Translations under genes and position numbers: made by a program
Source of the DNA: Bdellovibrionales bacterium
GTDB lineage: Bacteria > Bdellovibrionota > Bdellovibrionia > Bdellovibrionales > UBA1609
Direction of reading: 5' to 3'
Assembly (NCBI GenBank): GCA_965116175.1
Contig: OZ220490.1
Span: 65,466-129,465 of the forward strand
DNA: 64,000 bases
Shown here: positions 1-64,000 of the stretch, piece after piece
Layout of the letters: every line of letters starts with the position of its first letter
How positions within the stretch are numbered: position 1 is the stretch's first letter
Notes under the pieces: model-generated
What the model was told of the DNA's origin: nothing
The model's database searches: none
The model's input: the letters and a program-made list of their open reading frames with translations, nothing else

Positions 1-522
1 ATAAATGTGGATGTGACTTGTATAAAAGATGGATTTTATGGAGACACTTCAAAAACCTTTTATGTAGGGGAAGTGTCTGAGGCAGCTAAAGCTCTCACAA
101 TTTGTGCTTTTGAATCCATGCATAAGGGAATCTCTGCTATTAAAGCTCACGGCAAAACAGGTGATATAGGTTTTGCTGTAGAAAAACATGCTACTAGGAA
201 AGGCTTTTTTCCTGTGAGAGAAATAGGAGGACATGGTATTGGCAGGAAATTTCATGATGATCCTTTTGTGCCTTCCTTTGGAAAAAAAGGCAGAGGGGAA
301 ACTCTGTATCCTTGGAGCTGTATCACTGTAGAGCCTATGTTAAATCAGAACTCTCCAGCTATTAAGGAATTTTCTATTCCTGACTCCAGTGTTAAATATT
401 ATCATACAGTGGATCGTTCACTGTCTGCTCAATTTGAACATACAGTTTTAATCACCGATGGTCAGGACGGAATTCATTATGAAATTCTTACGGAGTTAGA
501 AGATCACAAGTCTAAAAGTTAA
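1..522 (+). CDS. map: Methionine aminopeptidase type I, C-terminal part (5' end lies outside the window)
   Basis: The frame is open from base 1. Blocks DVTCIKDGFYGDTSKTFYVG, GGHGIGRKFHDDP, TVEPM and FEHTVLIT match the MetAP-I metal-ligand regions. Confidence 0.9.
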   Translation: MNVDVTCIKDGFYGDTSKTFYVGEVSEAAKALTICAFESMHKGISAIKAHGKTGDIGFAVEKHATRKGFFPVREIGGHGIGRKFHDDPFVPSFGKKGRGETLYPWSCITVEPMLNQNSPAIKEFSIPDSSVKYYHTVDRSLSAQFEHTVLITDGQDGIHYEILTELEDHKSKS

Positions 523-736
523 ATTTCTGGGAGCTGTATTTTTCTTGTTGTCTTTACTCAAAAAATAAGGTTTTTCCCCATCAAAATTCAGAGATGTGTG
601 TTTTGCCGCAGAGCGGGCTTTTAGTCGTCTAAAGTTCAAAGCTGTTTCAGTCTGTCCCCGGCAGGCTTTAATTTGAACAGATTTTGTCTTGAGAGATAAT
701 AGCAATCAGTGTAAAACATATAATACAGGATTAAAT

Positions 737-2083
737 ATGGCTATCGCAAAACTAAAATCAAATACTCTTGACTATCGTGTTTGTTCTTCTGCTATGGAAG
801 ATAAAAAACAATTTGAAAAATTAGCCCAATGGGGCCGAGAGGAAATATTCATTGCTGAAGGGGAAATGCCGGGGCTTATGGCCTTAAGGGAGGAGTATGG
901 ATCGCAAACTCCTTTAAAAGGGGCTAGAGTTACGGGCTGTCTTCACATGACTATACAGACAGCGGTTTTAATAGAAACACTAAAAATTTTAGGTGCAGAA
1001 GTTCGTTGGTCCTCCTGCAATATTTATTCCACTCAGGATCATGCGGCTGTAGCTATGGCTCAGGCCAATATTCCTGTTTTTGCCTGGAAAGGGGAGACAG
1101 AGGAGGAATACAACTGGTGTATTGAGCAGTCTGTTTATGGCTGGGGTGAGAAATCTTTTGACCTTATTATTGATGATGGTGGTGACCTTACAAATTTTAT
1201 GCATGAACCCAGTCAATCTCATTTGATGAAAAAGGTCATTGGTTTGTCTGAAGAAACCACAACAGGGGTTCAGTATTTGGAGAAACTGCATAAAGAGGGA
1301 AAACTCAAAGTGCCGGCTATAAATGTAAACGATTCAGTGACAAAATCAAAATTTGATAATCTTTATGGTTGTCGTGAGTCTTTAGCTGATGGTTTAAAAA
1401 GAGCTACGGATGTTATGATAGCGGGAAAAAATGTTCTTATAGCTGGATATGGGGATGTTGGAAAAGGCTGTGCTCAAAGCATGAAATCTTTTGGGGCCAG
1501 GGTTTTTATAACAGAGATTGATCCTATATGCGCTCTTCAGGCTAGAATGGAAGGATTTGAAGTTGTTTTAATAGAGGAAGTTGCCGATAAAATGGATATT
1601 TTTATTACAGCTACAGGCTGTAATAGAGTTATAAGAAAAGAGCATCTGGAGAAAATGAAGTCTGGAGCTATTGTCTGCAATATTGGGCATTTTGATATTG
1701 AAATTGATATGAAGTGGCTCAATCAAAAAACGAGGGCAAGACAGATTAAACCTCAAGTAAAAGTTCATCAATTTCCAGATGGAAAAGAAATCATTGTTTT
1801 GGCTGAAGGACGATTGGTGAATCTTGCCTGTGCCACAGGACACTCTTCTTTTGTGATGAGCACTTCTTTTACCAATCAGGTTTTAGCTCAAATAGAACTA
1901 TGGGAGAGCCATAAAAGTTATAATGTGGGCCTTTATAGACTTCCAAAAAATCTGGATGAAAAAGTTGCTCGTCTTCATTTGGGAAAAATGGGGGCAAAAC
2001 TCACAAAGCTCAGCGAAGAGCAGGCTAAATATTTAGGTGTTTCCTCAGAAGGGCCCTTTAAGCCTTTATATTATCGTTACTGA
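737..2083 (+). CDS. ahcY: S-adenosyl-L-homocysteine hydrolase (adenosylhomocysteinase)
   Basis: Contains [24 protein letters not shown], the NAD-binding motif [23 protein letters not shown] and [12 protein letters not shown]. The ORF opens at 689, but the ATG at 737 has an AGGA about 8 nt upstream and fits the usual N-terminus better. Confidence 0.93.
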
Positions 2084-2227
2084 AAATTATAAGATTCTCA
2101 TTTAAAGGTTGTAATTTTTTATGTCCAGTAAAAACAAGGTGGATGTTTATTTTTCAAGCGAGATTTAAGTAAGAATAGACGAAGAATAGATGAAATTAAA
2201 ACTTCAAACAAAATTAACATCATTTAA

Positions 2228-2818
2228 TCAAGGATATACCCTAGCTCTTTTAGACCATAAAGCAAATAAATAGTTCAGGAAAGACTCCCAGTCAGTTGTG
2301 TTGATGTCTTTAATTTGTTCTGAAATACAAGACGCTTTTAAATGGTTTGGACTGGAAAAAACATTTAAACCCAGACCAATAATCAGGGCTGTTTGAGGTC
2401 CTTGCTTGATGATTTCCAACAGAAGACCGGCGGTTTTTCTTTGGTTAAGATAAAGATCATTGGGAGACTTAACTGAGAGAATGAGCTGAGGCCATACTTT
2501 TTTCAAGGCTTTGGATAAATCAGAAGTAAATCCCAGGCAGCTTGAGAGTGTAATTTTTTTTAAATGATTTTCCCAAAGCAAAGAAATCATAAGATCACTG
2601 TCTTCCCATCTTCTATTTTCTCGTCCCTGGCCTTTTGTTTGATGCTCCACCAGAAAGACAGCAGGCTCATTTATATTTTTGAAAGCCTGATTTTTTGCCC
2701 AATCATTACTGCTTTCCACTGTTTCTGAAAAATAAAAGGGGATTTCTTTTTTTATCAGCCAATGCTTTGTCCAGTTAGAAATTGTGTTTTTCATAAAAAA
2801 ACCAAAGAGGAGAAGCAA
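2228..2818 (-). CDS. birA: Biotin--protein ligase (class I BirA-like, no HTH domain)
   Basis: HQTKGQGRENRRW matches the BirA GRGRxGRxW biotin-binding motif. The ~190 aa size fits class I ligases. The start is uncertain (TTG 2818 or ATG 2794). Confidence 0.7.
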   Translation of the reverse strand: MLLLFGFFMKNTISNWTKHWLIKKEIPFYFSETVESSNDWAKNQAFKNINEPAVFLVEHQTKGQGRENRRWEDSDLMISLLWENHLKKITLSSCLGFTSDLSKALKKVWPQLILSVKSPNDLYLNQRKTAGLLLEIIKQGPQTALIIGLGLNVFSSPNHLKASCISEQIKDINTTDWESFLNYLFALWSKRARVYP

Positions 2819-2833
2819 ATACCCAAAAACAAT

Positions 2834-3526
2834 TTATTTGAAACTCAATCGGTGTCCATTGGATTCTTCAAGAATTTTCATCTTTAAGCAGGGAAAGAAC
2901 CCTTGAAGGCACAGCGGCCAAACTGCATTTATATTGAAAGCAGTAAACTCTTCTAAATCAGAAGGCAGAAAATTCCCGTGCAGGTTAGTTGTAACAGAAG
3001 GGGGCAGAGATACCAGAGTCTTTTTTATTTCTGCTTTTGACATTTTCAAATTGCTTAAGGTAATTTGCTGATTTCCCTTTTTTAAAGCCTGAGTGATGTG
3101 CTCTGGCCTCCAGCAGATATTTTTTGAACATTTTTGTATATGGCAGCCTGCTTTTATAATGATTTTTTCTTCCCATTCAGAAAAATCAAATTTTGGCGTA
3201 GGGGCGGCCATAATGAAGAAGTCAAAATTTTTTTCCGCAAAGCAATGAAGCAAAGTATAAGCTCCAGAAAGATAACTCACAACAGATAAAAGATCTTCTC
3301 TTTTAAAGGCTCCGGTTTTTAAATTAAAACTCAAGCCTATTTGTCCTTTAAAAACACAATCTCCATCCTGAAGATAAGATGTAACAATGGAATCAGAAGC
3401 CTTGGATTTTAAAATATGCTGTAAAAATTCAGATCCAAAAAAAAGACCATCCTGCTCAGATTGAATAAGAAATTTTTGCTGTCCTTTTCCTAATGATCCA
3501 TCTGGAATCAAATTTAAAGGCTCCAT
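2834..3526 (-). CDS. Hypothetical protein with weak, degenerate NadC/ModD-like (type II phosphoribosyltransferase fold) resemblance
   Basis: DGDCVFKGQIGL...REDLLSVVSYLSGAYTLL resembles the NadC block DG..v..G..ER.aLN.l..lSGIAT. The catalytic RKT and HR positions are not conserved and the protein is about 50 aa shorter than NadC. Confidence 0.35.
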   Translation of the reverse strand: MEPLNLIPDGSLGKGQQKFLIQSEQDGLFFGSEFLQHILKSKASDSIVTSYLQDGDCVFKGQIGLSFNLKTGAFKREDLLSVVSYLSGAYTLLHCFAEKNFDFFIMAAPTPKFDFSEWEEKIIIKAGCHIQKCSKNICWRPEHITQALKKGNQQITLSNLKMSKAEIKKTLVSLPPSVTTNLHGNFLPSDLEEFTAFNINAVWPLCLQGFFPCLKMKILEESNGHRLSFK

Positions 3527-3529
3527 TAT

Positions 3530-4579
3530 TTAATCTCCAATAATTTGTTGAATCTTCTGTTCAACAATTTCTTTAATCAGTAGAGGGAGTTGTTTTTTGA
3601 CATATTGAATTATCTGCTTTTCTACAAGTTCTTTAAATGTTTGGCTTTCTTTAAAATCGTTAAGAGGCTGTTGTAAAAGATCTGTAATTTTATTGCCTTG
3701 AAGAATATTGGTCATAGCCTTTTTTGCATAGTCACTTAAGGTTTTTTCCATCAACTCCTGAAATTCAAGTGTATCTTTATATTTGTTAAGAATTCTTAAA
3801 ATATCTTTTTCACTGAGTTTAAAGTTCTGATCTTTAAAGTGATGTGTTTGGGAAATATCAGAAGATTTAATAGCCATGGGAGCAAGGTCATTTTGAGTGT
3901 TTTCATCTATATTTATATTTTCTTTTTCTATTTTTCTTGTAGAGGTTCCCTTATCTTTAAAAAGAGGCAAATCTATTTTTTCTTGTTTTCTCTCTTTTAA
4001 AGAGAGGCTGGTTTTTAAGGTCTCGTCAAGGCTAAGTTTCTGTATAACCTTATCCTGAAGAGCTTTTGTTTGTTTATTTTCTTCCTGAAGAGTTGTTTGG
4101 TTATCATGGGCTTTTGCTTTTATGGCTTCTTCTTGTGAAGAGAGCTCTTTTTTTAAGGTTTGGCTGGTTTCTTTTATTGTGGTTTCTTTGACTTTTGGAA
4201 ACTTTAAAAAGGGATGAACTTTTGATTCTTTAACTTTAGAAACCAGTTCTGTAGTTGTATCTCTAACTCTTTTCGGATCCATTGGCTTTTGTATTTTGTG
4301 GCTAATATCGGAGGATATTTGAGCGCTGTCTACTGCCCGGTAAAGCAAAACAACAGGAATTTGTTTTATTTCTTCCATCACAGAATAAACCACAGCTTTA
4401 TCTCCATTTTTGACATCCCAATCAACAAAAATAATGTCCGGCTGTTTGTTGGCAAAATGAGTTTTTCCCTCTTCAAAGCTGTTAAAGCGTTGGATTTCAG
4501 CAGCAAAATAATAAAGACAATGTGACAGCATTTTTTTTGTGATCTCGCTTTTGTCTATAAGAGCAGCATAGAGGCTCAT
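3530..4579 (-). CDS. Response-regulator receiver (CheY-like) domain protein with a long K/E-rich C-terminal region
   Basis: The N-terminal ~115 aa carry a REC-like pattern (ALIDKSE..., PDIIFVDWDVKNGD, IPVVLLY). The rest is charged, low-complexity or coiled. Confidence 0.55.
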   Translation of the reverse strand: MSLYAALIDKSEITKKMLSHCLYYFAAEIQRFNSFEEGKTHFANKQPDIIFVDWDVKNGDKAVVYSVMEEIKQIPVVLLYRAVDSAQISSDISHKIQKPMDPKRVRDTTTELVSKVKESKVHPFLKFPKVKETTIKETSQTLKKELSSQEEAIKAKAHDNQTTLQEENKQTKALQDKVIQKLSLDETLKTSLSLKERKQEKIDLPLFKDKGTSTRKIEKENINIDENTQNDLAPMAIKSSDISQTHHFKDQNFKLSEKDILRILNKYKDTLEFQELMEKTLSDYAKKAMTNILQGNKITDLLQQPLNDFKESQTFKELVEKQIIQYVKKQLPLLIKEIVEQKIQQIIGD

Positions 4580-4803
4580 TTTTCAACTCTCCTTGTTTTT
4601 CTTACCCAACTGATATATAGATTGACATTTTAAAAGGAATTTTGCAAGTTAGCCTTAATTGTATTGTGTTATTGTACTCCATTTTGCCCGGTATTTCCAC
4701 TGTATTGAACATATATTCAATTATGGAATCCAAATTTTAAATAGAAAAAGCATAAAAACACTAATGAAATTTGCGGACATAATTTTAAATTTTTAAATAA
4801 TTT

Positions 4804-5400
4804 ATGGCTTTATTGGATGTTTTAAAATTTCCGGATCCTCGTCTTCGTCATAAGGGCAAAACTGTTGATAAAATAACACCTGGGCTTAAGAAACTGGCCC
4901 AGGATATGCTGGAGACAATGTATAACAAGAATGGCGTGGGATTGGCGGCTATTCAGGTGGCTCGTTCTGTTTGTCTTTTAGTGGCGGATACCAGTTCGGA
5001 GTTATCAGAGGATAAATCAGAAAATAAAGAGGAAAACTCTCGTTATCAAACATCCTCTCTGAAGAAAAATTTAGTGGCTAAAATTAAACAGCCTCTTATT
5101 TTATTTAATCCAGAAATAGTAAAAAGAGAAGGCAGGGTTGTTTTTCCTGAAGGTTGTTTAAGCTTCCCCTCTTATTTTGTTGAGGTTAAAAGATCAGAAG
5201 TGGTGGAGGTTAAAGCCTTAAATGAAAATGGAGAGGAAACTTTTATCAAAACAGATGGTTTATTATCCGTTTGTCTTCAGCATGAAATTGATCATCTTGA
5301 TGGCCGGCTGTTTATTGATCATCTGAGTCCTATAAAGGCCAAACGGCTTCGGGAAGAAATCAAAAAAAACGGATACCCTGGAAACAAAACTGAGCCATAG
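4804..5400 (+). CDS. def: Peptide deformylase
   Basis: All three signature motifs are present: GVGLAAIQV, EGCLSFP and HEIDHLDG. An S/E/K-rich insertion of roughly 25-30 aa follows motif 1. Confidence 0.93.
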   Translation: MALLDVLKFPDPRLRHKGKTVDKITPGLKKLAQDMLETMYNKNGVGLAAIQVARSVCLLVADTSSELSEDKSENKEENSRYQTSSLKKNLVAKIKQPLILFNPEIVKREGRVVFPEGCLSFPSYFVEVKRSEVVEVKALNENGEETFIKTDGLLSVCLQHEIDHLDGRLFIDHLSPIKAKRLREEIKKNGYPGNKTEP

Positions 5401-5414
5401 CCGACAGGAGATAT

Positions 5415-6362
5415 GTGAAGGAATTTTCATTCATTTTTGCAGGGACTTCTGATTTTTCTCTGAAATGTTTAAAACTTTTAATGAAAATAGAGTCTTTATC
5501 TCTCAAAGGTGTTGTGACTCGTCCGGATACTGTAAAAGGCAGAGGTATGAAAACCCAAAGCTCTGATGTTAAATCCTTTGCTCAAGAATTGAATCTGCCC
5601 TGCTGGACTCCCAAAAAGTCAAATGATCCTGAATTTTTAAAGGCTATCATGCAGAAAAATTGTGAGTTTTCTTTTGTTTGCGCCTATGGACAAATTCTGC
5701 CTGTAAATTATCTTGAACTGTTTCCTAAAGGAAGTTTGAATTTACACCTCAGCCTTCTTCCCAAATGGAGGGGAGCGGCTCCTGTTCAAAGAGCTTTAAT
5801 GGCTGGCGATAAAAAGACCGGTATCTGTTTGCAGATTATGACAGAGGCTTTGGATGCCGGTGATATTATTGGACAAAGAAGTTTTGAAATTGAGGAGAAT
5901 GATAATGCTAGTGATATTTTTAATAAAGCTTTAATAAAGACAGAGTCTCTTTTGCGAAAAGAGCTTAAGATTTATCTTAAAGGGAGGCTTAAAGCCCAGC
6001 CTCAGGATCATTCCAAAAAAACTTACGCCAGAAAAATTGATAAAATAGAAGGAAAAATTTTGTGGGAAGAGTCAGCTCTTGATATTCATAATAAGGTGAG
6101 AGCTTTATTTTTAGGGCCTCAGGCTTTTACTTTTTTAAAAGGTCAGAGGGTGAAAGTCTATCAATCAAAAGTGTTGCAGAGGCATTTTTCTGATTATCTC
6201 CCAGGAGAGATTTGTCAGCTTGAAAAGGGACAGTTGACTGTTGCTTGTGGCCGGGGAGGCCTGGTATTGTTGGAGTTACAAAGAGAGGGGAAAAAAAGAC
6301 AAAAAATTAAAGATTTTTTAAGAGGGGCAGATTTACATTTAAAAGATTATTTTGGAAAGTGA
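5415..6362 (+). CDS. fmt: Methionyl-tRNA formyltransferase
   Basis: NLHLSLLPKWRGAAPVQRAL is the formyltransferase signature. GTG start with AGGAG 6 nt upstream. The gene sits directly after def, the classic def-fmt pair. Confidence 0.92.
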   Translation: MKEFSFIFAGTSDFSLKCLKLLMKIESLSLKGVVTRPDTVKGRGMKTQSSDVKSFAQELNLPCWTPKKSNDPEFLKAIMQKNCEFSFVCAYGQILPVNYLELFPKGSLNLHLSLLPKWRGAAPVQRALMAGDKKTGICLQIMTEALDAGDIIGQRSFEIEENDNASDIFNKALIKTESLLRKELKIYLKGRLKAQPQDHSKKTYARKIDKIEGKILWEESALDIHNKVRALFLGPQAFTFLKGQRVKVYQSKVLQRHFSDYLPGEICQLEKGQLTVACGRGGLVLLELQREGKKRQKIKDFLRGADLHLKDYFGK

Positions 6363-6570
6363 CATTTTATTTCAGATTTACTAAAGCTTGTCTCATAAGT
6401 ATAAGCATCATTTCAAAATTGGCTTTGAAGTCAGTTTAAGACTTTGTTTTCGTAATACTGATGAGGCATTTATGAGACAGTCTTTAACTAGAGAGATTTC
6501 ATCATAACAGAAATACAAAAGCTAAAATTTTTAAACAGAAAAGGGTATTTATCAATAAAGGTTAAAGAGA

Positions 6571-7221
6571 ATGGCTGTTTTAATTGCGCCCAGCTTACTT
6601 TCTAGTGATTTTTCCAAATTGGGGGAAGAGGTCAAAGCTTTGGAAAAAGCCGGGGCTGATTGGCTTCACTTTGATATTATGGACTCTCATTTTGTTTCCG
6701 ATCTTACTTTTGGGCCAGCTATTGTTCAGTCTTTGCGCCCCTTGAGTCCATTGTTTTTTGATACTCATCTTATGGTTTCTCACCCTGAAAGGTTTATAGA
6801 ACCTCTTGCCAGAGCTGGGTCCGACTGTATTAGCTTTCACTTTGAGGCTGTTTCCAATCCTCGGCCGCTATTAAAAAAAATTCAAAAACTTAATATTAAA
6901 GCTGGTCTTTCTATTAAGCCAGAAACCTCTGTGGAGGAGATTTTTTCTTTTTTGGAAAACCTGGATTTAATCTTGATTATGACAGTAGAGCCAGGAAAAG
7001 GCGGTCAAGCTTTTTTAAAAGATCAAGCGCAAAAGGTGGAACTTTTAAAACAGAAAATTTTCTCTTTTAAAAAACCCCCTCTTATTGCCGTTGATGGTGG
7101 AATCAATCCAGAAACAGCACAATTAGTTCAGAAAGCTGATGTTTTAATTTCTGGAAATTATATTTTTAAAAGTGATTCTTATTCTTCCAGTATCGCTAAG
7201 CTTAAAAATGCTCACTCATAA
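6571..7221 (+). CDS. rpe: Ribulose-phosphate 3-epimerase
   Basis: Contains IAPSLLSSDF, HFDIMDSHFV, DTHLMV, MTVEPGKGGQAF and VDGGIN. Confidence 0.92.
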   Translation: MAVLIAPSLLSSDFSKLGEEVKALEKAGADWLHFDIMDSHFVSDLTFGPAIVQSLRPLSPLFFDTHLMVSHPERFIEPLARAGSDCISFHFEAVSNPRPLLKKIQKLNIKAGLSIKPETSVEEIFSFLENLDLILIMTVEPGKGGQAFLKDQAQKVELLKQKIFSFKKPPLIAVDGGINPETAQLVQKADVLISGNYIFKSDSYSSSIAKLKNAHS

Positions 7222-7543
7222 TAAATTCCGCTCATCCTATTTAAGCCCAATTTGCTTTGTCTGGATTGGTTATGTATTTTTATATTAGAATAGAAATATC
7301 TGTTGAAAATAAAAGCGATGTAAAAGTTTAGATTTAAACAGGATGGCATAGAATCCAGACCAGAATTTGTATGAATGACAAAAGCCTTACCCCATTGAAT
7401 TTATAATTTTGTTTAATTCTTTCTTCCTGTTAGGACAAAAGTTGCAAAAAATACAAATTTTAAAAAAATGATTAAAAAATAATTTAAACTTAAAGAGGAA
7501 AAAATTAAAGAAAACATTTAAAAATTCCGTTTTTATATATGTT

Positions 7544-8920
7544 ATGTATCGTTATATTGTAAAGATTCTTTTAGCTTTAGCTCTTGCTGTTCTCATTTAT
7601 TCTCTGGGTGTGCCTGGGTGTTCCCCGACAGGTTTTATGAATGTGGAGACTGTCAGCTGTGAGGAGTTTTCCTCTGTTTTTCAGGTTGAGTCCTGTATGA
7701 AGGTGTCTGGAGAGACTGCGCCGGAAAAGGATAGGACTGAAGAAGAGCCAGAGGATGAAATCTCTAATGTTTTTGATAAAGATCCAAGAGATAAAGACTG
7801 GACTGAAAGATCTGACAAAGATTGGACTCCAAGAGAGAAAACTCCACTAAAAGATCTTCTTGAATTTGACTACACTATTTCTTTAGGCAAGGTTGATATC
7901 ATTTTTGTAATAGATAATTCCAGCTCAATGGCTATGGAGCATCGCAGTCTTGCTGATCAATTTGATAGCTTTTTAAGTGATCTCAAAAATGTGGATTATC
8001 ATATTGCTGTTATCACAACGGATATAAGCCGCTCTCCTGATAACCCTGTGAGAAATGCGATCTATCAGGATGGTAAGTTTCTTCCTATTGGAAGAAGAAT
8101 TTTTTTGAGAAATGAAAATATAGGCGGTAAACCCTCTTCTGATGTTAAAAGTGGTTTTCAAAGAGCTGTTGAAAGAAAAGAAACAATAGCTTGTGACGAT
8201 ACATCTGCTAAGCGTTCTTCTGGAGGAAGCAGAGCTGATGATTTTCATCGTCGGTTAAATCCTAGACGCTCCCTTCGATGCCCCAGCCATGATGAAAGAG
8301 GAACTTATGCCCTTAATGAAGCTCTGCGCAATCCAACGCATAGAGCCTTTTTTAGAGCAGATGCTCATCTCATTGTTGTTATTCTTAGTGATGAAGATAT
8401 TAGAAGTGGGGAAGAATACAGAAATCAGTATGGCAATGAAATATATGCTCTTGAGGATTTAGATAAGCCTGAGGTTTTAATTGAAAACTTATATAACCGA
8501 TTTCCTTTAAAGAGTGTCAGATTTTTCCCTATTATTATTGATCCCGGAGATGGCCATTGTTTTGATGAACAGTATGCTTCAAGAGCAGGAGGGGAAGGAT
8601 CAGGCCGAGGCTATTATGGAGTGGAATATGCCAGACTGGCGGAAGATCAAGGGCTTAGGCGCTATGGAAACCTTTTAGAAGGAAAAGTCATTTCTATTTG
8701 TGACAGAAATTATGGCTCTCAATTATCCAATATAGCTGTAGATGCCACTACAGCCAAAGTGCCTCTTCCCTGTGGAAATCCCTATAGTGTGGCTTTATAT
8801 ATAGATGGTGACAGAACCAGAATAGATTACAGCATTGAAGAAAGGACCTTGGTTATTGAACCGGGTGAAGTGAGATTAACAGCTGATCTTAGGTTAAAAG
8901 TAAGATGTGAGGCTGAATGA
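7544..8920 (+). CDS. Predicted lipoprotein with a von Willebrand factor type A (vWA)-like domain
   Basis: Signal peptide plus lipobox (LGVPGC). DIIFVIDNSSSM is a MIDAS DxSxS motif. The linker is acidic. Confidence 0.6.
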   Translation: MYRYIVKILLALALAVLIYSLGVPGCSPTGFMNVETVSCEEFSSVFQVESCMKVSGETAPEKDRTEEEPEDEISNVFDKDPRDKDWTERSDKDWTPREKTPLKDLLEFDYTISLGKVDIIFVIDNSSSMAMEHRSLADQFDSFLSDLKNVDYHIAVITTDISRSPDNPVRNAIYQDGKFLPIGRRIFLRNENIGGKPSSDVKSGFQRAVERKETIACDDTSAKRSSGGSRADDFHRRLNPRRSLRCPSHDERGTYALNEALRNPTHRAFFRADAHLIVVILSDEDIRSGEEYRNQYGNEIYALEDLDKPEVLIENLYNRFPLKSVRFFPIIIDPGDGHCFDEQYASRAGGEGSGRGYYGVEYARLAEDQGLRRYGNLLEGKVISICDRNYGSQLSNIAVDATTAKVPLPCGNPYSVALYIDGDRTRIDYSIEERTLVIEPGEVRLTADLRLKVRCEAE

Positions 8921-8932
8921 GTTTGTTTATTA

Positions 8933-9481
8933 TTAGCGGCATTCTTGAGAATCACAGATGACATAAATTTCCAGAATTTGATTTTGCATTTTATAGTTTT
9001 TTTCCAAAACAATTTTTTTCAAAGTATCTTCAATAGATTTGTTTTTAAATTCAACAATTTTATTGCATTTAACACAGCTGATATGATAGTGAAATTTGTT
9101 GGATTTTAATTCATAGCAGGAAGAGCCTGCCCCCATTGAAATTTCTGAAATCATATCTGCTTTTGTCAGTTTTTTTAAAAAACGATAGATAGTCGCAAAG
9201 CCAATAGAGGCATTACTGTTTTTTACCTCATCCAAAATATCTTGTGCTGTTTTATGATAACGGGGGCCGGAATTTAAAGCTTTTAGAATCGCCATCCTTT
9301 GAATTGTTATTTTTAAACCACATTTTCTTAGAATATTTTTTAGCTCATCTTCGCTGCGGCTTTTACGAGGCTCAATCAAAACATCCTGATGTTTACCAAA
9401 AGGCAGTTTTTTTGACTCTATATGTTTAGATACTGGTTCCATGTTTTTGAAGGATTTTAGATCAAAAACTAATGGAGTCAA
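8933..9481 (-). CDS. Fur-family metalloregulator (with ~40 aa N-terminal extension if the first start is used)
   Basis: LKITIQRMAILKAL is a winged-helix segment typical of Fur. Two CxxC-type pairs are present (CVKCNK, CDSQEC). A possible later start is MEPVSK. Confidence 0.75.
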   Translation of the reverse strand: MTPLVFDLKSFKNMEPVSKHIESKKLPFGKHQDVLIEPRKSRSEDELKNILRKCGLKITIQRMAILKALNSGPRYHKTAQDILDEVKNSNASIGFATIYRFLKKLTKADMISEISMGAGSSCYELKSNKFHYHISCVKCNKIVEFKNKSIEDTLKKIVLEKNYKMQNQILEIYVICDSQECR

Positions 9482-9579
9482 TAATAAAAATAATAATCAT
9501 TTTCATTTAGAATTGATTTTCAGGTCTTAAGTAGGTTTTTTTCCTTATTTTTTAGGGAGTTTGATACAATGCTTTATAT

Positions 9580-9930
9580 ATGAAAACAAAATTCAGAAAA
9601 GAAAAGGGTATTTATTTTATTGATGTTGAAGGCAACATGGATATTAAAGGAGCGGATCATTTAAAAGCTATCTGCTCTGATGAAAAATTAAAGCAAAAGA
9701 AATTTGTGTTTAATTTAAAGTCTCTTTTTTTTGTTGGGTCAAAAGGTATTGGTGTTTTTTTAGAAACTTTGGATTTTATCAATAAAAGCAACAGTTTAAA
9801 AATTTGTTGCGCCAGCTCAGAATTTGAAAAGGTGTTTCACAACGAGGGTTTGAATTCTGTTATTTTTCCCAGTGAAGAAGAAGCGATTATGTCATTTAGT
9901 CAAAATGAAGATCCGCCAAAATGTGATTAG
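9580..9930 (+). CDS. STAS-domain protein (anti-sigma-factor antagonist, SpoIIAA-like)
   Basis: The 116 aa size and the FVFNLKSLFFVGSKGIGVFLETL pattern fit the STAS fold. Confidence 0.55.
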   Translation: MKTKFRKEKGIYFIDVEGNMDIKGADHLKAICSDEKLKQKKFVFNLKSLFFVGSKGIGVFLETLDFINKSNSLKICCASSEFEKVFHNEGLNSVIFPSEEEAIMSFSQNEDPPKCD

Positions 9931-12175
9931 GGGTTTCCGGCGCATTTTCCTTTAATTCTTTTTTATCACTTCCCCCCTTATCCTTGTTTTGTAACTTCTC
10001 TAAGACTTGTTTTTTCTTTTTATATTGGTTAAGCAAAAGGCTGAGAGACTTGTTGAGCTTCTGCAAAGAGTGGATTTGCTGTTCCTGTGTTTCTGTTTTC
10101 TTTTGCAAATCCTGCCACAGGGTTTTTAAACTTTCATTTTGATCTTCCAAATTTTTATTGGACTTTAACTGTTTATTAATATTAGTTTGGCTTTCTTCCA
10201 AAGATTTTTCCAAAACAAATTGCTTGGTTTTTAATTCCTGGTTTTCTTTCTGGAGTAAAGTCAGGTTATTTTGAGTGTCTTTAATCTGCTGTCCTTTTAT
10301 ATTTTTAAAGGTTTCATATCGTTTTTTCTCACTGCATAAATCATTTTCCATTTCTATACGAATGTGACGAAGCTTTTTTTGAAATGAATCTGATAATTTA
10401 TTTATTCTTTTTTCATAGTCAGATTTTAGATTTTCTATTTCTTTTATGTTATGTTCTTTAATAAGCATTATATTTTTATCTTTATCCCATCTCAGTCTTT
10501 TTATTTCCTCTTCCAGTTGTTTTTTCTCTTTTAGAAAAGGATGGTTTTCTTTAGCTTGAAGCTTTTGGATTTGTTTTTCCATGTCTCTGTTATGTTCTTT
10601 AACAGCATTGAGCTCCCCGCAAAGCTCATTTATGTGTCGTTCCTTTTCTTTTTTTATATTTTCTTTTTCCTGGAGAGATTGTGTTTTAAATTGTGATATA
10701 TTTTTTTCTAAAGTTTGGATGTGACTTATTTTTTCCTCTAAGGCTTTTTGTGATTTTTTGTGATTTTGATAAAGTGCTGCATATTTATTCTGGAAAGACA
10801 GTATAGCTTGATCAAAACCAAGCTTGCCAGAGGAAAGAACTCTTTTTAGATTTTCACATTGAGATTTTAAAGCCTCTTTTTCTTTTGTGATAAATTGCAG
10901 CTGACCACTAAAGTCAGATTTTAATTGTTGTTTTTGTTTGTTCAGTTCATCAATTTGATTTTTGTGATTCAACAAGTTCTTTTGATACTCTTCATATTTC
11001 TGAAATTCTTTTTGAAAAGCTGTTATTTTTTTATTTTCCTCTATGATAATTTTTTTCTCTCTTTTTATCTTTTCTTCTTGCTTTTTAAAACTGTCATTTT
11101 CCTTCTGTATGGCTTTAAGATTTTTTTCCATCAGGGCTGCTTGCTCTTTCTTTTCTTTTTGCTCTATTTTTAGATCTTTTGCTGCCTGAGCCATTTGTTT
11201 TTCTTTTTCTTTGATCACAGAGTTGAGGTTTTTTATTTGTATATCATAATCTTTTTTTAACTCTTCATTTTTTTGTTTAAAGAAAAACTGCTCTTTGACA
11301 AATCTTTTTAAGCCATTATTTTCTTTTTTTGTGATTTTTAGATCTTTTGCTGCCTGAGCCATTTGTTTTTCTTTTTCTTCAATCAGAGTATTAATTTTGT
11401 TTACTTTAAATTCCTGGTTTTTTTTCAGAATTTCATTTTCTTTTTTCAGAAGAATTTGTTTTTCTAAAAAGGACTGATTGGCTTTACTTGTTTTTTTGAG
11501 TTCGCCGGACAATTCTTTATATTTTTGATTTAAGTCATGGTTTATATCTTCAAGCTCTTTCAATTTTTCAGGAGAAATAGGGCTTGTTTTATTTTGTTCT
11601 TTTGTAAGAGCTTGATGAAGCTCTTGTATCTTTTCTTCCAGCTTTTGTGTGTTGTGTTTATATTCTTTTTGTATATCTTGTTTTTCTCTTTTATATAAAA
11701 CCTGAAGATTCTCTATTTGTTTTCTATAAACTTGTTCTTTTTTATTAAGGAGTTTGATACTTCGCTCCTGTATTTTAAGAATGTTCTGATTAGGCAATGT
11801 TTCAATATTTTCCTGAACAGGAATTTTTTTTGCTGTCTCCAAGGCTTTTTTTAATAGACGGGATTGCTCATTAAATGCACGGTGTTGTCTGGCAAAAACA
11901 GAAATTTGATCTTTTAAATTAAGAAACTTGTTTTTTAAAACTGTGTTTTTATTATCCAAATAGGATTTTTCTTTGGAAAGAGAAGATAGTTTTGTATAAA
12001 GCTGCGTGTTTTCTTTACCGGTTTTTGAGAGGCGAGCCAACAGATGAGCATTTTTTTTATACAAAATCTCAAGCTCTTTGGAGTTGATAATTTCATAAAT
12101 GCTTTTTTCTTGTTCAGAAGCTTTTTTTTCCTGATCCTCCTGTAAAATGGGTTTTGTGTACTTTGTTGTATCCAT
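9896..12175 (-). CDS. Large K/E/Q-rich coiled-coil protein
   Basis: The 759 aa are almost entirely heptad-like charged sequence. There is an internal duplicated block (EKEKQMAQAAKDLKI x2). The 3' end overlaps the convergent STAS gene by 35 nt. Confidence 0.6.
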   Translation of the reverse strand: MDTTKYTKPILQEDQEKKASEQEKSIYEIINSKELEILYKKNAHLLARLSKTGKENTQLYTKLSSLSKEKSYLDNKNTVLKNKFLNLKDQISVFARQHRAFNEQSRLLKKALETAKKIPVQENIETLPNQNILKIQERSIKLLNKKEQVYRKQIENLQVLYKREKQDIQKEYKHNTQKLEEKIQELHQALTKEQNKTSPISPEKLKELEDINHDLNQKYKELSGELKKTSKANQSFLEKQILLKKENEILKKNQEFKVNKINTLIEEKEKQMAQAAKDLKITKKENNGLKRFVKEQFFFKQKNEELKKDYDIQIKNLNSVIKEKEKQMAQAAKDLKIEQKEKKEQAALMEKNLKAIQKENDSFKKQEEKIKREKKIIIEENKKITAFQKEFQKYEEYQKNLLNHKNQIDELNKQKQQLKSDFSGQLQFITKEKEALKSQCENLKRVLSSGKLGFDQAILSFQNKYAALYQNHKKSQKALEEKISHIQTLEKNISQFKTQSLQEKENIKKEKERHINELCGELNAVKEHNRDMEKQIQKLQAKENHPFLKEKKQLEEEIKRLRWDKDKNIMLIKEHNIKEIENLKSDYEKRINKLSDSFQKKLRHIRIEMENDLCSEKKRYETFKNIKGQQIKDTQNNLTLLQKENQELKTKQFVLEKSLEESQTNINKQLKSNKNLEDQNESLKTLWQDLQKKTETQEQQIHSLQKLNKSLSLLLNQYKKKKQVLEKLQNKDKGGSDKKELKENAPETPNHILADLHFD
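11167..11379. repeat. 45-bp perfect direct repeat (two copies, 168 bp apart) inside the coiled-coil gene
   Basis: tttttagatcttttgctgcctgagccatttgtttttctttttctt occurs at 11167-11211 and again at 11335-11379. Confidence 0.85.
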
Positions 12176-12366
12176 CAGCCAGCCTCTTAGGACAATATTT
12201 CAGCATTTATAAAAATTGTCAAAAAATAAGGTTTTTTCAAAAAAATTATGCTTTGTATAATAAGACTATAGTCTAATGAAAAAATGAGTTTTTTTACAAA
12301 ACAAAAGACTTGTTTTTGATTTTTCCTCTAAAATCAAAGTTTCTCTAGGTATTAAAATATTATATT

Positions 12367-15021
12367 GTGCCTTATAAGCATCTTATTTTCTTATTGTTTT
12401 TTTATAGTCCCCTTGCTTTGGGAAAATATCAGGTTTGTTCTATAACTATTAATTCTGCCGATGAAATAGAAACTTTTAAAAAATTTTTATCAACTAAAGA
12501 CTTTAATTTTGTAGAGCTTTTGCCTGCTAAGGTCAACCCAGCAGAGGGTCATGACGCCAGTTGGTTTAAACACGCTTGTAAGAGAACAGATATTCAATGT
12601 GATATTTTGATTGTTTCCGGTCATTTTGGAGGTATTTTTTTTGGAGATTCCGGCTATATTCTTTCTACAGGGATGCTGGAAGAGATGGCCTGCCAGAATA
12701 AATGCCCTGGCATTTTATCCAATGTAAAGGAAATTTTTCTTTTTGGATGCAACACTTTGGCTTCAAAGGAAAAAGATTCCCGCACTTATCAGGAATACTT
12801 GCAAGTTTTGTTAGATCATGGAATGGCCAGAGAAGATGCAGAAAGGGTGGTTGCTTCCCGTTACTCTCCTCTTGGAACTCCTTTTTACGCCCGCATGAAT
12901 TTTATTTTTTCCAGTGCCAATGAGGAGGAATATTTAAAGTTTTTACTGGATAAAGGAATGAGCAAAGAGGATATAGAAAGGGCGGCGGCTTCTCGTTATA
13001 CCACTGTTTATGGTTTTAATGAATTAAGCCCTCTCGGGCCACATATTAGGAAACCTTTAAGTAATTATTTAAAAGCTATCAATCAGAAATTTGGAAGTTA
13101 TGCCAATTATTTAAAGTCTGAGCAATATAAAAGACTGCCCCGAAATCAAGAGTTGTTTGACAATCTTGCTCCTTCCAGTTTAAACCAGTCTCAGATTTCT
13201 TTGGCTAATGAAAGCCCTGAGCAAAAAAGATTTTTTAAAAACAAATGCCAGCTTTATAATGATAGGCAGTCGTTTGTTCAAAGAATGATGGTTTTAAAAG
13301 ATATTTTTGAATCTGAAAAATCCGGTTCTGCTTTTTGGGCTATTGATTATTTTTTGAGAAATAATGAAAAAGAGGTGATTGAAGGACAGGGTCGGAGAAT
13401 CTCTCGCTTTATCAGGAAAAATAAACTGTTTTCCGAAAAATTTCACTCCTATTATGAGCATCTGAATTTTCTCCCTTATATTAAGCTTGTTTACCTTAAT
13501 GTTTTAGAGCAATTCCAATGGATTGATTCTTTTGATTTGAAAATGCGTGTAAAAAAAGATCTGCTGGAGCTTATTAAAACACCAAGCGCTGAGGCTTATA
13601 TCACTTTGTATCTTTTATTAACCAATAATCAGATTAGACAGGGAGAAGTTTATATTTCCAAAGAGGACTTACCTGCAGATTATATACAAAACATTTGGGG
13701 TCTTTTGATTTTTCAGCATTTGATGGCCTCAGCTCCGGAATGGCAATTTGATATAATGAAATACTGTAAAGATCATATTGAAGATCAGGAATCTCGTGTT
13801 ATTTGCCATCAAGTTCTTCTTACTCTGGCGGATATTGGCCCTAAACTGGAAACAGCTCAGGCCGGTGTCCCCTTTTTGAATCATGAAGATGAAAAATTGG
13901 TGTATTACACAATTTCAATGCTGGGGCAGAGCGGCATTCAGGATGAGCTTGTTCATAGAAAAATAGCCTACTTTTTAACACATGAAAACTCTGTTATGAG
14001 AGAAGAGGCTTTTTCCGCTCTGGGTTATTTGCGAACCCCCTATAAAGATGTTCAAAGGAAAATAGCATCACTTTTATCTTATGCCGATGAAGCGCTTGCA
14101 CGGAAGCTTTTCTGGAGTTTCAGCAGAATGGATATAAAAAGCAAGGTTGTGCAAAATAGCATTATTCAATATGGGGTAAATAATAAATCTGTTATGGAAA
14201 AAGCATTTAAGGCCTTTGAAAAAACCTCTGAATTTTTTGCAGATGACCAAAAAAACATCACTGATCTTTTGTTTCATGCTGTTGGGGAACTTGTGGAAAA
14301 TATTTTTTTGATTCTGGGTAACATGAATATAAAAAGTGAAGCAGCACAAAATAGCATTGTAGAATATGCTTTAGCCAAAAAAGACAATAAATTTCTTATG
14401 ACAAAAGCTTTTGGCGCTTTTGAAAACACTTCTCAGTTTTTTGAGAGCGTTCAAGACAGAATAATCAAACTGCTGTTCTATGCTGATGAACAGCTTGTGG
14501 AAAATATTTTTTGGAGCTTCCAACATATAGATATACGCAGTAAATCTGTGCAGGACAGTATTATTGAATATGCTTCAGAATTAGACAATACAGAACTTAT
14601 AATAAAAGTTTTTAAAGCATTTGAAAGCAGTTCTCAGTTTTCTAATAAAGTTTTAGGCTTTTTTTATGATCATTTGGATTCTCGTGATGACAGAACTTTG
14701 GCTTTGGTTGAAAGCCTTTCCCGTAATGAAAAATTAAGAGATTGGGGAATCTATTTTCGTTTTGTGGAATTTCATAAAGAGGAATCTGTTGCATTTAAAA
14801 AAGAGGTTTTAAAGCGAATGATATCTCTGACTTGGATGCATCCTAGAACACAGCTTTCTTTTTTGTTTTATCTCAGAGATGAAAGCACTGATGTTCGTAA
14901 AGAGGCTGTTCATGTATTAAGAAATATTAGGAATTTGGAAGATGAAACCAAGAAAAGCATGGAGGATATGTATAGGAACGAAAAAATTGAGGAATTAAAA
15001 GTTTTTTATCCTTCTTTATAA
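12367..15021 (+). CDS. Secreted protein: N-terminal domain with a caspase-like His/Cys arrangement plus C-terminal HEAT/ARM-like repeats
   Basis: Signal peptide MPYKHLIFLLFFYSPLALG. Motifs CDILIVSGHFGG and EIFLFGCNTLA are present. It is a paralogue of the 57973..60090 product. Three ~67-aa tandem repeats occur, and the C-terminus is HEAT-like (DESTDVRKEAVHVL). Confidence 0.6.
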   Translation: MPYKHLIFLLFFYSPLALGKYQVCSITINSADEIETFKKFLSTKDFNFVELLPAKVNPAEGHDASWFKHACKRTDIQCDILIVSGHFGGIFFGDSGYILSTGMLEEMACQNKCPGILSNVKEIFLFGCNTLASKEKDSRTYQEYLQVLLDHGMAREDAERVVASRYSPLGTPFYARMNFIFSSANEEEYLKFLLDKGMSKEDIERAAASRYTTVYGFNELSPLGPHIRKPLSNYLKAINQKFGSYANYLKSEQYKRLPRNQELFDNLAPSSLNQSQISLANESPEQKRFFKNKCQLYNDRQSFVQRMMVLKDIFESEKSGSAFWAIDYFLRNNEKEVIEGQGRRISRFIRKNKLFSEKFHSYYEHLNFLPYIKLVYLNVLEQFQWIDSFDLKMRVKKDLLELIKTPSAEAYITLYLLLTNNQIRQGEVYISKEDLPADYIQNIWGLLIFQHLMASAPEWQFDIMKYCKDHIEDQESRVICHQVLLTLADIGPKLETAQAGVPFLNHEDEKLVYYTISMLGQSGIQDELVHRKIAYFLTHENSVMREEAFSALGYLRTPYKDVQRKIASLLSYADEALARKLFWSFSRMDIKSKVVQNSIIQYGVNNKSVMEKAFKAFEKTSEFFADDQKNITDLLFHAVGELVENIFLILGNMNIKSEAAQNSIVEYALAKKDNKFLMTKAFGAFENTSQFFESVQDRIIKLLFYADEQLVENIFWSFQHIDIRSKSVQDSIIEYASELDNTELIIKVFKAFESSSQFSNKVLGFFYDHLDSRDDRTLALVESLSRNEKLRDWGIYFRFVEFHKEESVAFKKEVLKRMISLTWMHPRTQLSFLFYLRDESTDVRKEAVHVLRNIRNLEDETKKSMEDMYRNEKIEELKVFYPSL
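14071..14670 (+). repeat. Three tandem ~200-bp coding repeats (~67 aa units)
   Basis: The units begin LLSYADEALARKLFWSFSRMDIKSK, LLFHAVGELVENIFLILGNMNIKSE and LLFYADEQLVENIFWSFQHIDIRSK, at about 14071, 14267 and 14473. Confidence 0.75.
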
Positions 15022-15914
15022 TGAGGTGAACGAAGAAAAGGGGAAGGCAGTTTTTTGTTAAGCTTATCTTCCAACCATAAAGCTGATGAAATAATTTTTT
15101 TTATGGAAGAATTTTTAGGACCTTTAAAAAGATAAATCAAAGATTCCGTAGGCACATTTCCTGAAGGGGTTTTGGAATAGGGGCAACCTCCTAAACCCCC
15201 AAGACTGCCGTCAAAACTGCGAATGCCTATAGTATAAGCCTCCCAGACATTGGCAACAGCCATACCATGAACATTATGAAAGTGACAGGCCAGTTTTTTT
15301 GAGGAAAAGCTTTTTAACAGTGTTTCCAAAACATTTTGCACATCCTCAGGTCTGGCTTTCCCTGTTGTGTCACTAATAGAAATTTCATGGACACCCAAAT
15401 CTTCTATTTTTGTGACCCAATCAAGAATAACATCTGGTGAAACTTCTCCCTCATAAGGACAGTGGAAACAAGCGCTTAAATAAGCGCGAATCTTTAAATT
15501 TTCTTTTAAGGCTTGTTTACACAGCTCTTTATATCTTAAGTAAGCTTCTTTCATGGAACAGTTAATATTTTTTTTGGAAAAAGTATCAGTGGCAGAGAGA
15601 AAAATAGAAATTTCTTTTATTTCTGATTCCAAGGCTCTTTTTAAGCCTTTAAGGTTAGGGACAAGGGCAGAAAATTCTATTTGTTTTGGAATCCTGCCTG
15701 CTTTCTGATCCCTTAAAATCAGTTTGGCCAATTCTTCAGTGTCTTGCATTTGAGGAACCCATTTTGGAGAAACAAAAGATCCTAATTCAATACGGTTTAA
15801 TCCAGTATGGGATAATTTATAAACAAGCTGCCTTTTATCCTGTAAAGATAAAAATGTCTGTTCATTTTGCAGGCCGTCTCTTGGCCCAACTTCCAAAATG
15901 TTGACCTCATCCAT
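15006..15914 (-). CDS. Hydroxymethylglutaryl-CoA lyase
   Basis: EVGPRDGLQNE is at the N-terminus, with the HMGL-like TIM-barrel pattern (CHFHNVHGMAVAN). The 3' end overlaps the convergent upstream gene by 16 nt. Confidence 0.88.
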   Translation of the reverse strand: MDEVNILEVGPRDGLQNEQTFLSLQDKRQLVYKLSHTGLNRIELGSFVSPKWVPQMQDTEELAKLILRDQKAGRIPKQIEFSALVPNLKGLKRALESEIKEISIFLSATDTFSKKNINCSMKEAYLRYKELCKQALKENLKIRAYLSACFHCPYEGEVSPDVILDWVTKIEDLGVHEISISDTTGKARPEDVQNVLETLLKSFSSKKLACHFHNVHGMAVANVWEAYTIGIRSFDGSLGGLGGCPYSKTPSGNVPTESLIYLFKGPKNSSIKKIISSALWLEDKLNKKLPSPFLRSPHYKEG

Positions 15915-15983
15915 TTTTTAAACTCCTATTCATCCCTCTTGTTTTAAAAGCTATATGTTATTTTCTGTCAAAACTTATTCCGT

Positions 15984-16352
15984 TTAAGAATAGTTTATTT
16001 TTATAAGTTTTTTGTTTTCATTAACAGTTTGCCCCTCTTTACAAAAAATCTCTTCTATTTTTCCCGAGCCTTCTGCCTTAAAGTTATATTCTATTTTCAT
16101 GCTTAACAGTGTTAAAAGGCTTTGTCCTTTTTTTACTTTATCGCCTTTCTTAACAAGAATCTTTTGTATTTTTCCCGGTAAATCAGAGATTATAAGCTTT
16201 TCTTTTTTTCCCTCTTTTAGACTTTTTTGTGAATATTTTTTGTTTTTCCATACCCATGTTCGTCCCTGAAAATGCAACCATACAGAGTTTTTATCTTTTA
16301 TAGCATAAAGTTTATAATGTTTTCCCTTCCATTTTTTTTCTAAAAATTTCAT
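15984..16352 (-). CDS. Biotinyl/lipoyl-domain protein (stand-alone biotin carboxyl carrier)
   Basis: The C-terminal GQSLLTLLSMKIEYNFKAEGSGKIEEI matches the (A/S)MK(M/I) biotinyl-lysine hairpin. The gene lies directly downstream of the biotin carboxylase. Confidence 0.7.
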   Translation of the reverse strand: MKFLEKKWKGKHYKLYAIKDKNSVWLHFQGRTWVWKNKKYSQKSLKEGKKEKLIISDLPGKIQKILVKKGDKVKKGQSLLTLLSMKIEYNFKAEGSGKIEEIFCKEGQTVNENKKLIKINYS

Positions 16353-16365
16353 GTTTAGACTATTC

Positions 16366-17835
16366 CTATTTGAAATGGGACCAGGGGTTAAATTGAGGAT
16401 TTAAAGAAGCTGTTTTGTTTGGGGAGCTTTTTAATTCCTGAAAAATCTCCTGCATAAGCCCTTCCGGCAGGGGACAGGTTTTTTCTTTCCATTCCGAAGA
16501 TTGAATCTTTTCCAGATAGTTTGTTGTTATTTTGTTTTCAATAAATTTATTGTGAGACAAAAGAAAATTTAAAAAATTTATATTTGTATTCAGACCAAAA
16601 ATAATTGTTTCTTGTAATGCCCTTTGCATTTTTTTTATAGCTTTTAATCTTGAATCTTCCCACACAATAATTTTAGCAATTAGAGAATCATAAAAGGCTG
16701 AAATCTGATCATTGGGATAATAGGCTGTATCCACACGAACAGAATTTCCATAAGGCCACTGGCAGGCAAGGAGAGGCCCTGTTGAAGGCTGAAAATTTTT
16801 AAAAGGATCTTCGGCACAGATACGGCATTGAATGCTGTGGCCTCTTGGATGGAAAATTTGATTTTCATAAAAAGCCTGTTTTTCCATAGCAGTTAAAATT
16901 TGGGCCTTTACCAAATCCACTCCATAAATCATTTCTGTTACTGTGTGCTCAACCTGAAGTCTTGTATTCATTTCCAAAAAATAAAAATTGCCACCTTGAA
17001 CTAAAAACTCCAAAGTCCCTGCTCCTTTATAATCAATAATAGAGCAGAACTGACGGCAAGCCTCCCGGATGTCCTTTTTCGTTTTATTTGGCAAACTGGA
17101 GGGGGCTTCTTCTATAATTTTTTGATGTCTTCTTTGTGGTGAACAGTCTCTGTCTCCTAAAATAAACACTTCTTTATTTGCCGATACAAAAATCTGTGTT
17201 TCAATATGCTTTGCTGAGTCCAAATACTTTTCTAAAAAAATTTCTTCGCTATTAAAACTTTGAAGTCCTTCTGAACGAACATTGGGTAAAAATTGTTTAA
17301 GCTCATCTTCAGAATGAGCCAGTCTTAAACCTCTTCCTCCTCCTCCTTCCGCTGTTTTGATCATTAAGGGATAGGATATTTTTCTGGCTTTTTGGAATAA
17401 AAGTTTTTCCTGATAGGAATTTCCTGTCCAGGCCGGTAGGACAGGAATGCTGGCTTTTTCCGCTATTTTTCGTGCTGAAATTTTATTTCCAAAAAGAGAA
17501 ATGCTTTCAGAATTAGGGCCAATAAAAATAAGTCCTTTATTTTCACATTGCCTGGCAAAGTCTGGATTTTCAGATAAAAAGCCATAACCTGGGTGAATGG
17601 CCCCAGCTCCTGTTTTGAAGGCTCCTTTGATATTGGCGGAAATATTGAGATAGGATTGAAAAGGATCTGAAGGCCCTATGCAGATTTTTTCATCAGCGAT
17701 ACGGAAAGCTTCGTTATTTGTATCTCCTTCAGCATAGAGGAGAACAGTTTTTAAACCCATTTCATGGCAGGCGGAAATGATTCGCTTGGCCACTTCTCCC
17801 CGGTTGGCGACAGCTACTTTTTTTATAACAGCCAT
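16366..17835 (-). CDS. Biotin carboxylase (ATP-grasp) subunit of an acyl-CoA carboxylase, probably methylcrotonyl-CoA-type given the context
   Basis: Contains VANRGEVAKRII, HPGYGFLSEN, GGGGRGLR and EMNTRLQVEHTVTE. It is adjacent to HMG-CoA lyase. Confidence 0.88.
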   Translation of the reverse strand: MAVIKKVAVANRGEVAKRIISACHEMGLKTVLLYAEGDTNNEAFRIADEKICIGPSDPFQSYLNISANIKGAFKTGAGAIHPGYGFLSENPDFARQCENKGLIFIGPNSESISLFGNKISARKIAEKASIPVLPAWTGNSYQEKLLFQKARKISYPLMIKTAEGGGGRGLRLAHSEDELKQFLPNVRSEGLQSFNSEEIFLEKYLDSAKHIETQIFVSANKEVFILGDRDCSPQRRHQKIIEEAPSSLPNKTKKDIREACRQFCSIIDYKGAGTLEFLVQGGNFYFLEMNTRLQVEHTVTEMIYGVDLVKAQILTAMEKQAFYENQIFHPRGHSIQCRICAEDPFKNFQPSTGPLLACQWPYGNSVRVDTAYYPNDQISAFYDSLIAKIIVWEDSRLKAIKKMQRALQETIIFGLNTNINFLNFLLSHNKFIENKITTNYLEKIQSSEWKEKTCPLPEGLMQEIFQELKSSPNKTASLNPQFNPWSHFK

Positions 17836-17962
17836 GCTCTCTTTATATTGTATAAAGCTGTTTTAGGCAAAACTTTAATGGTGGGAATGAAACATCAAGT
17901 GGTTAGCGTTGAGTGAGTCTTGCTTTCAATTAAAACTATTTGGTTTTGAGCGTTGCTTGGCA

Positions 17963-18190
17963 AATCCTGTTTGAATTTTAAGGTCTTCTTATTGAGATAA
18001 AAATTAAACCTCCATCAGAATAAGGGAGACAACAATTTGTATTTATTCAAAAATTTACTTTTTTACTGCCTCCATGAGAGTAAGAAGAACAAAAGTTCAG
18101 ACATACGTTTTGCCACAAAGCGCCTCTTAGCCGCTTTGTGCTCAAAGCCGAACTCACTTTTGCCCTTCTTACTCTCATGGAGGCAGTGAG
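17963..18190. repeat. Structured palindromic intergenic element, copy A
   Basis: A perfect 23-bp inverted repeat (actgcctccatgagagtaagaag at 18065-18087, its complement at 18165-18187) encloses a second 9-bp hairpin (cacaaagcg/cgctttgtg). A third, arm-like copy lies at about 18007-18030. The element is homologous to copy B at 48481-48650, in opposite orientation. Confidence 0.8.
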
Positions 18191-18267
18191 ATATTCTTTT
18201 ATTTTTTAAAGTATTACATTAATATTAAGAACATGTTTGTAATTATTTGTATGTTTTTTGATGTTGA

Positions 18268-19764
18268 TTAAGTAAATCTTGGGGTAATGATATGTTCTGA
18301 CTTTAATTCAGAAAAGCTTTTTAAACCAAGAGATCCCAAGAGTTCGTAGTTGTATTTTATTAGGTTAAGAGCATAGTTTTTTACTCTTTCAGATTTATTT
18401 TCAATATCCAGACCTTTCATTAAGTGAGGATCATGAGTTGTAATTCCTGTAGGGCAGGAGTTGCTGTAGCATCTCAAGGCTTGAATACATCCTAAAGCCA
18501 AAAGGAATCCTCTGGCTGTGTATACGGCATCTGCTCCAAAAGCCAAAGCCATCATTTGCTTTCCAGAATTTATAAGTTTTCCTGAACATAGAATTTTAAA
18601 TTTATCAATTATGGAAAGCTCTTTTAGAACTTCCCGGACAATTTGAAGGGATGGCATTAAAGGGTATCCTAAGTCATCCATAAAAGTTTTTGGAGCAGCC
18701 CCTGTTCCTCCTTCTGATCCATCAATGGCGATATAATCCGGGAAAAGATTTTCTTTTTTCATAGTGGAAAATAACTCATGAATTTCATTTTCTCTTCCCA
18801 GACAAAATTTTACACCTACAGGAAGCTCACTTATATCCTGAATCTTTTTAATAAAACGCACAGTGGAGTAAGCGTCTTTGCATTCATTGTGTCTTGGAGG
18901 GGAGAGAAGATCCTGGCCTAACGGAATATTTCTTAAATTTGCGATCTCTTCAGTGATTTTTTCTTTTGGAAGCAAGCCTCCTTTGCCAGGTTTTCCCCCT
19001 TGAGAAAGTTTGATCTCAATCATTTTGATCTGTGGTTTTTGACAAAGAGCTGTTAATTTATTCTCATCCAGATCCCCATTTTCTTTCCGCACACCAAATT
19101 TTGCTGTACCCATTTGAAAAATAAGATCACAGTTTTCCATTAAGTGATATTTTGGATAACCTCCTTCACCTGTATTCATGGATATATTTGCTTTTTTAGC
19201 TCCACGGGCTAGTGCACGGACAGCGGCTTTCCCTAAAGAACCATAACTCATCCCTCCAATGAGAAGAGGATTGTTTATTTTATAGAAGTTTTTCAACCCT
19301 CGCTCTTCTCCAAAAGTAAGAGAAAATGGCGCAATGTTCTTTTGAATTTCAGGGTAAAGAGAATGTTTAAGTTTATATTCTTTTTCATCAAAGTTAAGGA
19401 GGGAGCCAAAGGCTGAAGCTTTATCTTCATTTTTGGCTTTAATATAAACATCTCGTCTTTCAGTGCGGTTAAAGGGTTTTTCTTCTATATCACTGGAATA
19501 AAGATATTGGCGGAACTCAGGGCCCAGGCTTTCCAAAAAATAGCGCAAAAAGGCCAATATTCCAAAGTTTGACAGAAGTGTGTGTTTTTTTTGTATATGC
19601 CGACAATAAAGGTCCAACAAAATGAGAAAAATAAGAAAAATTGTAAAAAAGGAATAAAAAGAAAAAAAGTACCAACTTAAAATCAAAAGAGGAGGCAAAA
19701 GGAACTTGATAAAAGAGGCGAGCTTTTCAACTTTAAATTGGATGGCAACCTCCAAAAGCGACAA
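18268..19764 (-). CDS. FMN-binding glutamate synthase family protein (GltB domain-2-like) with N-terminal TM helices
   Basis: Contains NTGEGG, LSQGGKPGKGGLLP and IDGSEGGTGAAP. The N-terminus is hydrophobic. Confidence 0.85.
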   Translation of the reverse strand: MSLLEVAIQFKVEKLASFIKFLLPPLLILSWYFFSFYSFFTIFLIFLILLDLYCRHIQKKHTLLSNFGILAFLRYFLESLGPEFRQYLYSSDIEEKPFNRTERRDVYIKAKNEDKASAFGSLLNFDEKEYKLKHSLYPEIQKNIAPFSLTFGEERGLKNFYKINNPLLIGGMSYGSLGKAAVRALARGAKKANISMNTGEGGYPKYHLMENCDLIFQMGTAKFGVRKENGDLDENKLTALCQKPQIKMIEIKLSQGGKPGKGGLLPKEKITEEIANLRNIPLGQDLLSPPRHNECKDAYSTVRFIKKIQDISELPVGVKFCLGRENEIHELFSTMKKENLFPDYIAIDGSEGGTGAAPKTFMDDLGYPLMPSLQIVREVLKELSIIDKFKILCSGKLINSGKQMMALAFGADAVYTARGFLLALGCIQALRCYSNSCPTGITTHDPHLMKGLDIENKSERVKNYALNLIKYNYELLGSLGLKSFSELKSEHIITPRFT

Positions 19765-20093
19765 TTGTCTGGAACATTTTGTTTAGGCTTAAAATTCTAA
19801 ACAGAATCAGAAACTTTGTTAATGAAAAAATACTTATCACAACTTTCAGATTCTAATCTGTTTTGCTGATAAAACATTTTTTTATAGCATCCCCTTTTCC
19901 GGATTAACAATCAACCTTTTTTGTTTATTTTATTTCAATAAAAGACCTTAAACTTCAAACAAGACCAGTATAAATCTGTATATTTTTACAGTTAACTAGG
20001 AGCCACTCTGATATTTTTCTTGCAGATTAAAAACGCAAAAGTTACATTGTAAAAAAGTTTATTTGCAAATGATTGTAAGAATGGAGGAGCATA

Positions 20094-20576
20094 TTGAAAC
20101 AGATCGGGCTTTTGGCATCTGTTGTTTTTATAGTGTGGCTTGGTTATAAATTTTTCCAAAGTCCGGAAAGATATTTAAAAAAGACCTCTGAAAAAATAAT
20201 CAAGGTGGTCTCTGTTAAAGGCGCTCACTCGGATATGAGTCTTATTTCCAAAGTTTCAAAAATAGCTAAGTTTATCCATTTTGATGTTCAATTAAAAGCT
20301 GAATATGAAAATCAGATTTATAAAGCCCATTCCCTGAATGAATTTCGGAGTCTTCTTTTTACTTATTTTAGGAATGGAGCCACAGGAGAAGTCACTTATG
20401 ATAATTTATATGTGACAATGGATAAAAATCAGGAAAGAGGTGTAGTCAAGTTTGATGTTTATTTCAAGAGAGGCCGTAAAAATGTTTTTTGTAAAGCTCT
20501 TTTTGAATGGATAAAAGAAAAAAAATGGTATGTCAAAAGGATTGAAGTTCTTCCCTGTTCTCCGTCTACACTTTAA
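20094..20576 (+). CDS. Hypothetical protein with an N-terminal TM/signal anchor
   Basis: 160-aa ORF with a TTG start and a hydrophobic N-terminus. I recognise no motif. Confidence 0.45.
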   Translation: MKQIGLLASVVFIVWLGYKFFQSPERYLKKTSEKIIKVVSVKGAHSDMSLISKVSKIAKFIHFDVQLKAEYENQIYKAHSLNEFRSLLFTYFRNGATGEVTYDNLYVTMDKNQERGVVKFDVYFKRGRKNVFCKALFEWIKEKKWYVKRIEVLPCSPSTL

Positions 20577-20668
20577 AGAAGATGTTTTAAAAGAAAAACT
20601 TCAATTATGTTTTTTTTAGAAAGTCCAATAAGAAAAAATCGGAAGTTTAAATAAAGTTATTTTAATGT

Positions 20669-20920
20669 TTGGGGATTCTTATGTTATTTAAATATTCTTT
20701 AAAAAAGAAAGGCAGAAAAGACTTCATTATTTTAATTATTCGGATTCATCTTCTTGTTTTTTGTCTTATTGCTGTTTTATGGAGCCGCCGGCAAATTAAG
20801 AAAAAATGGTCTCCAGACAATAGTGTTCGGATTATAGAAAGAAAAGCCCGGTTTCTTCCTTCTGTAGAACAGGATGAAAGCGCTGAAAAACCAAAAAATA
20901 AGGAAGCTCAGTCGCTGTAA
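20669..20920 (+). CDS. Hypothetical small membrane protein (weak call)
   Basis: 83-aa ORF with one hydrophobic helix. There is no other support. Confidence 0.25.
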   Translation: MGILMLFKYSLKKKGRKDFIILIIRIHLLVFCLIAVLWSRRQIKKKWSPDNSVRIIERKARFLPSVEQDESAEKPKNKEAQSL

Positions 20921-21040
20921 GATATTCTTTTTATGCTCATCCTGTTTGAAATTCCATTTTTTTATTCTTTTGTTATATTGAAAAATATAGAGAAGCTTCT
21001 TGAAAACCTAACAGCTTTTGTATAGGATATTTTGCTATGT

Positions 21041-21116
21041 TCAGGTGTAGCTCAGCTGGTAGAGCAAGTGGCTGTTAACCACTGGGTCGGGGGTTCGAGT
21101 CCCTCCACCTGAGCCA
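21041..21116 (+). tRNA. tRNA-Asn (anticodon GTT), CCA encoded
   Basis: Hand-folded cloverleaf: acceptor tcaggtg/cacctga, D stem gctc/gagc, anticodon stem agtgg/ccact, loop ctGTTaa, T loop ttcgagt. Confidence 0.93.
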
Positions 21117-21337
21117 TTTTTGCAGGTTGCTCCTTCGTTAGTCTATTCTGGAGACATACTTTACACTTTCTCTATCCGAATTGAATAAAAAGGCGCAAAA
21201 TAAAATTAAAACATCTCAAAAAGTGGATTTTTTGCTATAAAATGAGCTACTGACTCTGGATTTGGAATGGAAACTCTTGTAAGGTATGGAAGAATTGAGG
21301 GGAATATACCAAGATATGATACACTGGTGTTGTTGCT

Positions 21338-21805
21338 ATGTCTGAAATACATATAAAAATAGACGGTCAGGAAAAGATATGGCCCGAGGCTGTTATAACT
21401 CCTAAAGATATTTTAGAGTTTGAGAAAAAACAGGAGCCTTATGATGCCTATGTTATTTTTAAAATTCAAGGAGATAAAAAGCAGGAAGTATGGAATGGAA
21501 CGGCAAAGGATGATTTGCATAAAAATATAGAAATTAAAAATGATGATGTATTTTATATTGAACATAAGCCAAAAGATTTAAAAATATATTATACTGTCAA
21601 TGGGGAAACACAAGAAATTTTAGCGTCAGATAACAAACTGACGGTTGTCCAAATACTTGAGAAAGCAAAATTTGTCCCTGTGGAAAAATTTAAACTGTTT
21701 AATGCTAAAACAAAAACAGATTATACAAACCCCAGTCAAGAAATAATTGTTCAAAATGGAGATGAGTTTTTAGCTCTATCTTCAGGGCCGACTCCTGTTG
21801 CATAA
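21338..21805 (+). CDS. Ubiquitin-like protein with two tandem beta-grasp (multiubiquitin-type) domains
   Basis: Two ~75-aa halves share the same pattern: IHIKIDGQEKIW..ITPKDILEF...NDDVFYI, and IYYTVNGETQEI...LTVVQILEKAKF...NGDEFLALSSG. It is the first gene of the E2/E1-JAB operon. Confidence 0.7.
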   Translation: MSEIHIKIDGQEKIWPEAVITPKDILEFEKKQEPYDAYVIFKIQGDKKQEVWNGTAKDDLHKNIEIKNDDVFYIEHKPKDLKIYYTVNGETQEILASDNKLTVVQILEKAKFVPVEKFKLFNAKTKTDYTNPSQEIIVQNGDEFLALSSGPTPVA

Positions 21806-22232
21806 TTCAGTGGAAGATTTAACGAATCAAATTCAAAAGGAAATAAAAAAGATTCTCTCTTGTGAATTACATCAGATACAAGAGATGAAAAATTGGAACT
21901 CATCTTTAAATAGAGATGGTTACCTATGCATATTTAAGTATGTGATTCCATGTGGTTCTCTAGAGAATAAAAAAATCACGATTGGTGTAGAACTTCCGCT
22001 AAATGATTATCCAAGATTACCGCCTCATTTTATACATTTAAAACAAGAGGAGTTTAGTGAAGAGAAAAGACAAAAAATGGATAAGATACATGAAGAGTAT
22101 GAAAATAATGGAGAAACTTGGCTGACGCTTAGTCGTCCTCCTCAAGATATATGGGATGATTTGGATAATTCAAAAAAAAATTTGCATACCTTTTTTGAAT
22201 CACATTTAAGAAGAGTTTGGAAGAATTTATGA
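21798..22232 (+). CDS. E2/UBC-fold-like protein (prokaryotic E2 family) lacking a Cys at the expected active-site position
   Basis: DYPRLPPHFIHL resembles the E2 YPxxPPxxxF block. HEEYENNGETWLTLSRPP occupies the position of HPN...G.IC. TTG start at 21798 (alternative GTG at 21810) overlaps the Ubl gene stop. The E2 stop overlaps the next start as ATGA. Confidence 0.6.
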   Translation: MHNSVEDLTNQIQKEIKKILSCELHQIQEMKNWNSSLNRDGYLCIFKYVIPCGSLENKKITIGVELPLNDYPRLPPHFIHLKQEEFSEEKRQKMDKIHEEYENNGETWLTLSRPPQDIWDDLDNSKKNLHTFFESHLRRVWKNL

Positions 22233-23662
22233 AATATGAAGTCACTTTAACCGAAAAAGCTCATAGTATCGCCTGCAACCATTTATTATCTCATTTTAAG
22301 CAAAATAAACTTCAAGAAGAACTGTGTTTTGCGCTTTGGTATCCTTGTAGCGGCAAGAGCAAGACAACAGCTCTAATCTCTGAGATTATTCTTCCTGAAG
22401 GAAATGAACGGAAGCTTCATGGCAATACAAGTTTTCTACCGCAGTTTTTAGCTCGTTCATTACGAATAGCTATAAAAAAGAAAGCGGGGCTTGCTTTTAT
22501 GCACAGTCATCCGACAAAGGGATGGCAGGATATGAGTGGCCCGGATATTATTGCAGAAAAAGATCGCATAGCATCACCTGCTAACAGTACAAATATGCCT
22601 TTGATTGGTTTAACAGTGGGCATAGATGAAAGTTGGAGCGCCAGATTCTGGATAAAAGAGAAGAACAGAAGATTTAAACGATTTTGGTGTGATAAAGTAA
22701 AAGTGATTGGAAATTGTTTAAAAATCACATTTAATGAGCAGGCGTATAATACATTTCAAAATAAAAATATTTTGCGGAGGACTATTGAAACCTGGGGATC
22801 AGATGAGCAGTTAAAAATCAGCAGAATGACAGTGGGGGTTGTAGGTATTGGCAGTGTAGGTTCAATGGTTAGTGAGAATTTGGCGAGAATAGGAATCGGA
22901 AATATTGTTTTAATAGATCACGATAAAATTGAAGAGCATAATTTAGACAGATTGCTTTACGCTACCAAAAAAGATATCGGAAAGTTTAAGTCTGAGTTCT
23001 TTAAAACTAAGATACTTAAGCATTCTGTGAATGAAAATGTGAAAGTAAACTCCCTAATACAACCTATACAATCACAGTCTGCGTTCAGATTGGCTTTGGA
23101 TTGTGATATTATTTTCAGTTGTGTAGATAAACCTTTGGCGAGAGATATTTTAAATCATATAGCTTATGCTCATTTGATACCTGTTATTGATGGAGGCATT
23201 GCGGTGAATAAAAGATACGACAAGTTTTCTGATGCTCGCTGGAGTTCTCATATTATATCCTATGGGCGCAAATGTATGTTATGTAGAAAGCAATATACAA
23301 CTTCAGATGTTTCTATGGAACTTGATGGTTCTCTTGAAGACCCCTCTTATATTGAAAGCTTACATTCAAGCCGGGGGTTTGGAAATGAGAATGTTTTCCC
23401 TTTCAGTCAAAATTTGTCCAGTATAGAGGTGTTAATGATGATACGCTTTTTACTATTTAAGGACTGGTGGCCAAAATTAAATAGTTTGGAATATAATTTT
23501 TTATCAGGGCAAATGAATATAGATGAATCTTCTTGCAATAAAGGATGTTATTTTTTAAGTATTATTGGAAAAGGGGATACAAATCGTATTAAACTATTAC
23601 AAGAAGATGTAAAATTTGAGAAAAGAAATTTATTAAATCTTATTCTTAAATTATGGAGGTAA
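22229..23662 (+). CDS. JAB/JAMM metallopeptidase - E1 (ThiF/MoeB-type adenylyltransferase) fusion protein
   Basis: The N-terminal part has QEELCFAL and HSHPTKGWQDMSGPD, a JAMM E...HxH...SxxD motif with 8 residues rather than the canonical 7 between the second His and the Ser. The C-terminal part has the Rossmann motif GVVGIGSVGSMVSENLARIGIGNIVLIDHDKIEEHNLDRL plus Cys pairs (CMLC, CNKGC). The ATG at 22229 overlaps the E2 stop (ATGA). Confidence 0.85.
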   Translation: MKYEVTLTEKAHSIACNHLLSHFKQNKLQEELCFALWYPCSGKSKTTALISEIILPEGNERKLHGNTSFLPQFLARSLRIAIKKKAGLAFMHSHPTKGWQDMSGPDIIAEKDRIASPANSTNMPLIGLTVGIDESWSARFWIKEKNRRFKRFWCDKVKVIGNCLKITFNEQAYNTFQNKNILRRTIETWGSDEQLKISRMTVGVVGIGSVGSMVSENLARIGIGNIVLIDHDKIEEHNLDRLLYATKKDIGKFKSEFFKTKILKHSVNENVKVNSLIQPIQSQSAFRLALDCDIIFSCVDKPLARDILNHIAYAHLIPVIDGGIAVNKRYDKFSDARWSSHIISYGRKCMLCRKQYTTSDVSMELDGSLEDPSYIESLHSSRGFGNENVFPFSQNLSSIEVLMMIRFLLFKDWWPKLNSLEYNFLSGQMNIDESSCNKGCYFLSIIGKGDTNRIKLLQEDVKFEKRNLLNLILKLWR

Positions 23663-23664
23663 TT

Positions 23665-24939
23665 ATGAAAATCAATGAAATAAGTCTAAAAAACTTAAGA
23701 TGTTTCCCTAAAGCAGAAAGCGCGATTCGTCCTATCACTGTAATTGTGGGTGAAAATAATACAGGAAAAACGACATTCTTATCCACTTATAAACTTATTC
23801 ATGATTTGTTGTATGAAGATAAACCTATAAAGCCTTCGTCTATAGAAGATTTATTGAAGGGGGAAACTTATAAATATCTTGGGGGGCCTAAGCATATTGT
23901 TAGGACACAGGATAATGCCGATATAGTGAATATAGGAGCAACTTTAAAAATTGGAGAACAAGATATCTGGAATGTGGAATATTCAATAAAAAATGGAAAA
24001 TTCTGTGAGAAGATTTTAATACATTGCTTTGAAAATAAGATAGAAGTAAAATTAACAGAAGGCAGTATAATGGAGTTTCTTATAAATGGACAACAGGGGT
24101 ATAATTCTACTACACCTGCTCATTTTTCTATTCACTTTTTTGGAGTTATTTCTTTTTTGTGTAATGAGCTAAAAAATAAACTTGAGAAAAATGAAATTTT
24201 ACATTCAAAAATAACTTCTGTTATAAGGTTTAAAGAAAGTGGCATTTTAAAAAATATATCTTGTAATCTTCTTGATCCGATTCACTTAAAGCCGAAATCC
24301 CAGTATAATCAAACAGAGATTAAAACTACAGATCCATCTTATGTTTTATGTGAAATGGCAGAGATGAAGAAAAATAACAACTGGAGTAAAATAAGAGAGG
24401 AATTTAATAAATTTGGTAAAGCCTCAAAACTTTTTCAAAGTCTGGATATAGATATATTAGATGAGAGTAATGGCGAGTCTCCATTTTCAATAAAAGTTAC
24501 AGTTGATGAGTTATCATCAGATATTACAAATGTTGGTCATGGGGTAAGCCAGTTTTTACCTATGTTGGCAAACCTATTTATTTCAGATTCAGAAAAATAC
24601 AACACCTTTCTAATGCAACAACCGGAAACTCATCTTCATCCTAGAGTAGAAGCTGAATTTGCTACTCTTATGATTAACATGATAAATAAACACAAAGAAA
24701 AATATAAATTTATTTGTGAAACTCATAGTGATTATATTATTCAGAGGGCTCGTATTGAAATCAAAGAGCAAAAGCTAAACCCTAAAGATTTTTTAATACT
24801 TTATTTTGAACTAAAAAATGGAGAAGCAAAAATTTATCCTATCACTATTGATTCAAATGGAAACTTTGAAAATCAACCAAACAGCTATAAGGCATTCTTT
24901 TTGTCAGAAGATTACAAACTTTTAGGCTTAAAAGATTGA
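23665..24939 (+). CDS. ABC-type/AAA_21-like ATPase (SMC/OLD-family N-terminal ATPase fold, no Toprim seen)
   Basis: Walker A is VGENNTGKTT, preceded by ISLKNLRCF. Signature-like GHGVSQFLPML is present. Walker B/D-loop is FLMQQPETHLHP and the H-loop is CETHSDYI. GGAGG lies 6 nt upstream of the ATG at 23665, inside the E1 gene end. Confidence 0.75.
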   Translation: MKINEISLKNLRCFPKAESAIRPITVIVGENNTGKTTFLSTYKLIHDLLYEDKPIKPSSIEDLLKGETYKYLGGPKHIVRTQDNADIVNIGATLKIGEQDIWNVEYSIKNGKFCEKILIHCFENKIEVKLTEGSIMEFLINGQQGYNSTTPAHFSIHFFGVISFLCNELKNKLEKNEILHSKITSVIRFKESGILKNISCNLLDPIHLKPKSQYNQTEIKTTDPSYVLCEMAEMKKNNNWSKIREEFNKFGKASKLFQSLDIDILDESNGESPFSIKVTVDELSSDITNVGHGVSQFLPMLANLFISDSEKYNTFLMQQPETHLHPRVEAEFATLMINMINKHKEKYKFICETHSDYIIQRARIEIKEQKLNPKDFLILYFELKNGEAKIYPITIDSNGNFENQPNSYKAFFLSEDYKLLGLKD

Positions 24940-24993
24940 ACCTGATAATGTTTGTCTTATTTTTGGCAGTGTGATTCAAAAGAAAGGAATATT

Positions 24994-25461
24994 ATGAAGT
25001 TATCGCGTAAAGGAATAATTATTGACGCAGAAGCTTTTCACAAGTTTATAAATATAAATCATGAAGATTCAAAACCTGTCCATCAATGTATTAAGAAAGG
25101 AACATTAAAATTAGTATATGGCAATGATAAAAAAAGTTCAGATGAAATAAAAAGAGACAGCCGTATGATCGATATGCTGGGAAAATTAACAAGAGCTGGA
25201 GCTGTTTATCAAGCCAATTCAAAAGAAAAGAAAAAGGAAATTGATGCTAAGGATAGAATTATAGAAGGCACACAATTAAAATCTAACGATACACATATTA
25301 TTGCTATAGCTTTAGTGGAAAAAAAGGCCAGGTTGTTATTTAGCGTCAGCAGAGGCGATAAGAAATTGCATAAAGATTTTAGAAACCCCAAAATAATAAA
25401 AGAACCCCGAGGAAATATATATCAGGAATACAGCAAACATTCAGGTTTGTTACCGCGATAA
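24994..25461 (+). CDS. PIN-like domain protein (predicted nuclease)
   Basis: GIIIDAEAF is a beta1 Asp-type strand. SNDTHIIAIALVEKKARLLFSVSRGDKKLHKDF...PRGNIY resembles a PIN-like family pattern (sND.H.lALA....ARLL.t.D..L..DF...PRG.vY). The ATG at 24994 has an AAAGGAA RBS; the track ORF opens earlier, at TTG 24952. Confidence 0.45.
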   Translation: MKLSRKGIIIDAEAFHKFININHEDSKPVHQCIKKGTLKLVYGNDKKSSDEIKRDSRMIDMLGKLTRAGAVYQANSKEKKKEIDAKDRIIEGTQLKSNDTHIIAIALVEKKARLLFSVSRGDKKLHKDFRNPKIIKEPRGNIYQEYSKHSGLLPR

Positions 25462-25657
25462 TATAAAGTGTACTAGTTAAGACATGATCTGACAGTTACT
25501 GTTATCTACTAATCCGAGTATTCTGTTAAAATCCCGTTAAAATGAGTTTTGATTTTAAAAACTCCAATGCTTTCAAGGCTTACAAAGAGCAATGGCGGGG
25601 TGGGTATTTTTCCCCGCAAACCCTTGAAAACATGAAACTTTTTAAATCCATGTAGCA

Positions 25658-26339
25658 TTACCTCTTCCTTTTCACAAAAGAAATAAGGGAATTACTTGGA
25701 AATTTTTGGAAATGCACTTCATAACTGAGTTTGTTTGTGCTCCCTTTTACTCCCACACCTGCCAAGCGGTTATAAATATCTGTTGTGGCTATCTTTCTAT
25801 GTCCTACAATAGACATCACAACATTTAAGGCCGCTCCTTTGGCTAACTGTTGGTAATATAAGAGCTCTCTCAAGTCATGGAATCTCAGTTCAGGGATATT
25901 TATCCCTTTACAAAAATCCCTCAGAAACCTTGATTGCTTTCCTTGTTTCTATTCTCCCACTCTTGGAAAAGTAAGTTTTCCCAGACAAATACTTTTTCTT
26001 GTTTGGCTTCATAAAGAGTTTCTTTATAACCGCCTTTAGCAATATACCACTCTAAAAGGGGTCTTAATTCCAGCTATAGAACAACACGATTAAGACTGGT
26101 CTTTGTTTCATTAGATGTAAATTGTTTTTTTACATAGATAGTCCCTGCTGATAAATCCACATCAGAAACTCTAAGAGCATATATCTCTCCATTCCGGCCA
26201 CTGCCCAATGAGGATAAAACCTGTGGTTGCAAATATGAGCTTCTTTTAAAAGCTTATCCGCTTCCTCAGAAGTTAAAATCTTTTGTTCAGGTGAGGGAAG
26301 TTTGATTTTAATCTTTTTTCCGGAGTTTTTGTTGATCAC
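25658..26339 (-). pseudogene. Tyrosine recombinase (phage-type integrase) remnant, frameshifted and N-terminally truncated
   Basis: The fragments give GRNGEIYALRVSDVDLSAGTIYVKKQF (catalytic-domain R box, in a different frame from the 26130..26339 ORF) and VVMSIVGHRKIATTDIYNRL (the HxxxxxTTxxY C-terminal box with the catalytic Tyr). Stops and frameshifts lie between them. Confidence 0.8.
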
Positions 26340-26413
26340 TTTCCCTCAAGCCCTCAACAAAGGGTGAAGGGCTATTCAAGAGGGCGGATTTTTATATTTT
26401 CTTTGGTTAGCTT

Positions 26414-26692
26414 TTATAAACTTGGACTGATTTCTTCTTCTTGGGCAGGGCGAGCTTCTTTTAAAGAAAGATTTTTGGCAAACAAGCCTCTGGCTGTTCT
26501 GACAACTAAGACTTCTACAATATCCCCTTTATTAAGCTTTTCATAAGAAGTATTGGTAAATTCTGTTACAGTGGAAAAGTATACATCTTGTTTATTTTGT
26601 TTATCCCAAATAGCACCAAAACCAATATCCGGCATAATCCGACGGATGGCTCCTTTAGCTGTTCCTTTTACCTCTAACACTTTCTCATACAT
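26414..26692 (-). CDS. Cold-shock-domain (CSD/OB-fold)-like small nucleic-acid-binding protein
   Basis: GAIRRIMPDIGFGAIWD...QDVYFS...LNKGDIVEVLVV..ARGLFAKNL parallels the CspA pattern G.VKWF...GFGFI...DVFVH...L.eGq.V.f....kG..A.nv. Confidence 0.55.
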   Translation of the reverse strand: MYEKVLEVKGTAKGAIRRIMPDIGFGAIWDKQNKQDVYFSTVTEFTNTSYEKLNKGDIVEVLVVRTARGLFAKNLSLKEARPAQEEEISPSL

Positions 26693-26774
26693 CTGATTTA
26701 CTCCTTTTAGCTGAAGTCTTATTTTTTAATCATAAAACCATTACACTATAAAGCAAAAAGTATTTCAGATCAGT

Positions 26775-29639
26775 TTATAAAGAAATACAATCCTTTGTAA
26801 CCAACTCTTTTAAATTTTTGACAACCTGTGGCAATCCAGGGCCTGTGATCTTTTCGCCTTTAGATTCTTTTTCAGATAAATCTAAATTTAGTTGCAAAAG
26901 AAAATCCAGTTCATCCTGATTTGTTTTGAAGCCATAAGCAGAATAAACAGCCTCATCTAAAGCTTTATGATATTTTAGCAATTCATGATCCCCAGGTAAT
27001 TCTATAGAACGATATAAATCACGATAGCTTATCCCTTCTTTTTTTAAAATTTTTGCTCTTACTTCTCTTAAATTTCTAGCTTTTTTAGCAACTGTCTTTA
27101 TCTTGGCTAATGTAGGTTTCTGTGGCCAAGGGAAAGTGTCATATACTGTGTTAGTTGTGTAGCGAAAAGTCTCAGCTAAAGTTGAACACTTATGAGTGAA
27201 CCAAATCCAATGCATACTGGATTGTAAAATTCCAAAAGAATAATCGTCATCAAAAGTAAAAGCGACCAAAGCTGCATTTGGGTTTATATCTGAATGGACA
27301 AACTCAAAGATACCTCTTTGTGTAACTTGTCCACAAACACAGTATCTTTTTATTTTTCTAATTTTCTTCATTAAATCTGTTCTAGGATAAGATAACTGCC
27401 ACCATGTTTTTAAAAAATTCTGATGATGTCTATTCACCCTGGCTTTAGGGTTTGTCTTTAGTAGCTTTTTGTTTCGAGCTTTTTCCTTCTCTGCTTCCTC
27501 TCTCCTTTTTGGTAAAACTGTTTTTTCTATGACTTTATATAATCCTTTATATTTTTGAGCCTGTATTAGAGTTTTATCTGAAAAATCTATAACATATCTT
27601 TGAGGCAAGGGAGTTTTCCCAGCTATAAAATTATGAGCTGTTAAAAAAGGCTTTAAAACATCTTTAAAATTTATGTTTTTTGAAATATTTTTTTCAGCTT
27701 CGTTTTTTGGAAGAAGAAAAGAAGCATGTCCATGTGTTTGACCTTGAGAAGCCGCCTTAGATTTTCTATTAACATTTAATACTTTAGCTTGAGAAACATC
27801 TACATCAATAGACAAAGCAGAATTAATCTCTTTTAGCTCGTTAACATGTAATTCTTGTTCATAACCATCAAGATATATACTTTTTCCTATGAACAGCCTC
27901 TTTTTTTTATTTTTATATAATTTATCCTTTGTCCAATTTACTATAGACACATAAACAGCGGCTTCACCAGACCATTTTTGGCTAGACACAGCTTCTGTAA
28001 TGATGCCTCCGTTTTGAACAATATGATCCAAAGAGCCTTCTCTGGAATAGTTTTGCCGAATAGTGTTTGTTCCAACCAATCCAGCTATACCTTTTTTTGA
28101 AAGATGGTCATGGGCTTTTTTAAACCAATAAACACAATAATCCGCTCTTCCTGGCACAGTGGGATAAGCTTCACGAATTTTGTTTATATAGCTTACTCCC
28201 ATTTCTTGTTGGATTTTGTTCTTGGATTGATACGGTGGATTACCAATAATAGCATCCACTTTAGGCCACACAGCAAACAAAGCATCTTCAGCCAAAAAGT
28301 TATTATCCAAGTCATCAAACGGCAAAGAGGAGTCTTGTATATTAAACTCATCAGCTAAAATTTTTCGACCAATGGATAAAGCTACTTTTGCTAATTCCAA
28401 CCCAAATTTGTTTGTATCAATACCATAAAAGTTTTTTGGGGAAACAAGCAAGCCAAGTTCTGAGGGGCGAATTTGTCCTCCTTCTCCTAAATCTTCTAAA
28501 ATTTCCATTTCAAGTTTTCTTAACTCCCTAAAGGCGATATAAAGAAAATTTCCACTACCACAAGCCGGATCTAAAACTTTAAATTCTTGTATTTCTTTTA
28601 ATAGTTTTCTTTTGTTTCTTTTTGTTTTTGCCTTGTTTATTTTTTCTTTAAATGGTTGGACAATAGAGGGCCCAACAATTTTATATATGTCTAATTCATG
28701 AGTATAATGGATGCCGTGACCGTGTCTTCTTTTTGGATCCATACTGCCTTCAAAAAGAGAACCAAATATAGATGGTCTTACTTTTTCCCAATTTTGCTTT
28801 GAGGCATCATGTAGCAGTTCCACTTCTTTATAAGATAGCTCCACTGCATCAGTTTTCTTAAAAATTCCCCCATTAAAATATTCAATATGTTTATATTTTC
28901 TTGGTTTATCAAACTTATTTTTTATTGCCATTGCCTTAAATAAGAGAGACAGTTCTTTTTGAGCTGGAAGATCAATTAAGCATTTTTTTAAAATTTCATG
29001 CAAAGTATATTGAGGTATCAATCCAACATCTTCTGAAAACAGAGCTATAACCAATTGGAGTATAAATCTCTGGGCCTTATCTTTTGATATTCCTCTTTTC
29101 TCCATAGACATATAGATTTCACCAATAGTTTTTGCAACCTGTTCTGTGATAGCTACATTATGATTATCAAATAGAGGCTCTTCCTCTACAGGCAAAAGAA
29201 ACTTTAAAGCGCCCCAACTCATTTGAAGGTCTTTTGTATTCAGCTTATGAACAGGATCGTTTAATTGGTTGTTTAAATCGTATATCCAAAACTCATCAAA
29301 ATTACATAAAACCATATACTTTGGACGACTAGGAACTAGAGTAATCCAGTAATCAAAAGCTTGATCATAATGCTTCTGAAGAGGCATGCCTCTCTTTTTT
29401 AATTCAATAATTACTCTAGGCTTCCAAACAAGATCAGGGAAAATAACCCCTCTGCCTTTTCGTTTTTTGACTGGTAGTTCACAAATGGCTCCCGCCCCTA
29501 GAACTCCTGTATTGCCAAAAGCTTGAAGAAGCCGATCAAAAAATATCTGACCTTCTCCTTTTTCAGAACCTTTACAATTCTTGAACCAGTCTAAAAAAGC
29601 TTTGATTCTCTCTTGATGTTCTTTCTGGTTGATTGTCAT
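26775..29639 (-). CDS. MmeI-family type IIL (IIG) restriction endonuclease / N6-adenine DNA methyltransferase fusion
   Basis: The N-terminal PD-(D/E)XK block FPDLVWKPRVIIELKKRGMPLQKHYDQAFDYW closely parallels MmeI FVDLFWPGILLIEMKSRGKDLDKAYDQALDYF as I recall it. The SAM motif I is VLDPACGSGNFLY and motif IV is IIGNPPYQS. The 954 aa size is typical of the family. Confidence 0.88.
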   Translation of the reverse strand: MTINQKEHQERIKAFLDWFKNCKGSEKGEGQIFFDRLLQAFGNTGVLGAGAICELPVKKRKGRGVIFPDLVWKPRVIIELKKRGMPLQKHYDQAFDYWITLVPSRPKYMVLCNFDEFWIYDLNNQLNDPVHKLNTKDLQMSWGALKFLLPVEEEPLFDNHNVAITEQVAKTIGEIYMSMEKRGISKDKAQRFILQLVIALFSEDVGLIPQYTLHEILKKCLIDLPAQKELSLLFKAMAIKNKFDKPRKYKHIEYFNGGIFKKTDAVELSYKEVELLHDASKQNWEKVRPSIFGSLFEGSMDPKRRHGHGIHYTHELDIYKIVGPSIVQPFKEKINKAKTKRNKRKLLKEIQEFKVLDPACGSGNFLYIAFRELRKLEMEILEDLGEGGQIRPSELGLLVSPKNFYGIDTNKFGLELAKVALSIGRKILADEFNIQDSSLPFDDLDNNFLAEDALFAVWPKVDAIIGNPPYQSKNKIQQEMGVSYINKIREAYPTVPGRADYCVYWFKKAHDHLSKKGIAGLVGTNTIRQNYSREGSLDHIVQNGGIITEAVSSQKWSGEAAVYVSIVNWTKDKLYKNKKKRLFIGKSIYLDGYEQELHVNELKEINSALSIDVDVSQAKVLNVNRKSKAASQGQTHGHASFLLPKNEAEKNISKNINFKDVLKPFLTAHNFIAGKTPLPQRYVIDFSDKTLIQAQKYKGLYKVIEKTVLPKRREEAEKEKARNKKLLKTNPKARVNRHHQNFLKTWWQLSYPRTDLMKKIRKIKRYCVCGQVTQRGIFEFVHSDINPNAALVAFTFDDDYSFGILQSSMHWIWFTHKCSTLAETFRYTTNTVYDTFPWPQKPTLAKIKTVAKKARNLREVRAKILKKEGISYRDLYRSIELPGDHELLKYHKALDEAVYSAYGFKTNQDELDFLLQLNLDLSEKESKGEKITGPGLPQVVKNLKELVTKDCISL

Positions 29640-29865
29640 GATGCATTTAAGTATTTATATTTTTTCCTCTTAAAGCAATAATTTCTAGCTGCGGTTTATA
29701 TCCTTTCAAAAGGCATCTTTCAGAAGTGATTTTGATTCTTTCTACTTTTGTAGACTTTAGTATAGGTAAAAAATTAGCTTCATTAAGAAAAGGTTCAAGA
29801 TACTTTAAGTCGCCTCGCAACATGAAATGTTAAAGCTGTGGAGTTAAAAAAGCGTGATGTTCAAG

Positions 29866-29955
29866 TGGCGGAGAGGGAGGGATTCGAACCCCCGAGACCC
29901 GTGAAGGTCTGCCGGTTTTCAAGACCGGTGCAATCAACCGCTCTGCCACCTCTCC
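29866..29955 (-). tRNA. tRNA-Ser (anticodon TGA), long variable arm, CCA encoded
   Basis: The reverse complement folds as: acceptor ggagagg/cctctcc, anticodon stem ccggt/accgg with loop ctTGAaa, an extra arm, and T loop ttcgaat. Confidence 0.92.
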
Positions 29956-29987
29956 CTTTTTAAAAATTATAGTGTAAGTCAATTACA

Positions 29988-30208
29988 AATCATGCCTTTA
30001 GAATTTTATAGAGACCTTATTTTGAAGGTATAAATTTTAATGTTCAAGAGCTATAAGCTATTTTCCTTATAAAACTGTGGGTAACCTGATAATCCTTTCT
30101 CTTTAACAAGCTGTAACGCCAACTGAAGGGCTGAATCCATATTTCCAGCCCCTTTATAACACTCAATCAGTCCAATAGAAGTTTCAGTGTCAGTTTTCAG
30201 GTATTTCT
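29988..30208. repeat. Decayed duplicate (~220 bp) of 32181-32252 joined to 32659-32807 (the 3' end of the TPR-protein gene and flank)
   Basis: By-eye alignment is roughly 90% identical. The junction falls at a shared ctatt microhomology, so this copy lacks the ~400 bp present in the intact locus. Confidence 0.8.
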
Positions 30209-30286
30209 TGTTTTAACCTGTGTATCTGCCTTTATCCGAACAAAGAGAAACATTGCCATTAAAGAGCCTCAATAGCTTCAATTAAG

Positions 30287-30591
30287 GGTAGTCATGCATT
30301 CATTACGGTCGATCCAGTGATGAGGTCTCTCTGGAGGGCAGGTATTTATACAAGAGTCTGTAGCTGTATCCCATTTCGGTTTTTCCGGAGGGCAGACCAC
30401 ACATCTAAATCCATCAGAGAATCCTGGGTCATCATCTAGGGGTAGTCATGCATTCATTACGGTCGATCCAGTGATGAGGTCTCTCTGGAGGGCAGGTATT
30501 TATACAAGAGTCTGTAGCTGTATCCCATTTCGGTTTTTCCGGAGGGCAGACCACACATCTAAATCCATCAGAGAATCCTGGGTCATCATCT
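30287..30591. repeat. Tandem direct duplication, 2 x 151 bp (period 154 bp), covering the 3' end of the 30432..31847 gene
   Basis: ggtagtcatgcattcattacggtcgatcc...cctgggtcatcatct is present at 30287-30437 and again at 30441-30591. Confidence 0.9.
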
Positions 30592-31847
30592 GTCCCGCAA
30601 GAGATATCACACACTCCCCGCCGGTTTTCTGCAGCCTTACTCCGAGCAGTGCCTGGAACACAGCGGTCGAAACACCAGCGGTTTATACATCTTTGATTTG
30701 ATGAACAAGCAGGTGAACATTCAGATTCTGGCGGCGGGGTTTTAGATTCTGGCGGCGGGGTTTTAGATTCTGGCGGCGGGGTTTTAGATTCTGGCGGCGG
30801 GGTTTTAGATTCTGGCGGCTGTTGGTTGTTATTGCCGGAATTATCGCCTCCGCCACCGCTGACTGTGCCGCCAATTAAACCTTGACACAAATCATCCACC
30901 CAATCATCCAGATCCCCCACATCCCCTATCTCATTGCTGTTGCTCCCAGCCGCATCCTCATGGATCCAACCACTCGCATTCCTATTATTTCCTGTCCCCT
31001 GACGGCTATTCACTTTCTCATCTATTATCTCCTCTATATACTCCTCAAAATCATCATGGTTCAACCAATCATCCCTCGCATCATCATCCATCCCTTTTCC
31101 TATCTTACAATACACCGCAAAACAAGCCCTCGTCTCCGTATCACTCTTACAAGCGCTATTCTTGTTATTTATATACTCCTGAAACCAATCCAATATCAGC
31201 TCACTTTCCACAGCCTTCTCTATCAACTTATCCCCATCCAACCTCTTCAAAAACGGTTCAGATATCCCATGATCATTACTGCTATAACTCCCGCTGAACT
31301 TCTTCAATAAAGCCTCTAAACTCTTATGATCATCATCTTCTTTCTCAAATATCTTCGCAATATCCTCATTCTCTATCAACCACATTAAAAACTCCTTCGC
31401 ATCCCTGCTGTTATACTTCTTAATCAAACTATCCAATGATCTTATCGAAACATTCAAATACAAATCAAAAACATCCTTATCCACCCCTGATAAATCCTCC
31501 GCATCCGGGTTCTTTAACAACTCATACAAATCCCATAAGGCCTCCACCTGAGCCACTGTCAACTCTTCACAATCCCCTCGATCCCCACGGCTCCTATACA
31601 TATCCTTACAATACTCATAACAATCATGGCTTTTATTCTTATCCTCACATTTTTCTGTATCCCCTCTTATCGTCCTGGCTGTACGCTTGATCACCTCATC
31701 CCTGTTCTCATCATTGGCCTTCTTAACCTCATATTCATTCTCTGTCCTTTCTACAGCTGGCGGACCAAAACAAGAACCTACATAAACAAGCAGTAAACTT
31801 ATCAGCGCTACTCTTAGGCAGTTCATAAAAAATCCCCTGTCAGTCAT
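30432..31847 (-). CDS. Secreted acidic protein with (KTPPPES)n linker and Cys-rich C-terminal modules
   Basis: It has a signal peptide/lipobox-like N-terminus (LLLVYVGSC), a D/E-rich helical region, GGGDNSGNN, PPESKTP x5, and a C-terminal ~100 aa with 16 Cys. Confidence 0.65.
   Translation of the reverse strand: MTDRGFFMNCLRVALISLLLVYVGSCFGPPAVERTENEYEVKKANDENRDEVIKRTARTIRGDTEKCEDKNKSHDCYEYCKDMYRSRGDRGDCEELTVAQVEALWDLYELLKNPDAEDLSGVDKDVFDLYLNVSIRSLDSLIKKYNSRDAKEFLMWLIENEDIAKIFEKEDDDHKSLEALLKKFSGSYSSNDHGISEPFLKRLDGDKLIEKAVESELILDWFQEYINNKNSACKSDTETRACFAVYCKIGKGMDDDARDDWLNHDDFEEYIEEIIDEKVNSRQGTGNNRNASGWIHEDAAGSNSNEIGDVGDLDDWVDDLCQGLIGGTVSGGGGDNSGNNNQQPPESKTPPPESKTPPPESKTPPPESKTPPPESECSPACSSNQRCINRWCFDRCVPGTARSKAAENRRGVCDISCGTDDDPGFSDGFRCVVCPPEKPKWDTATDSCINTCPPERPHHWIDRNECMTTPR
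30724..30819. repeat. 21-bp tandem repeat, 4 perfect units plus a partial fifth (encodes KTPPPES on the minus strand)
   Basis: gattctggcggcggggtttta recurs at 30724, 30745, 30766 and 30787, with a partial unit at 30808. Confidence 0.9.
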
Positions 31848-32053
31848 CTTGAACCAAATTCTTAATCAACAAACTCTATCTTTAAAACTAGTTTCATGAA
31901 TCTTTTAAGCCTCTTATCTTCTTTCTTTTTGATGATTTATTTTACCCCCCCTTTTTTTTAAGCTAAATTTTTAACAAATGACAGAATTTAAACCTGAAAC
32001 AAGACAAAAGTTGTAAGTCTACTCTTTTGGTTCACTTTCTTATAAGCATTGTT

Positions 32054-32175
32054 AAAGTTCAAGACAACTTAGCTTCTTTTGATAGGAATTAAGTTTTTGA
32101 AAAGACTGGTAAAAACAAGTGTTTCATCCGTTCCCGAATTTTTGAAGCTAAATTCAGAGAACTTATAGGCTTTTT
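32054..32175 (+). mobile_element. IS1595-family 5'-end fragment (IR plus the first ~25 degenerate codons)
   Basis: aaagttcaagacaactt...gataggaattaag...actggtaaaaacaagtgtttcatccgttcccg aligns with the left end of the intact IS at 51863. It contains stops and frame breaks. Confidence 0.7.
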
Positions 32176-32232
32176 GTTGTAATCATTTAGAATTTTATAA
32201 AAACCTTATTTTGAAGATATAAATTTTAAGGT

Positions 32233-32493
32233 TCAAGAGCTATAAGCTATTATCACATAAAACCTCAATAGAAAAGCCATCAGTGCTAAAAAAATATCCA
32301 CGAGAAAAACCCCAAGGAAGCTATAATCCTTAACAAAATGAAAGAAAGCCAGACTGATGGAAATTAATAAGAAAATAAAGGAGAACAATCCATAAGAAAT
32401 CAATTCCTGGCCTATGAGAGTCAGGACATAAGCAAAACAAAAGGCGGAAAGCCCTTTAAAAAACAATAAACTTATTTTTTTTGCTTTTTTCAT
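32233..32493 (-). CDS. Small hydrophobic membrane protein (3 predicted TM helices)
   Basis: The 86-aa ORF is strongly hydrophobic. Its start overlaps the stop of the upstream TPR gene by 4 nt. Confidence 0.45.
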   Translation of the reverse strand: MKKAKKISLLFFKGLSAFCFAYVLTLIGQELISYGLFSFIFLLISISLAFFHFVKDYSFLGVFLVDIFLALMAFLLRFYVIIAYSS

Positions 32494-35435
32494 TTTTTTG
32501 TTTCTTTTTCAGTTGCTGTCAGTTTGTTTTTTTCATCTATCAGTTTATTGATGCGAGTTTCAATTATTTTTCGATCTTCCGCTCCAGGTATAAGGGAAAA
32601 GTATGTGGAGTAATAGGCTCTCGCTTTTTCATACTGATTTTTTGCCTCAAAGATACTTCCTATTTCCTTATAAAACTGTGGGTAGCCTGACAAGCCTTCC
32701 TCTTTAACAAGCTGCAACGCCAACTGAAGGGCTGAATCCATGTTTCCAGATCCTTTATAACACTCAATCAGTCCAATAGAAGTTTCAGTGTCAGTTTTCA
32801 GGTATTTTAAAGCCTTTTGATATTCTTTTGTGCAAAGCTCATATGTTGCCAGTCTTTCCTGAGGATCCTCAAAAGCTCCTTGGGATATCACCCTGTAAAT
32901 GTCACCAGCCAGTTTATAAGGCAGATAATGGTTTGGATTTTTGGCAGATTGGGTTTTGGCGTATTTGAGGGCTTTTTCCAAATTCTCTTCCCCTTCTTGG
33001 AGAAAATTTATTTTGCCAATGTAATAGTGAATAAGAGGATAGTTGGGATTCATCTGTAACACTTTTTCAAACTCGTTTTCTGCCATCTGATGCTCTTTAT
33101 GATTCATATAAGTTTGTGCTGTAAAAAATATAGGTTCTGGATCCGATATATCCAGAAGAGAAGCTTCCAAAAAATATTGTAGAGCTTTCTCATATTTTTC
33201 TCCAGTTCTGCTGCCTTCCTTATCTGATAGATTGCTATAAATTTTGCCTAAAAAAATATAAGCCGGTTTAAAGTTCTTATTTTTTTCAATAATGCCCTTA
33301 AATATGGCTTCAGCCTCTTCATACATATTGAGTTCAAAATAGAATTTCCCTAGGGCCTGGGAATAATCTGTGATACGGGGAAAATGACTGACTAAGTCTT
33401 TTAAATATTTTATAGTTTTACGCTCGTTGTAAGCTAACTGAAGGCTTAAAGCATAGGTTATTTGGGCAGAAATATTATTCATGTCCTCTTGGATAGCTCT
33501 TTCAGCATAGGAAAAGGCTTTGTGGCTTTCATTTAAAGCCCGATGAGCTTTACTCAATAAAATATAAACTTCTGTGTCTGAGGTGTAAAAATCCAGTGAT
33601 CTTTTAGCGTAAGCAACAGTGGCTGTGTATTGTTCCTGACGAAAAGAAAGTAAAGCATAGGCTTTAAACAAATCAAAATTACTGGGTTGTTTGTTTTTAA
33701 CAGCGGCTAAGATTTCTTTGGCACTTTCAAAGTCATAAAGGGCAGAGAGATAATCTGAAAGAAGGAAATAAGCCTCAATCATTTTGCTATCTGCATTTAT
33801 GGATCTTCTCAACCAGCGAATGGCTTGTCCAGAAAATCCCATTTGCCAATAACATTGTGCGGCCTTAAGGGCAGCCGGGGCATTTCTTTTATTATCGGCA
33901 GTATAAGCTTTTTTAAAATTTTCCAGAGCTTTTGAACAATTGCCTTGGTTGACAAGCAAGTCTCCTTTGTAAATAAGCGCCCAGGATTTTACCTGGGTAT
34001 CCTTAAAATCTCCTTCTTGCCCTAATTTTTGTTTTAAATTCATTACATCAGGATGATTGGGATATAGGGCATAAGCTTTGTTCGCATATTTTACAACTTC
34101 TGATCTGTTATTTTGTTTTAGATAAATGTTTGCAAGCGCAATATAGGCTTCAATCAGTATATCAGGCTTAATGGGTTCATTTAAATCCAAAAGGATGGAT
34201 TTTAGGCGTCTTTCACTGTTATTGTATTTCTTGAAATATTTATATTCAAGAATTCCCATTTTTAATCCTGCCGAATTGTGTTTAGGGAAAAGGTGTAAAA
34301 CTTTTTGGTAGAGCTTTGCTGATAGGTCATACTGTTTTTTTTCATAAAATATTTGCGCTCCCAGCATATAGGGAGCTATCCATTCCTGTTGTAATTGGTA
34401 AACGCTCTCAAGATAATTATTGGCCTCTATTGTTCTATTGAGGGCTTTTAAAGCTTTGGCTTTGAGATAATAAAAAAAGAGGGAAACTTTGTTTTCCGCC
34501 TCGTCCAGAACATTGTTTGTTATTCTTAAGGATTTTTCAGGGTTTTTATCTATAAGAGCTTGGACACTTCTGCATAAATCAGAATAGATTCCACTGGGGT
34601 TTTTTTTACTCACAAGATTTAATGCCCTTTTTAAGGCATTTTGGTCTTTTGTGTCTTGGTAAGCAAATGGCCAGATTTCCAGATAAACAAGACAAAGATA
34701 GGAATATATTTCGACCTTATCTGGATGGCCTTCCAAAATTTGAACATACTGTGACTGGGCGTTTAGATAGTTTGACACTGTCCCGCTTAAATAAGCCTTC
34801 ATGCCATTTTGTAATTTTGATTTTAATTCTTTATTTGTCCAAGGTTTTATTGTTTTTCTTATAGGCAAAAGCCGGATTTTTTTCTCACTTCTATTTTCTT
34901 TATCTTGGAAAAGAAAAGCAAAAGCAGCAATAGATAATCCAATCAAAATCAACACAGGTGTTTTTAAAGAGATTTTTAATCTGTCAATAAATTTATCTTT
35001 AATATCCTCCATTTCAATGATTTCACTGTTTTCCTCTTCACTTAAAACATCCTTTTTAAACTTTTCAGAGAGCTTTATTTTAACTCTTTTCTTTTTTTCC
35101 ATTTTTTTTGTGGAGGAATCTTTATCTCTGGGATCGACAATACGGGTGGGTTCTATAATTTCATCCCCAAGGCTGCCTTTTGCAGTACTGGACTGTTCTA
35201 TGGATTTAAACTTTTCAGAGGGAGGAGCTGATTTGTTTTGTTCATTCAACTTGGCTAAAATTTTTTCATAAAAGAAAGGTTGGGAGGAAATAGGTTTCCA
35301 TTTTCCAACAGGGTAAGAAGATAAGAGTTCTTCCCCTTTAAATTTTCCTTCTTCAATATGGAAACCTATTTCTTTTTCACTATAAGGGCCAAGAATATTT
35401 CCGTTTTTATTTTTTATCAGCCATTGTTTGCTCAT
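32490..35435 (-). CDS. GYF_2 (DUF4339)-like N-terminal domain / single TM / multi-TPR repeat protein
   Basis: The N-terminus is WLIKNKNGNILGPYSEKEI...GKWKPIS. One TM helix (VLILIGLSIAAFAFLF) follows. Many TPR-like units follow the pattern (A..Y...G..Y...A...F.kAl.l.P). Confidence 0.7.
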   Translation of the reverse strand: MSKQWLIKNKNGNILGPYSEKEIGFHIEEGKFKGEELLSSYPVGKWKPISSQPFFYEKILAKLNEQNKSAPPSEKFKSIEQSSTAKGSLGDEIIEPTRIVDPRDKDSSTKKMEKKKRVKIKLSEKFKKDVLSEEENSEIIEMEDIKDKFIDRLKISLKTPVLILIGLSIAAFAFLFQDKENRSEKKIRLLPIRKTIKPWTNKELKSKLQNGMKAYLSGTVSNYLNAQSQYVQILEGHPDKVEIYSYLCLVYLEIWPFAYQDTKDQNALKRALNLVSKKNPSGIYSDLCRSVQALIDKNPEKSLRITNNVLDEAENKVSLFFYYLKAKALKALNRTIEANNYLESVYQLQQEWIAPYMLGAQIFYEKKQYDLSAKLYQKVLHLFPKHNSAGLKMGILEYKYFKKYNNSERRLKSILLDLNEPIKPDILIEAYIALANIYLKQNNRSEVVKYANKAYALYPNHPDVMNLKQKLGQEGDFKDTQVKSWALIYKGDLLVNQGNCSKALENFKKAYTADNKRNAPAALKAAQCYWQMGFSGQAIRWLRRSINADSKMIEAYFLLSDYLSALYDFESAKEILAAVKNKQPSNFDLFKAYALLSFRQEQYTATVAYAKRSLDFYTSDTEVYILLSKAHRALNESHKAFSYAERAIQEDMNNISAQITYALSLQLAYNERKTIKYLKDLVSHFPRITDYSQALGKFYFELNMYEEAEAIFKGIIEKNKNFKPAYIFLGKIYSNLSDKEGSRTGEKYEKALQYFLEASLLDISDPEPIFFTAQTYMNHKEHQMAENEFEKVLQMNPNYPLIHYYIGKINFLQEGEENLEKALKYAKTQSAKNPNHYLPYKLAGDIYRVISQGAFEDPQERLATYELCTKEYQKALKYLKTDTETSIGLIECYKGSGNMDSALQLALQLVKEEGLSGYPQFYKEIGSIFEAKNQYEKARAYYSTYFSLIPGAEDRKIIETRINKLIDEKNKLTATEKETKK

Positions 35436-35482
35436 AGTGAAAGTTTATCAAATGTGATATGAATTTGTAAATTAGAGATCAT

Positions 35483-36769
35483 TTATTTTGAAGAACTGCA
35501 AAGCTCTATATTTGCATGAAGAGATTTTAGTTTTAAAAAAAGGTTTTCGTAGCCTCTTTCAATGTGATGAAAGCCATAAATTCTGCTTTCTCCTTTAGCA
35601 GACAAAGAGGCAATGGCCAGCCCGGCTCCTGCTCTTAAGTCTGTTGCCTCCATTGTATGTCCTTTAAGGGGAACAGGGCCTGTAACAAAAGCTTTGTTAT
35701 TCCCTGTAATTTGTATATTAGCCCCTAATAAATTAAGCTGTTTCACATAACGGAAGCGATTCTCAAAAATAGTCTCTTCTAATGAAGAAGGTCCTTCCAG
35801 CTGTGTCATTAAAGCCATAAACTGTGATTGCAAATCTGTTGGAAAAGAAGGGTAAACTCCCGTTTTTATGTCTACAGCTTTATGTTTTTCACCAGATTTT
35901 AAAAGAACTTCTGAATTTTCAGATTCTATAATAAAACCTGCGGATTTTAACTTTTCTAAAAGAGAGCTTAAATGATCGGGTCGGCAGTTTTTTATAAGAA
36001 CCTCTCCTTTTGAGCAGGCCCCGGCAATTAACAAAGTGCCAGCTTCAATGCGATCAGGGATCACTGTATAAGTGTTGCCTGAAGGTTTTAAATAGGGTGT
36101 CCCAATAATTTTTAATTCCCTGGGGGCTGTTTGTTCAATTTGAGCCCCTAAACTTTTCAAGTAGTTTATAAGATCTGTTATTTCAGGTTCACAAGCTGTA
36201 TTTTTAAGTATACTTGTCCCTTTAGCACAAACACAAGCCATAATCAGATTTTCTGTTGCTCCTACGCTGGGAAAATCAAGCTCTATTTCAGAAGCTTTAA
36301 ACCCTTCTTTTGGACTTGACCCATGGATAAAGCCTTTCTCCACAAAAATTTTTGCCCCAAGCTGTCTTAGACCTTTTAAATGAATGTCTATGGGGCGGGA
36401 GCCTATCTCACAGCCTCCAGGCAGGGGGATTGTGATGTTTCCATGACATGCCAGAAGGGGGCCTAGGCATAGAATACTGGCCCGAAAAGAACCTGCGCTT
36501 TCCGGGCAGGGAATGGCATTTGTAAAATCAAAATTTCTAAGAAGAAGTTGATCGGCCGATCTCTTGTAAACTGAACCCAAAGAGGAGAGAATTTTTAAAG
36601 CGAGTTTTACATCTTTTAAATGAGGAACATTTTCAAATTTATGTTCACCTTTAGCCATTAAACTGGCAAATAAAAGAGGAAGTATAGAGTTTTTTGCGCC
36701 TGAAACATTAACCTCTCCTTTTAAAGTCCGGCCGCCATAAATTTTAAGGTAGAAATTTTGGTTATTCAT
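35483..36769 (-). CDS. murA: UDP-N-acetylglucosamine 1-carboxyvinyltransferase
   Basis: Contains VNVSGAKNSILPLLFASLMA and the active-site PGGCEIGSRPID. Confidence 0.93.
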   Translation of the reverse strand: MNNQNFYLKIYGGRTLKGEVNVSGAKNSILPLLFASLMAKGEHKFENVPHLKDVKLALKILSSLGSVYKRSADQLLLRNFDFTNAIPCPESAGSFRASILCLGPLLACHGNITIPLPGGCEIGSRPIDIHLKGLRQLGAKIFVEKGFIHGSSPKEGFKASEIELDFPSVGATENLIMACVCAKGTSILKNTACEPEITDLINYLKSLGAQIEQTAPRELKIIGTPYLKPSGNTYTVIPDRIEAGTLLIAGACSKGEVLIKNCRPDHLSSLLEKLKSAGFIIESENSEVLLKSGEKHKAVDIKTGVYPSFPTDLQSQFMALMTQLEGPSSLEETIFENRFRYVKQLNLLGANIQITGNNKAFVTGPVPLKGHTMEATDLRAGAGLAIASLSAKGESRIYGFHHIERGYENLFLKLKSLHANIELCSSSK

Positions 36770-36773
36770 TTTT

Positions 36774-37631
36774 TTATTTTTTAAAACAAACCGCTATACG
36801 AGGGATTCCTGCTGAATCTTTGTGTATTTCATAAAGCCTCAGCTCTTTTTGCTTGTTGCAAAAACTTTTAACTTTGTTCAATTGATTCCAACCAAATTCA
36901 AAAATATAGATTCCCTTTGAACTTAAAATACTCATTGCTTTTTTAAACCATGAGGTGATATGCCCCATACCTTCTTTATTAGAAAAAAGAGCTAAAGGGG
37001 GTTCAAAAAAATAGACATTCCTGCTTATACTTTTATCTGTTGGAGAAATATAAGGGGGATTGGCTGTTATAAGAGATGGGGAGGCTCCTAAAAACGGCTT
37101 CCATTCGCTGTCTTCTGTCTGACAGACATCTTTTTGCAGGATTTTTAGTCTTTTTTCCACTTGAAAGGTTTTACTATTTTGTTTTAAACATTTAACAGAT
37201 TTAGAGCTAATTTCCAAGGCAACAAAACTGCAATCGGGAAAATGGGATAACAGTGTCAGACAGATTGGACCGGCCCCTGCTCCAAAATCCACAGCTTTGA
37301 AGTCTGTTTTCTGGATATTATTTAAAATCCAGTGGATGAGAGTTTCTGTTTCCTGCCGAGGGATAAAGACACCCCTTTCAAGATAAAACTTTTTTTTAAA
37401 AAAGAATTTTTCTTTTAAAAGATGCTCCAAGGGTTCACCTTGTCTTCTTCTTTGAATGGTGTCAAAATAGAGCCGTTGTTGTTTTTTATTGATATTTTTT
37501 ATTTTAGAATAAATTTCACTTGAGGTGAGATTTAAAACTTCTTCCAAAATCCAGAGACTTTCCTGATAAGGGTTAAAGCTTATTCCTTTAAGTTGTTTTT
37601 TTGATTTATAAAGAAGCTCTAAAGTGTTCAT
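36774..37631 (-). CDS. prmC: Peptide chain release factor N5-glutamine methyltransferase
   Basis: VDFGAGAGPI is the SAM motif. ITANPPYIS is present. The gene lies directly downstream of prfA. Confidence 0.88.
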   Translation of the reverse strand: MNTLELLYKSKKQLKGISFNPYQESLWILEEVLNLTSSEIYSKIKNINKKQQRLYFDTIQRRRQGEPLEHLLKEKFFFKKKFYLERGVFIPRQETETLIHWILNNIQKTDFKAVDFGAGAGPICLTLLSHFPDCSFVALEISSKSVKCLKQNSKTFQVEKRLKILQKDVCQTEDSEWKPFLGASPSLITANPPYISPTDKSISRNVYFFEPPLALFSNKEGMGHITSWFKKAMSILSSKGIYIFEFGWNQLNKVKSFCNKQKELRLYEIHKDSAGIPRIAVCFKK

Positions 37632-37669
37632 ATTTTATATCCTGTTTTTTGAAAATTAATAGCTGAGGA

Positions 37670-38743
37670 TTACCCTTTATTCTTTTGGTTTAAAGCCAAA
37701 TTTTGATAATGCAAATGCAGAGCAGAAAATAATTCGTAAAGGTTTCCTTCCATAATGCTGGTGAGATTTTTTTTTGTAATAGGGATACGGTGGTCTGTCA
37801 AACGAGACTGAGGAAAATTATAAGTGCGGATTCTTTGGGATCGATCTCCCGTTCCCATTTGATCCTGTCTTTTTTTGGATTCTTCTTTTTTCTTTTTTTC
37901 TGTTTGGAAATCCAATAGGCGGGCATATAATATTTTCATGGCTTTTTCTTTATTAGCGTGCTGGGATTTCTCCTGTTGACAATAAACAGTCATTTTTGTT
38001 GGCAAATGAACAATACGAACTGCTGAATCTGTTGTATTAACATGTTGCCCCCCGGCGCCGCTGGAACGGCAGACATCCACACGAATTTCTGAGGGATCAA
38101 TTTTTACATGAACAGAATCAGCTTCCGGTAAGACAACAACCGTTACTGTAGAGGTATGAATACGGCCTTGGGATTCTGTTTTAGGCACCCTTTGCACCCG
38201 ATGAACACCGGATTCATATTTTAAGATACTGTACACTCTGTGCCCACTGATGCCTGCAATAATTTCTTTATAACCTCCAAGATTTCCTTCTGAGATGGAA
38301 ATAATATCCATTTTCCATGATTGGGATTCTGCATAGGAGCTATAAGCCTCAAAAAGATCTTGAACAAATAAACTGGCTTCATCTCCACCGGCTCCTGCAC
38401 GAATTTCCAGAATAACATTTTTTTTGTCATTGGAATTTTCTGGTAAAAGTTGAATCTTTAATTCTTCTTCTTTTGCAGCCAGTTTTTGTGAAAGATTTTG
38501 AGCCTCTTCTTTGGCAAGAGATAAAATATCCTGGTCTTTTTCTTCTTTTAAAAGAGCTTTGTTATCTTTCAGTTGTTTTTTTATATCTTCGTACTCACAA
38601 ATAAGATTATAAGTTTTTTCCAAATGGTGAAATTTCTGACTCAAATTGGCAAAAGCTTTTGAATCCTGAATCAGCTTTGGACTATTGAGCTGTTCTTTTA
38701 GCTGAAGATATTGTTTTTTAATTTGGGATAAACGATCCAACAT
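37670..38743 (-). CDS. prfA: Peptide chain release factor 1
   Basis: SGAGGQHVNTTDSAVRI is the GGQ motif. VQRVPKTESQGRIHTS carries a PxT-type anticodon-like tripeptide (PKT). Confidence 0.93.
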   Translation of the reverse strand: MLDRLSQIKKQYLQLKEQLNSPKLIQDSKAFANLSQKFHHLEKTYNLICEYEDIKKQLKDNKALLKEEKDQDILSLAKEEAQNLSQKLAAKEEELKIQLLPENSNDKKNVILEIRAGAGGDEASLFVQDLFEAYSSYAESQSWKMDIISISEGNLGGYKEIIAGISGHRVYSILKYESGVHRVQRVPKTESQGRIHTSTVTVVVLPEADSVHVKIDPSEIRVDVCRSSGAGGQHVNTTDSAVRIVHLPTKMTVYCQQEKSQHANKEKAMKILYARLLDFQTEKKKKEESKKRQDQMGTGDRSQRIRTYNFPQSRLTDHRIPITKKNLTSIMEGNLYELFSALHLHYQNLALNQKNKG

Positions 38744-38770
38744 ATAAAATTTTTAAACGGGATCTGGGAG

Positions 38771-40243
38771 TTAGCTGCTCATATTGTCAAGAAAAGCCGC
38801 ATTGGTTTTGGCCGCTTTGAGTTTATCAATGAGAAATTCCAAGCTATCCACTACACCCATAGGAGCTAATACTTTCCTCAAAATAAATAAGCGATCCAAT
38901 TCTTTTTTGGACATAAGCAGATCCTCTTTTCTGGTGCCGGATTTATTAATGTCCATACAAGGAAAGATTCTTTTTTCCATAGGTTTTCTATCAAGCTGTA
39001 TTTCAGAGTTTCCTGTCCCTTTAAATTCTTCAAAAATCACTTCATCCATCCTTGAACCTGTATCTACTAGAGCTGTAGCTACAATTGTCAAACTTCCACC
39101 CTCTTCAATATTTCTGGCGGCTCCAAAAAATCTTTTGGGTTTGTGAAGAGCATTGGAATCCACTCCGCCAGAAAGAATTTTACCGGAAGGGGGTATAACT
39201 GTATTATAAGCTCTGGCAAGCCTTGTAATAGAATCCAAAAGCACTACCACATCATATTTGTTTTCTACAAGCCTTTTAGCTTTTTCAATCACCATTTCCG
39301 CCACCTGAACATGCCGATGGGGAGGCTCATCAAAAGTGGAAGAGACCACCTCTCCCTTTACATTACGGGACATATCTGTAACTTCTTCCGGCCTTTCATC
39401 AATAAGAAGGACTATTAGAACCACTTCCGGATGATTTGTTGAAATAGCATTGGCAATATTTTGTAAAAGAACAGTTTTTCCTGTGCGTGGAGGCGCTACA
39501 ATTAAAGCCCTTTGGCCTTTCCCCAAAGGAGCCATTAAGTCCACAACACGGGTTGTAAATTCACTGGGCTTCCATTCCAGACAAAAGCGTTCCTGGGGAT
39601 ATAAAGGAGTGAGATTATCAAAAAGGTTTTTATCTCTGCTTTTTTCAGGTGTATTAAAATTGAGTTGATCTATTTTTAAAAGAGCAAAATATCTTTCTCC
39701 ATCTTTTGGGGGGCGGATTGTTCCACTGATGGTATCTCCACTTTTTAGACCCCACTTTCTGATTTGAGAGGGGCTGACATAAATATCATCCACAGCGGGA
39801 AGATAGTTATAATCCGGTGAACGCAAAAACCCATAACCTTCAGACAGGACTTCCAAGACTCCACTCCCTAAAATATCACCTAATTGTCCTGCTCTTTTTA
39901 AAATTTCAAAAACCATATCCTGGCGTTTCATTCCGCCAGGGCTTTCTATTTTTAACTTATGAGCTAAGTTTGTCAGGGAATGAATGTCTTTTGATTTTAG
40001 GTTTTTTAAGTCCAGACCCTTTTTTTCTTCTTCTGTCAGCTGGATATTGGAGAGATCAATGGTTGAATGTTCTTTTGAATTGTTATCATTGATTGACTTA
40101 TTGTTTCCATTACCATTTCTCATATTACGGCCCCCATAATTGCGCGATCTTTTCCCTCCATTATTTCTGTAGGAATGGGATTTATCACGATGTGAAGGCG
40201 GGGCTCCTGTAAAAGAGGACTTATCTTTTTCTATATCAGACAT
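38771..40243 (-). CDS. rho: Transcription termination factor Rho with ~75-aa N/G/R-rich N-terminal extension
   Basis: Walker A is APPRTGKT. Also present are [13 protein letters not shown] and an RNA-binding OB region ([14 protein letters not shown]). The N-terminal extension includes [32 protein letters not shown]. Confidence 0.93.
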
Positions 40244-40367
40244 GTAAATAATAATGATTTCTTAATTTTTGGGTGATTTATCCTTGAAGACTTAAGATTA
40301 GTCTAGTTAAGACATTTGTTTTTGTCAAATAAAAAACTGTAAAATGTATATTTTATACATAATTAAG

Positions 40368-40565
40368 AAGGTTCATGATACTTTAAGTTGACTTAAAAGT
40401 TGGTTAACCTATTGTATTTACATGAAAAATAAGTATTTTATTCGTTCAAGGATTTCGGAGGCTAAATTTAGAGAAATTATCAAGTTATTTGCAGGAGATT
40501 TAACAGCTTGTCAGATAGCTTTATTTTACAACAAATACCAAAATACAAGCTTTTTGGATACTTAA
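40368..40565 (+). mobile_element. Internally deleted IS1595-family relic (IR plus the first ~32 codons of the transposase, then unrelated sequence)
   Basis: aaggttcatgatactttaagttgac is IR-like. The short ORF product MKNKYFIRSRISEAKFREIIKLFAGDLTACQIA aligns with MTGKNKYFTRSRLSEKKFREIIKLFSADLTAQQIS from the intact copy. Confidence 0.7.
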
Positions 40566-40581
40566 AGTTAAGTTATTAGGG

Positions 40582-41847
40582 TTAAACTTCTACATTTGTA
40601 GCCGTGTAGTCAAAATCTCTTTGTTTGCGTTTATTGAGGAACAAACGAATGAGCAAAATTAGAATAACTATAATGACAAGTAAGATGAGGATAATCTCTT
40701 TTTGTTTTATAATTCCAAGACCGCTTGCATCTTTATAATTTTGTATTTCTTCTTTTTTAGGCTCAGGCTGTTCTTTTGTATCTTCTAATTCAATAGGAGG
40801 AGCAAGATCTTCCTGTTCCTGTCCTTGATCTTGGATTTCAACAGGCATTTGAGGAGGCTTGCTTTCAACAGGCATTTGAGGAGGCTTGGAACCTACCGGC
40901 CAATAAATAATACTGGTACTGTTTGATATATTTCCTTTGGATTCTAGGTCTGGATTGGTAGCCCAAATTTCTTTCCAACTGTCAGAATGGCCTAATAATT
41001 GGCTGGCTACCTGTCTTATGTTATCTCCTGGAGAAAGAGTGTAAACGGAGCTTGGGAGATTAACATCCTGATAATAAAATAAGACTCTGGAATTATCTTC
41101 TTTGCGATTGGGAGAATTGTAGTAAATTTTATCTCCAACTTTTACTGTGCGGCGTTGAAGGTAAGGATTGATTTTTCGTAAGTCACTTGTTTGATCAGAG
41201 CCATAAATTTTTTGACTGATGCTTTGAAGATGGTCTCCTGGTCTGACAATATAGACCGCATTGACAAGATAACCGGCTTTTCTATAAGGGAAGCTGCTTA
41301 TTTTTCTAAGAGGAATAAATGCAGGTTTAGGCTTCTCAACTGGAGGCTGAGCTGTTGTTGTAGTTTCCTGTATGTTTTGTTCTGGGGAGGCTGTTGTATC
41401 TTCTGTAGGGGGTTCTTTTTGAGGGCTGGTTTCGTCTACAACAGTGTCTTTCTCCTGTTTTTCTTCATCTTCAAAAAATTCTGTTATTTCTTCTTGTGAA
41501 ACCTCATCATCTTCAGTGTATTCTTCATCTTCATCATAAAATCCGTTCTCCTCATCTATAAGATCAATGTCATCATCCCCATCTGAAGAATCAAAAAGTC
41601 TGCTGAAAAAACCTTTTAAACCTCCTTTTCTTTCTGTTTTTTCATCTTCGGCGTACTCCTCATCTTCGGCGTATTCATCATCTTCAGCGTATTCCTCATC
41701 TTCAGTGTATTCCTCATCTTCAGAAATTGTTTCATCCATCTCATCAGAAAATTTGTCTGATGCCATATCATCACTTTTTCCTTTAAGAATAGCGCATCCA
41801 GGAATAATGAAAAGTAATAGAAGAGTTAGAAGAAGAAAATGTTTCAT
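40582..41847 (-). CDS. Lipoprotein with acidic EDEEY repeats, two LysM domains and a C-terminal TM anchor
   Basis: Lipobox LLFIIPGC. The acidic run is (E/D)DEEY(T/A)ED. The LysM-like blocks are VRPGDHLQSISQKIYG and LSPGDNIRQVASQLLG. SKPPQMPVE occurs twice. The C-terminus is hydrophobic. Confidence 0.65.
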   Translation of the reverse strand: MKHFLLLTLLLLFIIPGCAILKGKSDDMASDKFSDEMDETISEDEEYTEDEEYAEDDEYAEDEEYAEDEKTERKGGLKGFFSRLFDSSDGDDDIDLIDEENGFYDEDEEYTEDDEVSQEEITEFFEDEEKQEKDTVVDETSPQKEPPTEDTTASPEQNIQETTTTAQPPVEKPKPAFIPLRKISSFPYRKAGYLVNAVYIVRPGDHLQSISQKIYGSDQTSDLRKINPYLQRRTVKVGDKIYYNSPNRKEDNSRVLFYYQDVNLPSSVYTLSPGDNIRQVASQLLGHSDSWKEIWATNPDLESKGNISNSTSIIYWPVGSKPPQMPVESKPPQMPVEIQDQGQEQEDLAPPIELEDTKEQPEPKKEEIQNYKDASGLGIIKQKEIILILLVIIVILILLIRLFLNKRKQRDFDYTATNVEV

Positions 41848-42045
41848 TGCTGTCGCTGCGTTGTTATCTGCTTTTTTTCAATTTAAATGGGAAACAAGAC
41901 TGAAGGAAGATAAAAATTTCAAGATTTGGACCATAGTCTTAATATAAAGCTTTAAATAATTGGCTTAAAAAACGGAAAAAGCGTCTAAGTTTTAATAAAA
42001 TTTAAGATAAAGCATAAAAGCGTTATTAAGAGGATTATTTTAATG

Positions 42046-45000
42046 TTATTTATTTTTGTTTTTTGAAATAACAGATAAAGATTTTGATTCAACACTGCTT
42101 TCCATATCGACAGAAACAATTTGAGACACACCAGGCTGTTTTAAAGTTACACCATAAAGTTTTTTACAGGCCTGCATAGTGTGTTTGTTGTGAGTAATGG
42201 CAATGATCTGGCTTTTTCGTGACATTTCTGTAAGAATAGAAAGAAAACGGAAAATATTGGCATCATCAAGAGGGGCGTCAGCTTCGTCAATGATACAAAA
42301 AGGAGAAGGTTTTACTAGAAATAAAGAATAAATAAGACATATAGATGTCAAAGCTTTTTCCCCTCTGGAAAGCAAAGTTACACTTTGAGGCTTTTTTCCT
42401 GGAGGATGTATTAAAATATCCACTCCAGGCTCCTTTCCTTCCGGTTCTTCATGCAAAATAAGTTGGGCTTTGGCATTATCCCCTTGAAATACAATGGGAA
42501 AGATCTTAGAAAATCTTGTGTTGATTTCTTCCAACATATCTTTAAATCGTTTCTCACACAGGTTATCAATGTGAGAAATAACTTTTGTAAGCTCTTTTTT
42601 GGAATGGATAAGATCTTCTTTTTGTGTATTTAAAAAGTAATTTTCCTTGGACAGTTTCTCATACTCTTCAAGAGCTAAAAAGTTGATTTCTTTTATTCGA
42701 TCCAGCTGCTCTTGATAGCGTTTTATTTCCTCTTTTAATTTTTCTAGAGGCGTTTCCTCTGACGAGGGGGCAGGGGTAAAATTTTCAATCTGGAGCTGGT
42801 AGTTTTCTGCAAACTTGGCTTTTAAATGAGTTTTTTCCAGTTCTTTTTTATCCCCACTTGATTGTAAAGTGTTAATATCTAATTTAAGTTGAAAAAGTTT
42901 TTTTTCTAAATCCTTTATGATAATTTCATGATGGTCTTTGTTTTGGTTTTGCTCTTTTAATTCTTTTTCAAAAGCCATTAACTGGTTATTTAAAGTTTGC
43001 TTTTGTTTGTAAATATTATTTATGTTTTCTTCAGAATATGAAGAAGATAAGTCTTCTTTTGTGTGGCTTTCAGACTTATCTGTTAAATTTAATAAAAGCA
43101 AAACTTCCTGATCCAAACTTTTTTGCTCTTTGATGTTATCTGAAAGCTCTTTTTCCCATTTTGCCTTTTCCAGATTTCGCGCTCTATGTTCATCTATTAT
43201 TTTCTGTATAGTGTTTAACTGGCTTTCTTTAAGGGACTTCGTTTGATCTAAATCTTGTATTTCTTTAACATAAGCTTCATTATGTTGAATAAGATTTTGT
43301 TTTTCTTTATCAAACTTTTTTATTCTTTGATCGTTTTTTTTACGGCTTTCTGAAAGCCTTAACAATTCTTTTTCCAATTGTTCTATGTCTTTTTTCAAAG
43401 AAATCAACTTCTCAGCGCTTTGGCTGTTTTGATTTTGAAAGCTTTGTTTTTGTTGTTTGACTTGATTTAACCTTTTTATACAGATTTCCAAATCCATTTT
43501 TTTTATTTTAAGTTCCATTTGTTTTGCAGAGAGATTTTTTGAATGATCATCAATTTGATCACGGATTTGAAAAAGACTTGTTTCTTTATTGGCAGAACCG
43601 GCATAAACAAAAGCATCTCTTGTGATAATATCCCCCTCCTTTGTAACAAATTGAAGGGCAGAAAATTGTTTTTTGAGCTCCAAAGCAGAATTCAAATCAG
43701 AAACAACAACTGTCTGTTCCAAATAAGAGCGAAGAGAATCAGTATGGATATTCCAGTCAATTTTTTCAGATAAAAAACAGGTAAAGGCGGGATAAGTTGT
43801 AATTTTTTTTCTTAAAGATGGGGAGACTTTCAAACCAGGCAGAGAGCTTAAAAAACTGGTTTTGCCTTTATTTTGATTCTTTAATTGTTTAACTGCTTCC
43901 TCAATGGAAAAGTCTTCTTTTGGGATAAGAGCTTGAATATGGTGTCCAAGAACACTTCCTAAAGCTGTTGCATAATCAGGATCAACTTTCAAATTTTGAA
44001 ACAAAGACAAGAACTCCTCTGGTTTTTGGGCTTTTAAATCAGCAGCTCCTTCATTAATAGCCTCAAAACGAGCAATCAATTTTGTCATTTCCTCTATCTT
44101 GTATTGAAGAATAGAAGCGCTTTGATTTAAGCCATTGACTTTCTTTTCAATATTTTCTTTTTTAATGACAAAACTTTTCTCATTTTCAGACACAGTCTGA
44201 AATTCTTTGTTGAAATTCAGACTTAATTGTCTGTGTTTTTCAAAAAGAGCATTCAACTTGTTTTTATCATTAATATTTTTTTGAATCTGTTTGGTTATGT
44301 CTTTTTTTTCTTCTATTAATTGCTCTTTCTCATTTTCAATAAATTGTGTCTGTTTTTGAACGATACTTGCATTGGTTTCTACAGATGTTTTGTTTTGTTT
44401 TATTTCTTCTAAATGGCTTTTAATTTGCAGCTCTTTTTTCTCAGAGGATGAAATATCGCCCTTACTGTCTATACATTTTTGAATTTTTTCCATTTCTTCA
44501 TGAATGGATTTTTCTTTTTTCTGAAGCTCTTTTTTTTTATTTTTTATATCTTCAATGACTTTGAAAACTTTAATTTTATTGAGTAAACTTGACTCCTCCA
44601 TCCTTTTTTCCATTTCTTTTTGTTTTAAGGCTGAAAGATTTTGATTTGCAATTTTAAGCTGGGCCTTAGCTGTTTCAATTTGTTTTTCCAAGGGTTGAAC
44701 TTCTGCTTCTTTTTCCAGCTTTTCAGATTTTAAAGAATCTTTTTCTTTTTGAAATTTCTGATAAAGATGAAAGAGATGTTCTTTTTCCTTTCTTTCAATC
44801 TGTTGACTTCTGCTTTCTATCCCCCGTTTTAATTCTCTGTATTTTTCTGCTTTTTTAGCCTGACTTGTCAGCTTATTCAATTGAGATTCCTGCATCTTCA
44901 AAATATCATTCAGTCTTTGTAGATTTTGATTTACAAGTTCAAGTTTTCTTGTGGATTCATGCTTTCGGTTTTTAAATTTTGTAATACCGGCCACTTCTTC

Positions 45001-45495
45001 AATAATAAAGCGTCTTTGTCCAGGTTTAGCTGTAATGAGTTTTTCAATAGATTCTTGCTCAATAATGCTAAAGCCCCTGCAACCGGCTCCCGTATTCATA
45101 AAAAGCTCACGAATATCCTTTAAAAGACAGGTTTGTTGATTAATGAGAAACTCATTTTTTCCATCACGATAAGCCCGTCTGGTGATCATCAGTTCAGAGA
45201 AGCTTTTATAATTTTCCGGGAAATCCACAGGGCCTTTGCTTAAAGTAAGGTTTACTTCCGCCATATTTCCAGGCGCTTCTTTTACTGTGCCGCTAAAGAT
45301 AACATCTGATAAAGATTCCCCTCTTAAATGCTTGGGTGAACTTTCCCCCATAACCCACAAAAGAGCATCTACCACATTGGATTTACCGCATCCATTAGGG
45401 CCCACAATGCCTGTAATCTTTTGGGAGTCAAACTCTAAAGTGGTTTTATCTTTAAAAGATTTAAAACCAAAAATTTCCAATCTTTTTATAAACAC
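42046..45495 (-). CDS. smc: Chromosome partition protein Smc
   Basis: Walker A is GPNGCGKSN. Long coiled-coil arms and a hinge are present. The C-terminus has LSRGEKALTSI, FCIIDEADAPLDD and ITHNKHTM. GTG start lies 2 nt after the ppdK stop. Confidence 0.92.
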   Translation of the reverse strand: MFIKRLEIFGFKSFKDKTTLEFDSQKITGIVGPNGCGKSNVVDALLWVMGESSPKHLRGESLSDVIFSGTVKEAPGNMAEVNLTLSKGPVDFPENYKSFSELMITRRAYRDGKNEFLINQQTCLLKDIRELFMNTGAGCRGFSIIEQESIEKLITAKPGQRRFIIEEVAGITKFKNRKHESTRKLELVNQNLQRLNDILKMQESQLNKLTSQAKKAEKYRELKRGIESRSQQIERKEKEHLFHLYQKFQKEKDSLKSEKLEKEAEVQPLEKQIETAKAQLKIANQNLSALKQKEMEKRMEESSLLNKIKVFKVIEDIKNKKKELQKKEKSIHEEMEKIQKCIDSKGDISSSEKKELQIKSHLEEIKQNKTSVETNASIVQKQTQFIENEKEQLIEEKKDITKQIQKNINDKNKLNALFEKHRQLSLNFNKEFQTVSENEKSFVIKKENIEKKVNGLNQSASILQYKIEEMTKLIARFEAINEGAADLKAQKPEEFLSLFQNLKVDPDYATALGSVLGHHIQALIPKEDFSIEEAVKQLKNQNKGKTSFLSSLPGLKVSPSLRKKITTYPAFTCFLSEKIDWNIHTDSLRSYLEQTVVVSDLNSALELKKQFSALQFVTKEGDIITRDAFVYAGSANKETSLFQIRDQIDDHSKNLSAKQMELKIKKMDLEICIKRLNQVKQQKQSFQNQNSQSAEKLISLKKDIEQLEKELLRLSESRKKNDQRIKKFDKEKQNLIQHNEAYVKEIQDLDQTKSLKESQLNTIQKIIDEHRARNLEKAKWEKELSDNIKEQKSLDQEVLLLLNLTDKSESHTKEDLSSSYSEENINNIYKQKQTLNNQLMAFEKELKEQNQNKDHHEIIIKDLEKKLFQLKLDINTLQSSGDKKELEKTHLKAKFAENYQLQIENFTPAPSSEETPLEKLKEEIKRYQEQLDRIKEINFLALEEYEKLSKENYFLNTQKEDLIHSKKELTKVISHIDNLCEKRFKDMLEEINTRFSKIFPIVFQGDNAKAQLILHEEPEGKEPGVDILIHPPGKKPQSVTLLSRGEKALTSICLIYSLFLVKPSPFCIIDEADAPLDDANIFRFLSILTEMSRKSQIIAITHNKHTMQACKKLYGVTLKQPGVSQIVSVDMESSVESKSLSVISKNKNK

Positions 45496-45497
45496 AA

Positions 45498-48419
45498 TTA
45501 ACTTTCCTCTTTCTGTTTTATTGTGGATTGGGCGGCAGCCAACCGGGCAATGGGGATTCTATAAGGTGAACAGCTTACATAATCAAGGTCTAAACTGTGA
45601 AAAAAGAATAAGCTTTTTGGATCTCCCCCATGCTCTCCGCAAACACCAATTTTTATCTCTTTTTTTGTTTGCCTTGCTTTTTGCACAGCCATTTTCATAA
45701 GTTCACCCACCCCCTCTTTATCAATCTGTGCAAAAGGATCCCCATCTAGGATTTTTTCCTGAATATAAGAGGGTAAAAATTTTCCTCCGTCATCTCTGGA
45801 AAATCCAAAAACAGTTTGAGTGAGGTCATTGGTTCCAAAGCTCAGGAAATCTGCTGATTTTGCCAGACGGTCAGCTGTTAGACAGGCTCTGGGGAGTTCA
45901 ATCATTGTTCCAATATTGAGAGGAAGCTTGATTTGAAATTTTTCTTCTGCTTTTTGAATTTCTCTTTGAACAAGATTTTTTAAAATTTCCAGTTCTTTTT
46001 CAGAGCAAACAAGGGGGATCATAATTTCAGGTTCTGCTTTTTTGTTTTCCTTTAAAAGTTGGGCTACAGCCGCGCTTAAAGCCTTGGTTTGCATTAAATA
46101 GATTTCAGGAAAGGTTATGGCCAACCGGCATCCTCTGTGTCCCAGCATGGGATTGCTTTCTTTTAAGCTTTTGACTTTAAAACTTAATTTGTCTTTATTT
46201 ATTTCCATTTTATTAGCCAAAAGCTCTATATCTTCTTCACTATGAGGCAGAAACTCATGAAGAGGGGGATCCAAGAGTCTGATTGTAACAGGATGGGGAG
46301 ACATAATATGAAGAATTTCATAAAAATCCTCTTTTTGCATCACAAAAAGATCTTCAAGAGCTTGCTCTCTTTCTTCAGAGTTTTCAGAAAGAATCATTTT
46401 TCTCATAATATTAATGCGTTCAGGGGAAAAAAACATGTGTTCTGTCCGACATAGCCCTAGTCCTTTAGCTCCAAACTCTTTGGATTTTTTAACATCAACA
46501 GGAGTTTCAGCATTAGCCCGCACTTTTAATTTGGCATATTTGTCTGAAAGCTTCATGAGCTTGAAGAAGTTATCATCTAAAGAGGGGGCTTTTGTTTTGA
46601 CTTTGCCTAAGAAAACCTCACCTGTTGCGCCATCAAGACTGATATCATCCCCTTCTTTTAAAGTATGGCCTTTAAAATAAAGCTCTTTTTTATTTTCATC
46701 AATATAAGCTGTTTCACAACCCACAATACAAGGTTTTCCCATACTTCTGGCTACAACAGCGGCATGAGAAGTCATTCCTCCCCGGATAGTCAGTATACCT
46801 TTTGCATGGATCATTCCATTAATATCTTCAGGGGAGGTTTCTGTCCGGACAAGAATAACCGGCAGTCCTTTTTTGTTAAATTCCTGGGCTTTATCGTTGT
46901 CAAAAATAACTTTGCCAATACTTCCTCCTGGACTTGCCGGAAGTCCTTTGGAGAGGAGAATTTTTTTATCTGAATTATCAAGAGAAGGGTGCAAAAGACT
47001 GTTTAAGGAAGAGGGTGTGATTTTTTCCAATATATCTTTTTCACTTATCAAGGCTTCTTCTTTTAAGTCAAAAAGAATTTTTAATTGAGCTTTAGGATTG
47101 CATTTGGCATTTCTGGTTTGCAGCAGCCAGAGCTTGTTTTGCTCCACAGTAAATTCAATATCTTGAACAAACTTGTAGTGTTTTTCCAATCTATGGCAAA
47201 GTTCAGTCAGCTGTTGAAAAACCTCTGGCATTAAGGACTTTAAGTCTTTTGTTCCGTCCTGTTTTGTATTGACAATTAGCAAAGGAGTTCTTGTTCCTGC
47301 AACCACATCTTCTCCCTGGGCGTTTATAAGAAATTCACCAAATAGAGTTTTTTCCCCTGTTGAGGGGTTTCTTGTAAAGACCACTCCTGTGGCGCAGTCT
47401 TCCCCCCGGTTGCCAAAGACCATAGATTGAACATTAACAGCAGTGCCCAGTGTTTTTTGGGAGTCATGCATGTTGCGGTAAACGATAGCTCTGGGATTGT
47501 TCCAGCTTTTAAATACAGCTGAGATAGCTGTCCAAAGCTGCTCCCAAGGGTCTTCAGGGAAGAGGAGGCCTGTATTTTGTAAAATAGATTCTTTAAAATG
47601 CTGAACAATGTTTTTCCACTCTTCGGCTTTGATTTCTGAATCAGAGAAGTAATTTTTTTGATTTTTGTAGTCTTCAAGATAAACTTCCAAAAGAGAGGCA
47701 TTCATTTTCATAACAACCGAAGAATACATCTGTATAAAACGGCGATAAGTGTCCCAGGCGAAACGATCATCATGACAAAGGCGGCTCAAGACTGATACAT
47801 TTTTTTCATTAAGCCCAAGATTTAAAATGGTATCCATCATGCCTGGCATACTGACTGGCGCCCCTGAACGCACACTGAGAAGCAAAAGGCTTTTTTTATC
47901 ATTGAATTTTTTTCCTGTTGCAGATTCCAATTTTTTAATGGCTAATCTGATAGGAGCTTTAATTTCTTCGGGAAGCTTTTCACCATTTTTAAGGAAAAGA
48001 TCGCAGAGCTCTGTTGTTAGGGTAAAACCTGGCGGGACTTGCAGGCCAAGGCGTGACATTTCTGCCAGATTGGCTCCTTTACTGCCTAAAAGATTTATAT
48101 CTTTTGCAGAGCCTTCCGTCTCTTGAGGTCCAAAGTGATAAATGTATTTTTTATTGATTGTGATGAGCTTATTTTTTTGGTTTAAACTTTTTCCATTTTT
48201 GGTGTTAAGAACAATAGATTTTGTAGAATGATTTTTTCCTGTTTGAGCAGAACCATTGTGATAATTGTTTTGAGAGAAATATCTTTCTTTTTTAAAAGCT
48301 GAAGATTTTTTTGATGGCAAAGTTTGGATGCTTTTTGAATCAGATTCTATTACTTTGTTTGAGAGAGTTTTTTTTGATTGAAATAAAGAGGTTTCTGTTG
48401 TGGCCTTGCTCATTATCAA
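45498..48419 (-). CDS. ppdK: Pyruvate, phosphate dikinase with ~90-aa N-terminal extension
   Basis: Contains LGSKGANLAEM, GGMTSHAAVVARSMG (phospho-His), CRTEHMF and CGEHGGDP. The conserved region starts at KKYIYHF. Confidence 0.92.
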   Translation of the reverse strand: MIMSKATTETSLFQSKKTLSNKVIESDSKSIQTLPSKKSSAFKKERYFSQNNYHNGSAQTGKNHSTKSIVLNTKNGKSLNQKNKLITINKKYIYHFGPQETEGSAKDINLLGSKGANLAEMSRLGLQVPPGFTLTTELCDLFLKNGEKLPEEIKAPIRLAIKKLESATGKKFNDKKSLLLLSVRSGAPVSMPGMMDTILNLGLNEKNVSVLSRLCHDDRFAWDTYRRFIQMYSSVVMKMNASLLEVYLEDYKNQKNYFSDSEIKAEEWKNIVQHFKESILQNTGLLFPEDPWEQLWTAISAVFKSWNNPRAIVYRNMHDSQKTLGTAVNVQSMVFGNRGEDCATGVVFTRNPSTGEKTLFGEFLINAQGEDVVAGTRTPLLIVNTKQDGTKDLKSLMPEVFQQLTELCHRLEKHYKFVQDIEFTVEQNKLWLLQTRNAKCNPKAQLKILFDLKEEALISEKDILEKITPSSLNSLLHPSLDNSDKKILLSKGLPASPGGSIGKVIFDNDKAQEFNKKGLPVILVRTETSPEDINGMIHAKGILTIRGGMTSHAAVVARSMGKPCIVGCETAYIDENKKELYFKGHTLKEGDDISLDGATGEVFLGKVKTKAPSLDDNFFKLMKLSDKYAKLKVRANAETPVDVKKSKEFGAKGLGLCRTEHMFFSPERINIMRKMILSENSEEREQALEDLFVMQKEDFYEILHIMSPHPVTIRLLDPPLHEFLPHSEEDIELLANKMEINKDKLSFKVKSLKESNPMLGHRGCRLAITFPEIYLMQTKALSAAVAQLLKENKKAEPEIMIPLVCSEKELEILKNLVQREIQKAEEKFQIKLPLNIGTMIELPRACLTADRLAKSADFLSFGTNDLTQTVFGFSRDDGGKFLPSYIQEKILDGDPFAQIDKEGVGELMKMAVQKARQTKKEIKIGVCGEHGGDPKSLFFFHSLDLDYVSCSPYRIPIARLAAAQSTIKQKEES

Positions 48420-48480
48420 AAATTTCCTTTTATTTTGTTATCGCTTTTAAAAATTTCAAGCCTTTTTAGATACTGTTTAA

Positions 48481-48650
48481 CCTTGTTTGAAGTTTGAAGG
48501 TTTCCAAATGAAGACATACATCACTGCTTCCATTAGAGTAAGAGAGAGTTTGGCTTTGAACATAAAACATCTATCTGAGCTTTTAACCCCTTACTCTAGG
48601 TGGCCTGAGTTTTATCTCAATAAAAACCCTCAAATTTCCAGCAGGCTTGA
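48481..48650. repeat. Structured palindromic intergenic element, copy B (shorter, decayed, inverted relative to copy A)
   Basis: The arms are cactgcttccattagagtaagag and ccccttactctaggtggcctgag. The interior gagtttggctttgaacataaaac matches the complement of the copy A interior. The flank attgagataaaa is shared with copy A. Confidence 0.7.
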
Positions 48651-48656
48651 TATAAT

Positions 48657-49964
48657 TTAAAAAGCTAGTTTTTGTTTTAAAAATTCCTCCAGAGAATCAA
48701 TGGAAATTCTATCCTGTTTCATTGTATCCCTGTCCCTGACTGTTATCTTTTTGTCATCCAAACTTTCAAAATCAACCGTCACACAAAGAGGGGTGCCGAT
48801 CTCATCTTGCCGACGGTAACGCTTCCCAATACTTCCTGAAACATCGTATTCCATAAACCACTTTTCTTGTAGTGTTTGTTGAATTTTATGCCCCATATCC
48901 ATAAGAGCTTCCTTTTTAGACAAAGGCAGGATAGCGACCTGAACAGGAGCGACTTGGGGTTTAAACTTTAATAATATTCTTGTTTCTTCCTCAAGCTTTT
49001 CTTTTGTGTAAGCTGAACACAGGAGAGCTAGAAAGAGACGGTCACAGCCAATAGAGGTTTCAATAATGTAAGGAATGTAAGATTTGTTTTGCTCAGCATC
49101 AAAATACTTTAATTTTTTCCCAGAAAATCTTTCATGGGACGATAAATCAAAATCCCCCCGGTTATGTAAACCTTCAAGCTCCCGCCTTCCCATTGGAAAA
49201 TCATATTCAATATCCTCAGCTGACTTGGCATAATGAGCCAACTCCTCAGGGCTATGAGCCTTAAAATACAACTCCTTTTCTTTTAAGCCAAGGCTTAAAA
49301 GATTTTGTTTTCTTTCTTCCCTCCAATATTCAAACCATTTGTCCCCTTCTTCGGAAGGAATAAAAAACTGCATTTCCATTTGTTCAAATTCCCTCATGCG
49401 AAAAATAAAATGTGAGGGAGTGATTTCATTCCGAAAAGCTTTGCCAATTTGGGCTATGCCAAAAGGGATTTTATATCTTAAGCTTTGCTGGACATTTAAA
49501 AAATTGACATAAATCCCCTGGGCTGTTTCAGGACGGAGGTAAACTGTAGCGCTGTCTTCCTCCACAGGCCCCATAAAGCTCTTAAACATAAGATTAAAAT
49601 TGCGGGATTCTGTAAGATTTTTAGAACCGCATTTCGGGCATTGATTTACTTTTTTCTCAAGGCGAAAGCGGTGTTTGCAGTCTTTACAGTCTACAAGAGG
49701 ATCTGTAAATTCCTCCAAATGACCGGAAGCCTCCCAAACCCTGGGGTGCATAAAAATACTAGTATCCAAACCTGTTACATTGGGCCGGCGGGTCATATCC
49801 TCCCACCACAGCTTTTTGATGTTGTTTTTTAACTGAACACCAAGAGGGCCATAATCCCAACAGGAGTTAAGCCCTCCATAAATTTCGCTGCTGGGAAATA
49901 AAAAGCCTCTTCTCCGGCAAAGAGAGACAATCTCTGAAAGCTTTGTTTGTTCTTTTTCACTCAT
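48657..49964 (-). CDS. glyQS: Glycine--tRNA ligase (dimeric alpha2 class II type)
   Basis: Contains RRGFLFPSSEIYGG, GKAFRNEITPSHFIFRMREFEQMEMQFF and an anticodon-binding C-terminus. Confidence 0.92.
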   Translation of the reverse strand: MSEKEQTKLSEIVSLCRRRGFLFPSSEIYGGLNSCWDYGPLGVQLKNNIKKLWWEDMTRRPNVTGLDTSIFMHPRVWEASGHLEEFTDPLVDCKDCKHRFRLEKKVNQCPKCGSKNLTESRNFNLMFKSFMGPVEEDSATVYLRPETAQGIYVNFLNVQQSLRYKIPFGIAQIGKAFRNEITPSHFIFRMREFEQMEMQFFIPSEEGDKWFEYWREERKQNLLSLGLKEKELYFKAHSPEELAHYAKSAEDIEYDFPMGRRELEGLHNRGDFDLSSHERFSGKKLKYFDAEQNKSYIPYIIETSIGCDRLFLALLCSAYTKEKLEEETRILLKFKPQVAPVQVAILPLSKKEALMDMGHKIQQTLQEKWFMEYDVSGSIGKRYRRQDEIGTPLCVTVDFESLDDKKITVRDRDTMKQDRISIDSLEEFLKQKLAF

Positions 49965-50166
49965 GTTTTGATAAAATATTTCTGATTATACTCATCCTGT
50001 TTGAGTTTTTTTGTTTGTCAAGCTTAACCTGTTTTATTGGGGAATAAAAAAGAATTTTTAAATTGTAAACACACTATAAGATTGTGATTTGAACTGATCG
50101 TGTTTGAAATTTCCACATCCTGTAATTTTTATCATGAACCTTAATAAATAAGAGTTTAATGAGTTG

Positions 50167-51105
50167 TTAAGGCTCAACAGTGGTGCTAATCCAACTGGGC
50201 GCTTTTTCTAACTCTCTAAAGAATATCTGTGCTTCTTCTTTTAGTTGTTCTATTTTTTCCTGATGCTGTTCACATTGATCTAAACTCACTTTACAGTTAT
50301 TTGCTATTTGTATTCTTTCATCTTCTAAAGGATAGGCCGCCTCTACAAAATTTAAGTTGGCCTGGCACTGTATTTGCTGTGCTTTGTATACTAAAGCTTT
50401 TTTCTCTTTCCAAACAGAAAGAGCGGGCCTTTTTAAACAACGGATTGCCGCATCTCCTAGCTCTTGTAATATGCCTATAGTATCAGCATGAAAAGTATTA
50501 TCTTTCATAATTTTTCCCAAAACCTTGCTATATACATTGAAATAAAGGGCAGGTAATTTAGTAAATACATAATAACTGGTTGCAGATACATATTCATGAT
50601 AACTGATATTTTCTATAGAGCTGCCTTCCGGATAGGAAGATATAGACTCAATTTGATCTGCCGCTTTTTCATAGTAAGCAATAGATTTATAGGTATTTTC
50701 TAAATTAGCCTCTTGATTATTATCAAAAGATTGATTCTTTTCATAATATAGCCCTAATATGTGAGTAGCTACTACATGTCCTTCTTCAGAAGCCATCCGC
50801 AGATGGTTTAACCCTTCACTATATCTTCCTATACATATAGCAGCAAATCCTAATGAATATCTAAAAGGTGTTAAGTTATTCTTTTGTATTTCCAATACTT
50901 TGTTATAATTTTCTAAAGTGTGTACTACATCTGAACACTGAATTGTATTTACTGCTCCATAGCTATTTAAAGAGAGAAAAAAGCTTAAAATTAAAATTCC
51001 CGCCGTTGCTATTTTCTTTATTCCTGTTTCTGAATAGAAATGAGAACCTGAATAGGAATGAGAACAGCTTTGTTTCCTTAAATCTTTTGCTTTTACTTTT
51101 TCCAT
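50167..51105 (-). CDS. Secreted Sel1-like/TPR-like repeat protein
   Basis: It has an N-terminal signal/TM segment (ATAGILILSFFLSLNSYG). ASEEGHVVATHILGLYYEKN is a Sel1-type repeat. Confidence 0.5.
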   Translation of the reverse strand: MEKVKAKDLRKQSCSHSYSGSHFYSETGIKKIATAGILILSFFLSLNSYGAVNTIQCSDVVHTLENYNKVLEIQKNNLTPFRYSLGFAAICIGRYSEGLNHLRMASEEGHVVATHILGLYYEKNQSFDNNQEANLENTYKSIAYYEKAADQIESISSYPEGSSIENISYHEYVSATSYYVFTKLPALYFNVYSKVLGKIMKDNTFHADTIGILQELGDAAIRCLKRPALSVWKEKKALVYKAQQIQCQANLNFVEAAYPLEDERIQIANNCKVSLDQCEQHQEKIEQLKEEAQIFFRELEKAPSWISTTVEP

Positions 51106-51862
51106 ACTTATAATTTATAAAAACTTTTAAATATTTTTGCGTGATTTGATAGCTCATTATTTATTACATAAACCTATGTCACCGCTAACCTTTGCCCACC
51201 AGAAATCATCATTTCTATTAAACCAGAATCCTGTAAAAGCTTTTTATATCCGAACTCCAAATTAAATATCAGAATGACAGCACATATACTTATAAAAACA
51301 CAGGCTCAAGGCTTCAACCACATATCTGTTCTTGTTTATCCTTGAGATCACTTATGTTTTTACTGTTAAGTCACATCTCCTTGACTTTTTAAGAAATTAT
51401 TTATTTGTTTGCTTTACATTTGTTTATTTACTCTACACCTATACAAACTTTATTCCATAGCCTTAGCTTTTACAGCACCCGTTTCCTCCTGGTTCAATCT
51501 TTCTACTACACCACTACAAACTTTATTGCAATATTTTATATATTTTCTTCTTAGGTTTTATATAAGATTTAGACTGCGCCCAAAAAATGGGACAGTTCTG
51601 GCAAAAATTTAGGGTTTATGGTGACTTAAGCTGTTCATTAGCAGTTAAGCTTAAAACTAATAGAGTTAAAATTTAAGGGTTACAGTCACTTGAGATATTT
51701 TTTTTAATAGAAACTCGCTGTTAAAAGAAACCTTATAAAAAACATAAAGTTTTTTCTGGGTTTATTGTTAATAGAGATTGCATTTATTAACATTGTAATC
51801 CTCCTGACCCCCTATATAGTGTGGACAAAGATGACGAGTTCATCTATGAAATAAAAATCTAA

Positions 51863-52614
51863 GGTTCAAGACAACTTAAGCCTAATTTGATAGGTGTTAA
51901 GCTGTTGAAATGACTGGAAAAAATAAGTATTTTACCCGTTCCCGCCTTTCTGAGAAGAAATTTAGGGAGATAATCAAGCTGTTTTCAGCGGATTTAACAG
52001 CCCAACAAATCTCTTTGCTTTCCGGTGTTAGCAGAAACTCTATTAATAAAATCTTAAAACATATTAGAATAAAAATGGCTGCAGCTTGTGAAAAAGAAAG
52101 TCCTTTTAATAAAGGTGAAATAGAGATGGATGAAAGTTATTTTGGAGCCAGAAGAATAAGAGGAAAAAAAGGAAGAGGAGCCTATGGTAAAACCCTTGTT
52201 TTTGGCTTAAAAAAAAGAAAAGGTCAAGTCTATACTCAAGTCATTAAAAATTGTTCAAAACAAGAGATTTTGCCTCTGATAACTTCGAAGATTAGTAAAA
52301 GAACAAGAGTCTTTACAGATGGATTTAAGACCTACGATAGTTTAGTAGATTTAGGTTATAAAAAACATTATAGAGTTCATCATGGAAGAGATGAATTTTC
52401 TAAGAAAAAGGGGAGGATAAAGAACCACATAAATGGTATAGAGAACTTTTGGGGTATAGCTAAAGTGAGGCTTTATAAGTTTAGAGGTATGGATAAAAAA
52501 ACTTTTTATTTACACCTAAAAGAATGTGAATTTAGATTTAATCATAGACACGATAATTTATATTTGTTATTATTAAAAATCATCAGAAATAAACCCCTTA
52601 AGTTGTCTTGAATA
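51863..52614 (+). mobile_element. IS1595-family insertion sequence (small IS1016/ISXO2-like type), apparently intact
   Basis: Perfect 16-bp terminal inverted repeats ttcaagacaacttaag (51865-51880) and cttaagttgtcttgaa (52597-52612) flank a single transposase ORF. No target-site duplication is evident. Confidence 0.85.
51910..52611 (+). CDS. IS1595-family (ISXO2-like DDE/DDN) transposase
   Basis: The N-terminus is HTH-like (KFREIIKLFSADLTAQQISLLSGVSRNSINKIL). Catalytic blocks are EMDESYFG, VFTDGFKTYD and HINGIENFWGIAKVRL. Confidence 0.85.
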   Translation: MTGKNKYFTRSRLSEKKFREIIKLFSADLTAQQISLLSGVSRNSINKILKHIRIKMAAACEKESPFNKGEIEMDESYFGARRIRGKKGRGAYGKTLVFGLKKRKGQVYTQVIKNCSKQEILPLITSKISKRTRVFTDGFKTYDSLVDLGYKKHYRVHHGRDEFSKKKGRIKNHINGIENFWGIAKVRLYKFRGMDKKTFYLHLKECEFRFNHRHDNLYLLLLKIIRNKPLKLS

Positions 52615-52904
52615 TAAAATTAAGACGCTTTAGACGCCATTATTCTGCCATTTATTGTGCCACTTTTTCTAAATTACTAGGTTTTCTTTTTATAATCCTA
52701 ATTTTTAAAGCCATTAACAAGTAAGTGGCTATGGTATTACAAAAATAAGAGAGGGAAAGCGAACTAGTGGGGAACTTAGAGGATAGACAACAGCTCCTCC
52801 CTTCTAGGGAGGCATCCTTAATCTTAGAAGAAAATAAATGGCTTGTATTTAAAAATGAATCCATATAGCTTCTGTCTTTAGAAATAAACCCATAAGGATT
52901 TTTT

Positions 52905-53909
52905 ATGAAAAACAAATTACAGAAAAATAAGTTTCAGAAGAAAAAGACAAAACCAGCTTTTAGCCACGATAGATTTTTTAAGAGCTTTTACTCTGATCCA
53001 GAACTAACCAGAGAATTACTTGAACTTATCTTTTCAAAACAAGAAGCTCAAGCTTATAACTTAAACAAGCTAAAAATAGAAAAAGACACTTTTGAAGATA
53101 AAAGAGCTGACCTCATTTTATCTGTTCCACTTAAAACTTGTCCTAAAATCAGATTAAGAGTGTTCATACTTTTAGAACATAAAAGCTCTTATGATAAAAA
53201 TCTCTTTGACCAATTCTTAGATTATCAGGTGTTGCTGCGAAAACTCATTATCCAACAAACAGGCTATCCTCAGCCCATAATTCCTGTGCTTTTTTATCAT
53301 GGGAAAGAGCCTTTCCAGTGGAAAAAAACTCTTCAAGAGGAGGATTTTAAGTCTTTTTTTTCAAAGATTCCTATTGAATCCAGAAAAAATATGCTAAACT
53401 ATGAACCGAAGATAATAAACACTCAAGACCCAAGAATACAAAAAGCTTATAAGGGCAAAAAGTTTAAGGGTTATGGTGTTATAAAGCTGTTGTCTGAGAT
53501 ATGGAGTTTAAAGAAGAAGATCACTCCGTTAAAAGTAACAGATGCTTATGCTGGGTTTGAGGATGTATTAAAAGGATTAAAGGGACAGGAGAGAAAGACC
53601 GCAGAGTTAAGAATACTGGAATATTTGAATGATAATACAGATTTAGATTTAAAGATGTGGTTGCAAGCTGAAAAGCGGCTTATAGAAAAGGGGATATTAA
53701 AACAAGGAGGACTTATGCAAGATGTAAGAGAAATTATTAAAGAGAAAGGCCGTTGGGAAGGCCGGAAGGAAGGCATAAAGGAAGGCATAAAGGAAGGCCA
53801 AAATCAAGTTATTTTAAACATGCTGAAAGAAAAAGCGGATATTGCTTTCATTTCCAAAGTGACAGGCTTATCTGAAAAAGCAATTAGAAAACTAAAAAAC
53901 GGTTCTTAA
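52905..53909 (+). CDS. Rpn-family recombination-promoting nuclease / putative transposase (PD-(D/E)XK, YhgA-like)
   Basis: Contains FSHDRFFKSFYSDPELTRELLELIF, RADLILSV and VFILLEHKS. The C-terminus is helical with a repeated (GRKEGIKEGIKEG) motif. Confidence 0.75.
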   Translation: MKNKLQKNKFQKKKTKPAFSHDRFFKSFYSDPELTRELLELIFSKQEAQAYNLNKLKIEKDTFEDKRADLILSVPLKTCPKIRLRVFILLEHKSSYDKNLFDQFLDYQVLLRKLIIQQTGYPQPIIPVLFYHGKEPFQWKKTLQEEDFKSFFSKIPIESRKNMLNYEPKIINTQDPRIQKAYKGKKFKGYGVIKLLSEIWSLKKKITPLKVTDAYAGFEDVLKGLKGQERKTAELRILEYLNDNTDLDLKMWLQAEKRLIEKGILKQGGLMQDVREIIKEKGRWEGRKEGIKEGIKEGQNQVILNMLKEKADIAFISKVTGLSEKAIRKLKNGS

Positions 53910-54045
53910 CGCCTTCACTTTCCCTTTCAATCATCTTTTGGATTAACAGTCCAGTTATCCCTTTTAAGTCTATTTGTTTTCCAATATAAAGGTTGAAGAT
54001 TATCAAGTTCATCTCCTCCCCCTTTCGCTACAGGTTTTATATAGT

Positions 54046-54265
54046 TGTTTAGTTGCAGGTGAAGCTGAGGTAATGTAAGGTTTCATATTAAGGTGTGCCT
54101 CTATTGATGCCGTATCTCTTGGCTAGTTGAGTTATGCTCTCTTTACTATTTTGTATTTTTCTACAAGCTGCCGGCGTTGTGCTGGTGCTTGGCTGGAGTA
54201 TTTGTCCCATAATTTCTCCTTTGTTTTCTCACCTTTATATATTCATCCTCTCCTGCAACTAAACA
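54046..54265. mobile_element. Miniature IS relic: 14-bp inverted repeats enclosing a transposase HTH fragment
   Basis: tgtttagttgcagg (54046-54059) and cctgcaactaaaca (54252-54265) form the repeats. The enclosed minus-strand mini-ORF (54088-54210) encodes MGQILQPSTSTTPAACRKIQNSKESITQLAKRYGINRGTP, an IS481/IS3-like N-terminal HTH. Confidence 0.55.
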
Positions 54266-54311
54266 TCTAGTCAATTAAGGGGCTAAAGCGCAAAAAATAA
54301 TCTTCATTTTC

Positions 54312-54659
54312 TTGACATTTTTAAGTGAGGTGGTTCATTATATTTATAATGAGCAGAGCAGAGCAGAGCAGAGCAGAGCAGAGCAGAGCAGAGCAGAGCA
54401 GAGGCGTCTTTTTTTCAAAAAAACCTTAAAAGTCTTTAGCTTTGTTGGCCTCCCGCTTTTTTTTCTAAGACCACCTAAACTTCAAAGTCCTTTTCAAAAC
54501 TTAAGTGTAGATAATTTGATTTTACAAAAAGCACACGCAAGCTGTGTTAATGGAAGTGTAAAAAGTGAATGTGCAGGGCCGGCTATGGATTACCATATGT
54601 GTGTTAACGGGGGATGGGTATACTACTTTTCTGATTATAATCATCAGCATTGTTGTTAA
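54312..54659 (+). CDS. Small Cys-rich hypothetical protein; start uncertain; 5' end contains a pentanucleotide repeat
   Basis: The 115-aa ORF has a TTG start. It has a hydrophobic segment (VFSFVGLPLFFL) and 5 Cys in the C-terminal 50 aa (ending HCC). The only nearby ATG (54349) is out of frame at the present repeat number. Confidence 0.35.
   Translation: MTFLSEVVHYIYNEQSRAEQSRAEQSRAEQRRLFFKKTLKVFSFVGLPLFFLRPPKLQSPFQNLSVDNLILQKAHASCVNGSVKSECAGPAMDYHMCVNGGWVYYFSDYNHQHCC
54351..54403. repeat. Simple sequence repeat (GAGCA)10 plus GAG
   Basis: Ten perfect 5-nt units were counted directly in the sequence, at 54351-54400. Confidence 0.95.
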
Positions 54660-54734
54660 AGTTTTGTGGCCACTTGGCCGATAAGATAATATCAGTCTTT
54701 CCAATGGAAACAGGAGTCCTTTACTAAAGGTAAC

Positions 54735-54990
54735 AATAAAATTTTATACAGGAGTTCCATCTAAGAAAAGAAATCCTTACTGGAATAAGTTTTGGAGTAA
54801 AAAGTTAGCTATTCTTGGAACAAGTGAATTTAGTAAAAGTCTTTACCAGAAAAACACAATTAAGAGAAAAAATCATATTTCTTGAAGGGAAAAAGCATCA
54901 AATCAAATTTGATTTTGAGAAAGGCATTGATACAAGAATTACGATTGATATTGTAAGAGATGCATTAGGTCAAAAGGTAAATACTTGATA
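54735..54990 (+). pseudogene. Possible NYN/LabA-like domain gene remnant (frameshifted, truncated)
   Basis: The fragments are KFYTGVPSKKRNPYWNKFW and, in another frame, EGKKHQIKFDFEKGIDTRITIDIVRDALGQK. The latter resembles the NYN block EKGVDv.la.Dm...A. Stops interrupt the sequence. Confidence 0.3.
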
Positions 54991-55127
54991 CATAGTTGAC
55001 ATTTTATACTGGAAACATGGTTTACACTTTTTTAAATAAGATTAATAAAAAGACTTGTCCCTTTTGTGGAATTTGACATTAACTAAGGCGGTGACAAACC
55101 GTGACAGTAAGATCTCTATAAAACAAA

Positions 55128-55886
55128 TTAGCCTGAATTTTTATTACTGTCCATCATCTCTACAAAGGGTTTAAAGAGATCAATCGGTATAGGGAGCACA
55201 ATAGTTTGTTTTCCCTCTCCTGTCACTTCCTGTAAGGCCTGCAAATAAGCCAATTGTAAGGCCGAAGGGCTTTGTGAAATAATTTGAGCGGCCTGTTTAA
55301 GTTTTTCGGCTCTTTGAAACTCCCCTTCAGCATTGATCACTTTGGCCCGTCTTTCCCTTTCAGCCTCTGCCTGTTTGGCCATAGCTCTTTGCATTTCCTG
55401 AGGGAGATCAATATGTTTGACTTCTACAACAGATACTTTAATGCCCCAAGGCTCTGTGGCTTTATCCAGTATCTCCTGCAAAGTGTGGTTGATTTTGTCC
55501 CTGCTGGAAAGCAGATCATCCATTTCATATTGGCCTAAAACAGAACGCAATGTGGTTTGCGCCAGCTGACTGGTGGCAAAAAAGAAATCTTCAACCTGTG
55601 TGACAGCCTTTTCCGCATCAACAACACGGAAGTAAATGACAGCGTTTACTTTCATACTGACATTGTCAAGGGTGATAACATCTTGTGGTTTAATATCCAT
55701 TGTGACAGTTCTAGTGTCCACACGCAAAATTCTTTCCACGCCGGGGATGAGAACAATTAAACCCGGACCTCTTACTCCCACAGAACGACCGAACCTTAAA
55801 ACAACTCCTCTTTCCCATTCTGGTAAAATTTTGATAATAGTAAAAAGAGCAAAAACAAGAAAACCGAGAACATAGAGCATCCACAT
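55128..55886 (-). CDS. SPFH/band-7 (stomatin-like, slipin) family membrane protein
   Basis: An N-terminal TM helix precedes [12 protein letters not shown] and the SPFH core. The C-terminus is an A/E-rich coiled region ([16 protein letters not shown]). Confidence 0.88.
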
Positions 55887-56086
55887 AATTAACCTCCCTA
55901 AAGTGATGAGACCCGATAAGCTTAGTTTATTTTTTCAGCCGGCTCAAGTCTTTTCTGTATTGTTTTAATTCTCATTGGAAAATTTATCATTTATTGCCAA
56001 TCCTTGAAAATTGGGTTTTATAAAAAAACAGAATAAACCAAAAACTTGAATAAAATCAGTATAAAAACCATTCTGTGTCCAGAGTT

Positions 56087-56494
56087 TTAAATGTCCTCTT
56101 CAATTTTCTCCACTATCAGACTCATTTTTTTATATTTGATCACTTTAACAAGATATCCCACTTTAAGAGCTTTCTTACTGCGGAATTTCCAGTTTTCACC
56201 ATAGATGCTGATCCATCCTTTTTTTCCAAAGTCATCCAGTAATTTTACTACTTCTCCCTCCTGTCCAAGGACAGTTCCCATTGCGGTTATGTTCTTTTTC
56301 ATACGGAGGGTTTGAACTGTCAAATAAATTAATCCAAGGATTAAAAGAACTGTAATAATGACAGTGAGTAATACAAGAGATATAGAAACAAAACCTCTAT
56401 TATCCAGATAATCATAAATGTAAAGGCTTTGGAATACAAGAGAAATGAACTCTCCAAAACCCATCACTTTTAATTGAGAAAAAACCACTTCCAT
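56087..56494 (-). CDS. NfeD-family membrane protein (OB-fold C-terminus), partner of the SPFH protein
   Basis: Two TM helices are followed by GQEGEVVKLLDDFGKKGWISIYGENWKFRS...VGYLVKV. The gene is adjacent to the SPFH gene. Confidence 0.75.
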   Translation of the reverse strand: MEVVFSQLKVMGFGEFISLVFQSLYIYDYLDNRGFVSISLVLLTVIITVLLILGLIYLTVQTLRMKKNITAMGTVLGQEGEVVKLLDDFGKKGWISIYGENWKFRSKKALKVGYLVKVIKYKKMSLIVEKIEEDI

Positions 56495-56678
56495 AAAAAA
56501 CCTTTTGATTAAAACTTTTATTGGCTTTGTTTAGCTCTTTACCTGATATTTTAATGGTTTCTTATTTTATATACAAGGCCGTTTAAAATATAATCCTTTT
56601 CTAACAAAGACAAAATAAAGCAACATACAAACTAAAAATGTTCATTTTCCAACAGGCTTAATAATAAAAACAATAAAC

Positions 56679-57182
56679 CTATACTCCTGAAACCTTTTTC
56701 CACTGTTTAAGTTTTGTCCAAACTTGTTTTTTCCTATTTATAATTTCCGGTGAATTTCCGTCAAGCTCTTCTAAAGAGAAAAGCTGTAAAAAAGAAGATG
56801 ATTCTTGCCCTAAAGGGCTTTTTTGGTTTTCAGAAGTCAAAAGAGGTGTTTGTTCTGTTAAAAGATCTTTTTTAACAAACTCTTCCCCTCCAAAAAAGAT
56901 GATAGAGTCAGCCAAAGATTCTTTACAGGAAAGCAGTTGAGCCAAAACCTTATTGTCTTTTATTTCCAAAAAGCTGAACTCAAAAACATCTATGGAAGCC
57001 ATAATTTTTTTGAGCAAGGCTTTTTGAGATGAGGAGGGAGGTTTAAAAACAACAATTAAAATTAGACAGGGCAGCCCCCCCTTAAGTGCTCGCAAAGAAT
57101 AAACAGGTTTAGGGCATAAGTAATTTTTTATGCCCAAAACTTCGGACAAATAACTTGTTTTAAAAGAGGAGGTATTTTTCAT
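56679..57182 (-). CDS. Hypothetical protein
   Basis: 167-aa ORF with no motif I can name confidently. Confidence 0.4.
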   Translation of the reverse strand: MKNTSSFKTSYLSEVLGIKNYLCPKPVYSLRALKGGLPCLILIVVFKPPSSSQKALLKKIMASIDVFEFSFLEIKDNKVLAQLLSCKESLADSIIFFGGEEFVKKDLLTEQTPLLTSENQKSPLGQESSSFLQLFSLEELDGNSPEIINRKKQVWTKLKQWKKVSGV

Positions 57183-57315
57183 ATTGGGTTTTTAAGTCTA
57201 TCAAAATAAGAAAAAACCGCTTACGGTCAATAAAACTTAAATATAACTCTGTTTTAGAGTCAACTTTAAGTTCATGTGAATTTAGATTTCTATTCTGACC
57301 CCCAATTCAACTAGA

Positions 57316-57549
57316 CAACTCGATCCATCAATTTCCTGTATTCTGCAGGGCTTTTCATACCCCATCCAGAATGAGGAGCCACATTATTATAATCTCCAAT
57401 TCATTTCTTAAATAATTTCATGACTGTCTAAGCATCCTTACAATCTGATGTATAAACATAATCCCTCTTTATTGTCGCTACAAAAGCCTCTGACATACCA
57501 TTAGACTCCGGCGTGTAAGGAGCTGTAAAACAACTCTTTAAACCTAAAT
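57316..57549 (-). pseudogene. IS3-family transposase (OrfB) C-terminal remnant
   Basis: Minus-strand translation gives LGLKSCFTAPYTPESNGMSEAFVATIKRDYVY...(stop)...IGDYNNVAPHSGWGMKSPAEYRKL, the canonical IS3 DDE C-terminal region broken by two stops. An adjacent ~25-nt piece (57265-57290) matches the IS1595 transposase KECEFRF region. Confidence 0.75.
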
Positions 57550-57972
57550 GTTTATATAGAAATTAAATTCCTCACCTTCAGGCTTTCTGTCCAGTTTAAA
57601 CTTAAATCTTAAGAAAAACTTTATTTTTTAAGAGTAAAGACTGATAATGCTTCTTATAAGTTTTATTTGCATTTTTTAGTGATTGGTTAAAAGGAAAGTG
57701 TAAGTGAATATACCAAGTCTTGTTTAAATTTTGAGGATTTTGCATAAGTGACCCCCCCTAACCCAATCATCAGTTTGATCACAAATTCAGGAATTTTCAA
57801 ACTTGAACCCAGGGGGACAGTTTTAAAATTTTTGGAAAATCCATGATAAAGTTGCTGAAAAATTACAATTTGTAATTTTTATAAATCTTATATGAAATTT
57901 TTGGATTTTTATTAAAAGGGCGCGGATAAAAATTTAAACAGAATGACTATAATTTGTTTAAAGGGTTTATGA

Positions 57973-60090
57973 ATGAAAAAATTTTTGTTTAGTATCAGAT
58001 TTTTTAGATATTTATCTTTAACAGGATTTGTTTTTTTCCATTTGTTTTTTACACTCTCTGCCGGCACTGCTGGAGAAGATGATAAATTTCATATATGTTT
58101 TTTTGAATTGGATAACACAGTAACAGGTGACAATTTTGAGAAACAAAATAAGAATTCTAACAGAGTTGTCCATCGTTATAAAATCAACAAAGGGGAAAGC
58201 GGTAAAGGGGCTGTTAAACGAATGATTGAATCAGGCCGGAAATGTGATGGGCTTGTTTTTTCTGGCCATCACACCGGGGACTGGTTTGGTGATACAGGGG
58301 TTGTGCAGTTAAAAGACCTGGAAGAGTTTTCCTGTAATCCAAAATACAGAAACTGGTTTGAAAATATTAAAATGCTTTGGTTGGATGGCTGTAATACAGC
58401 AACAGATAATTTTATTCAGTCTAAAGGTATAATTAAAACTCCTGATTCAGAGGCAGTGAGGCTATTGGGAAAAGGACTTAAAGACAAAACAAAGTTAAAT
58501 AAAGATTATATAGGGTATTTTCAACAGACCTATTCAGCTGTTTTGGATGAAAACACGCCTTTTAGCTCTTATTACTTAAGGATGTTTCCTAACACTGAAA
58601 TCTACGCTTTTAATGATACAGCTCCATCGGGAAAACAGCTTTATGGACGCAGTTATCAAGCGGATCATTTGGCAAAACTGGGGGAGGCTATCCTGGCAGA
58701 AATAGCTGCAAATAAAACAAATGAACAAGTTGCTGTGGCAGTTGCAGCTTTATCTGAAGAGGATTGTGATACGTTGAATATTTGGGAACAGATGAATGAT
58801 CAGACAAGAGTAGAAGCTATAAAAAACAAAGATTACAAAAAGGCTCATAAACTGGGCTGTGATTTAATTTTAGCCAAGCGGGTTTTAGATGACCCTACAT
58901 CCACTGAAGCGCAAAGCGCCTTGGCTGAGCAAATTGTAAATGATCCCAAATATATAAATAATAGGGAGATTTTAGAGCTGGCAAATAAAATTTTAAATGA
59001 AACTGATCCGAAAGATAAGAACAACTCTGAGTTTAAAGATAAGGCTGTTAAATTGGCAAAACAGTTAGTTGTTGACACTCTAAAAGCTATTAATGAAGCT
59101 GATTTAAGTCCTGGAGGAGGAAATAAAAAATATTTTCATCTTCTTTTTAACAATCTTTATGAAACATGGAATACAGCAAAAAAATATAAAAATAAAGATG
59201 TTAATTTTGTTTGCCCGAAAGCTTCAGCAGATGAAAATCAGACTGACTTTTTCTGTCAGGTGAAATCTCAATTTCAGGCCCCCGGTTTTACAAGCTCTAT
59301 TGAGGAAAGAATTGAATCCCCTTATACCGCTTCTTTAAAAAAGGGAAGCTATATCAAATTTTATACTGACATTCATGATGTGGATTTAAACAGCGAAAGT
59401 GATAAAGCAAAATTTGTTAAAGAGCGTGTCAGAGAATTGTTTAAAAAAGCTCAAGCTGTTTTTCCGGATTTAAAGTCACCCAGAAAACTAAATTTGGACC
59501 TTGATACAAAAAGAGCCTTGGCTGTTTCTATAGCGGATCAATTGCTTCAATATAATTTGTTGAACAAAGATCAAATAAACAAGCTTAAGGCAAATAAAAA
59601 ATTATTTCCAACAGGGACAAAAAATCCTTTTCTTGTGCATGTTCAAACAAGCTTGGATTTTAAAGGCAAGTCTTCTGATGTTATTGTTGATTCTGTCAAG
59701 GGGCAGACGGCTCATTCTTTAAGAAAGAGAAGTGGGATACGCACAGGGGCGGCAATCTTTTTCAGGAATGGAGATAAACAGAGTCTTGCGAAGCTGGCTA
59801 ATGCTGTATCTCTAGGGGAACTTGTTGAATCAACAGATAGCTATGCTTTTGTTAAAACTTTACATGATCATCTTGCCGACAAAACAGATGAAGATAAAAT
59901 TGATATTTTATTTAACCTCAGCCGGAATACAAAACAAAATCTGGAGATGTTGATTTTAAGTTATGCCAACTGCAACTTGTCTGACAATAAATCAAAACAA
60001 GATCTGTTAAAGCAAAAGCTCTTTGATAAAATAACGGATGAAACACACAATTATAAAGTTCTGCTGACAATTTCTTGTCCCACAAAGTAA
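57973..60090 (+). CDS. Secreted protein, paralogue of the 12367..15021 N-terminal domain (caspase-like His/Cys arrangement) plus a helical C-terminal region
   Basis: It has a signal peptide. KCDGLVFSGHHTGDWFGDTG and KMLWLDGCNTAT align with QCDILIVSGHFGGIFFGDSG and EIFLFGCNTLA of the paralogue. Confidence 0.6.
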   Translation: MKKFLFSIRFFRYLSLTGFVFFHLFFTLSAGTAGEDDKFHICFFELDNTVTGDNFEKQNKNSNRVVHRYKINKGESGKGAVKRMIESGRKCDGLVFSGHHTGDWFGDTGVVQLKDLEEFSCNPKYRNWFENIKMLWLDGCNTATDNFIQSKGIIKTPDSEAVRLLGKGLKDKTKLNKDYIGYFQQTYSAVLDENTPFSSYYLRMFPNTEIYAFNDTAPSGKQLYGRSYQADHLAKLGEAILAEIAANKTNEQVAVAVAALSEEDCDTLNIWEQMNDQTRVEAIKNKDYKKAHKLGCDLILAKRVLDDPTSTEAQSALAEQIVNDPKYINNREILELANKILNETDPKDKNNSEFKDKAVKLAKQLVVDTLKAINEADLSPGGGNKKYFHLLFNNLYETWNTAKKYKNKDVNFVCPKASADENQTDFFCQVKSQFQAPGFTSSIEERIESPYTASLKKGSYIKFYTDIHDVDLNSESDKAKFVKERVRELFKKAQAVFPDLKSPRKLNLDLDTKRALAVSIADQLLQYNLLNKDQINKLKANKKLFPTGTKNPFLVHVQTSLDFKGKSSDVIVDSVKGQTAHSLRKRSGIRTGAAIFFRNGDKQSLAKLANAVSLGELVESTDSYAFVKTLHDHLADKTDEDKIDILFNLSRNTKQNLEMLILSYANCNLSDNKSKQDLLKQKLFDKITDETHNYKVLLTISCPTK

Positions 60091-60141
60091 TTGGTTTTTA
60101 ATGGTGTTGGAGTTTTTGCAAAAGTGAAGTTTAAAATTTTT

Positions 60142-61278
60142 TTATGTCTTTCTTTCAAATAGGGTTTCAAATAAAAATCCGGATGATTCCAAGGCTGTAA
60201 TTTTATAAATTCCTTTAAGGACTCTTAACCCTTCTCTTTTTTCCAAAATGATCAGCCCATTAAGGCTTGAAAAAATCAGCTTTTGTATAGTGGAGCTTTG
60301 CCATTGGGGGGCGCCCATCTGAGCTAAAGTTTCCATTTTCCATAGAGCTTGTTTGTGACTGTTCCCATGAAGAGTTCCAATACTTCCCCTATGGCCTGTG
60401 GCAAGAGCCAGGAGAAGATCCTTAGCTTCTTCCCCCCGAACTTCCCCCATAACAATTCTATCAGGTCTTAGCCTTAAGCTTTGCCGGACCAGACTCTGTT
60501 GGTCAATTAAAGCTTTTGAGCTTTCCGGATGAGTTTGGCTTAAAAGTTTGGTACTGGTTTTATTGGGCAGGACAATTTCATCTATGTCTTCAATACTGAT
60601 AATTCTTTCATTGTTTTGTGCTTCTTGCAGACAGGCATTTAAGACAGAGGTTTTTCCTGAGCTTGTTGATCCTACAATTAGAAAATTGAGCTTGTTGTGA
60701 ACAAATTGCCGGACTATATCAATAGCTGTTTGAGGGGCCCAATTTTGTTTTTCCAGTTTTTCAAAAGTCCAAAGGCTTTTAGGATGCCTTCTTAAACAGA
60801 TATGAAAGTCCTCTTTAACTATGGGTGGACATAAAATATGCACACGGAAAGGCCCCCACTTTCCCTCATTGAAAGGTTTTTTTAAGTTTACTGTGATTTT
60901 GGCCTGTGTCCCTATTTTTTCCACAATATTATAAAAAGTTACTTTTGATAAAAAGCCATCTTTCATTTTTAGGATTCTTCCATATTTTTCATAAAAGATA
61001 TGATCTTTGCCATTGATAATGATCTCATTTATGTCTGATTCGTTTAAAATGGAATCCAGGGGGCCAAAGCTTGAAAATTCAGACAAAATTCTTTGTTTAT
61101 TTTCTTGTGAACTGTTTTCATTGATGATTTTTTGTATGATTTTATCTTTGGTTTTTTCCTGTTGTGGGTTGATAGATAAATCCTTATTGCTCAGCAGGCT
61201 GTTTTGAAAAAGATAGAGAATATTTTCAAACTCTTTGGATAAACTTTGTTTACTTTGATTGCAATTAAGATTCTTCAT
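60142..61278 (-). CDS. CpaF/TadA-type secretion ATPase (type II/IV secretion NTPase family)
   Basis: Walker A is VGSTSSGKTS. Walker B region is PDRIVMGEVRGEEA. His box is ATGHRGSIGTLHGNS. The start overlaps the upstream secretin stop (ATGA). Confidence 0.85.
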   Translation of the reverse strand: MKNLNCNQSKQSLSKEFENILYLFQNSLLSNKDLSINPQQEKTKDKIIQKIINENSSQENKQRILSEFSSFGPLDSILNESDINEIIINGKDHIFYEKYGRILKMKDGFLSKVTFYNIVEKIGTQAKITVNLKKPFNEGKWGPFRVHILCPPIVKEDFHICLRRHPKSLWTFEKLEKQNWAPQTAIDIVRQFVHNKLNFLIVGSTSSGKTSVLNACLQEAQNNERIISIEDIDEIVLPNKTSTKLLSQTHPESSKALIDQQSLVRQSLRLRPDRIVMGEVRGEEAKDLLLALATGHRGSIGTLHGNSHKQALWKMETLAQMGAPQWQSSTIQKLIFSSLNGLIILEKREGLRVLKGIYKITALESSGFLFETLFERKT

Positions 61279-62504
61279 GGTTTTATTCTGTTTATAATTT
61301 TTGCCTGGATAAAAATAAACTGAGTCATTTCATATTTGTTTCTCCCAGATAAAAAAGAGCTTGGAAGGGATAAAAGAAAACTCAGCTGTCCTTTGTTTTG
61401 CATCCCTTTAGATTTTTTCTGAAGTTGAAAAAGTTTTAAAATCTGTTTGTCTTTTAAGATGACTGTATTTTCCAAACTTTGTGTTTTTAAGGGAGGGGGC
61501 TTATCCATAGAGGAAAAGGCCAAAGGTTCAGAGAAGTTAGCCTTTACCTCCAACTCTACTTGATTTTTTTGATCCAATTTTGGAATCATATTTAATTGAA
61601 GTCCATAGGATTTCCATTGTACAGTCTTTTGCTCCATTTTGATGTTATAACTGTTAAAGGGGATTTGTCCCCCGGATTGAATTTGCAGTTTTTGTCCACT
61701 TTGGCCTGTAATGGAGGAATGATGTAAAGTTTTACCCTGTCCTGAATTTTTTAAAAAATTTAAAAAAACCAGAAGGGAGGAAAAGGAATTGAGAGGATTA
61801 TTTAAGTCAGGGGCTCCTCCAAAAGAGAATCCAGAGGATGATAAGCTTTCCACCAAGGCTATTTCTATTTCAATAAAGGGTTTCTGGAAAAACCATAAAG
61901 GATTTTTTTTTGGAACCAACCCATAGGGCTGTAGGAGTTTTTTATATTCTGTTAAATTTGTCCCTTGGGGGAGATCTACAAAGGGCAGGTTATGCCATGC
62001 CACTTCAGGAGAGACCTTGTTTTTAAAAAGGATTTTAAAATAGTGTGTGATTTTGGTTTTGAGATTTTCTCCCGGCAGAGCTTTAAATTCATATAGGATG
62101 TTGAGTTTTTGAGCTGTTTCAGCCAGTCTTACCCAATCATAAAGACGATTTAAAATTCCAGTGATTTGAAAAATATTTTGATCAGAGAGAGACCAATCAA
62201 GCCCCCAAAAGCTTTTTAAAAGCTTGTCTAATGTTAAGGCCTGAAACTTTTTTTTCTTGTTGAGAATGAAAATTTCATACCGTTTTTTGCCGGCTATAAG
62301 GAGGGTTTTTCCTTCTTTTTTGGCCATCAGAGAAAGGCTGCCCTGTTCCTGTTGAAAGGTAATAAGACTTTTATCTCCAACTCTCACTTGTTGGTTGTAT
62401 GGAAGAGGTATAAAAGACTTTTCAGCAGGGGACAAAATCAGTCTCTCACAGTAACCGGATGAAATATAGAGCATGAGGCTTATCAGATATACAAAACTCA
62501 TCAC
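61275..62504 (-). CDS. Divergent secretin (CpaC/RcpA-like) outer-membrane channel protein
   Basis: It has a signal peptide. The C-terminal pattern TVILKDKQILKLF...GQLSFLLSLPSSFLSG....TQFIFIQAKII resembles the secretin C-terminal domain (vP.L..iP.lG.LF....eLli.itP.ii). It is coupled to the CpaF-like ATPase. Confidence 0.5.
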   Translation of the reverse strand: MMSFVYLISLMLYISSGYCERLILSPAEKSFIPLPYNQQVRVGDKSLITFQQEQGSLSLMAKKEGKTLLIAGKKRYEIFILNKKKKFQALTLDKLLKSFWGLDWSLSDQNIFQITGILNRLYDWVRLAETAQKLNILYEFKALPGENLKTKITHYFKILFKNKVSPEVAWHNLPFVDLPQGTNLTEYKKLLQPYGLVPKKNPLWFFQKPFIEIEIALVESLSSSGFSFGGAPDLNNPLNSFSSLLVFLNFLKNSGQGKTLHHSSITGQSGQKLQIQSGGQIPFNSYNIKMEQKTVQWKSYGLQLNMIPKLDQKNQVELEVKANFSEPLAFSSMDKPPPLKTQSLENTVILKDKQILKLFQLQKKSKGMQNKGQLSFLLSLPSSFLSGRNKYEMTQFIFIQAKIINRIKP

Positions 62505-62755
62505 TGTACTCTATAGCAAAAAAGATTCTCAAATTCCTGGATTATGGAAAATTATTTACTCTTCTGTTGAATGTTTATTCCATTTCCACTTTTATAAGGC
62601 TTAAGACCTGAAAAACTTTATTTTAGGCTTTGATTTTTAGGTTTTTTTTAAGCTTTTGCCTTAATTTTGCCGATTTATAATATGTATTATAGTATTCTTA
62701 GAAAAGCTTGAATCTTTGAGGCAGGCTGTTTCAAAAACGGGACTGTAAAAGTTAT

Positions 62756-64000
62756 ATGTTTAGATTGATATTCCTTTTTGCCAAATCTTTTTTACTCAGT
62801 TTGCTCTTATGTTTCCCGGCACTTGGTTTTGCCTATAATCCTACTTGTTACTCGCCGGTTCAAATGTCAGCTTTCATGTCCAGGCCAAAACCGCAGGGGA
62901 CAAACTCAGGACAGTTGAGAACACAAATTCGGGTTTTTGGGAAGCAAATCAGGGCGCAGGAAGATGATTTTGATGAAGCGGCAGATCGTTTGAGTCGATC
63001 TCTTAGTGAAGAGCGGTTGCAAGCTGATCCTGATGATGTAGCCAATGAGATTGCTGATTATATGAAAGATAAACAGGATGGCTGGGGATGTGATTCTTCA
63101 GGACAAACTTTTCTTTTTCCATCCCCCTATTTTGAATTTTTAGGATATATTTTAATCCCTCAGGCTCAGGCAGAGGAAAAGCCAGTTGAGAATATATTCA
63201 GAGATATTGTTGGAGATAACCCCAATCCTTCTTCAAATCCATTAGCTGTAGTATGTATAAACTCTGGAGGGCAATGGGAAGATGGAGAATGTGTATGTCA
63301 GCATGGAATAGATGCCTCTGGTCGTTGTAAGCCTGCCCCTCCTGCTCCTGTTGTTGCCCCTGCTCCTGCCCCTGTTGTTGCCCCTGAGCCTGTTGCTGCC
63401 CCTGGTCCTGCCTCTGAACTTGTTCCTCCTACTTCTCCCACTTCCCCTAGTCCTGCCCCTGAGCCTCTTCCTCCTACTTCTCCCACTTCCTCTAGTCCTG
63501 CCCCTGCCCCTAAGCCTGTTGCTGCCCCTGGTCCTGCCTCTGAACTTGTTTCTCCTACTTCTCCCACTTCCCCTAGTCCTGCTCCTGCCCCTAAGCCTGT
63601 TGCTGCCCCTACTCCTCCTGTCCCTCCTGCTCCCCCCCCTGTGGGAAGTCGTGGGTTTATACAAGCCTCAAAGTGTGAAGAACAGGGGTTGAAATTGTAT
63701 GCGGGGAAATGTGTTTCCGAAGAGGAATATAACTGTAGAGTAGAATCCAAGGGAAGGTGGCTAGGGCCTGCTCGTGGATGTAAGCCTGTTGCTGCCCCTG
63801 CTCCTAAGCCTGTTGCTGCCCCTGCTCCTAAGCCTGCCCCTGTCCCTGAAACGCGGGAGCAGAAATGTCGTGACAGTGGAGGGCGGTTTGAAAATAATCA
63901 ATGCCGCTGTCCAGAAGGAAAGCTAGAAAAAAATGGAAAATGTGAATGCCCCGATTGGAAAAAACATGAGTCCTTCAGGAATAATGGCGTAGTTAAGTCT
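62756..64000 (+). CDS. Secreted protein with small Cys-rich modules separated by Pro/Ala-rich repeats (3' end outside the window); absent from the ORF track because no stop is reached
   Basis: I translated this frame by hand from ATG 62756 to base 64000 and found no stop. The signal peptide is MFRLIFLFAKSFLLSLLLCFPALGFA. Cys modules include VCINSGGQWEDGECVCQHGIDASGRCKP and KCRDSGGRFENNQCRCPEGKLEKNGKCECP. Linkers are of the type PAPKPVAAPGPASELV.PPTSPTSPSPAP. Confidence 0.75.
   Translation, partial: MFRLIFLFAKSFLLSLLLCFPALGFAYNPTCYSPVQMSAFMSRPKPQGTNSGQLRTQIRVFGKQIRAQEDDFDEAADRLSRSLSEERLQADPDDVANEIADYMKDKQDGWGCDSSGQTFLFPSPYFEFLGYILIPQAQAEEKPVENIFRDIVGDNPNPSSNPLAVVCINSGGQWEDGECVCQHGIDASGRCKPAPPAPVVAPAPAPVVAPEPVAAPGPASELVPPTSPTSPSPAPEPLPPTSPTSSSPAPAPKPVAAPGPASELVSPTSPTSPSPAPAPKPVAAPTPPVPPAPPPVGSRGFIQASKCEEQGLKLYAGKCVSEEEYNCRVESKGRWLGPARGCKPVAAPAPKPVAAPAPKPAPVPETREQKCRDSGGRFENNQCRCPEGKLEKNGKCECPDWKKHESFRNNGVVKS
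63330..63845 (+). repeat. Imperfect coding tandem repeats (~120-bp unit x2 plus 24-bp aagcctgttgctgcccctgctcct x2), GC-rich relative to surroundings
   Basis: cctgttgctgcccctggtcctgcctctgaacttgtt.ctcctacttctcccacttcccctagtcctgc recurs at about 63388 and 63508. The 24-bp units lie at about 63782-63829. Confidence 0.75.

Follow-up and report, generated by a model that had tools for sequence, protein, structure and literature searches.

A five-gene cassette of Bdellovibrionales combines a candidate Bub-type ubiquitin-like triad with an ABC ATPase and a PIN-fold protein

The window that we analyzed, 64,000 nucleotides of Bdellovibrionales DNA, contains five tightly packed genes on the + strand between positions 21338 and 25461. 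A direct reading of the sequence upheld the coordinates, overlaps and ribosome-binding sites of the original prediction, which had been made from the letters of the sequence. The features of the locus are as follows.

21160..21337, + strand: non-coding DNA ahead of gene 1 that accompanies the cassette, partially conserved with loci L001, L003, L007 and L010 (CTCTGGACTTGAAATGGAAACTCTTGTAAGGTATGG)
21338..21805, + strand: gene 1, candidate pro-ubiquitin-like protein (pro-Ubl), 155 amino acids, BubA-like (Multi_ubiq matches, invariant C-terminus)
21810..22232, + strand: gene 2, candidate E2-like protein of the Prok-E2_E lineage, 140 amino acids, BubB-like (hhalign, weak profile matches)
22229..23662, + strand: gene 3, JAB/JAMM peptidase-E1 fusion, 477 amino acids, homologue of BubCD (ThiF profile, PDB match)
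23665..24939, + strand: gene 4, NsnB-like ABC (OLD-ABC/AAA_15) ATPase, 424 amino acids, with a DUF3696-like C-terminal tail (Pfam, PADLOC profiles)
24994..25461, + strand: gene 5, stand-alone PIN-fold protein, 155 amino acids, putative RNase effector (AF2 model, Foldseek)

Gene 1 ends with a TAA at 21803-21805, 4 nt upstream of GTG 21810, one of two starts that had been proposed for gene 2. We assign the start to this GTG because the orthologues are 140 amino acids long and begin here (with ATG in L005 and L008); the other candidate, TTG 21798, does not agree with the orthologue starts. As had been predicted, the gene 2 stop and gene 3 start form an ATGA overlap (22229-22232), the gene 3 stop (TAA, 23660-23662) adjoins a GGAGG (23655-23659) ahead of the ATPase ATG at 23665, and gene 5 starts at ATG 24994, 54 nt past the ATPase stop and behind an AAAGGAA. 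The E1-ATPase junction is a gap of 3 nt or less, or an overlap, in 10 of 10 cassettes, and the L019 cassette has a further overlap, between its ATPase and PIN genes. The region 21160..21337 is the probable promoter region of the cassette; DNA farther upstream is unrelated among the compared loci. Each of the five genes has a dN/dS within 0.08-0.33.

The assignment of gene 3 as a JAB-E1 fusion is strong. Its top PDB match is Citrobacter BubCD (9ea4), covering both the JAB and the E1 domains (E 1.8e-21 with the single sequence, E 1.5e-24 with a profile). The expected JAMM motif is present (E30, H92-S-H94, S103..D106), as are the Rossmann motif (G-x-G-x-x-G) and the two cysteine pairs (CxxC, 349-352; CxxxC, 436-440), and the ThiF-type adenylation domain (ThiF score 122 bits) includes R241. 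The spacing of the pairs is, we take it, close to that of the Zn-binding pairs of MoeB/ThiF-type enzymes, and they are a probable Zn site. The crossover loop is cysteine-free; Y356 and Y374 are invariant and are also present in the 43%-identical L020 clade. Because the loop between the two pairs holds no invariant cysteine, we conclude that the protein lacks a catalytic E1 cysteine. Gene 3 is the most constrained of the five (dN/dS ~0.1).

Support for the assignments of genes 1 and 2 is moderate and indirect. The Multi_ubiq score of gene 1 (21 bits) falls under the Pfam cut-off, and the same profile matches the N-terminal half in all 7 orthologues, with a best E of 1.3e-6. The prediction of two beta-grasp halves is partly upheld: the N-terminal one has these matches, and the hhalign alignment of one half with the other is in register and weak (E 0.021). 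The protein may be built of two such halves. Its C-terminus, LALSSG150 followed by PTPVA, is invariant, the final 14 residues being identical across orthologues, and its dN/dS is ~0.19. In gene 2 the predicted E2-like YPxxPPxF block is found as YPRLPPHF. Invariant residues are YPRLPPH73F, H94, S108-R-P-P and S131-H132, and no cysteine is shared family-wide. Weak matches to Prok-E2_E and RWD occur in 7 and 10, respectively, of 17 family members, and hhalign aligned gene 2 with the Ubl-E2 fusion of L023 (probability 94.9%, E 4.7e-8), which itself scores above the Pfam Prok-E2_E cut-off. Among 1.84 billion representatives we found 54 remote relatives, some of them Multi_ubiq+Prok-E2_E fusions. 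The AF2 model (pLDDT 90) had no significant Foldseek match in the PDB, BubB included, and the Ser/His arrangement is not demonstrably equivalent to D299/S333/H335 of BubB.

That gene 4 encodes an ABC ATPase is strongly supported. It matches AAA_15 (E 1.1e-21), AAA_21 (E 1.7e-14) and DUF3696 (E 0.019) in Pfam, its best PADLOC matches are NsnB (1.2e-35), PDC-M55A (1.3e-31) and AriA (4.1e-27), and its PDB match is the OLD-family enzyme 6p74. Of the motifs first ascribed to it, Walker A (GENNTGKT) and the H-loop (ETHS) stand, whereas the Walker B segment (FLMQQPETHLHP) has QQ in all family members in place of the DE dyad. The GxG signature is VGHGVSQ, and the motifs are kept across 17 family members. 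Given the Walker B QQ, the enzyme may bind ATP but hydrolyze it scantly. NsnB likewise has a GxG signature and lacks the DE dyad in its Walker B (PMC12065111).

Gene 5 has no sequence match in Pfam, PADLOC, NCBIfam or the PDB, and weak PIN and PIN_12 matches appear in distant partners. The PIN-like pattern noted originally is borne out by its AF2 model (pLDDT 93, pTM 0.87), which provides strong support for a predicted PIN fold: the top Foldseek matches are VapC toxins (5x3t_B, E 4.9e-4, TM 0.55/0.61; VapC11; VapC2), followed by Utp24, Nob1 and PAE0151. D11, E51, D99 and D122 (and D128) are invariant in 23 sequences, and this D-E-D-D tetrad lies at the secondary-structure positions expected for PIN, which suggests that gene 5 may be an active PIN nuclease.

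The five genes occur in identical order in L001/L004, L003, L005, L006, L007, L008, L010, L018 and L019, and the cassette is present in at least nine further Bdellovibrionales contigs. Nine of 10 contigs carry it intact, with identities for genes 1-5 reaching as low as 57/50/75/45/39%, and E1 and ATPase identity ranks are congruent among cassettes. A neighborhood check answered whether the ATPase and PIN genes repeatedly follow a Ubl/E2/E1-JAB triad: they do in 10 cassettes, in which their identities fall as low as 45% and 39%. Because the same genes recur in the same order amid unrelated flanking DNA, the linkage is more than chance; because the cassette is found in one order of uncultivated bacteria only, its conservation is in part a matter of shared ancestry. 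Here it neighbors an MmeI restriction-modification (RM) enzyme, an integrase relic and tRNA genes, and at L002, L010, L012 and L013 the neighbors are RM genes, AAA_13, BrxC-like ATPases, TIR and Gp49/HTH genes, a context that suggests a role in defence. Decayed copies exist at L008 and L011, and the effector genes are the fastest evolving of the cassette. The L001 cassette is inserted among housekeeping genes. Searches of phage and viral collections yielded no relatives.

Each module also occurs without the other. Related triads stand alone at L020-L027 and on Clavibacter pCCa, and the ATPase-PIN pair lacks a triad in 3 of 3 distant lineages checked (L009, L014, L016). Triad-less pairs inside the clade (L002, L012, L013) are nested in the ATPase tree, that of L013 retaining an E1 remnant, and represent secondary losses of the triad. 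The same tree makes the pair older than its association with the triad. Within this clade, every triad seen was accompanied by the ATPase.

Profile and structure evidence backs all five family assignments of the original prediction, and its proposal of an undescribed composition also held: none of the named systems in PADLOC v2, in NCBIfam, in the tables of the Bub survey or in the Menshen study joins such a triad to an ATPase-PIN pair. Judged by sequence, genes 1-3 are best classed as a cysteine-free triad of the Bub/6E.1 type with a BubCD homologue, not a Bil- or Cap2-like one. The chemistry of Bub was described by Ye, Gong, Chambers & Corbett (bioRxiv 10.1101/2024.11.21.623953), whose operon tables list no Bdellovibrio and no ATPase-linked entries; phage protection has not yet been demonstrated for any Bub operon, and BubE/DUF6527 is said to occur in all published ones (ibid.). 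Like Type I Bub (6E.1; BubAB + BubCD + BubE), the cassette has a JAB-E1 protein whose homology to BubCD extends over both domains, a crossover loop that lacks cysteine but has an invariant Tyr, a candidate E2 of the Prok-E2_E lineage in which a Ser but no Cys is conserved, a candidate Multi_ubiq Ubl that would need C-terminal processing to expose its Gly, and a mobile/defence locus adjoining tRNA genes. Unlike it, the cassette has Ubl and E2 as separate genes, a 5-residue tail replacing the fused E2, and a translationally coupled ABC ATPase and PIN protein downstream; it has neither BubE/DUF6527 nor a CapW or CapH/CapP regulator. Bil (BilABCD) also combines Ubl, E2, JAB and E1 in defence islands, with a Ubl pre-processed by JAB, but the E1 of Bil works by thioester chemistry with IAD-AAD-CYS domains in tandem and is not fused to JAB, and among solved E1s BubCD is by far the best match to gene 3. 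In type II CBASS, Pycsar and 6A-MBL systems, Cap2-Cap3 is an E1/E2/JAB accessory on a sensor-effector core that also exists without it, which parallels the pair-alone and five-gene forms seen here. Cap2, by contrast, is an E2-E1 fusion with catalytic cysteines; it uses no Ubl, conjugating the CD-NTase by the latter's own C-terminus, and the JAB, Cap3, is not part of the fusion. The cassette has a dedicated Ubl, a JAB-E1 fusion, no such cysteines and no nucleotide second messenger.

Genes 4 and 5 are closest to NsnB and the N-terminal PIN domain of NsnC in Menshen (NsnA-NsnB-NsnC; Millman 2022; Li et al. NAR 2025, PMC12065111). Gene 4 is nearest NsnB in PADLOC and shares AAA_15, the DUF3696-like tail, the GxG signature and a Walker B without DE; the order is likewise input-ATPase-effector; and the downstream partner is PIN-like, as is the NsnC N-domain, which NsnB is predicted to bind via DUF3696 (PMC12065111). 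Unlike Menshen, the cassette has no NsnA (ParB-DUF262), the triad filling the upstream slot; its PIN protein is free-standing, lacks a C-terminal nuclease domain (BECR or other) and retains the D-E-D-D residues missing from every Menshen inPIN family; and its Walker B has QQ rather than EN. PARIS (AriA/AriB) and Septu (PtuA/PtuB), in which the ATPase controls a bound nuclease (PMC12065111), follow the same two-gene logic of an ABC ATPase and a small nuclease, the AriA model matches gene 4 (E 4e-27), and a similar sequestration and release of a toxin would be expected. Their effectors differ from the PIN fold of gene 5 (Toprim/DUF4435 in AriB, HNH in PtuB), and AriA and PtuA scores for gene 4 are below that of NsnB. 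VapC-type toxins give the best structural matches to the gene 5 model, the acidic tetrad being in the expected positions, but a VapB antitoxin is missing, the partner being an ABC ATPase, and gene 5 itself has no sequence-level PIN match.

How might the five products work together? We tentatively favor, at a little short of an even chance, a single fused, mobile defence-island operon in which the triad regulates an ATPase-held PIN RNase. The JAB domain would cut the PTPVA tail off the pro-Ubl, exposing Gly150, which the E1 domain would adenylate; the Ubl would then be handed on in oxyester linkage, from tyrosine Y374 or Y356 in the crossover loop to S108 of the E2, and finally be joined to a lysine on a target protein. 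An NsnB/AriA-like ATPase oligomer would grip the small PIN RNase via its DUF3696-like tail and, upon a trigger, free or activate it. The triad would thus be an input or regulatory layer, in the slot that the sensor NsnA occupies in Menshen, and conjugation would license, prime or tune the effector, much as Cap2/Cap3 act on the CD-NTase in type II CBASS. The target may be the effector complex itself, or an invader protein then recognized by the ATPase, and the system would act by cleaving RNA and arresting the growth of the infected cell.

Since both modules are autonomous elsewhere, co-transcription could be a matter of convenient packing within the island, and the cassette would then hold two independent systems on one transcript, a Bub-like triad that directly modifies invader proteins, as in Bil, and a separate abortive-infection pair of the PARIS/Menshen kind, co-inherited on a shared mobile cassette. 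The common clustering of defence systems and the persistence of intact pairs after triad loss are in keeping with this, but we judge it rather unlikely in view of the near-abutting E1/ATPase junction in every cassette, the retention of the whole cassette at 39-57% identity of its faster-evolving genes amid unrelated flanks, the congruent divergence ranks with no sign of reassortment, and the lack of a triad-only derivative in the clade. Alternatively, the pair might serve the triad, either by restraining it in BubE's place (a negative regulator or safety device) or by stabilizing the cassette in the manner of a toxin-type addiction module, with Ubl conjugation the real output. The pair does take the downstream slot of the missing BubE, and PIN proteins are classic toxins of toxin-antitoxin systems; yet an ATPase and nuclease are implausible substitutes for an isopeptidase, the intact JAB domain could itself deconjugate, the pair is the older element and survives without the triad, and the cassette has no antitoxin-like gene, all of which makes this proposal improbable.

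A function outside defence (stress-induced RNA turnover, predation-cycle proteostasis or inter-bacterial conflict), with the island location incidental, seems to us marginally less probable still. Confinement to an order of predatory or epibiotic lifestyle, the lack of relatives in phage and viral collections and occasional insertion amid housekeeping genes would suit it, whereas the patchy, mobile distribution, decayed copies, RM, BrxC-like and TIR neighbors and fast-evolving effector genes fit conflict systems. As to a metabolic locus, with gene 3 a ThiF/MoeB-type sulfur-carrier adenylyltransferase and a ThiS/MoaD-like partner, ThiF and MoeB models do match gene 3 and its cysteine pairs have MoeB/ThiF-type spacing, but the NCBIfam matches are all far under their cut-offs (for example, 85 versus 275 bits) and no thiamine or molybdopterin genes lie nearby. 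The JAMM domain, the E2-family gene, the tail beyond the Ubl glycine and BubCD as best solved relative effectively rule it out.

If the triad does regulate the ATPase-PIN effector, as we tentatively propose, the five-gene cassette could reveal the target of regulation by bacterial Bub-type ubiquitination.

Five translationally coupled genes were predicted on the plus strand of the window, and all five ORFs were confirmed. We refer to genes 1-3 as the triad, to genes 4 and 5 as the pair and to all five as the cassette; a tRNA gene lies on either side of the region:

21041-21116, tRNA-Asn, on one side of the cassette region
21338-21805, + strand, gene 1, ubiquitin-like protein (Ubl)
21810-22232, + strand, gene 2, E2-like protein, start codon GTG at 21810
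22229-23662, + strand, gene 3, JAB-E1 fusion
23665-24939, + strand, gene 4, ABC ATPase
24994-25461, + strand, gene 5, PIN-fold protein of 155 aa
29866-29955, tRNA-Ser, on the other side of the cassette region

The junctions, as read from the window sequence, agree with the original prediction. The Ubl stop codon is followed by a 4-nt spacer and the start of gene 2; genes 2 and 3 overlap in an ATGA at 22229-22232; the E1 coding sequence has a GGAGG at its 3' end (23655-23659), and 2 nt past its stop codon comes the ATPase ATG; and the gene 5 ATG, preceded by AAAGGAA, is found 54 nt past the ATPase stop codon. Of the two starts proposed for gene 2, the orthologues fix GTG 21810, having GTG or ATG at that position; TTG 21798 is possible and not favored. 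A promoter scan returned fewer promoter-like sites than did shuffled controls, and terminator-like sites occurred at chance level.

The best solved relative of gene 3, whose ThiF domain scores 122 bits, is Citrobacter BubCD (PDB 9ea4; E 1.8e-21 for a single-sequence search, 1.5e-24 for a profile search), which in Type I Bub operons is the JAB-E1 fusion (bioRxiv 10.1101/2024.11.21.623953). The alignment spans residues 49-328, from the JAMM HSHP through the adenylation core, with the HSHP and S..D elements aligned. Among eight orthologues the JAMM residues (E30, H92, H94 and D106), the nucleotide-binding glycines and R241, and a CxxC/CxxxC pair (349-352 and 436-440) are invariant. The crossover loop between the Cys pairs contains no cysteine that is invariant in these orthologues, and the window's protein has no cysteine at all between C352 and C436. 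Y356 and Y374 of the loop are invariant in the same eight proteins, and both are kept in the 43%-identical clade of L020, a locus with a triad alone. BubCD is set apart by a crossover loop that has a catalytic tyrosine and no Cys (bioRxiv 10.1101/2024.11.21.623953). To judge from its residues, the gene 3 loop, being Cys-free and having invariant tyrosines, matches this hallmark, and oxyester chemistry is predicted; either Y356 or Y374 may be the counterpart of BubCD Y370. The PADLOC "E1-E2" models match the adenylation core of gene 3 alone (residues about 145-325). A metabolic ThiF/MoeB reading of the gene was considered and rejected.

The Ubl assignment of gene 1 is supported by Multi_ubiq, which matches all seven orthologues (best E 1.3e-6). 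The claim that the protein is a tandem of two beta-grasp halves fared less evenly: hhalign lent it weak support, and a BLASTP comparison of the two halves with each other found nothing. The C-terminus, DEFLALSSG-PTPVA, is invariant, its conserved glycine being G150, and this tail implies trimming by the JAB domain that would expose Gly150, by analogy with the cleavage of BubAB.

For gene 2, the single sequence gave RWD and Prok-E2_E signals that were weak only. A profile built from 17 relatives retrieved 54 proteins among 1.84 billion representatives, including proteins of roughly 230-290 aa that are matched in their C-terminal part; of the matches, three (201-236 aa) give weak signals for Multi_ubiq and/or Prok-E2_E, one of them for both. 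Moreover, hhalign aligned gene 2 with the Ubl-E2 fusion of the triad-only locus L023 (probability 94.9%, E 4.7e-8), a protein that exceeds the Pfam threshold for Prok-E2_E. These results support membership of gene 2 in the Prok-E2_E lineage as judged by sequence. Conserved across the family are YPxxPPH, the serine of SRPP (S108), W-D and a C-terminal histidine, and no cysteine is conserved. An AF2 model (pLDDT 90) shows a helix, four strands and the YPxxPP element at positions typical of UBC/RWD domains. A Foldseek search of the model against the PDB returned nothing significant, with E2 folds at ranks 19, 29 and 48 (TM 0.3-0.39), and thus the E2 fold call rests on profile homology. Neither gene 1 nor gene 2 gave a meaningful PDB match with the single sequence or the profile; for genes 1, 2 and 5 together, the sole match in PDB sequence searches was a spurious designed-repeat protein.

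Gene 4 matches AAA_15 and AAA_21 and, weakly at its tail, DUF3696 (E 0.019); its best PADLOC model is NsnB (1.2e-35), followed by PDC-M55A and, as a second-tier match, AriA. GENxTGKT, QQPExHLHP, a GxG signature (VGxGVSQ) and ETHS are conserved in 17 family members. The predicted Walker A and H-loop are present; the predicted Walker B lacks the DE dyad and has QQ instead. GxG and a Walker B without DE are characteristic of NsnB (PMC12065111). The QQ is shared by gene 4 and all 16 of its relatives and is reminiscent of those E-to-Q mutants of ABC/SMC ATPases that cannot hydrolyze ATP; by this analogy gene 4 may serve as a switch operated by ATP binding and not as a fast hydrolase.

Gene 5 belongs to a family of about 30 proteins and has no sequence-level match in Pfam, PADLOC or NCBIfam, nor in the PDB with either the single sequence or the profile. 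Its AF2 model (pLDDT 93) is most similar by Foldseek to the VapC PIN toxin 5x3t_B (E 4.9e-4, TM 0.55/0.61, probability 1.00), and the next matches are other VapCs, Utp24 and Nob1. D11, E51, D99 and D122 are invariant; their positions are the end of beta1, the helix following beta2, the beginning of helix 100-108 and the segment past beta4. In the model this tetrad is placed where the D-E-D-D of PIN domains is expected and would form a putative metal site.

How do these components compare with those of named systems? With Type I Bub (6E.1) the cassette shares a JAB-E1 fusion with adenylation residues, a Cys-free crossover loop with an invariant tyrosine and a beta-grasp Ubl with a conserved C-terminal glycine. 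The E2 of Type I Bub uses a catalytic serine (with His/Asp) instead of cysteine; S108 of gene 2 is invariant, and gene 2 has no match to BubB by sequence or Foldseek. Whereas Type I Bub has a Ubl-E2 fusion (BubAB) that is cleaved by JAB, the two are separate genes here, divided by a stop codon, a 4-nt spacer and a change of frame, and separate in all orthologues; more distant relatives of the triad do carry Ubl-E2 fusions. Type I Bub also has BubE, a DUF6527 serine protease, which the cassette lacks: DUF6527 is absent from the window's five proteins and from the Pfam tables of four other cassette loci (L001, L010, L018 and L019). The tables of the Bub survey contain no Bdellovibrio or ATPase-linked entries (bioRxiv 10.1101/2024.11.21.623953). 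Strict Type I Bub membership was rejected for want of the Ubl-E2 fusion and BubE.

On the side of the pair, gene 4 is like NsnB of Menshen (NsnA-NsnB-NsnC) in having AAA_15 with a DUF3696 tail, GxG rather than SGG and a non-DE Walker B. NsnA, a ParB-DUF262 + ParBDB sensor, has no counterpart in the window cassette, and no gene of this type is present in any related locus table examined. NsnC consists of an inactive PIN-like N-domain and a C-terminal nuclease, whereas gene 5 is a PIN domain alone that keeps D11/E51/D99/D122, with no NsnC match in PADLOC. The PIN-like domain of NsnC has no catalytic activity and, by prediction, binds the DUF3696 tail of NsnB, the damage being done by the C-terminal nuclease (PMC12065111). 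Given a stand-alone PIN with its acidic tetrad and the absence of NsnA, the pair resembles Menshen in architecture without being Menshen, which was rejected for lack of NsnA and of a two-domain NsnC. PARIS was likewise rejected: its effector AriB is a Toprim/DUF4435 protein, whereas gene 5 has a PIN fold and no AriB, Toprim or DUF4435 match. So was CBASS, type II of which has a CD-NTase and an E2-E1 fusion with catalytic cysteines, whereas the cassette has no CD-NTase and the order JAB-E1. Bil membership was also rejected.

The five-gene composition is absent from PADLOC v2, NCBIfam, the Bub tables and the Menshen study, and no PADLOC or NCBIfam model matches genes 1, 2 or 5 or the distant PIN partners described below. 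A literature search combining ubiquitin-like, JAB, ABC ATPase, PIN and defense returned the Millman 2022 multi-system paper only. The parts themselves come from families already described: the Bub/6E lineage, NsnB-like OLD-ABC ATPases and PIN nucleases.

Relatives of gene 5 in GTDB species representatives are all from Bdellovibrionales MAGs. The full cassette is present in the window and in L001/L004, L003, L005, L006, L007, L008, L010, L018 and L019, the last being the most divergent (57/50/75/45/39% identity for genes 1-5). The flanks of the cassettes have no mutual similarity, and about 150 nt upstream are partly conserved. Three loci inside the clade have the pair only: L002 and L012, which are mutually syntenic, and L013. 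In L013 a 95-aa remnant of the JAB-E1 C-terminus (6685-6963) lies upstream of an intact pair. In L011 a 19-aa stub of gene 5 (8324-8380) accompanies an ATPase that is otherwise the sole survivor, and a frameshift divides gene 5 of L008 (8001-8449). L009, L014 and L016 encode distant ATPases (about 29% identity), and in all three loci the gene that comes next specifies a 138-aa homologue of gene 5 (hhalign probability 98.4%). An ATPase tree (neighbor joining, no support values) has these three as its outgroup, L019 at the base and the pair-only loci nested within the five-gene set. This topology suggests that the triad joined an ancestral ATPase-PIN module once and was later lost in the pair-only loci. 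Searches found no relatives of gene 3 in IMG/VR or GenBank phages and none of gene 5 in plasmids, which argues against a phage- or plasmid-borne origin.

Upstream of the distant pair of L014 (5465-7764, about 30% identity), and overlapping the ATPase start, is a gene for a DUF559 (Vsr-like endonuclease) protein; a second pair, AAA_15 + DUF3226, lies nearby. There are hints from such gene orders that the upstream slot is filled in other lineages by different input or auxiliary genes.

The cassette's neighborhood in the window includes a 954-aa MmeI-family type IIL restriction-modification enzyme (26775-29639, minus strand; matches to MmeI_N, MmeI_hel, MmeI_Mtase, MmeI_TRD and MmeI_C). The L010 cassette also adjoins an MmeI-like gene, in a different orientation. 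Between the cassette and the restriction-modification gene (25658-26339 and 26414-26692, both minus strand) are broken integrase-like ORFs, with a weak Phage_integrase match (E 7e-3), and a 92-aa cold-shock-domain-like ORF. An Rfam scan found the two tRNAs only, and no att-like direct repeat or tRNA-derived repeat bounding an island was found between them. Farther on, a secreted-looking protein of 471 aa is encoded at 30432-31847 (minus strand). It carries tandem PPESKT repeats, about five of them, and its C-terminus is Cys-rich; the extreme GC skew of the window at 31-32 kb (-0.57) is due to this gene.

Does the cassette work as a unit? In every cassette copy the E1 and ATPase genes either overlap or are separated by no more than 3 nt, and dN/dS is 0.08-0.33 over the five genes, lowest for the E1 gene and highest for the PIN gene. 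We tentatively favor, at a little under even confidence, the view that the cassette is one integrated system in which the triad is an accessory input or regulatory layer on a PIN RNase held by the ATPase. The main rival, which we consider rather unlikely, is that two independent systems share one transcript. Triads do occur by themselves: the nearest JAB-E1 clade outside the cassettes (L020-L027, 41-45% identity) has a WYL-regulated triad of Ubl, Prok-E2_E and JAB-E1 without an ATPase or PIN gene. In L072, the Clavibacter plasmid pCCa, genes for a multiubiquitin, a 125-aa protein and a ThiF protein adjoin toxin-antitoxin systems. The stand-alone triads of L020 (5259-8389) and pCCa (4188-6479) have split Ubl, E2 and JAB-E1 genes and no BubE, and that of L020 is accompanied by a WYL-WCX (CapW/BrxR-like) regulator. 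pCCa is a mobilizable actinobacterial plasmid, on which the triad lies beside AbiE and HigA modules and is annotated merely as multiubiquitin, hypothetical and ThiF.

If the cassette is one integrated system, its chemistry would follow that of Bub, from JAB trimming through adenylation, a Tyr oxyester and a Ser oxyester to a Lys isopeptide. The triad would take the slot of NsnA in the sensor-transducer-effector order of Menshen, in a role parallel to that of Cap2/Cap3 in type II CBASS. All of these biochemical steps we infer. It is possible, if doubtful, that Ubl conjugation is a signal-processing layer of nuclease-based immunity, in which the cysteine-free Bub-type triad covalently tags an invader protein or the complex of NsnB-like ATPase and PIN protein, the tag being what switches the ATPase to release of an active PIN RNase. 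If true, this would be the first dedicated bacterial Ubl to control an ABC-ATPase/nuclease effector, and Bub-type pathways would gain a defined downstream read-out.

For Bub-type (6E) operons, structures have been solved and the oxyester chemistry is without precedent, with target and phenotype not reported (bioRxiv 10.1101/2024.11.21.623953), and for Menshen-like ATPase/PIN modules a sensor-transducer-effector logic has been proposed that does not explain the route of input to the ATPase (PMC12065111). The cassette hard-wires Bub-type conjugation to a Menshen-like pair. The claim is tempered by the restriction of the cassette to uncultivated Bdellovibrionales and by a function inferred from genes alone. 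Nature offers controls in the form of derivatives with the pair only, of ancestral pairs that stand alone and of triads that do so. A functional link would make PIN-dependent toxicity or RNA cleavage a tractable read-out of Bub-type conjugation; in gene 5, a putatively active PIN relative, the ancestral form of Menshen's inactivated PIN adaptor may be preserved; and the cassette would be a second case, beyond Cap2/Cap3, of ubiquitin-like machinery that regulates bacterial immune effectors.

Follow-up and report, generated by a model that had tools for sequence, protein, structure and literature searches.

A five-gene Bdellovibrionales operon encoding a putative serine-type E2 of a Bub-like, cysteine-free conjugation pathway

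Introduction

Conjugation of ubiquitin-like (Ubl) modifiers without the use of cysteines was first shown in 2024, for two types of Bub operons whose phenotype and target were not found (Ye, Gong, Chambers, Corbett, bioRxiv 10.1101/2024.11.21.623953). In the BubB-BubCD structures determined in that study, Ser333 occupies the position of the E2 cysteine and is flanked by His335 and Asp299. Conjugation was abolished by the S333A/H335A mutant of BubB and, equally, by the Y370F substitution in BubCD, and the pathway was concluded to proceed through tyrosine and serine oxyesters. The serine protease BubE (DUF6527) is present in all of these operons, the catalogue having been compiled from operons that contain DUF6527. 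The E2-like domain of operon class 6e had once been called an inactive RWD-like module (Iyer et al. 2006, PMC1779556, row 6e).

Here we analyze an operon in a 64,000-nucleotide stretch of DNA from a Bdellovibrionales bacterium (GCA_965116175.1 OZ220490.1:65466-129465; hereafter the window, with positions counted from its first letter). The original prediction, made from the sequence alone, pointed to an E2-like protein with no cysteine where the catalytic residue would be expected, and offered two interpretations, a non-catalytic UEV/RWD-like adaptor or an E2 working through an oxyester intermediate. These correspond to the two published views of the operon class, those of Iyer et al. (2006) and Ye et al., respectively. 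Judging from the sequence evidence presented below, we consider it likely, if well short of certain, that the 140-aa protein is an oxyester (Ser-type) E2 of a Bub-like ('operon 6e') cysteine-free conjugation pathway.

Results

Operon organization and distribution

The operon consists of five tightly arranged, partly overlapping genes on the + strand, located between a tRNA-Asn gene and a degraded integrase (Table 1). The Ubl modifier and the E2-like protein are encoded by separate ORFs, with the Ubl stop codon (TAA, 21803-21805) followed by a 4 nt spacer and the GTG codon of the E2 gene at 21810. Further downstream the genes are translationally coupled: the stop codon of the E2 gene overlaps the start of the JAB-E1 gene as ATGA (ATG at 22229), and the end of the E1 gene shares 10 nt with the beginning of the ATPase gene. 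A search for a direct repeat of the tRNA resembling an attachment site gave none, and a scan for promoters and terminators yielded fewer sites than were obtained in shuffled sequences.

Table 1. Coordinates of the operon, its flanking tRNA gene and key motifs in the window
Feature	Position	Strand	Evidence or remark
tRNA-Asn (GTT)	21041..21116	+	ARAGORN; directly 5' of the operon, left edge of the tRNA-flanked island
Ubl modifier, 155 aa, two beta-grasp (Multi_ubiq-like) repeats	21338..21805	+	Weak Pfam match and alignment
E2-like protein, 140 aa, putative diverged Prok-E2_E/BubB-like UBC fold without catalytic Cys	21810..22232	+	Alignments, profile searches, model
Pro-Pro-His codons (P71, P72, H73) of the E2-like protein	22020..22028	+	Alignments
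Ser108 codon (AGT; Ser112 in the original numbering), proposed oxyester nucleophile; part of the invariant S-R-P-P motif	22131..22133	+	Alignments
JAB/JAMM peptidase-E1 (ThiF) fusion, 477 aa	22229..23662	+	Pfam ThiF, E = 2.9e-35
JAMM metal-site motif of JAB-E1 (H96-S-H98 ... S107 ... D110)	22502..22546	+	Invariant in alignment
C353-x-x-C356 of JAB-E1	23273..23284	+	Partner C440-x3-C444 at 23534-23548
Tyr378 codon (TAT) of JAB-E1 (Tyr374 in the 477-aa form)	23348..23350	+	L-INS-i alignment and codon check
ABC-type ATPase (AAA_15/AAA_21), 428 aa	23653..24939	+	Pfam AAA_15, E = 1.3e-21
PIN-like (VapC-fold) small protein, 155 aa	24994..25461	+	AF2 model and Foldseek

The order Ubl, E2, JAB-E1, ATPase and PIN-like protein is kept in 10/10 close loci, which come from Bdellovibrionales MAGs and metagenome contigs and whose flanks are unrelated. 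The ATPase was assigned by PADLOC to the NsnB/AriA/GajA-like proteins. The fifth protein had no Pfam match, and neither it nor the Ubl was matched by PADLOC or NCBIfam; its AF2 model (pLDDT 92.8) has a PIN-like fold, for which Foldseek returned VapC toxins on top (5x3t_B, E = 8e-4, prob 1.0), and five of its acidic residues are invariant (D11, E51, D99, D122 and D128).

The Ubl/E2/E1 trio and the ATPase/PIN-like pair each also occur alone and thus represent two separable modules. The pair is found without Ubl, E2 and E1 in loci L019 and L020 (64-67% and 53-56% identity), in defence-island contexts, and the trio is found without the pair in distant relatives (L007, L008 and L015-L018), some of which have a preceding HTH gene, joined in L007 by a Peptidase_M78 gene. 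Such separate occurrences speak for the trio and the pair being independent defence systems that merely adjoin, in which case the E2 would be unrelated to the nuclease module. We regard this possibility as rather doubtful, given the 10 nt by which the E1 and ATPase genes overlap and the joint presence of the five genes in all ten close loci irrespective of their differing flanks. Moreover, a marine scaffold (L021) carries a fused Ubl-E2, a JAB-E1 (46% identity) and homologues of both the ATPase and the small protein, encoded by four genes that all overlap or abut; since the four functions recur in this tight arrangement despite an E2 identity of 29%, the association of the trio with the pair does not appear to be accidental. 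By analogy with Cap2/Cap3 of type II CBASS, we favour a conjugation module that would regulate or modify the ATPase/PIN-like effector pair.

The JAB-E1 fusion and the Ubl modifier

As originally predicted, the E1 is fused to a JAB peptidase, which carries an invariant JAMM motif (H96-x-H98...S107..D110; residues of this protein are numbered in the 481-aa frame that starts at TTG 22217, 4 above the 477-aa form). The closest solved relative is BubCD: by sequence, the best PDB match is the Citrobacter protein (9ea4/9ea5/9eav, E ~2e-21), and the match extends from residue 53 to 336, across both domains. The adenylation residues (GxGxxG, R245 and D304) are invariant. Furthermore, in an L-INS-i alignment of BubCD with 15 family E1s, from Bdellovibrionales, Dehalococcoidia, Acidimicrobiia and unassigned metagenomic contigs, the crossover loop is Cys-free and contains a single invariant tyrosine, Tyr378, which is aligned with the catalytic Tyr370 of BubCD. 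In a first MAFFT alignment, Tyr361 of BubCD rather than Tyr370 fell on Tyr378, and because the two alignments disagree the equivalence is suggestive, not firm. The loop is flanked by four invariant cysteines (C353-x-x-C356 and C440-x3-C444) that are missing from Citrobacter BubCD. We take this set to resemble the structural zinc site of MoeB, ThiF and UBA5.

The Ubl modifier matched Pfam Multi_ubiq at E = 3.7e-4, under the cutoff, and its profile had no match among PDB sequences; it resembles the N-terminal portion of the Ubl-E2 fusion of L021. Its tail GPTPVA is invariant in the 9/9 close orthologues aligned (A7), seven of which end with this Ala and two with one extra Ile. The tail extends 8 residues past the last beta-strand, the same length as in Citrobacter BubA, whose last residue is Gly229. 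The C-termini of distant standalone Ubls read ...APVA, ...APLS or ...PPAV. Ubl-E2 fusions occur among the distant relatives (P0029, P0037, P0039 and P0045 are examples), and junctions in fused relatives read ...G-x-TPVA|SPES..., ...TPVA|DSAD... and ...TPVS|DSGA.... From these sequences we infer that Ala, or in some cases Ser, takes the place of Gly as the C-terminal residue that is activated.

Pfam did not detect DUF6527 in any operon ORF or neighbouring ORF of the window, and the close loci and those three-gene relatives that were analysed likewise had none; tblastn with two BubE sequences returned nothing credible from the window and L001-L008. A candidate at 30311-30590 was rejected, the weak tblastn matches lying inside an unrelated Cys-rich secreted protein. 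Table S1 of Ye et al. contains no Bdellovibrio, Dehalococcoidia or Acidimicrobiia entry.

The E2-like protein

The E2-like gene had been described as a 144-aa ORF at 21798-22232 (+). Such an ORF exists, and its translation bears out the sequence observations made on it: the YPRLPPHF block lies at residues 71-78, the stretch HEEYENNGETWLTLSRPP (residues 98-115) contains no Cys, and the only cysteines, C22, C44 and C52, are all N-terminal to the block. The start at TTG 21798 is probably wrong. The full-length close homologues (18/18) are 139-142 aa long and begin with 'ME..', and in locus L001 the E2 gene starts 4 nt past the Ubl stop, so the true start is most likely GTG 21810, which gives a protein of 140 aa. 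In the 140-aa numbering, used below, residue numbers are lower by 4 (Thr107, Thr110 and Ser112 become T103, T106 and Ser108).

The 18 close homologues (51-81% identity) share a set of invariant residues that includes C18, D66, P68-F74 (PRLPPHF), H94, Y97, W104, S108-R-P-P111, I114-W-D116 and H132. When the close-family profile was run against 1.84 billion representative proteins, 53 relatives were retrieved, mostly standalone proteins of ~126 aa, with several Ubl-E2 fusions of 200-286 aa. Across 33 diverse family members (alignment A2), just four residues do not vary: P72, H73, S108 and W115. None of the Cys columns is conserved in these 33 relatives and 14 of the 74 proteins of the family have no cysteine at all, which excludes a cysteine nucleophile for the family. 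A Cys-free stretch of 18 residues would be uninformative alone; judged from the aligned sequences, the pattern at the level of the family is far beyond chance. Three hydroxyl residues had been named as candidate nucleophiles in this stretch. T103 and T106 vary even among the close homologues; Ser108 is invariant in alignments A1, A2 and A3 and is the sole conserved hydroxyl residue of the region.

Searches of Pfam, NCBIfam and PADLOC with the window protein gave nothing above threshold, the sole Pfam match being RWD with E = 0.02. Among the relatives, P0049 and P0069 score 28.5 and 31.5 bits, respectively, against Pfam Prok-E2_E (PF14462), for which the gathering cutoff is 25 bits; the search with the profile of the close family had retrieved these passing relatives with E values of 5e-9 and 4e-5. 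P0067, P0056, P0045 and P0048 stay below the Prok-E2_E threshold, and Citrobacter BubAB is recognized by Pfam as Multi_ubiq plus Prok-E2_E (E = 8e-26). Thus, with its own match absent and its relatives passing, the window protein is an outlying member of Prok-E2_E on transitive evidence only.

The AF2 model of the protein (pLDDT 88.7, pTM 0.84) is UBC-like and lacks the catalytic Cys. The order of elements is alpha1, four beta-strands, a short helix, a beta-hairpin that reaches residue 107, Ser108, another short helix and a long C-terminal helix; the modelled topology is that of a minimal UBC domain from which the last two helices are missing, an arrangement also reported for BubB and Cap2. 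A Foldseek search of the PDB with the model gave no match at E <= 0.001. Kinase N-lobes dominate the list, and BubB chains are not among the 50 matches listed. The best sensible match among those listed, and the only sensible one of full length, is the Vps23 UEV domain (TM 0.50, prob 0.75), with UBE2F further down. Profiles A1 and A2 retrieved nothing relevant from the PDB sequences. Taken together, the profile matches of the relatives and the model identify the protein as E2-like (Prok-E2_E) in fold and lineage.

In a MAFFT alignment of the family with BubB, Ser333 of the BubB 'RWSRH' motif falls on Ser108 of 'LSRPP', and the Ser column is invariant in 19/19 rows; Asp299 of BubB falls on His73. 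The coordinates of the Pfam matches on the Prok-E2_E HMM agree, with the family Ser at ~94-95 and BubB Ser333 at ~95-98, and the equivalents of His73 at ~60-64 and Asp299 at ~60-63. Alignment of A2 with the single BubB sequence by hhalign gave the same register in the N-terminal half, as far as the YP motif, with a weak E = 0.017, and gave no match to a single type II BubBD sequence. By hmmsearch, family profile A2 scored -1.9 bits against BubB, which is not significant; the identity between the E2-like protein and BubB is ~13%, and a homologue search with the BubB sequence taken from the paper's supplement, a query containing OCR errors, retrieved one partial match. Since the family profile does not match BubB directly, the equivalence of Ser108 and Ser333 depends on low-identity alignments together with the transitive link. 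On these alignments, Ser108 is most likely the counterpart of BubB Ser333 and the best candidate nucleophile, and His73 is a candidate partner. The residue at Ser+2 is Pro110, not His, and the Asp299 column is occupied by the invariant His73, so the surroundings of Ser108 differ from those tested experimentally.

Of the two original interpretations, the oxyester E2 is favoured because relatives of the protein belong to Prok-E2_E, Ser108 aligns with Ser333, the E1 loop carries an invariant Tyr, and the family lacks a conserved Cys. An inactive RWD/UEV-like adaptor would bind the Ubl or the E1, for instance so that targets are brought into place, and the E1 would transfer the Ubl directly to the target from its adenylate or Tyr ester. 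Such an adaptor retains some support in the historical reading of the operon class (Iyer et al. 2006, PMC1779556), in RWD as the sole Pfam match, in Vps23 UEV as the best sensible structural match among those listed, and in the missing counterpart of the His at Ser+2 of BubB. However, an adaptor would have no need for a strictly invariant Ser and His at positions aligned with the BubB active site, and the apparent conservation of a substitute nucleophile there (Ser108 with His73) runs contrary to what marks inactive UEV and RWD domains. We therefore consider the adaptor unlikely. That the protein is a conventional thioester E2 using an N-terminal Cys is highly improbable: C18 is invariant in the 18 close homologues, but it lies in beta-strand 1 of the AF2 model and its conservation does not extend to the wider family, C40 and C48 already differ between close homologues, 14/74 relatives are Cys-free, and so is the crossover loop of the partner E1.

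Discussion

If the E2-like protein acts as an oxyester E2, the operon suggests the following pathway. The E1 half of JAB-E1 would adenylate the C-terminus of the two-domain Ubl, whose mature end is most likely ...GPTPVA. The Ubl would then be loaded onto Tyr378 of the crossover loop as a tyrosyl oxyester and passed to Ser108 of the E2 as a seryl oxyester, probably with the assistance of His73 of the PPH motif, before being transferred onward to a target lysine. The JAB half would trim Ubl precursors, namely those with the extra Ile in some orthologues and those with a fused E2 in distant relatives, and, given that a BubE protease is missing, probably would remove conjugates too. The ABC ATPase and the PIN-like nuclease, both co-translated, would most likely form an effector/sensor pair under the control of the conjugation module.

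This mechanism is already known in kind. What is new is the different set of active-site neighbours, the Ala-ended Ubl, the lack of BubE and the ATPase/PIN-like module. A literature search, with subscription journals outside its coverage, found no description of a Bub variant with such a module. We tentatively suggest, as a possibility and no more than that at this stage, that the operon represents a third, uncatalogued Bub-like type with a split or fused Ubl/E2, a JAB-E1, an ABC ATPase, a PIN-like nuclease and no BubE. In this type, transfer from Tyr378 to Ser108, with His73, would conjugate the Ala-ended Ubl to, or for the benefit of, the ATPase/PIN-like pair, as an add-on regulator of nuclease defence similar to Cap2/Cap3.

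The operon thus points to a clade missed by the DUF6527-based catalogue, in which a putative Ser-type E2 has SRPP and the His of PPH as neighbours and the modifier apparently ends with Ala. If the link to the ATPase/PIN-like pair is functional, it would provide a readout (nuclease activity, growth arrest) and a candidate substrate for this chemistry, and the known sequence space of oxyester E2s, now unannotated, would widen. A third type, if real, would offer the first effector-linked handle on the purpose of the Bub pathway.

Eukaryotic UEV (Tsg101/Vps23, Mms2) and RWD domains resemble the E2-like protein in that their fold is UBC-like, the catalytic Cys is missing and a YPxxxP-type turn is present. 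They have no conserved substitute nucleophile and work alongside a separate active E2, whereas the window protein has the invariant Ser and His and is the only E2 encoded. Among prokaryotic systems, operon class 6e (PMC1779556) shares the combination of a polyUbl, a Cys-less E2/RWD-like protein and a JAB-E1 fusion. It differs in encoding the metal-binding protein 'Y', now BubE, which the window operon does not, and the prediction at the time was that its E2-like protein is inactive.

Type I Bub (Citrobacter sp. RHBSTW-00271 BubAB, BubCD and BubE; PDB 9ea4, 9ea5, 9ea8, 9eae and 9eav) has several features in common with the operon: a Ubl with multiple beta-grasp domains (one to three Multi_ubiq domains in Bub, two here), an E2 that has an invariant Ser but no catalytic Cys and is assigned by sequence to the Prok-E2_E lineage, a JAB-E1 fusion whose crossover loop is free of Cys and carries an invariant Tyr, and a location in a tRNA-associated island with other defence genes. 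In contrast, the Ubl and E2 are split here and fused only in distant relatives, whereas the BubAB pre-protein is a fusion cleaved by JAB; a BubE/DUF6527 gene is lacking; and Pro takes the place of His335 and His73 that of Asp299. The predicted Ubl end is Ala rather than the Gly of BubA, the E1 has the four-Cys zinc-site-like motif missing in BubCD, the ABC ATPase and PIN-like protein are appended, and BubB escapes direct detection with the profile of the E2 family.

In type II Bub (E. coli ZDHYS365 BubA, BubBD and BubE), which likewise relies on oxyester chemistry with a crossover-loop Tyr, the E2 motif is Ser-x-basic-Pro-Pro (FSNKPP, compared with LSRPP here) and an invariant His accompanies the Ser. 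The S-R-P-P of the window protein is closer to the S-N-K-P-P of BubBD than to the type I motif. Unlike the operon described here, type II has an E2-E1 fusion (Pfam DUF6791), usually no JAB, and a BubE. In type II CBASS, Cap2 (E2-E1) uses cysteines, belongs to another E2 family and conjugates the CD-NTase itself instead of a separate Ubl; the likeness of Cap2 and Cap3 (JAB) to the present operon would lie in an E1/E2/JAB module that, as we propose here, serves as the regulator of a sensor-effector pair.

Fused, apparently disrupted and partial relatives of the operon

On a marine metagenome scaffold (L021), a fused Ubl-E2 is encoded together with a JAB-E1 and with homologues of the ABC ATPase and of the small PIN-like protein; each gene overlaps or abuts its neighbour, and the fusion junction lies between GKTPVA and ESAA. 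At about 29-46% identity, this is the window's system in fused form. In two near-identical metagenome contigs (L005 and L006), the JAB-E1 gene, located 3' of the fused Ubl-E2 P0029, is shortened to a 49-aa stub; more E1-like sequence is present in a different frame, and a DDE_Tnp_ISAZ013 transposase gene lies beyond the remnant. The conjugation system of these contigs is apparently disrupted.

The ATPase and PIN-like homologues are also encoded as a two-gene pair, without Ubl, E2 or E1, in loci L019 and L020 (64-67% and 53-56% identity to the respective window proteins). Restriction-modification genes and further ATPase genes adjoin this pair, which appears to be a two-gene defence module so far without a name.

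Genomic surroundings

The remaining part of the window island (25658-29955) carries the features listed in the table; an att-like repeat was sought at the island, and none was found. Outside it, a 471-aa predicted secreted protein carries the repeat PPESKTP five times in tandem, is Cys-rich at its C-terminus and has no Pfam match. The only tblastn matches to the DUF6527 protease BubE were weak ones in this protein and were judged spurious.

Coordinates of features in the window and in related loci
Source	Position	Strand	Feature
Window	21788-21805		Ubl end
Window	23273-23284; 23534-23548		E1 CxxC; Cx3C
Window	25658-26339	minus	Integrase remnants, several short ORFs
Window	26414-26692	minus	Cold-shock-domain-like ORF, 92 aa
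Window	26775-29639	minus	MmeI-family restriction-modification enzyme, 954 aa
Window	29866-29955	minus	tRNA-Ser, end of island
Window	30432-31847	minus	Predicted secreted protein
L002	6542-7000		Ubl, end compared
L004	489-947		Ubl, end compared
L008	5731-5985		Ubl, end compared
L015	5625-5888		Ubl, end compared
L005/L006	6858-8104		Region of the JAB-E1 remnant
L007	219-1242		HTH and Peptidase_M78 genes
L017/L018	4235-5232		HTH-like and 211-aa genes
L019	5688-7465		ATPase/PIN pair
L020	5688-7462		ATPase/PIN pair
L021	281-4353		Fused-form operon

Comparison with known ubiquitination-like systems

The Ubl tail is an invariant GPTPVA-stop lacking a C-terminal Gly; two orthologues have one extra Ile after this motif, and distant Ubls terminate in APVA, APLS or PPAV. 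Thus, the activated Ubl C-terminus is probably Ala or Ser, an end that is unusual among Ubl/E1 systems.

Directly 5' of the three-gene relative in L007 lies an HTH and Peptidase_M78 gene pair resembling the CapH and CapP regulators, reported beside 31% of operons of the bacterial ubiquitination-like (Bub) pathway; L017 and L018 have an HTH-like gene at the equivalent position, along with a 211-aa gene that is uncharacterised. No pair of the HTH/Peptidase_M78 type is present upstream of the window operon.

The E1 contains an invariant, zinc-site-like CxxC ... Cx3C set, on either side of the Cys-free crossover loop, whereas in the crystallised Citrobacter JAB-E1, BubCD, cysteines are absent at these positions.

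Follow-up and report, generated by a model that had tools for sequence, protein, structure and literature searches.

A 64,000-nucleotide stretch of DNA from a Bdellovibrionales bacterium (GCA_965116175.1, contig OZ220490.1, positions 65,466 to 129,465 of the forward strand), hereafter called the window, carries at positions 23665-25461 an ABC-type ATPase gene followed by a gene for a small protein. A preliminary description based on the letters of the sequence had read the two as a possible effector/sensor pair of an ATPase and a PIN-like protein that corresponds to none of the named ATPase-nuclease systems known to its author. The locus thus raises the question of what the two proteins are, whether they form a unit of their own and whether such a pairing has a known counterpart.

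Both open reading frames were found where they had been placed. GGAGG precedes the ATG at 23665 of the ATPase gene, which stops at 24939 and encodes 424 aa, while AAGGAA precedes the ATG at 24994 of the second gene, which stops at 25461 and encodes 155 aa. An in-frame ATG at 23653 offers an alternative ATPase start that would add 4 aa. The longest form of the second frame begins with TTG at 24952 and encodes 169 aa; an exact look-up of this longer product found no entry. The features of the surrounding region are listed in Table 1.

Table 1. Genes and other features in and around the operon (window coordinates).
Feature	Position	Strand	Basis
tRNA-Asn (GTT), left edge of island, immediately upstream of operon	21041..21116	+	ARAGORN
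Two-domain ubiquitin-like protein (polyUbl, BubA-like)	21338..21805	+	Pfam Multi_ubiq E 3.7e-4, below gathering score
E2/RWD-like protein (BubB-like)	21798..22232	+	Weak RWD match E 0.02; alignment
JAB/JAMM peptidase fused to E1 adenylation domain (BubCD-like)	22217..23662	+	Pfam ThiF 2.9e-35
ABC ATPase, AAA_15/AAA_21 (OLD-ABC) class, NsnB/HEC-03A-like	23665..24939	+	QQPE Walker B, GxG signature, C-terminal helix
Stand-alone VapC-like PIN protein, predicted RNase effector, D11-E51-D99-D122 kept	24994..25461	+	AF2, Foldseek, family conservation
Decayed tyrosine integrase, frameshifted fragments	25658..26339	-	Two fragments, weak colinear Phage_integrase matches E 0.007 and 0.012

An OLD-class ATPase with a Gln-Gln Walker B

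The product of the first gene is an ABC ATPase of the OLD/AriA/PtuA/GajA class without a fused nuclease, in agreement with the preliminary description. Pfam assigned it to AAA_15 (E 1.3e-21) and AAA_21 (E 1.6e-14) and gave a weak match to DUF3696 (E 0.02). The same scan returned neither a Toprim nor an HNH domain, and a fused nuclease domain is likewise absent from the AF2 model. This model (pLDDT 89.7) consists of an ABC head and one C-terminal helix, the conserved residues 406-419 (Y..FFL.E...LLG). Its best Foldseek matches were the heads of Rad50/SMC proteins and the PtuA proteins of retrons and Septu. Among the PADLOC models, NsnB scored best (1.3e-35), followed by PDC-M55A (1.3e-31), AriA (3.7e-27) and the model of the HEC-03 ATPase (1.7e-24); matches to GajA, Old and PtuA lay at the N-terminus. 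The NsnB, PDC-M55A, AriA and HEC-03 ATPase models also matched all of 29 diverse relatives of the ATPase. A literature search for PDC-M55 yielded nothing.

All motifs that had been quoted for the ATPase are present and kept in 72 homologues: the Walker A sequence GENNTGKTT (residues 29-37), the signature G[H/Y]GVSQ (residues 291-296), the Walker B region QQPExHLHP (residues 318-326) and the H-loop ETHSD (residues 352-356). What has to be corrected is the plain label Walker B, since an invariant Gln-Gln stands where Asp-Glu is usual and the motif is thus non-canonical. This substitution suggests an ATP-binding switch whose hydrolysis would be slow or lacking; the protein could even be no hydrolase at all.

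A PIN protein linked to the ATPase across many phyla

Searches of Pfam, PADLOC, PHROGs and NCBIfam with the 155-aa protein gave no meaningful match. The PIN assignment came from homologues and a predicted structure instead. Two profiles run against the sequences of the PDB produced only spurious matches, namely a designed repeat protein and RPRD1B. The AF2 model (pLDDT 91.8), together with its Foldseek matches, displays the alpha/beta/alpha fold of PIN domains. The top match in the PDB was the VapC structure 5x3t_B (E 6.3e-4, TM 0.53/0.58), followed by 3zvk, 6a7v, 1v8p and Utp24; the five best specific matches are VapC toxins, with probabilities of 0.96-1.00 and moderate TM values of 0.44-0.58. 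Pfam PIN (PF01850) matched 32 of 54 diverse family members, at best with E 6.3e-8, and PF13470 matched 11 of the 54. At 50% identity the family falls into about 999 clusters, nearly all of single-domain proteins of 140-160 aa.

Residues D11, E51, D99 and D122, along with S97, H101 and D128, are at least 90% conserved across 74 loci, and the four acidic residues reach the same level in the 54 diverse sequences. In the model D11 follows beta1, E51 belongs to helix 3, D99 stands at the N-terminal end of helix 100-108 and D122 follows strand 114-116; these are the canonical positions of the D-E-D-D residues. Fold, Pfam relatives and conserved residues together give a resemblance far beyond chance. 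Alignment and predicted structure confirm the earlier PIN-like reading of the 155-aa protein, a PIN domain that has kept its acidic residues.

A scan of genome contigs from GTDB species representatives revealed at least 317 relatives of the ATPase in more than 12 phyla, of which 80 loci were examined. In 72 of these 80 a PIN homologue lies directly 3' of the ATPase gene. The junctions are tight, with 64 of 68 at most 15 nt long or overlapping and a median distance of 3 nt. A third conserved neighbour gene was not found in the examined loci of the wider family, nor did 85 loci share any gene upstream of the ATPase, and Ubl, E2 or E1 genes were near the pair in none of at least 72 loci from other phyla. 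The recurrent neighbours in the wider family are housekeeping genes; a defence role there is therefore deduced from architecture, not from island context. Many of the pair carriers are MAGs of the sponge-symbiont type. Viral contigs contained only four full-length relatives of the ATPase, each at a contig end, indicating that the module is not typically phage-borne. These data strongly support the view that ATPase and PIN make up a self-contained cassette that moves horizontally and occurs in many phyla, and the pair constitutes a distinct large subfamily of the ATPase plus PIN type.

The five-gene operon and its island

The description of the locus as a two-gene module holds for the family at large, where the pair is widespread as such, but the pair is not free-standing in the window. 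It occupies the 3' end of an operon of five genes, for polyUbl, E2/RWD-like protein, JAB-E1, ATPase and PIN, and the ATPase start lies 2 nt past the stop of JAB-E1. The upstream trio is of the 6E/Type I Bub-like kind (Iyer 2006, PMC1779556, row 6e; Ye et al. 2024, PMC11601596) and lacks BubE. With Type I Bub it has in common the JAB-E1 fusion, a polyUbl, a cysteine-less E2/RWD-like protein and a tRNA-linked mobile or defence context. A relative of the polyUbl in locus L086 matches Multi_ubiq above the gathering score (6.2e-7), and a C-terminus of ...LALSSG followed by PTPVA is conserved in four loci. The E2/RWD-like protein has no Cys downstream of its PPH motif and carries a conserved Ser in LSRPP, a possible counterpart of the Ser of BubB in cysteine-free oxyester chemistry; the "inactive E2/RWD-like" protein in row 6e of Iyer 2006 has the same position and size. 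The alignment of JAB-E1 displays a conserved JAMM motif (E34...H95-S-H97...S108..D111) and, in the E1 domain, a conserved Tyr after the CxxC motif, a possible counterpart of Y370 of BubCD. The best PDB sequence match of this protein is Citrobacter BubCD (9ea4_A, E 1.8e-21), across both domains. More than 3400 relatives of JAB-E1 exist.

The trio also differs from Type I Bub. Instead of a BubAB fusion, Ubl and E2 are separate open reading frames in 7/7 loci (spacing -8 to +70 nt), and instead of the BubE/DUF6527 serine protease, which all described Bub operons carry, genes for an ABC ATPase and a PIN nuclease come next. BubE/DUF6527 was matched neither among the scanned window proteins between 18268 and 29639 nor in the gene tables of eight related loci. 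One candidate for BubE, a membrane-anchored 160-aa ORF at 20094-20576, was rejected: it has no DUF6527 match and accompanies a Glu_synthase gene in loci without an adjacent trio.

The fusion of trio and pair is limited to one Bdellovibrionales-like clade. Within it, all eight sampled loci whose E1 is at least 71% identical (the window, L001, L003, L004, L005, L091, L092 and L093) carry ATPase and PIN directly downstream, and in seven loci the ATPase gene starts -19 to +2 nt from the end of E1. All five genes have diverged together, with r=0.98 between pairwise identities of E1 and ATPase over 21 locus pairs, and the block occurs in at least six different genomic neighbourhoods, which indicates that it moves as a unit. 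Loci L002 and L090 belong to the window's own clade, where the ATPase tree nests them among five-gene loci; there the pair is intact without the trio, and no E1 remnant was found upstream. The lone ATPase of L006 is preceded by a 34-nt/13-aa remnant of the E1 3' end, marking this locus as a decayed five-gene cassette. In trio relatives of about 50% identity, a convergent gene for a DUF2971-like protein takes the place of ATPase and PIN, which looks like partner swapping. Scanning the operon for promoters and terminators was not informative, with more sites in shuffled sequence than in the operon itself.

The operon is located in a tRNA-flanked defence island. An MmeI-type IIG RM system, the integrase remnant and flanking tRNAs make up its setting in the window, the integrase fragments marking a mobile-element remnant beside the operon. 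Close relatives have ApaLI RM, AAA_13, TIR/SLATT and KAP NTPase genes as neighbours. A search for att-like direct repeats of the tRNA ends within 20900-30100 yielded short chance repeats alone.

Known relatives and competing explanations

The view that an ATPase plus PIN module lacks a named counterpart did not hold. HEC-03 of Pseudomonas cichorii combines a 461-aa ABC ATPase of the DUF3696 type with a 157-aa VapC-like PIN protein; phage defence needs both genes, and induction is toxic (Payne et al. 2024, bioRxiv 10.1101/2024.01.29.577857). The window pair has this architecture of an ABC ATPase gene followed by a VapC-like PIN gene and resembles HEC-03 in gene order, protein sizes and the abutment of the PIN gene on the ATPase stop. 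The C-terminal lobes of the ATPases align with 28% identity (hhalign 99.7%) and have in common the GxG signature G[FHY]GVSQ, a Walker B of the form xQPExHLHP with a non-acidic second position (QQ in the window, EQ in HEC-03A) and the H-loop ETHS/ESHS, whereas the N-lobe and Insert-1 are not alignable. The PADLOC match to HEC-03B, the HEC-03 ATPase model, covers residues 255-408 alone and ranks below NsnB and PDC-M55A. Between the PIN families, hhalign gave 44% probability over only 37 C-terminal columns. PADLOC partner models matched neither the window PIN protein nor any of the 54 family members, which places them outside the HEC-03 PIN family, and for want of a PIN-partner match PADLOC would not call the locus HEC-03. 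The settings differ as well, since HEC-03 is found embedded in Hma systems and the window pair is joined to a Ubl operon. What these comparisons support is homology of the ATPases and a common architecture, rather than homology of the whole systems.

Menshen (NsnA-NsnB-NsnC; Millman 2022; Li et al. 2025, PMC12065111) offers a related pairing, of the ABC ATPase NsnB with the PIN-like NsnC. NsnB is the best PADLOC match of the window ATPase and covers its full length (among the 29 relatives the best value is 3.7e-47). The two ATPases are alike in a degenerate Walker B, a GxG signature (GHG here) and a C-terminal helical tail, which makes the window protein NsnB-type, and in both systems the partner directly downstream begins with a PIN-fold domain. 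For NsnB, the DUF3696 tails are predicted to act as a clamp on the PIN-like domain of its partner NsnC (PMC12065111). NsnC, however, joins an inactive PIN to a C-terminal toxin domain, while the window partner is a single PIN that keeps D-E-D-D. Membership in Menshen itself was rejected, as NsnA (the ParB-DUF262 sensor with ParBDB) is absent from the window and 85 loci and the gene upstream is JAB-E1. PARIS (AriA/AriB), Septu (PtuA/PtuB), Gabija (GajA) and the OLD nucleases have the same class of OLD-type ABC ATPase and the same logic of an ATPase oligomer that controls a nuclease. Their effectors are Toprim or HNH domains, both absent from the two pair proteins and their neighbours, whereas in the window pair the effector would be a PIN.

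We consider the pair to be, more likely than not, a two-gene ATPase-effector module of the HEC-03 kind, related to NsnB-NsnC of Menshen, that was captured behind the trio and is separable from it. The module itself is strongly supported: its ABC ATPase is of the OLD class and ends in a short helical tail, and its small VapC-like PIN has an intact D-E-D-D site. As default reading, it was captured as the 3' end of the operon behind the BubE-less Type I Bub/6E-like trio, with which it is co-transcribed while remaining mechanistically separable, a situation that parallels the defence genes described as "embedded" by Payne et al. The tight conserved junction between E1 and ATPase speaks against separable modules, and the two may not be independent here.

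A division of roles with the ATPase as regulator and the nuclease as effector, in line with the effector/sensor pair first suggested, is a sensible model. We infer the following course by analogy with the genetics of HEC-03, with NsnB4-NsnC2 as modelled by AF3 and with the structures of PARIS and Septu. The ATPase would oligomerise and, by way of its conserved C-terminal tail, keep the PIN protein in an inactive state, and the variable Insert-1 might sense a phage-derived trigger. An ATP-dependent conformational change, in which the Gln-Gln motif would act as the binding switch proposed above, could then release or activate the PIN RNase, and cleavage of tRNA, rRNA or mRNA would abort the infection.

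Alternatively, all five genes might be one integrated system in which the Bub-like machinery and the ATPase-PIN pair depend on each other, a possibility to which we give some weight although it is not the expected outcome. Conjugation of Ubl to the ATPase, the PIN protein or a phage protein would arm or restrain the nuclease, or ATPase and PIN would stand in for the fourth component that Bub systems otherwise have and serve as output or effector. E1/E2/JAB modules that regulate sensor-effector systems have precedents in Type II CBASS, Pycsar and MBL. The adjacency in all eight loci, the tight spacing, the co-divergence, the movement as a block, the missing BubE and the apparent partner swapping point in the same direction. 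On the other hand, co-divergence and overlap tell us that the genes are inherited and transcribed together, and not that their products are biochemically coupled. In other phyla the pair stands on its own, in L002 and L090 it persists although the trio is absent, HEC-03-type pairs function alone though nested in other defence operons (10.1101/2024.01.29.577857), and neither in the ATPase nor in the PIN did any trait peculiar to the five-gene clade turn up, be it a new domain or a C-terminal Gly. That 21338-25461 constitutes a single immune system, whose cysteine-less and BubE-less Bub cascade gates the nuclease or has ATPase and PIN as its output, is unlikely.

An addiction module of the plain toxin-antitoxin type, with the VapC-type PIN protein as toxin and the ATPase as antitoxin, would stabilise the island or region without phage sensing. 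The window PIN has the fold and acidic tetrad of the VapBC type II toxins, with catalytic residues intact, the bicistron is tight, pairs of the wider family are scattered among housekeeping genes in the manner of toxin-antitoxin loci and HEC-03 is toxic upon induction. Yet a small DNA-binding antitoxin gene of the VapB type is absent; the partner is an upstream ABC ATPase of about 430 aa, and both this size and the order of large ATPase before toxin differ from VapB antitoxins. Considering further that all characterised systems with this ATPase class are anti-phage (PARIS, Septu, Gabija, Menshen and HEC-03) and that the close clade is located in defence islands, we regard such a module as improbable. 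A non-catalytic adaptor with the true effector elsewhere would follow the example of NsnC, whose N-terminal PIN-like domains (inPINs) are all catalytically dead and serve as an ATPase-binding module (PMC12065111), and would be in line with the missing direct Pfam PIN match of the window protein. The high conservation of D11, E51, D99 and D122, residues that the NsnC inPINs do not have, as well as the single-domain form throughout the family and the lack of a conserved third gene as effector, render this reading very improbable.

With at least 317 loci and about 1000 PIN clusters in more than 12 phyla, the pair represents a large family, uncatalogued so far, that is sister to the validated HEC-03 and would escape the current PADLOC models, since these do not recognise its PIN partner. 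Its natural Gln-Gln Walker B amounts to a built-in "EQ-like" state and could show whether such defence ATPases are switched by ATP binding alone and not by hydrolysis. The clade-specific joining of the pair to a BubE-less Bub-like trio is an undescribed arrangement. Should the modules be uncoupled, the locus would be one more case of defence modules stacked in a single operon. If they are coupled, it would provide an experimental handle on the biological output of bacterial ubiquitin-like pathways. No phenotype has been found yet for the Bub/6E family, and a single system would be the first pathway of the Bub/6E type with an identifiable effector and a directly testable read-out.

The ATPase and its PIN partner

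ORF calls and inspection of starts and ribosome binding sites placed both genes at the positions given in the preliminary description. The ATPase motifs quoted there, GENNTGKTT (residues 29-37), GHGVSQ (291-296), QQPETHLHP (318-326) and ETHSD (352-356), are present and conserved in 72 homologues. Pfam returned AAA_15 (1.3e-21) and AAA_21 (1.6e-14), and, in agreement with the earlier observation, neither a Toprim nor an HNH domain. In the AF2 model (pLDDT 89.7, pTM 0.91) the ABC head bears an extensive Insert-1 that is rich in beta structure, and one helix (406-419) forms the C-terminus; Rad50/SMC heads and retron/Septu PtuA were the top Foldseek matches. Insert-1 (residues ~50-200) is mostly unconserved in the alignment of ATPase relatives, and the C-terminal tail displays the conserved pattern Y..FFL.E...LLG.

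The motif described as Walker B exists, but it lacks the canonical acidic pair. Gln-Gln replaces the Asp-Glu of hhhhDE, and this form (QQPExHLHP) is invariant across the clade (66 ATPases). More distant DUF3696 proteins carry Glu-Glu (EEPE) at this position, the ATPase of the HEC-03 system carries EQPE, and NsnB of Menshen carries EN. The catalytic carboxylates are lost by degrees across this ATPase lineage.

The small protein itself had no match in Pfam, PADLOC, PHROGs or NCBIfam. It is nevertheless a PIN domain, as previously proposed, because three independent lines of evidence (structure model, family profile matches and residue conservation) agree. VapC PIN toxins were the best PDB matches of its AF2 model (pLDDT 91.8, built from a 29-sequence alignment), led by 5x3t_B (Foldseek E 6.3e-4, probability 1.00, TM 0.53/0.58) and followed by 3zvk, 6a7v, PAE2754 and Utp24. 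When 1.84 billion representatives were searched with a profile, the family comprised ~999 clusters, nearly all of 140-160 aa; 32 of 54 diverse members matched Pfam PIN (best 6.3e-8) and 11 matched PIN_3. Conservation of the acidic residues, which had been suggested as a check, was at least 90% for D11, E51, D99 and D122 in both 74 locus-derived sequences and the 54-sequence alignment, and likewise for S97, H101 and D128. In the model D11 follows beta1, E51 belongs to helix 3, D99 lies at the N-terminal end of helix 100-108 and D122 comes behind strand 114-116, so that the four acidic residues are predicted to occupy the positions of the PIN D-E-D-D tetrad.

Distribution of the pair and comparison with HEC-03 and Menshen

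Scanning the ATPase alignment against one genome per GTDB species revealed at least 317 relatives. The best 80 loci, from Poribacteria, Chloroflexota, Acidobacteriota, Binatia, Planctomycetota, Spirochaetota, Proteobacteria, Bdellovibrionales and others, were examined for co-occurrence of the two families, and a PIN homologue directly followed the ATPase in 72 of them. At 64 of 68 measured junctions the PIN gene either overlapped the ATPase stop codon or began no more than 15 nt from it (median gap 3 nt). No third conserved gene accompanied the pair at the loci examined, where recurrent neighbours were lineage-specific housekeeping genes, and Ubl, E2 and E1 genes were absent from these best 80. 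Across phyla, the two genes form an autonomous and widespread cassette and are tightly linked in an operon.

The combination of an ABC ATPase with a PIN protein had been considered novel; it is already known as HEC-03, and Menshen is related. In HEC-03 of Pseudomonas cichorii, the first of two genes encodes an ABC ATPase that carries a DUF3696 annotation and the second a VapC-like PIN protein of 157 aa; phage defence requires both genes, and the system is toxic when induced (Payne et al. 2024, bioRxiv 10.1101/2024.01.29.577857). GFGVSQ (G-x-G), MEQPEIHLHP and ESHSE of its ATPase are counterparts of the motifs found here, and the C-terminal lobes are 28% identical (hhalign probability 99.7%). 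In contrast, the two PIN proteins aligned with 44% probability over 37 columns, which was counted as no match. Menshen NsnB combines AAA_15 and DUF3696 with a degenerate Walker B and GxG, and NsnC is predicted to be held by its N-domain, which is PIN-like and inactive, between two C-terminal tails of NsnB (PMC12065111). PADLOC ranked its models for our ATPase in the order NsnB, PDC-M55A, AriA and HEC-03 ATPase, and all four were matched by 29/29 diverse ATPase relatives. None of the 54 PIN family members matched a PADLOC partner model. Unlike Menshen, the locus has no NsnA gene, and the partner of the ATPase comprises one PIN domain with its catalytic residues retained. On these grounds the pair was assigned to neither HEC-03 nor Menshen and was filed as a distinct ABC-ATPase and PIN subfamily. 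Thus, the domains and the ATPase/nuclease logic of the preliminary description stand and its novelty does not: the pair is a large, uncatalogued variant of a known HEC-03/Menshen-like kind.

The upstream Bub-like trio and the surrounding island

The preliminary description overlooked that the pair lies directly behind a Bub-like trio. The ATPase starts 2 nt 3' of the stop codon of a 481-aa JAB-E1 fusion gene, whose product has a conserved JAMM motif (E34/H95/H97/S108/D111), matches Pfam ThiF (2.9e-35) and finds Citrobacter BubCD as top PDB sequence match (1.8e-21), above every other E1 enzyme. The trio corresponds to the '6e' or Type I Bub gene set (Iyer 2006, PMC1779556; Ye et al. 2024, PMC11601596). 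Unlike in Type I Bub, Ubl and E2 are separate genes. BubE/DUF6527, a protease said to occur in all Bub operons, was not found by Pfam among the window proteins scanned.

Features of the ATPase-PIN locus (window coordinates) and of sampled related loci (own coordinates)
Feature	Position	Strand	Remarks
tRNA-Asn	21041-21116	+	
Two-domain Ubl	upstream of JAB-E1		155 aa; conserved C-terminus ...SSGPTPVA
E2/RWD-like protein	upstream of JAB-E1		144 aa; no Cys after PPH motif
ABC ATPase	23665-24939	+	424 aa; ATG 7 bases 3' of GGAGG
PIN protein	24994-25461	+	155 aa; ATG after AAGGAA
Tyrosine integrase, fragmented	25658-26339	-	two ORF fragments, weak, colinear with parts of Pfam Phage_integrase
Cold-shock-domain (CSD) protein	26414-26692	-	92 aa; between integrase remnant and RM gene
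MmeI-family Type IIG RM enzyme	26775-29639	-	full-length, 954 aa
tRNA-Ser	29866-29955	-	
471-aa protein	30432-31847	-	signal-like N-terminal segment, five tandem PPESKT repeats, Cys-rich C-terminus
JAB-E1 locus L086 (~50% identity)	7112-10470		
JAB-E1 loci L087/L088 (~50% identity)	7369-10551		
JAB-E1 locus L089 (~50% identity)	7380-10476		
Split PIN gene, locus L093	10763-11214		
Lone ATPase, locus L006	9957-11272		

ATPase and PIN genes directly followed the E1 gene in 8/8 sampled loci with an E1 at least 71% identical. These loci occupy at least six different neighbourhoods, and the E1-to-ATPase junction measured -19 to +2 nt in seven. The five proteins co-diverge (E1 versus ATPase pairwise identity, r=0.98 over 21 non-independent pairs). 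Two mutually syntenic loci, L002 and L090, harbor the pair alone with its own upstream region; in an NJ tree they branch from within the five-gene clade. In L093, one of the eight, a frameshift at about residue 53 interrupts the PIN gene, which points to a pseudogene or else to an error of the long-read assembly. L006 retains a lone ATPase together with 34 nt left over from the 3' end of the E1 gene, adjoining tRNA genes. Unless the L093 frameshift is an assembly error, the two loci are decay states of the cassette.

JAB-E1 relatives of ~50% identity comprise more than 3400 proteins (E<=1e-20). Gene order in the four sampled loci (L086-L089) is Ubl, E2-like, JAB-E1 and a convergent 330-370-aa gene that overlaps the E1 3' end and is weakly DUF2971 and PDC-S31-like. 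An HTH_3 and Peptidase_M78 gene pair (CapH/CapP-like regulators) precedes the Ubl gene in all but L089, and neither ATPase-PIN nor BubE occurs in the four. These operons seem to constitute a so far undescribed branch of 6E/Bub that lacks BubE. L086 and L090 lie ~15 kb apart on one 598-kb contig; this genome has an ATPase-PIN pair that stands alone and, within ~30 kb of it, a distinct DUF2971-type Ubl-E2-JAB/E1 cassette.

The five-gene operon begins 220 nt downstream of tRNA-Asn and is followed by the decayed integrase, the CSD gene, the RM enzyme and tRNA-Ser; the two tRNA genes, for which no att-like repeats were found, bracket an island of ~8.7 kb. The CSD protein has weak matches in NCBIfam to the retron Se72 effector (E 7.6e-4) and in PADLOC to CSD_V (1.1e-3); it could be one of the small CSD proteins associated with defence. 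The Type IIG enzyme scored 1191.8 bits on PADLOC REase_MTase_IIG with all five MmeI Pfam domains, and a similar enzyme adjoins the five-gene cassette in locus L092. The 471-aa protein had no Pfam match; its region shows a raised GC content of 0.46 (30001-31000) and an extreme GC skew of -0.57 (31001-32000). AT skew reached -0.36 to -0.40 at 10001-12000 and -0.35 at 44001-45000, both of low GC (0.28-0.30).

Proposed mechanism and relation of pair and trio

By analogy with HEC-03 genetics, AF3 models of NsnB-NsnC and structures of PARIS and Septu, an ATPase oligomer would bind the PIN RNase and silence it via the conserved C-terminal tail. The poorly conserved Insert-1 would sense the trigger, and a nucleotide-dependent change would free or activate the PIN nuclease, resulting in abortive infection. 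The Gln-Gln Walker B suggests a switch driven by binding.

We favour that trio and pair are independent and share only a transcript, because the pair is autonomous. The same autonomy argues against a coupling in which the trio acts as regulator of the pair or the pair serves the trio. We consider such coupling rather unlikely and retain it because trio and pair are perfectly linked in the clade, BubE is missing and the fourth gene seems to have been swapped among JAB-E1 operons. The truly unusual feature of the locus is the clade-specific fusion of an ATPase-PIN pair to a BubE-less, Bub-like ubiquitination cassette.
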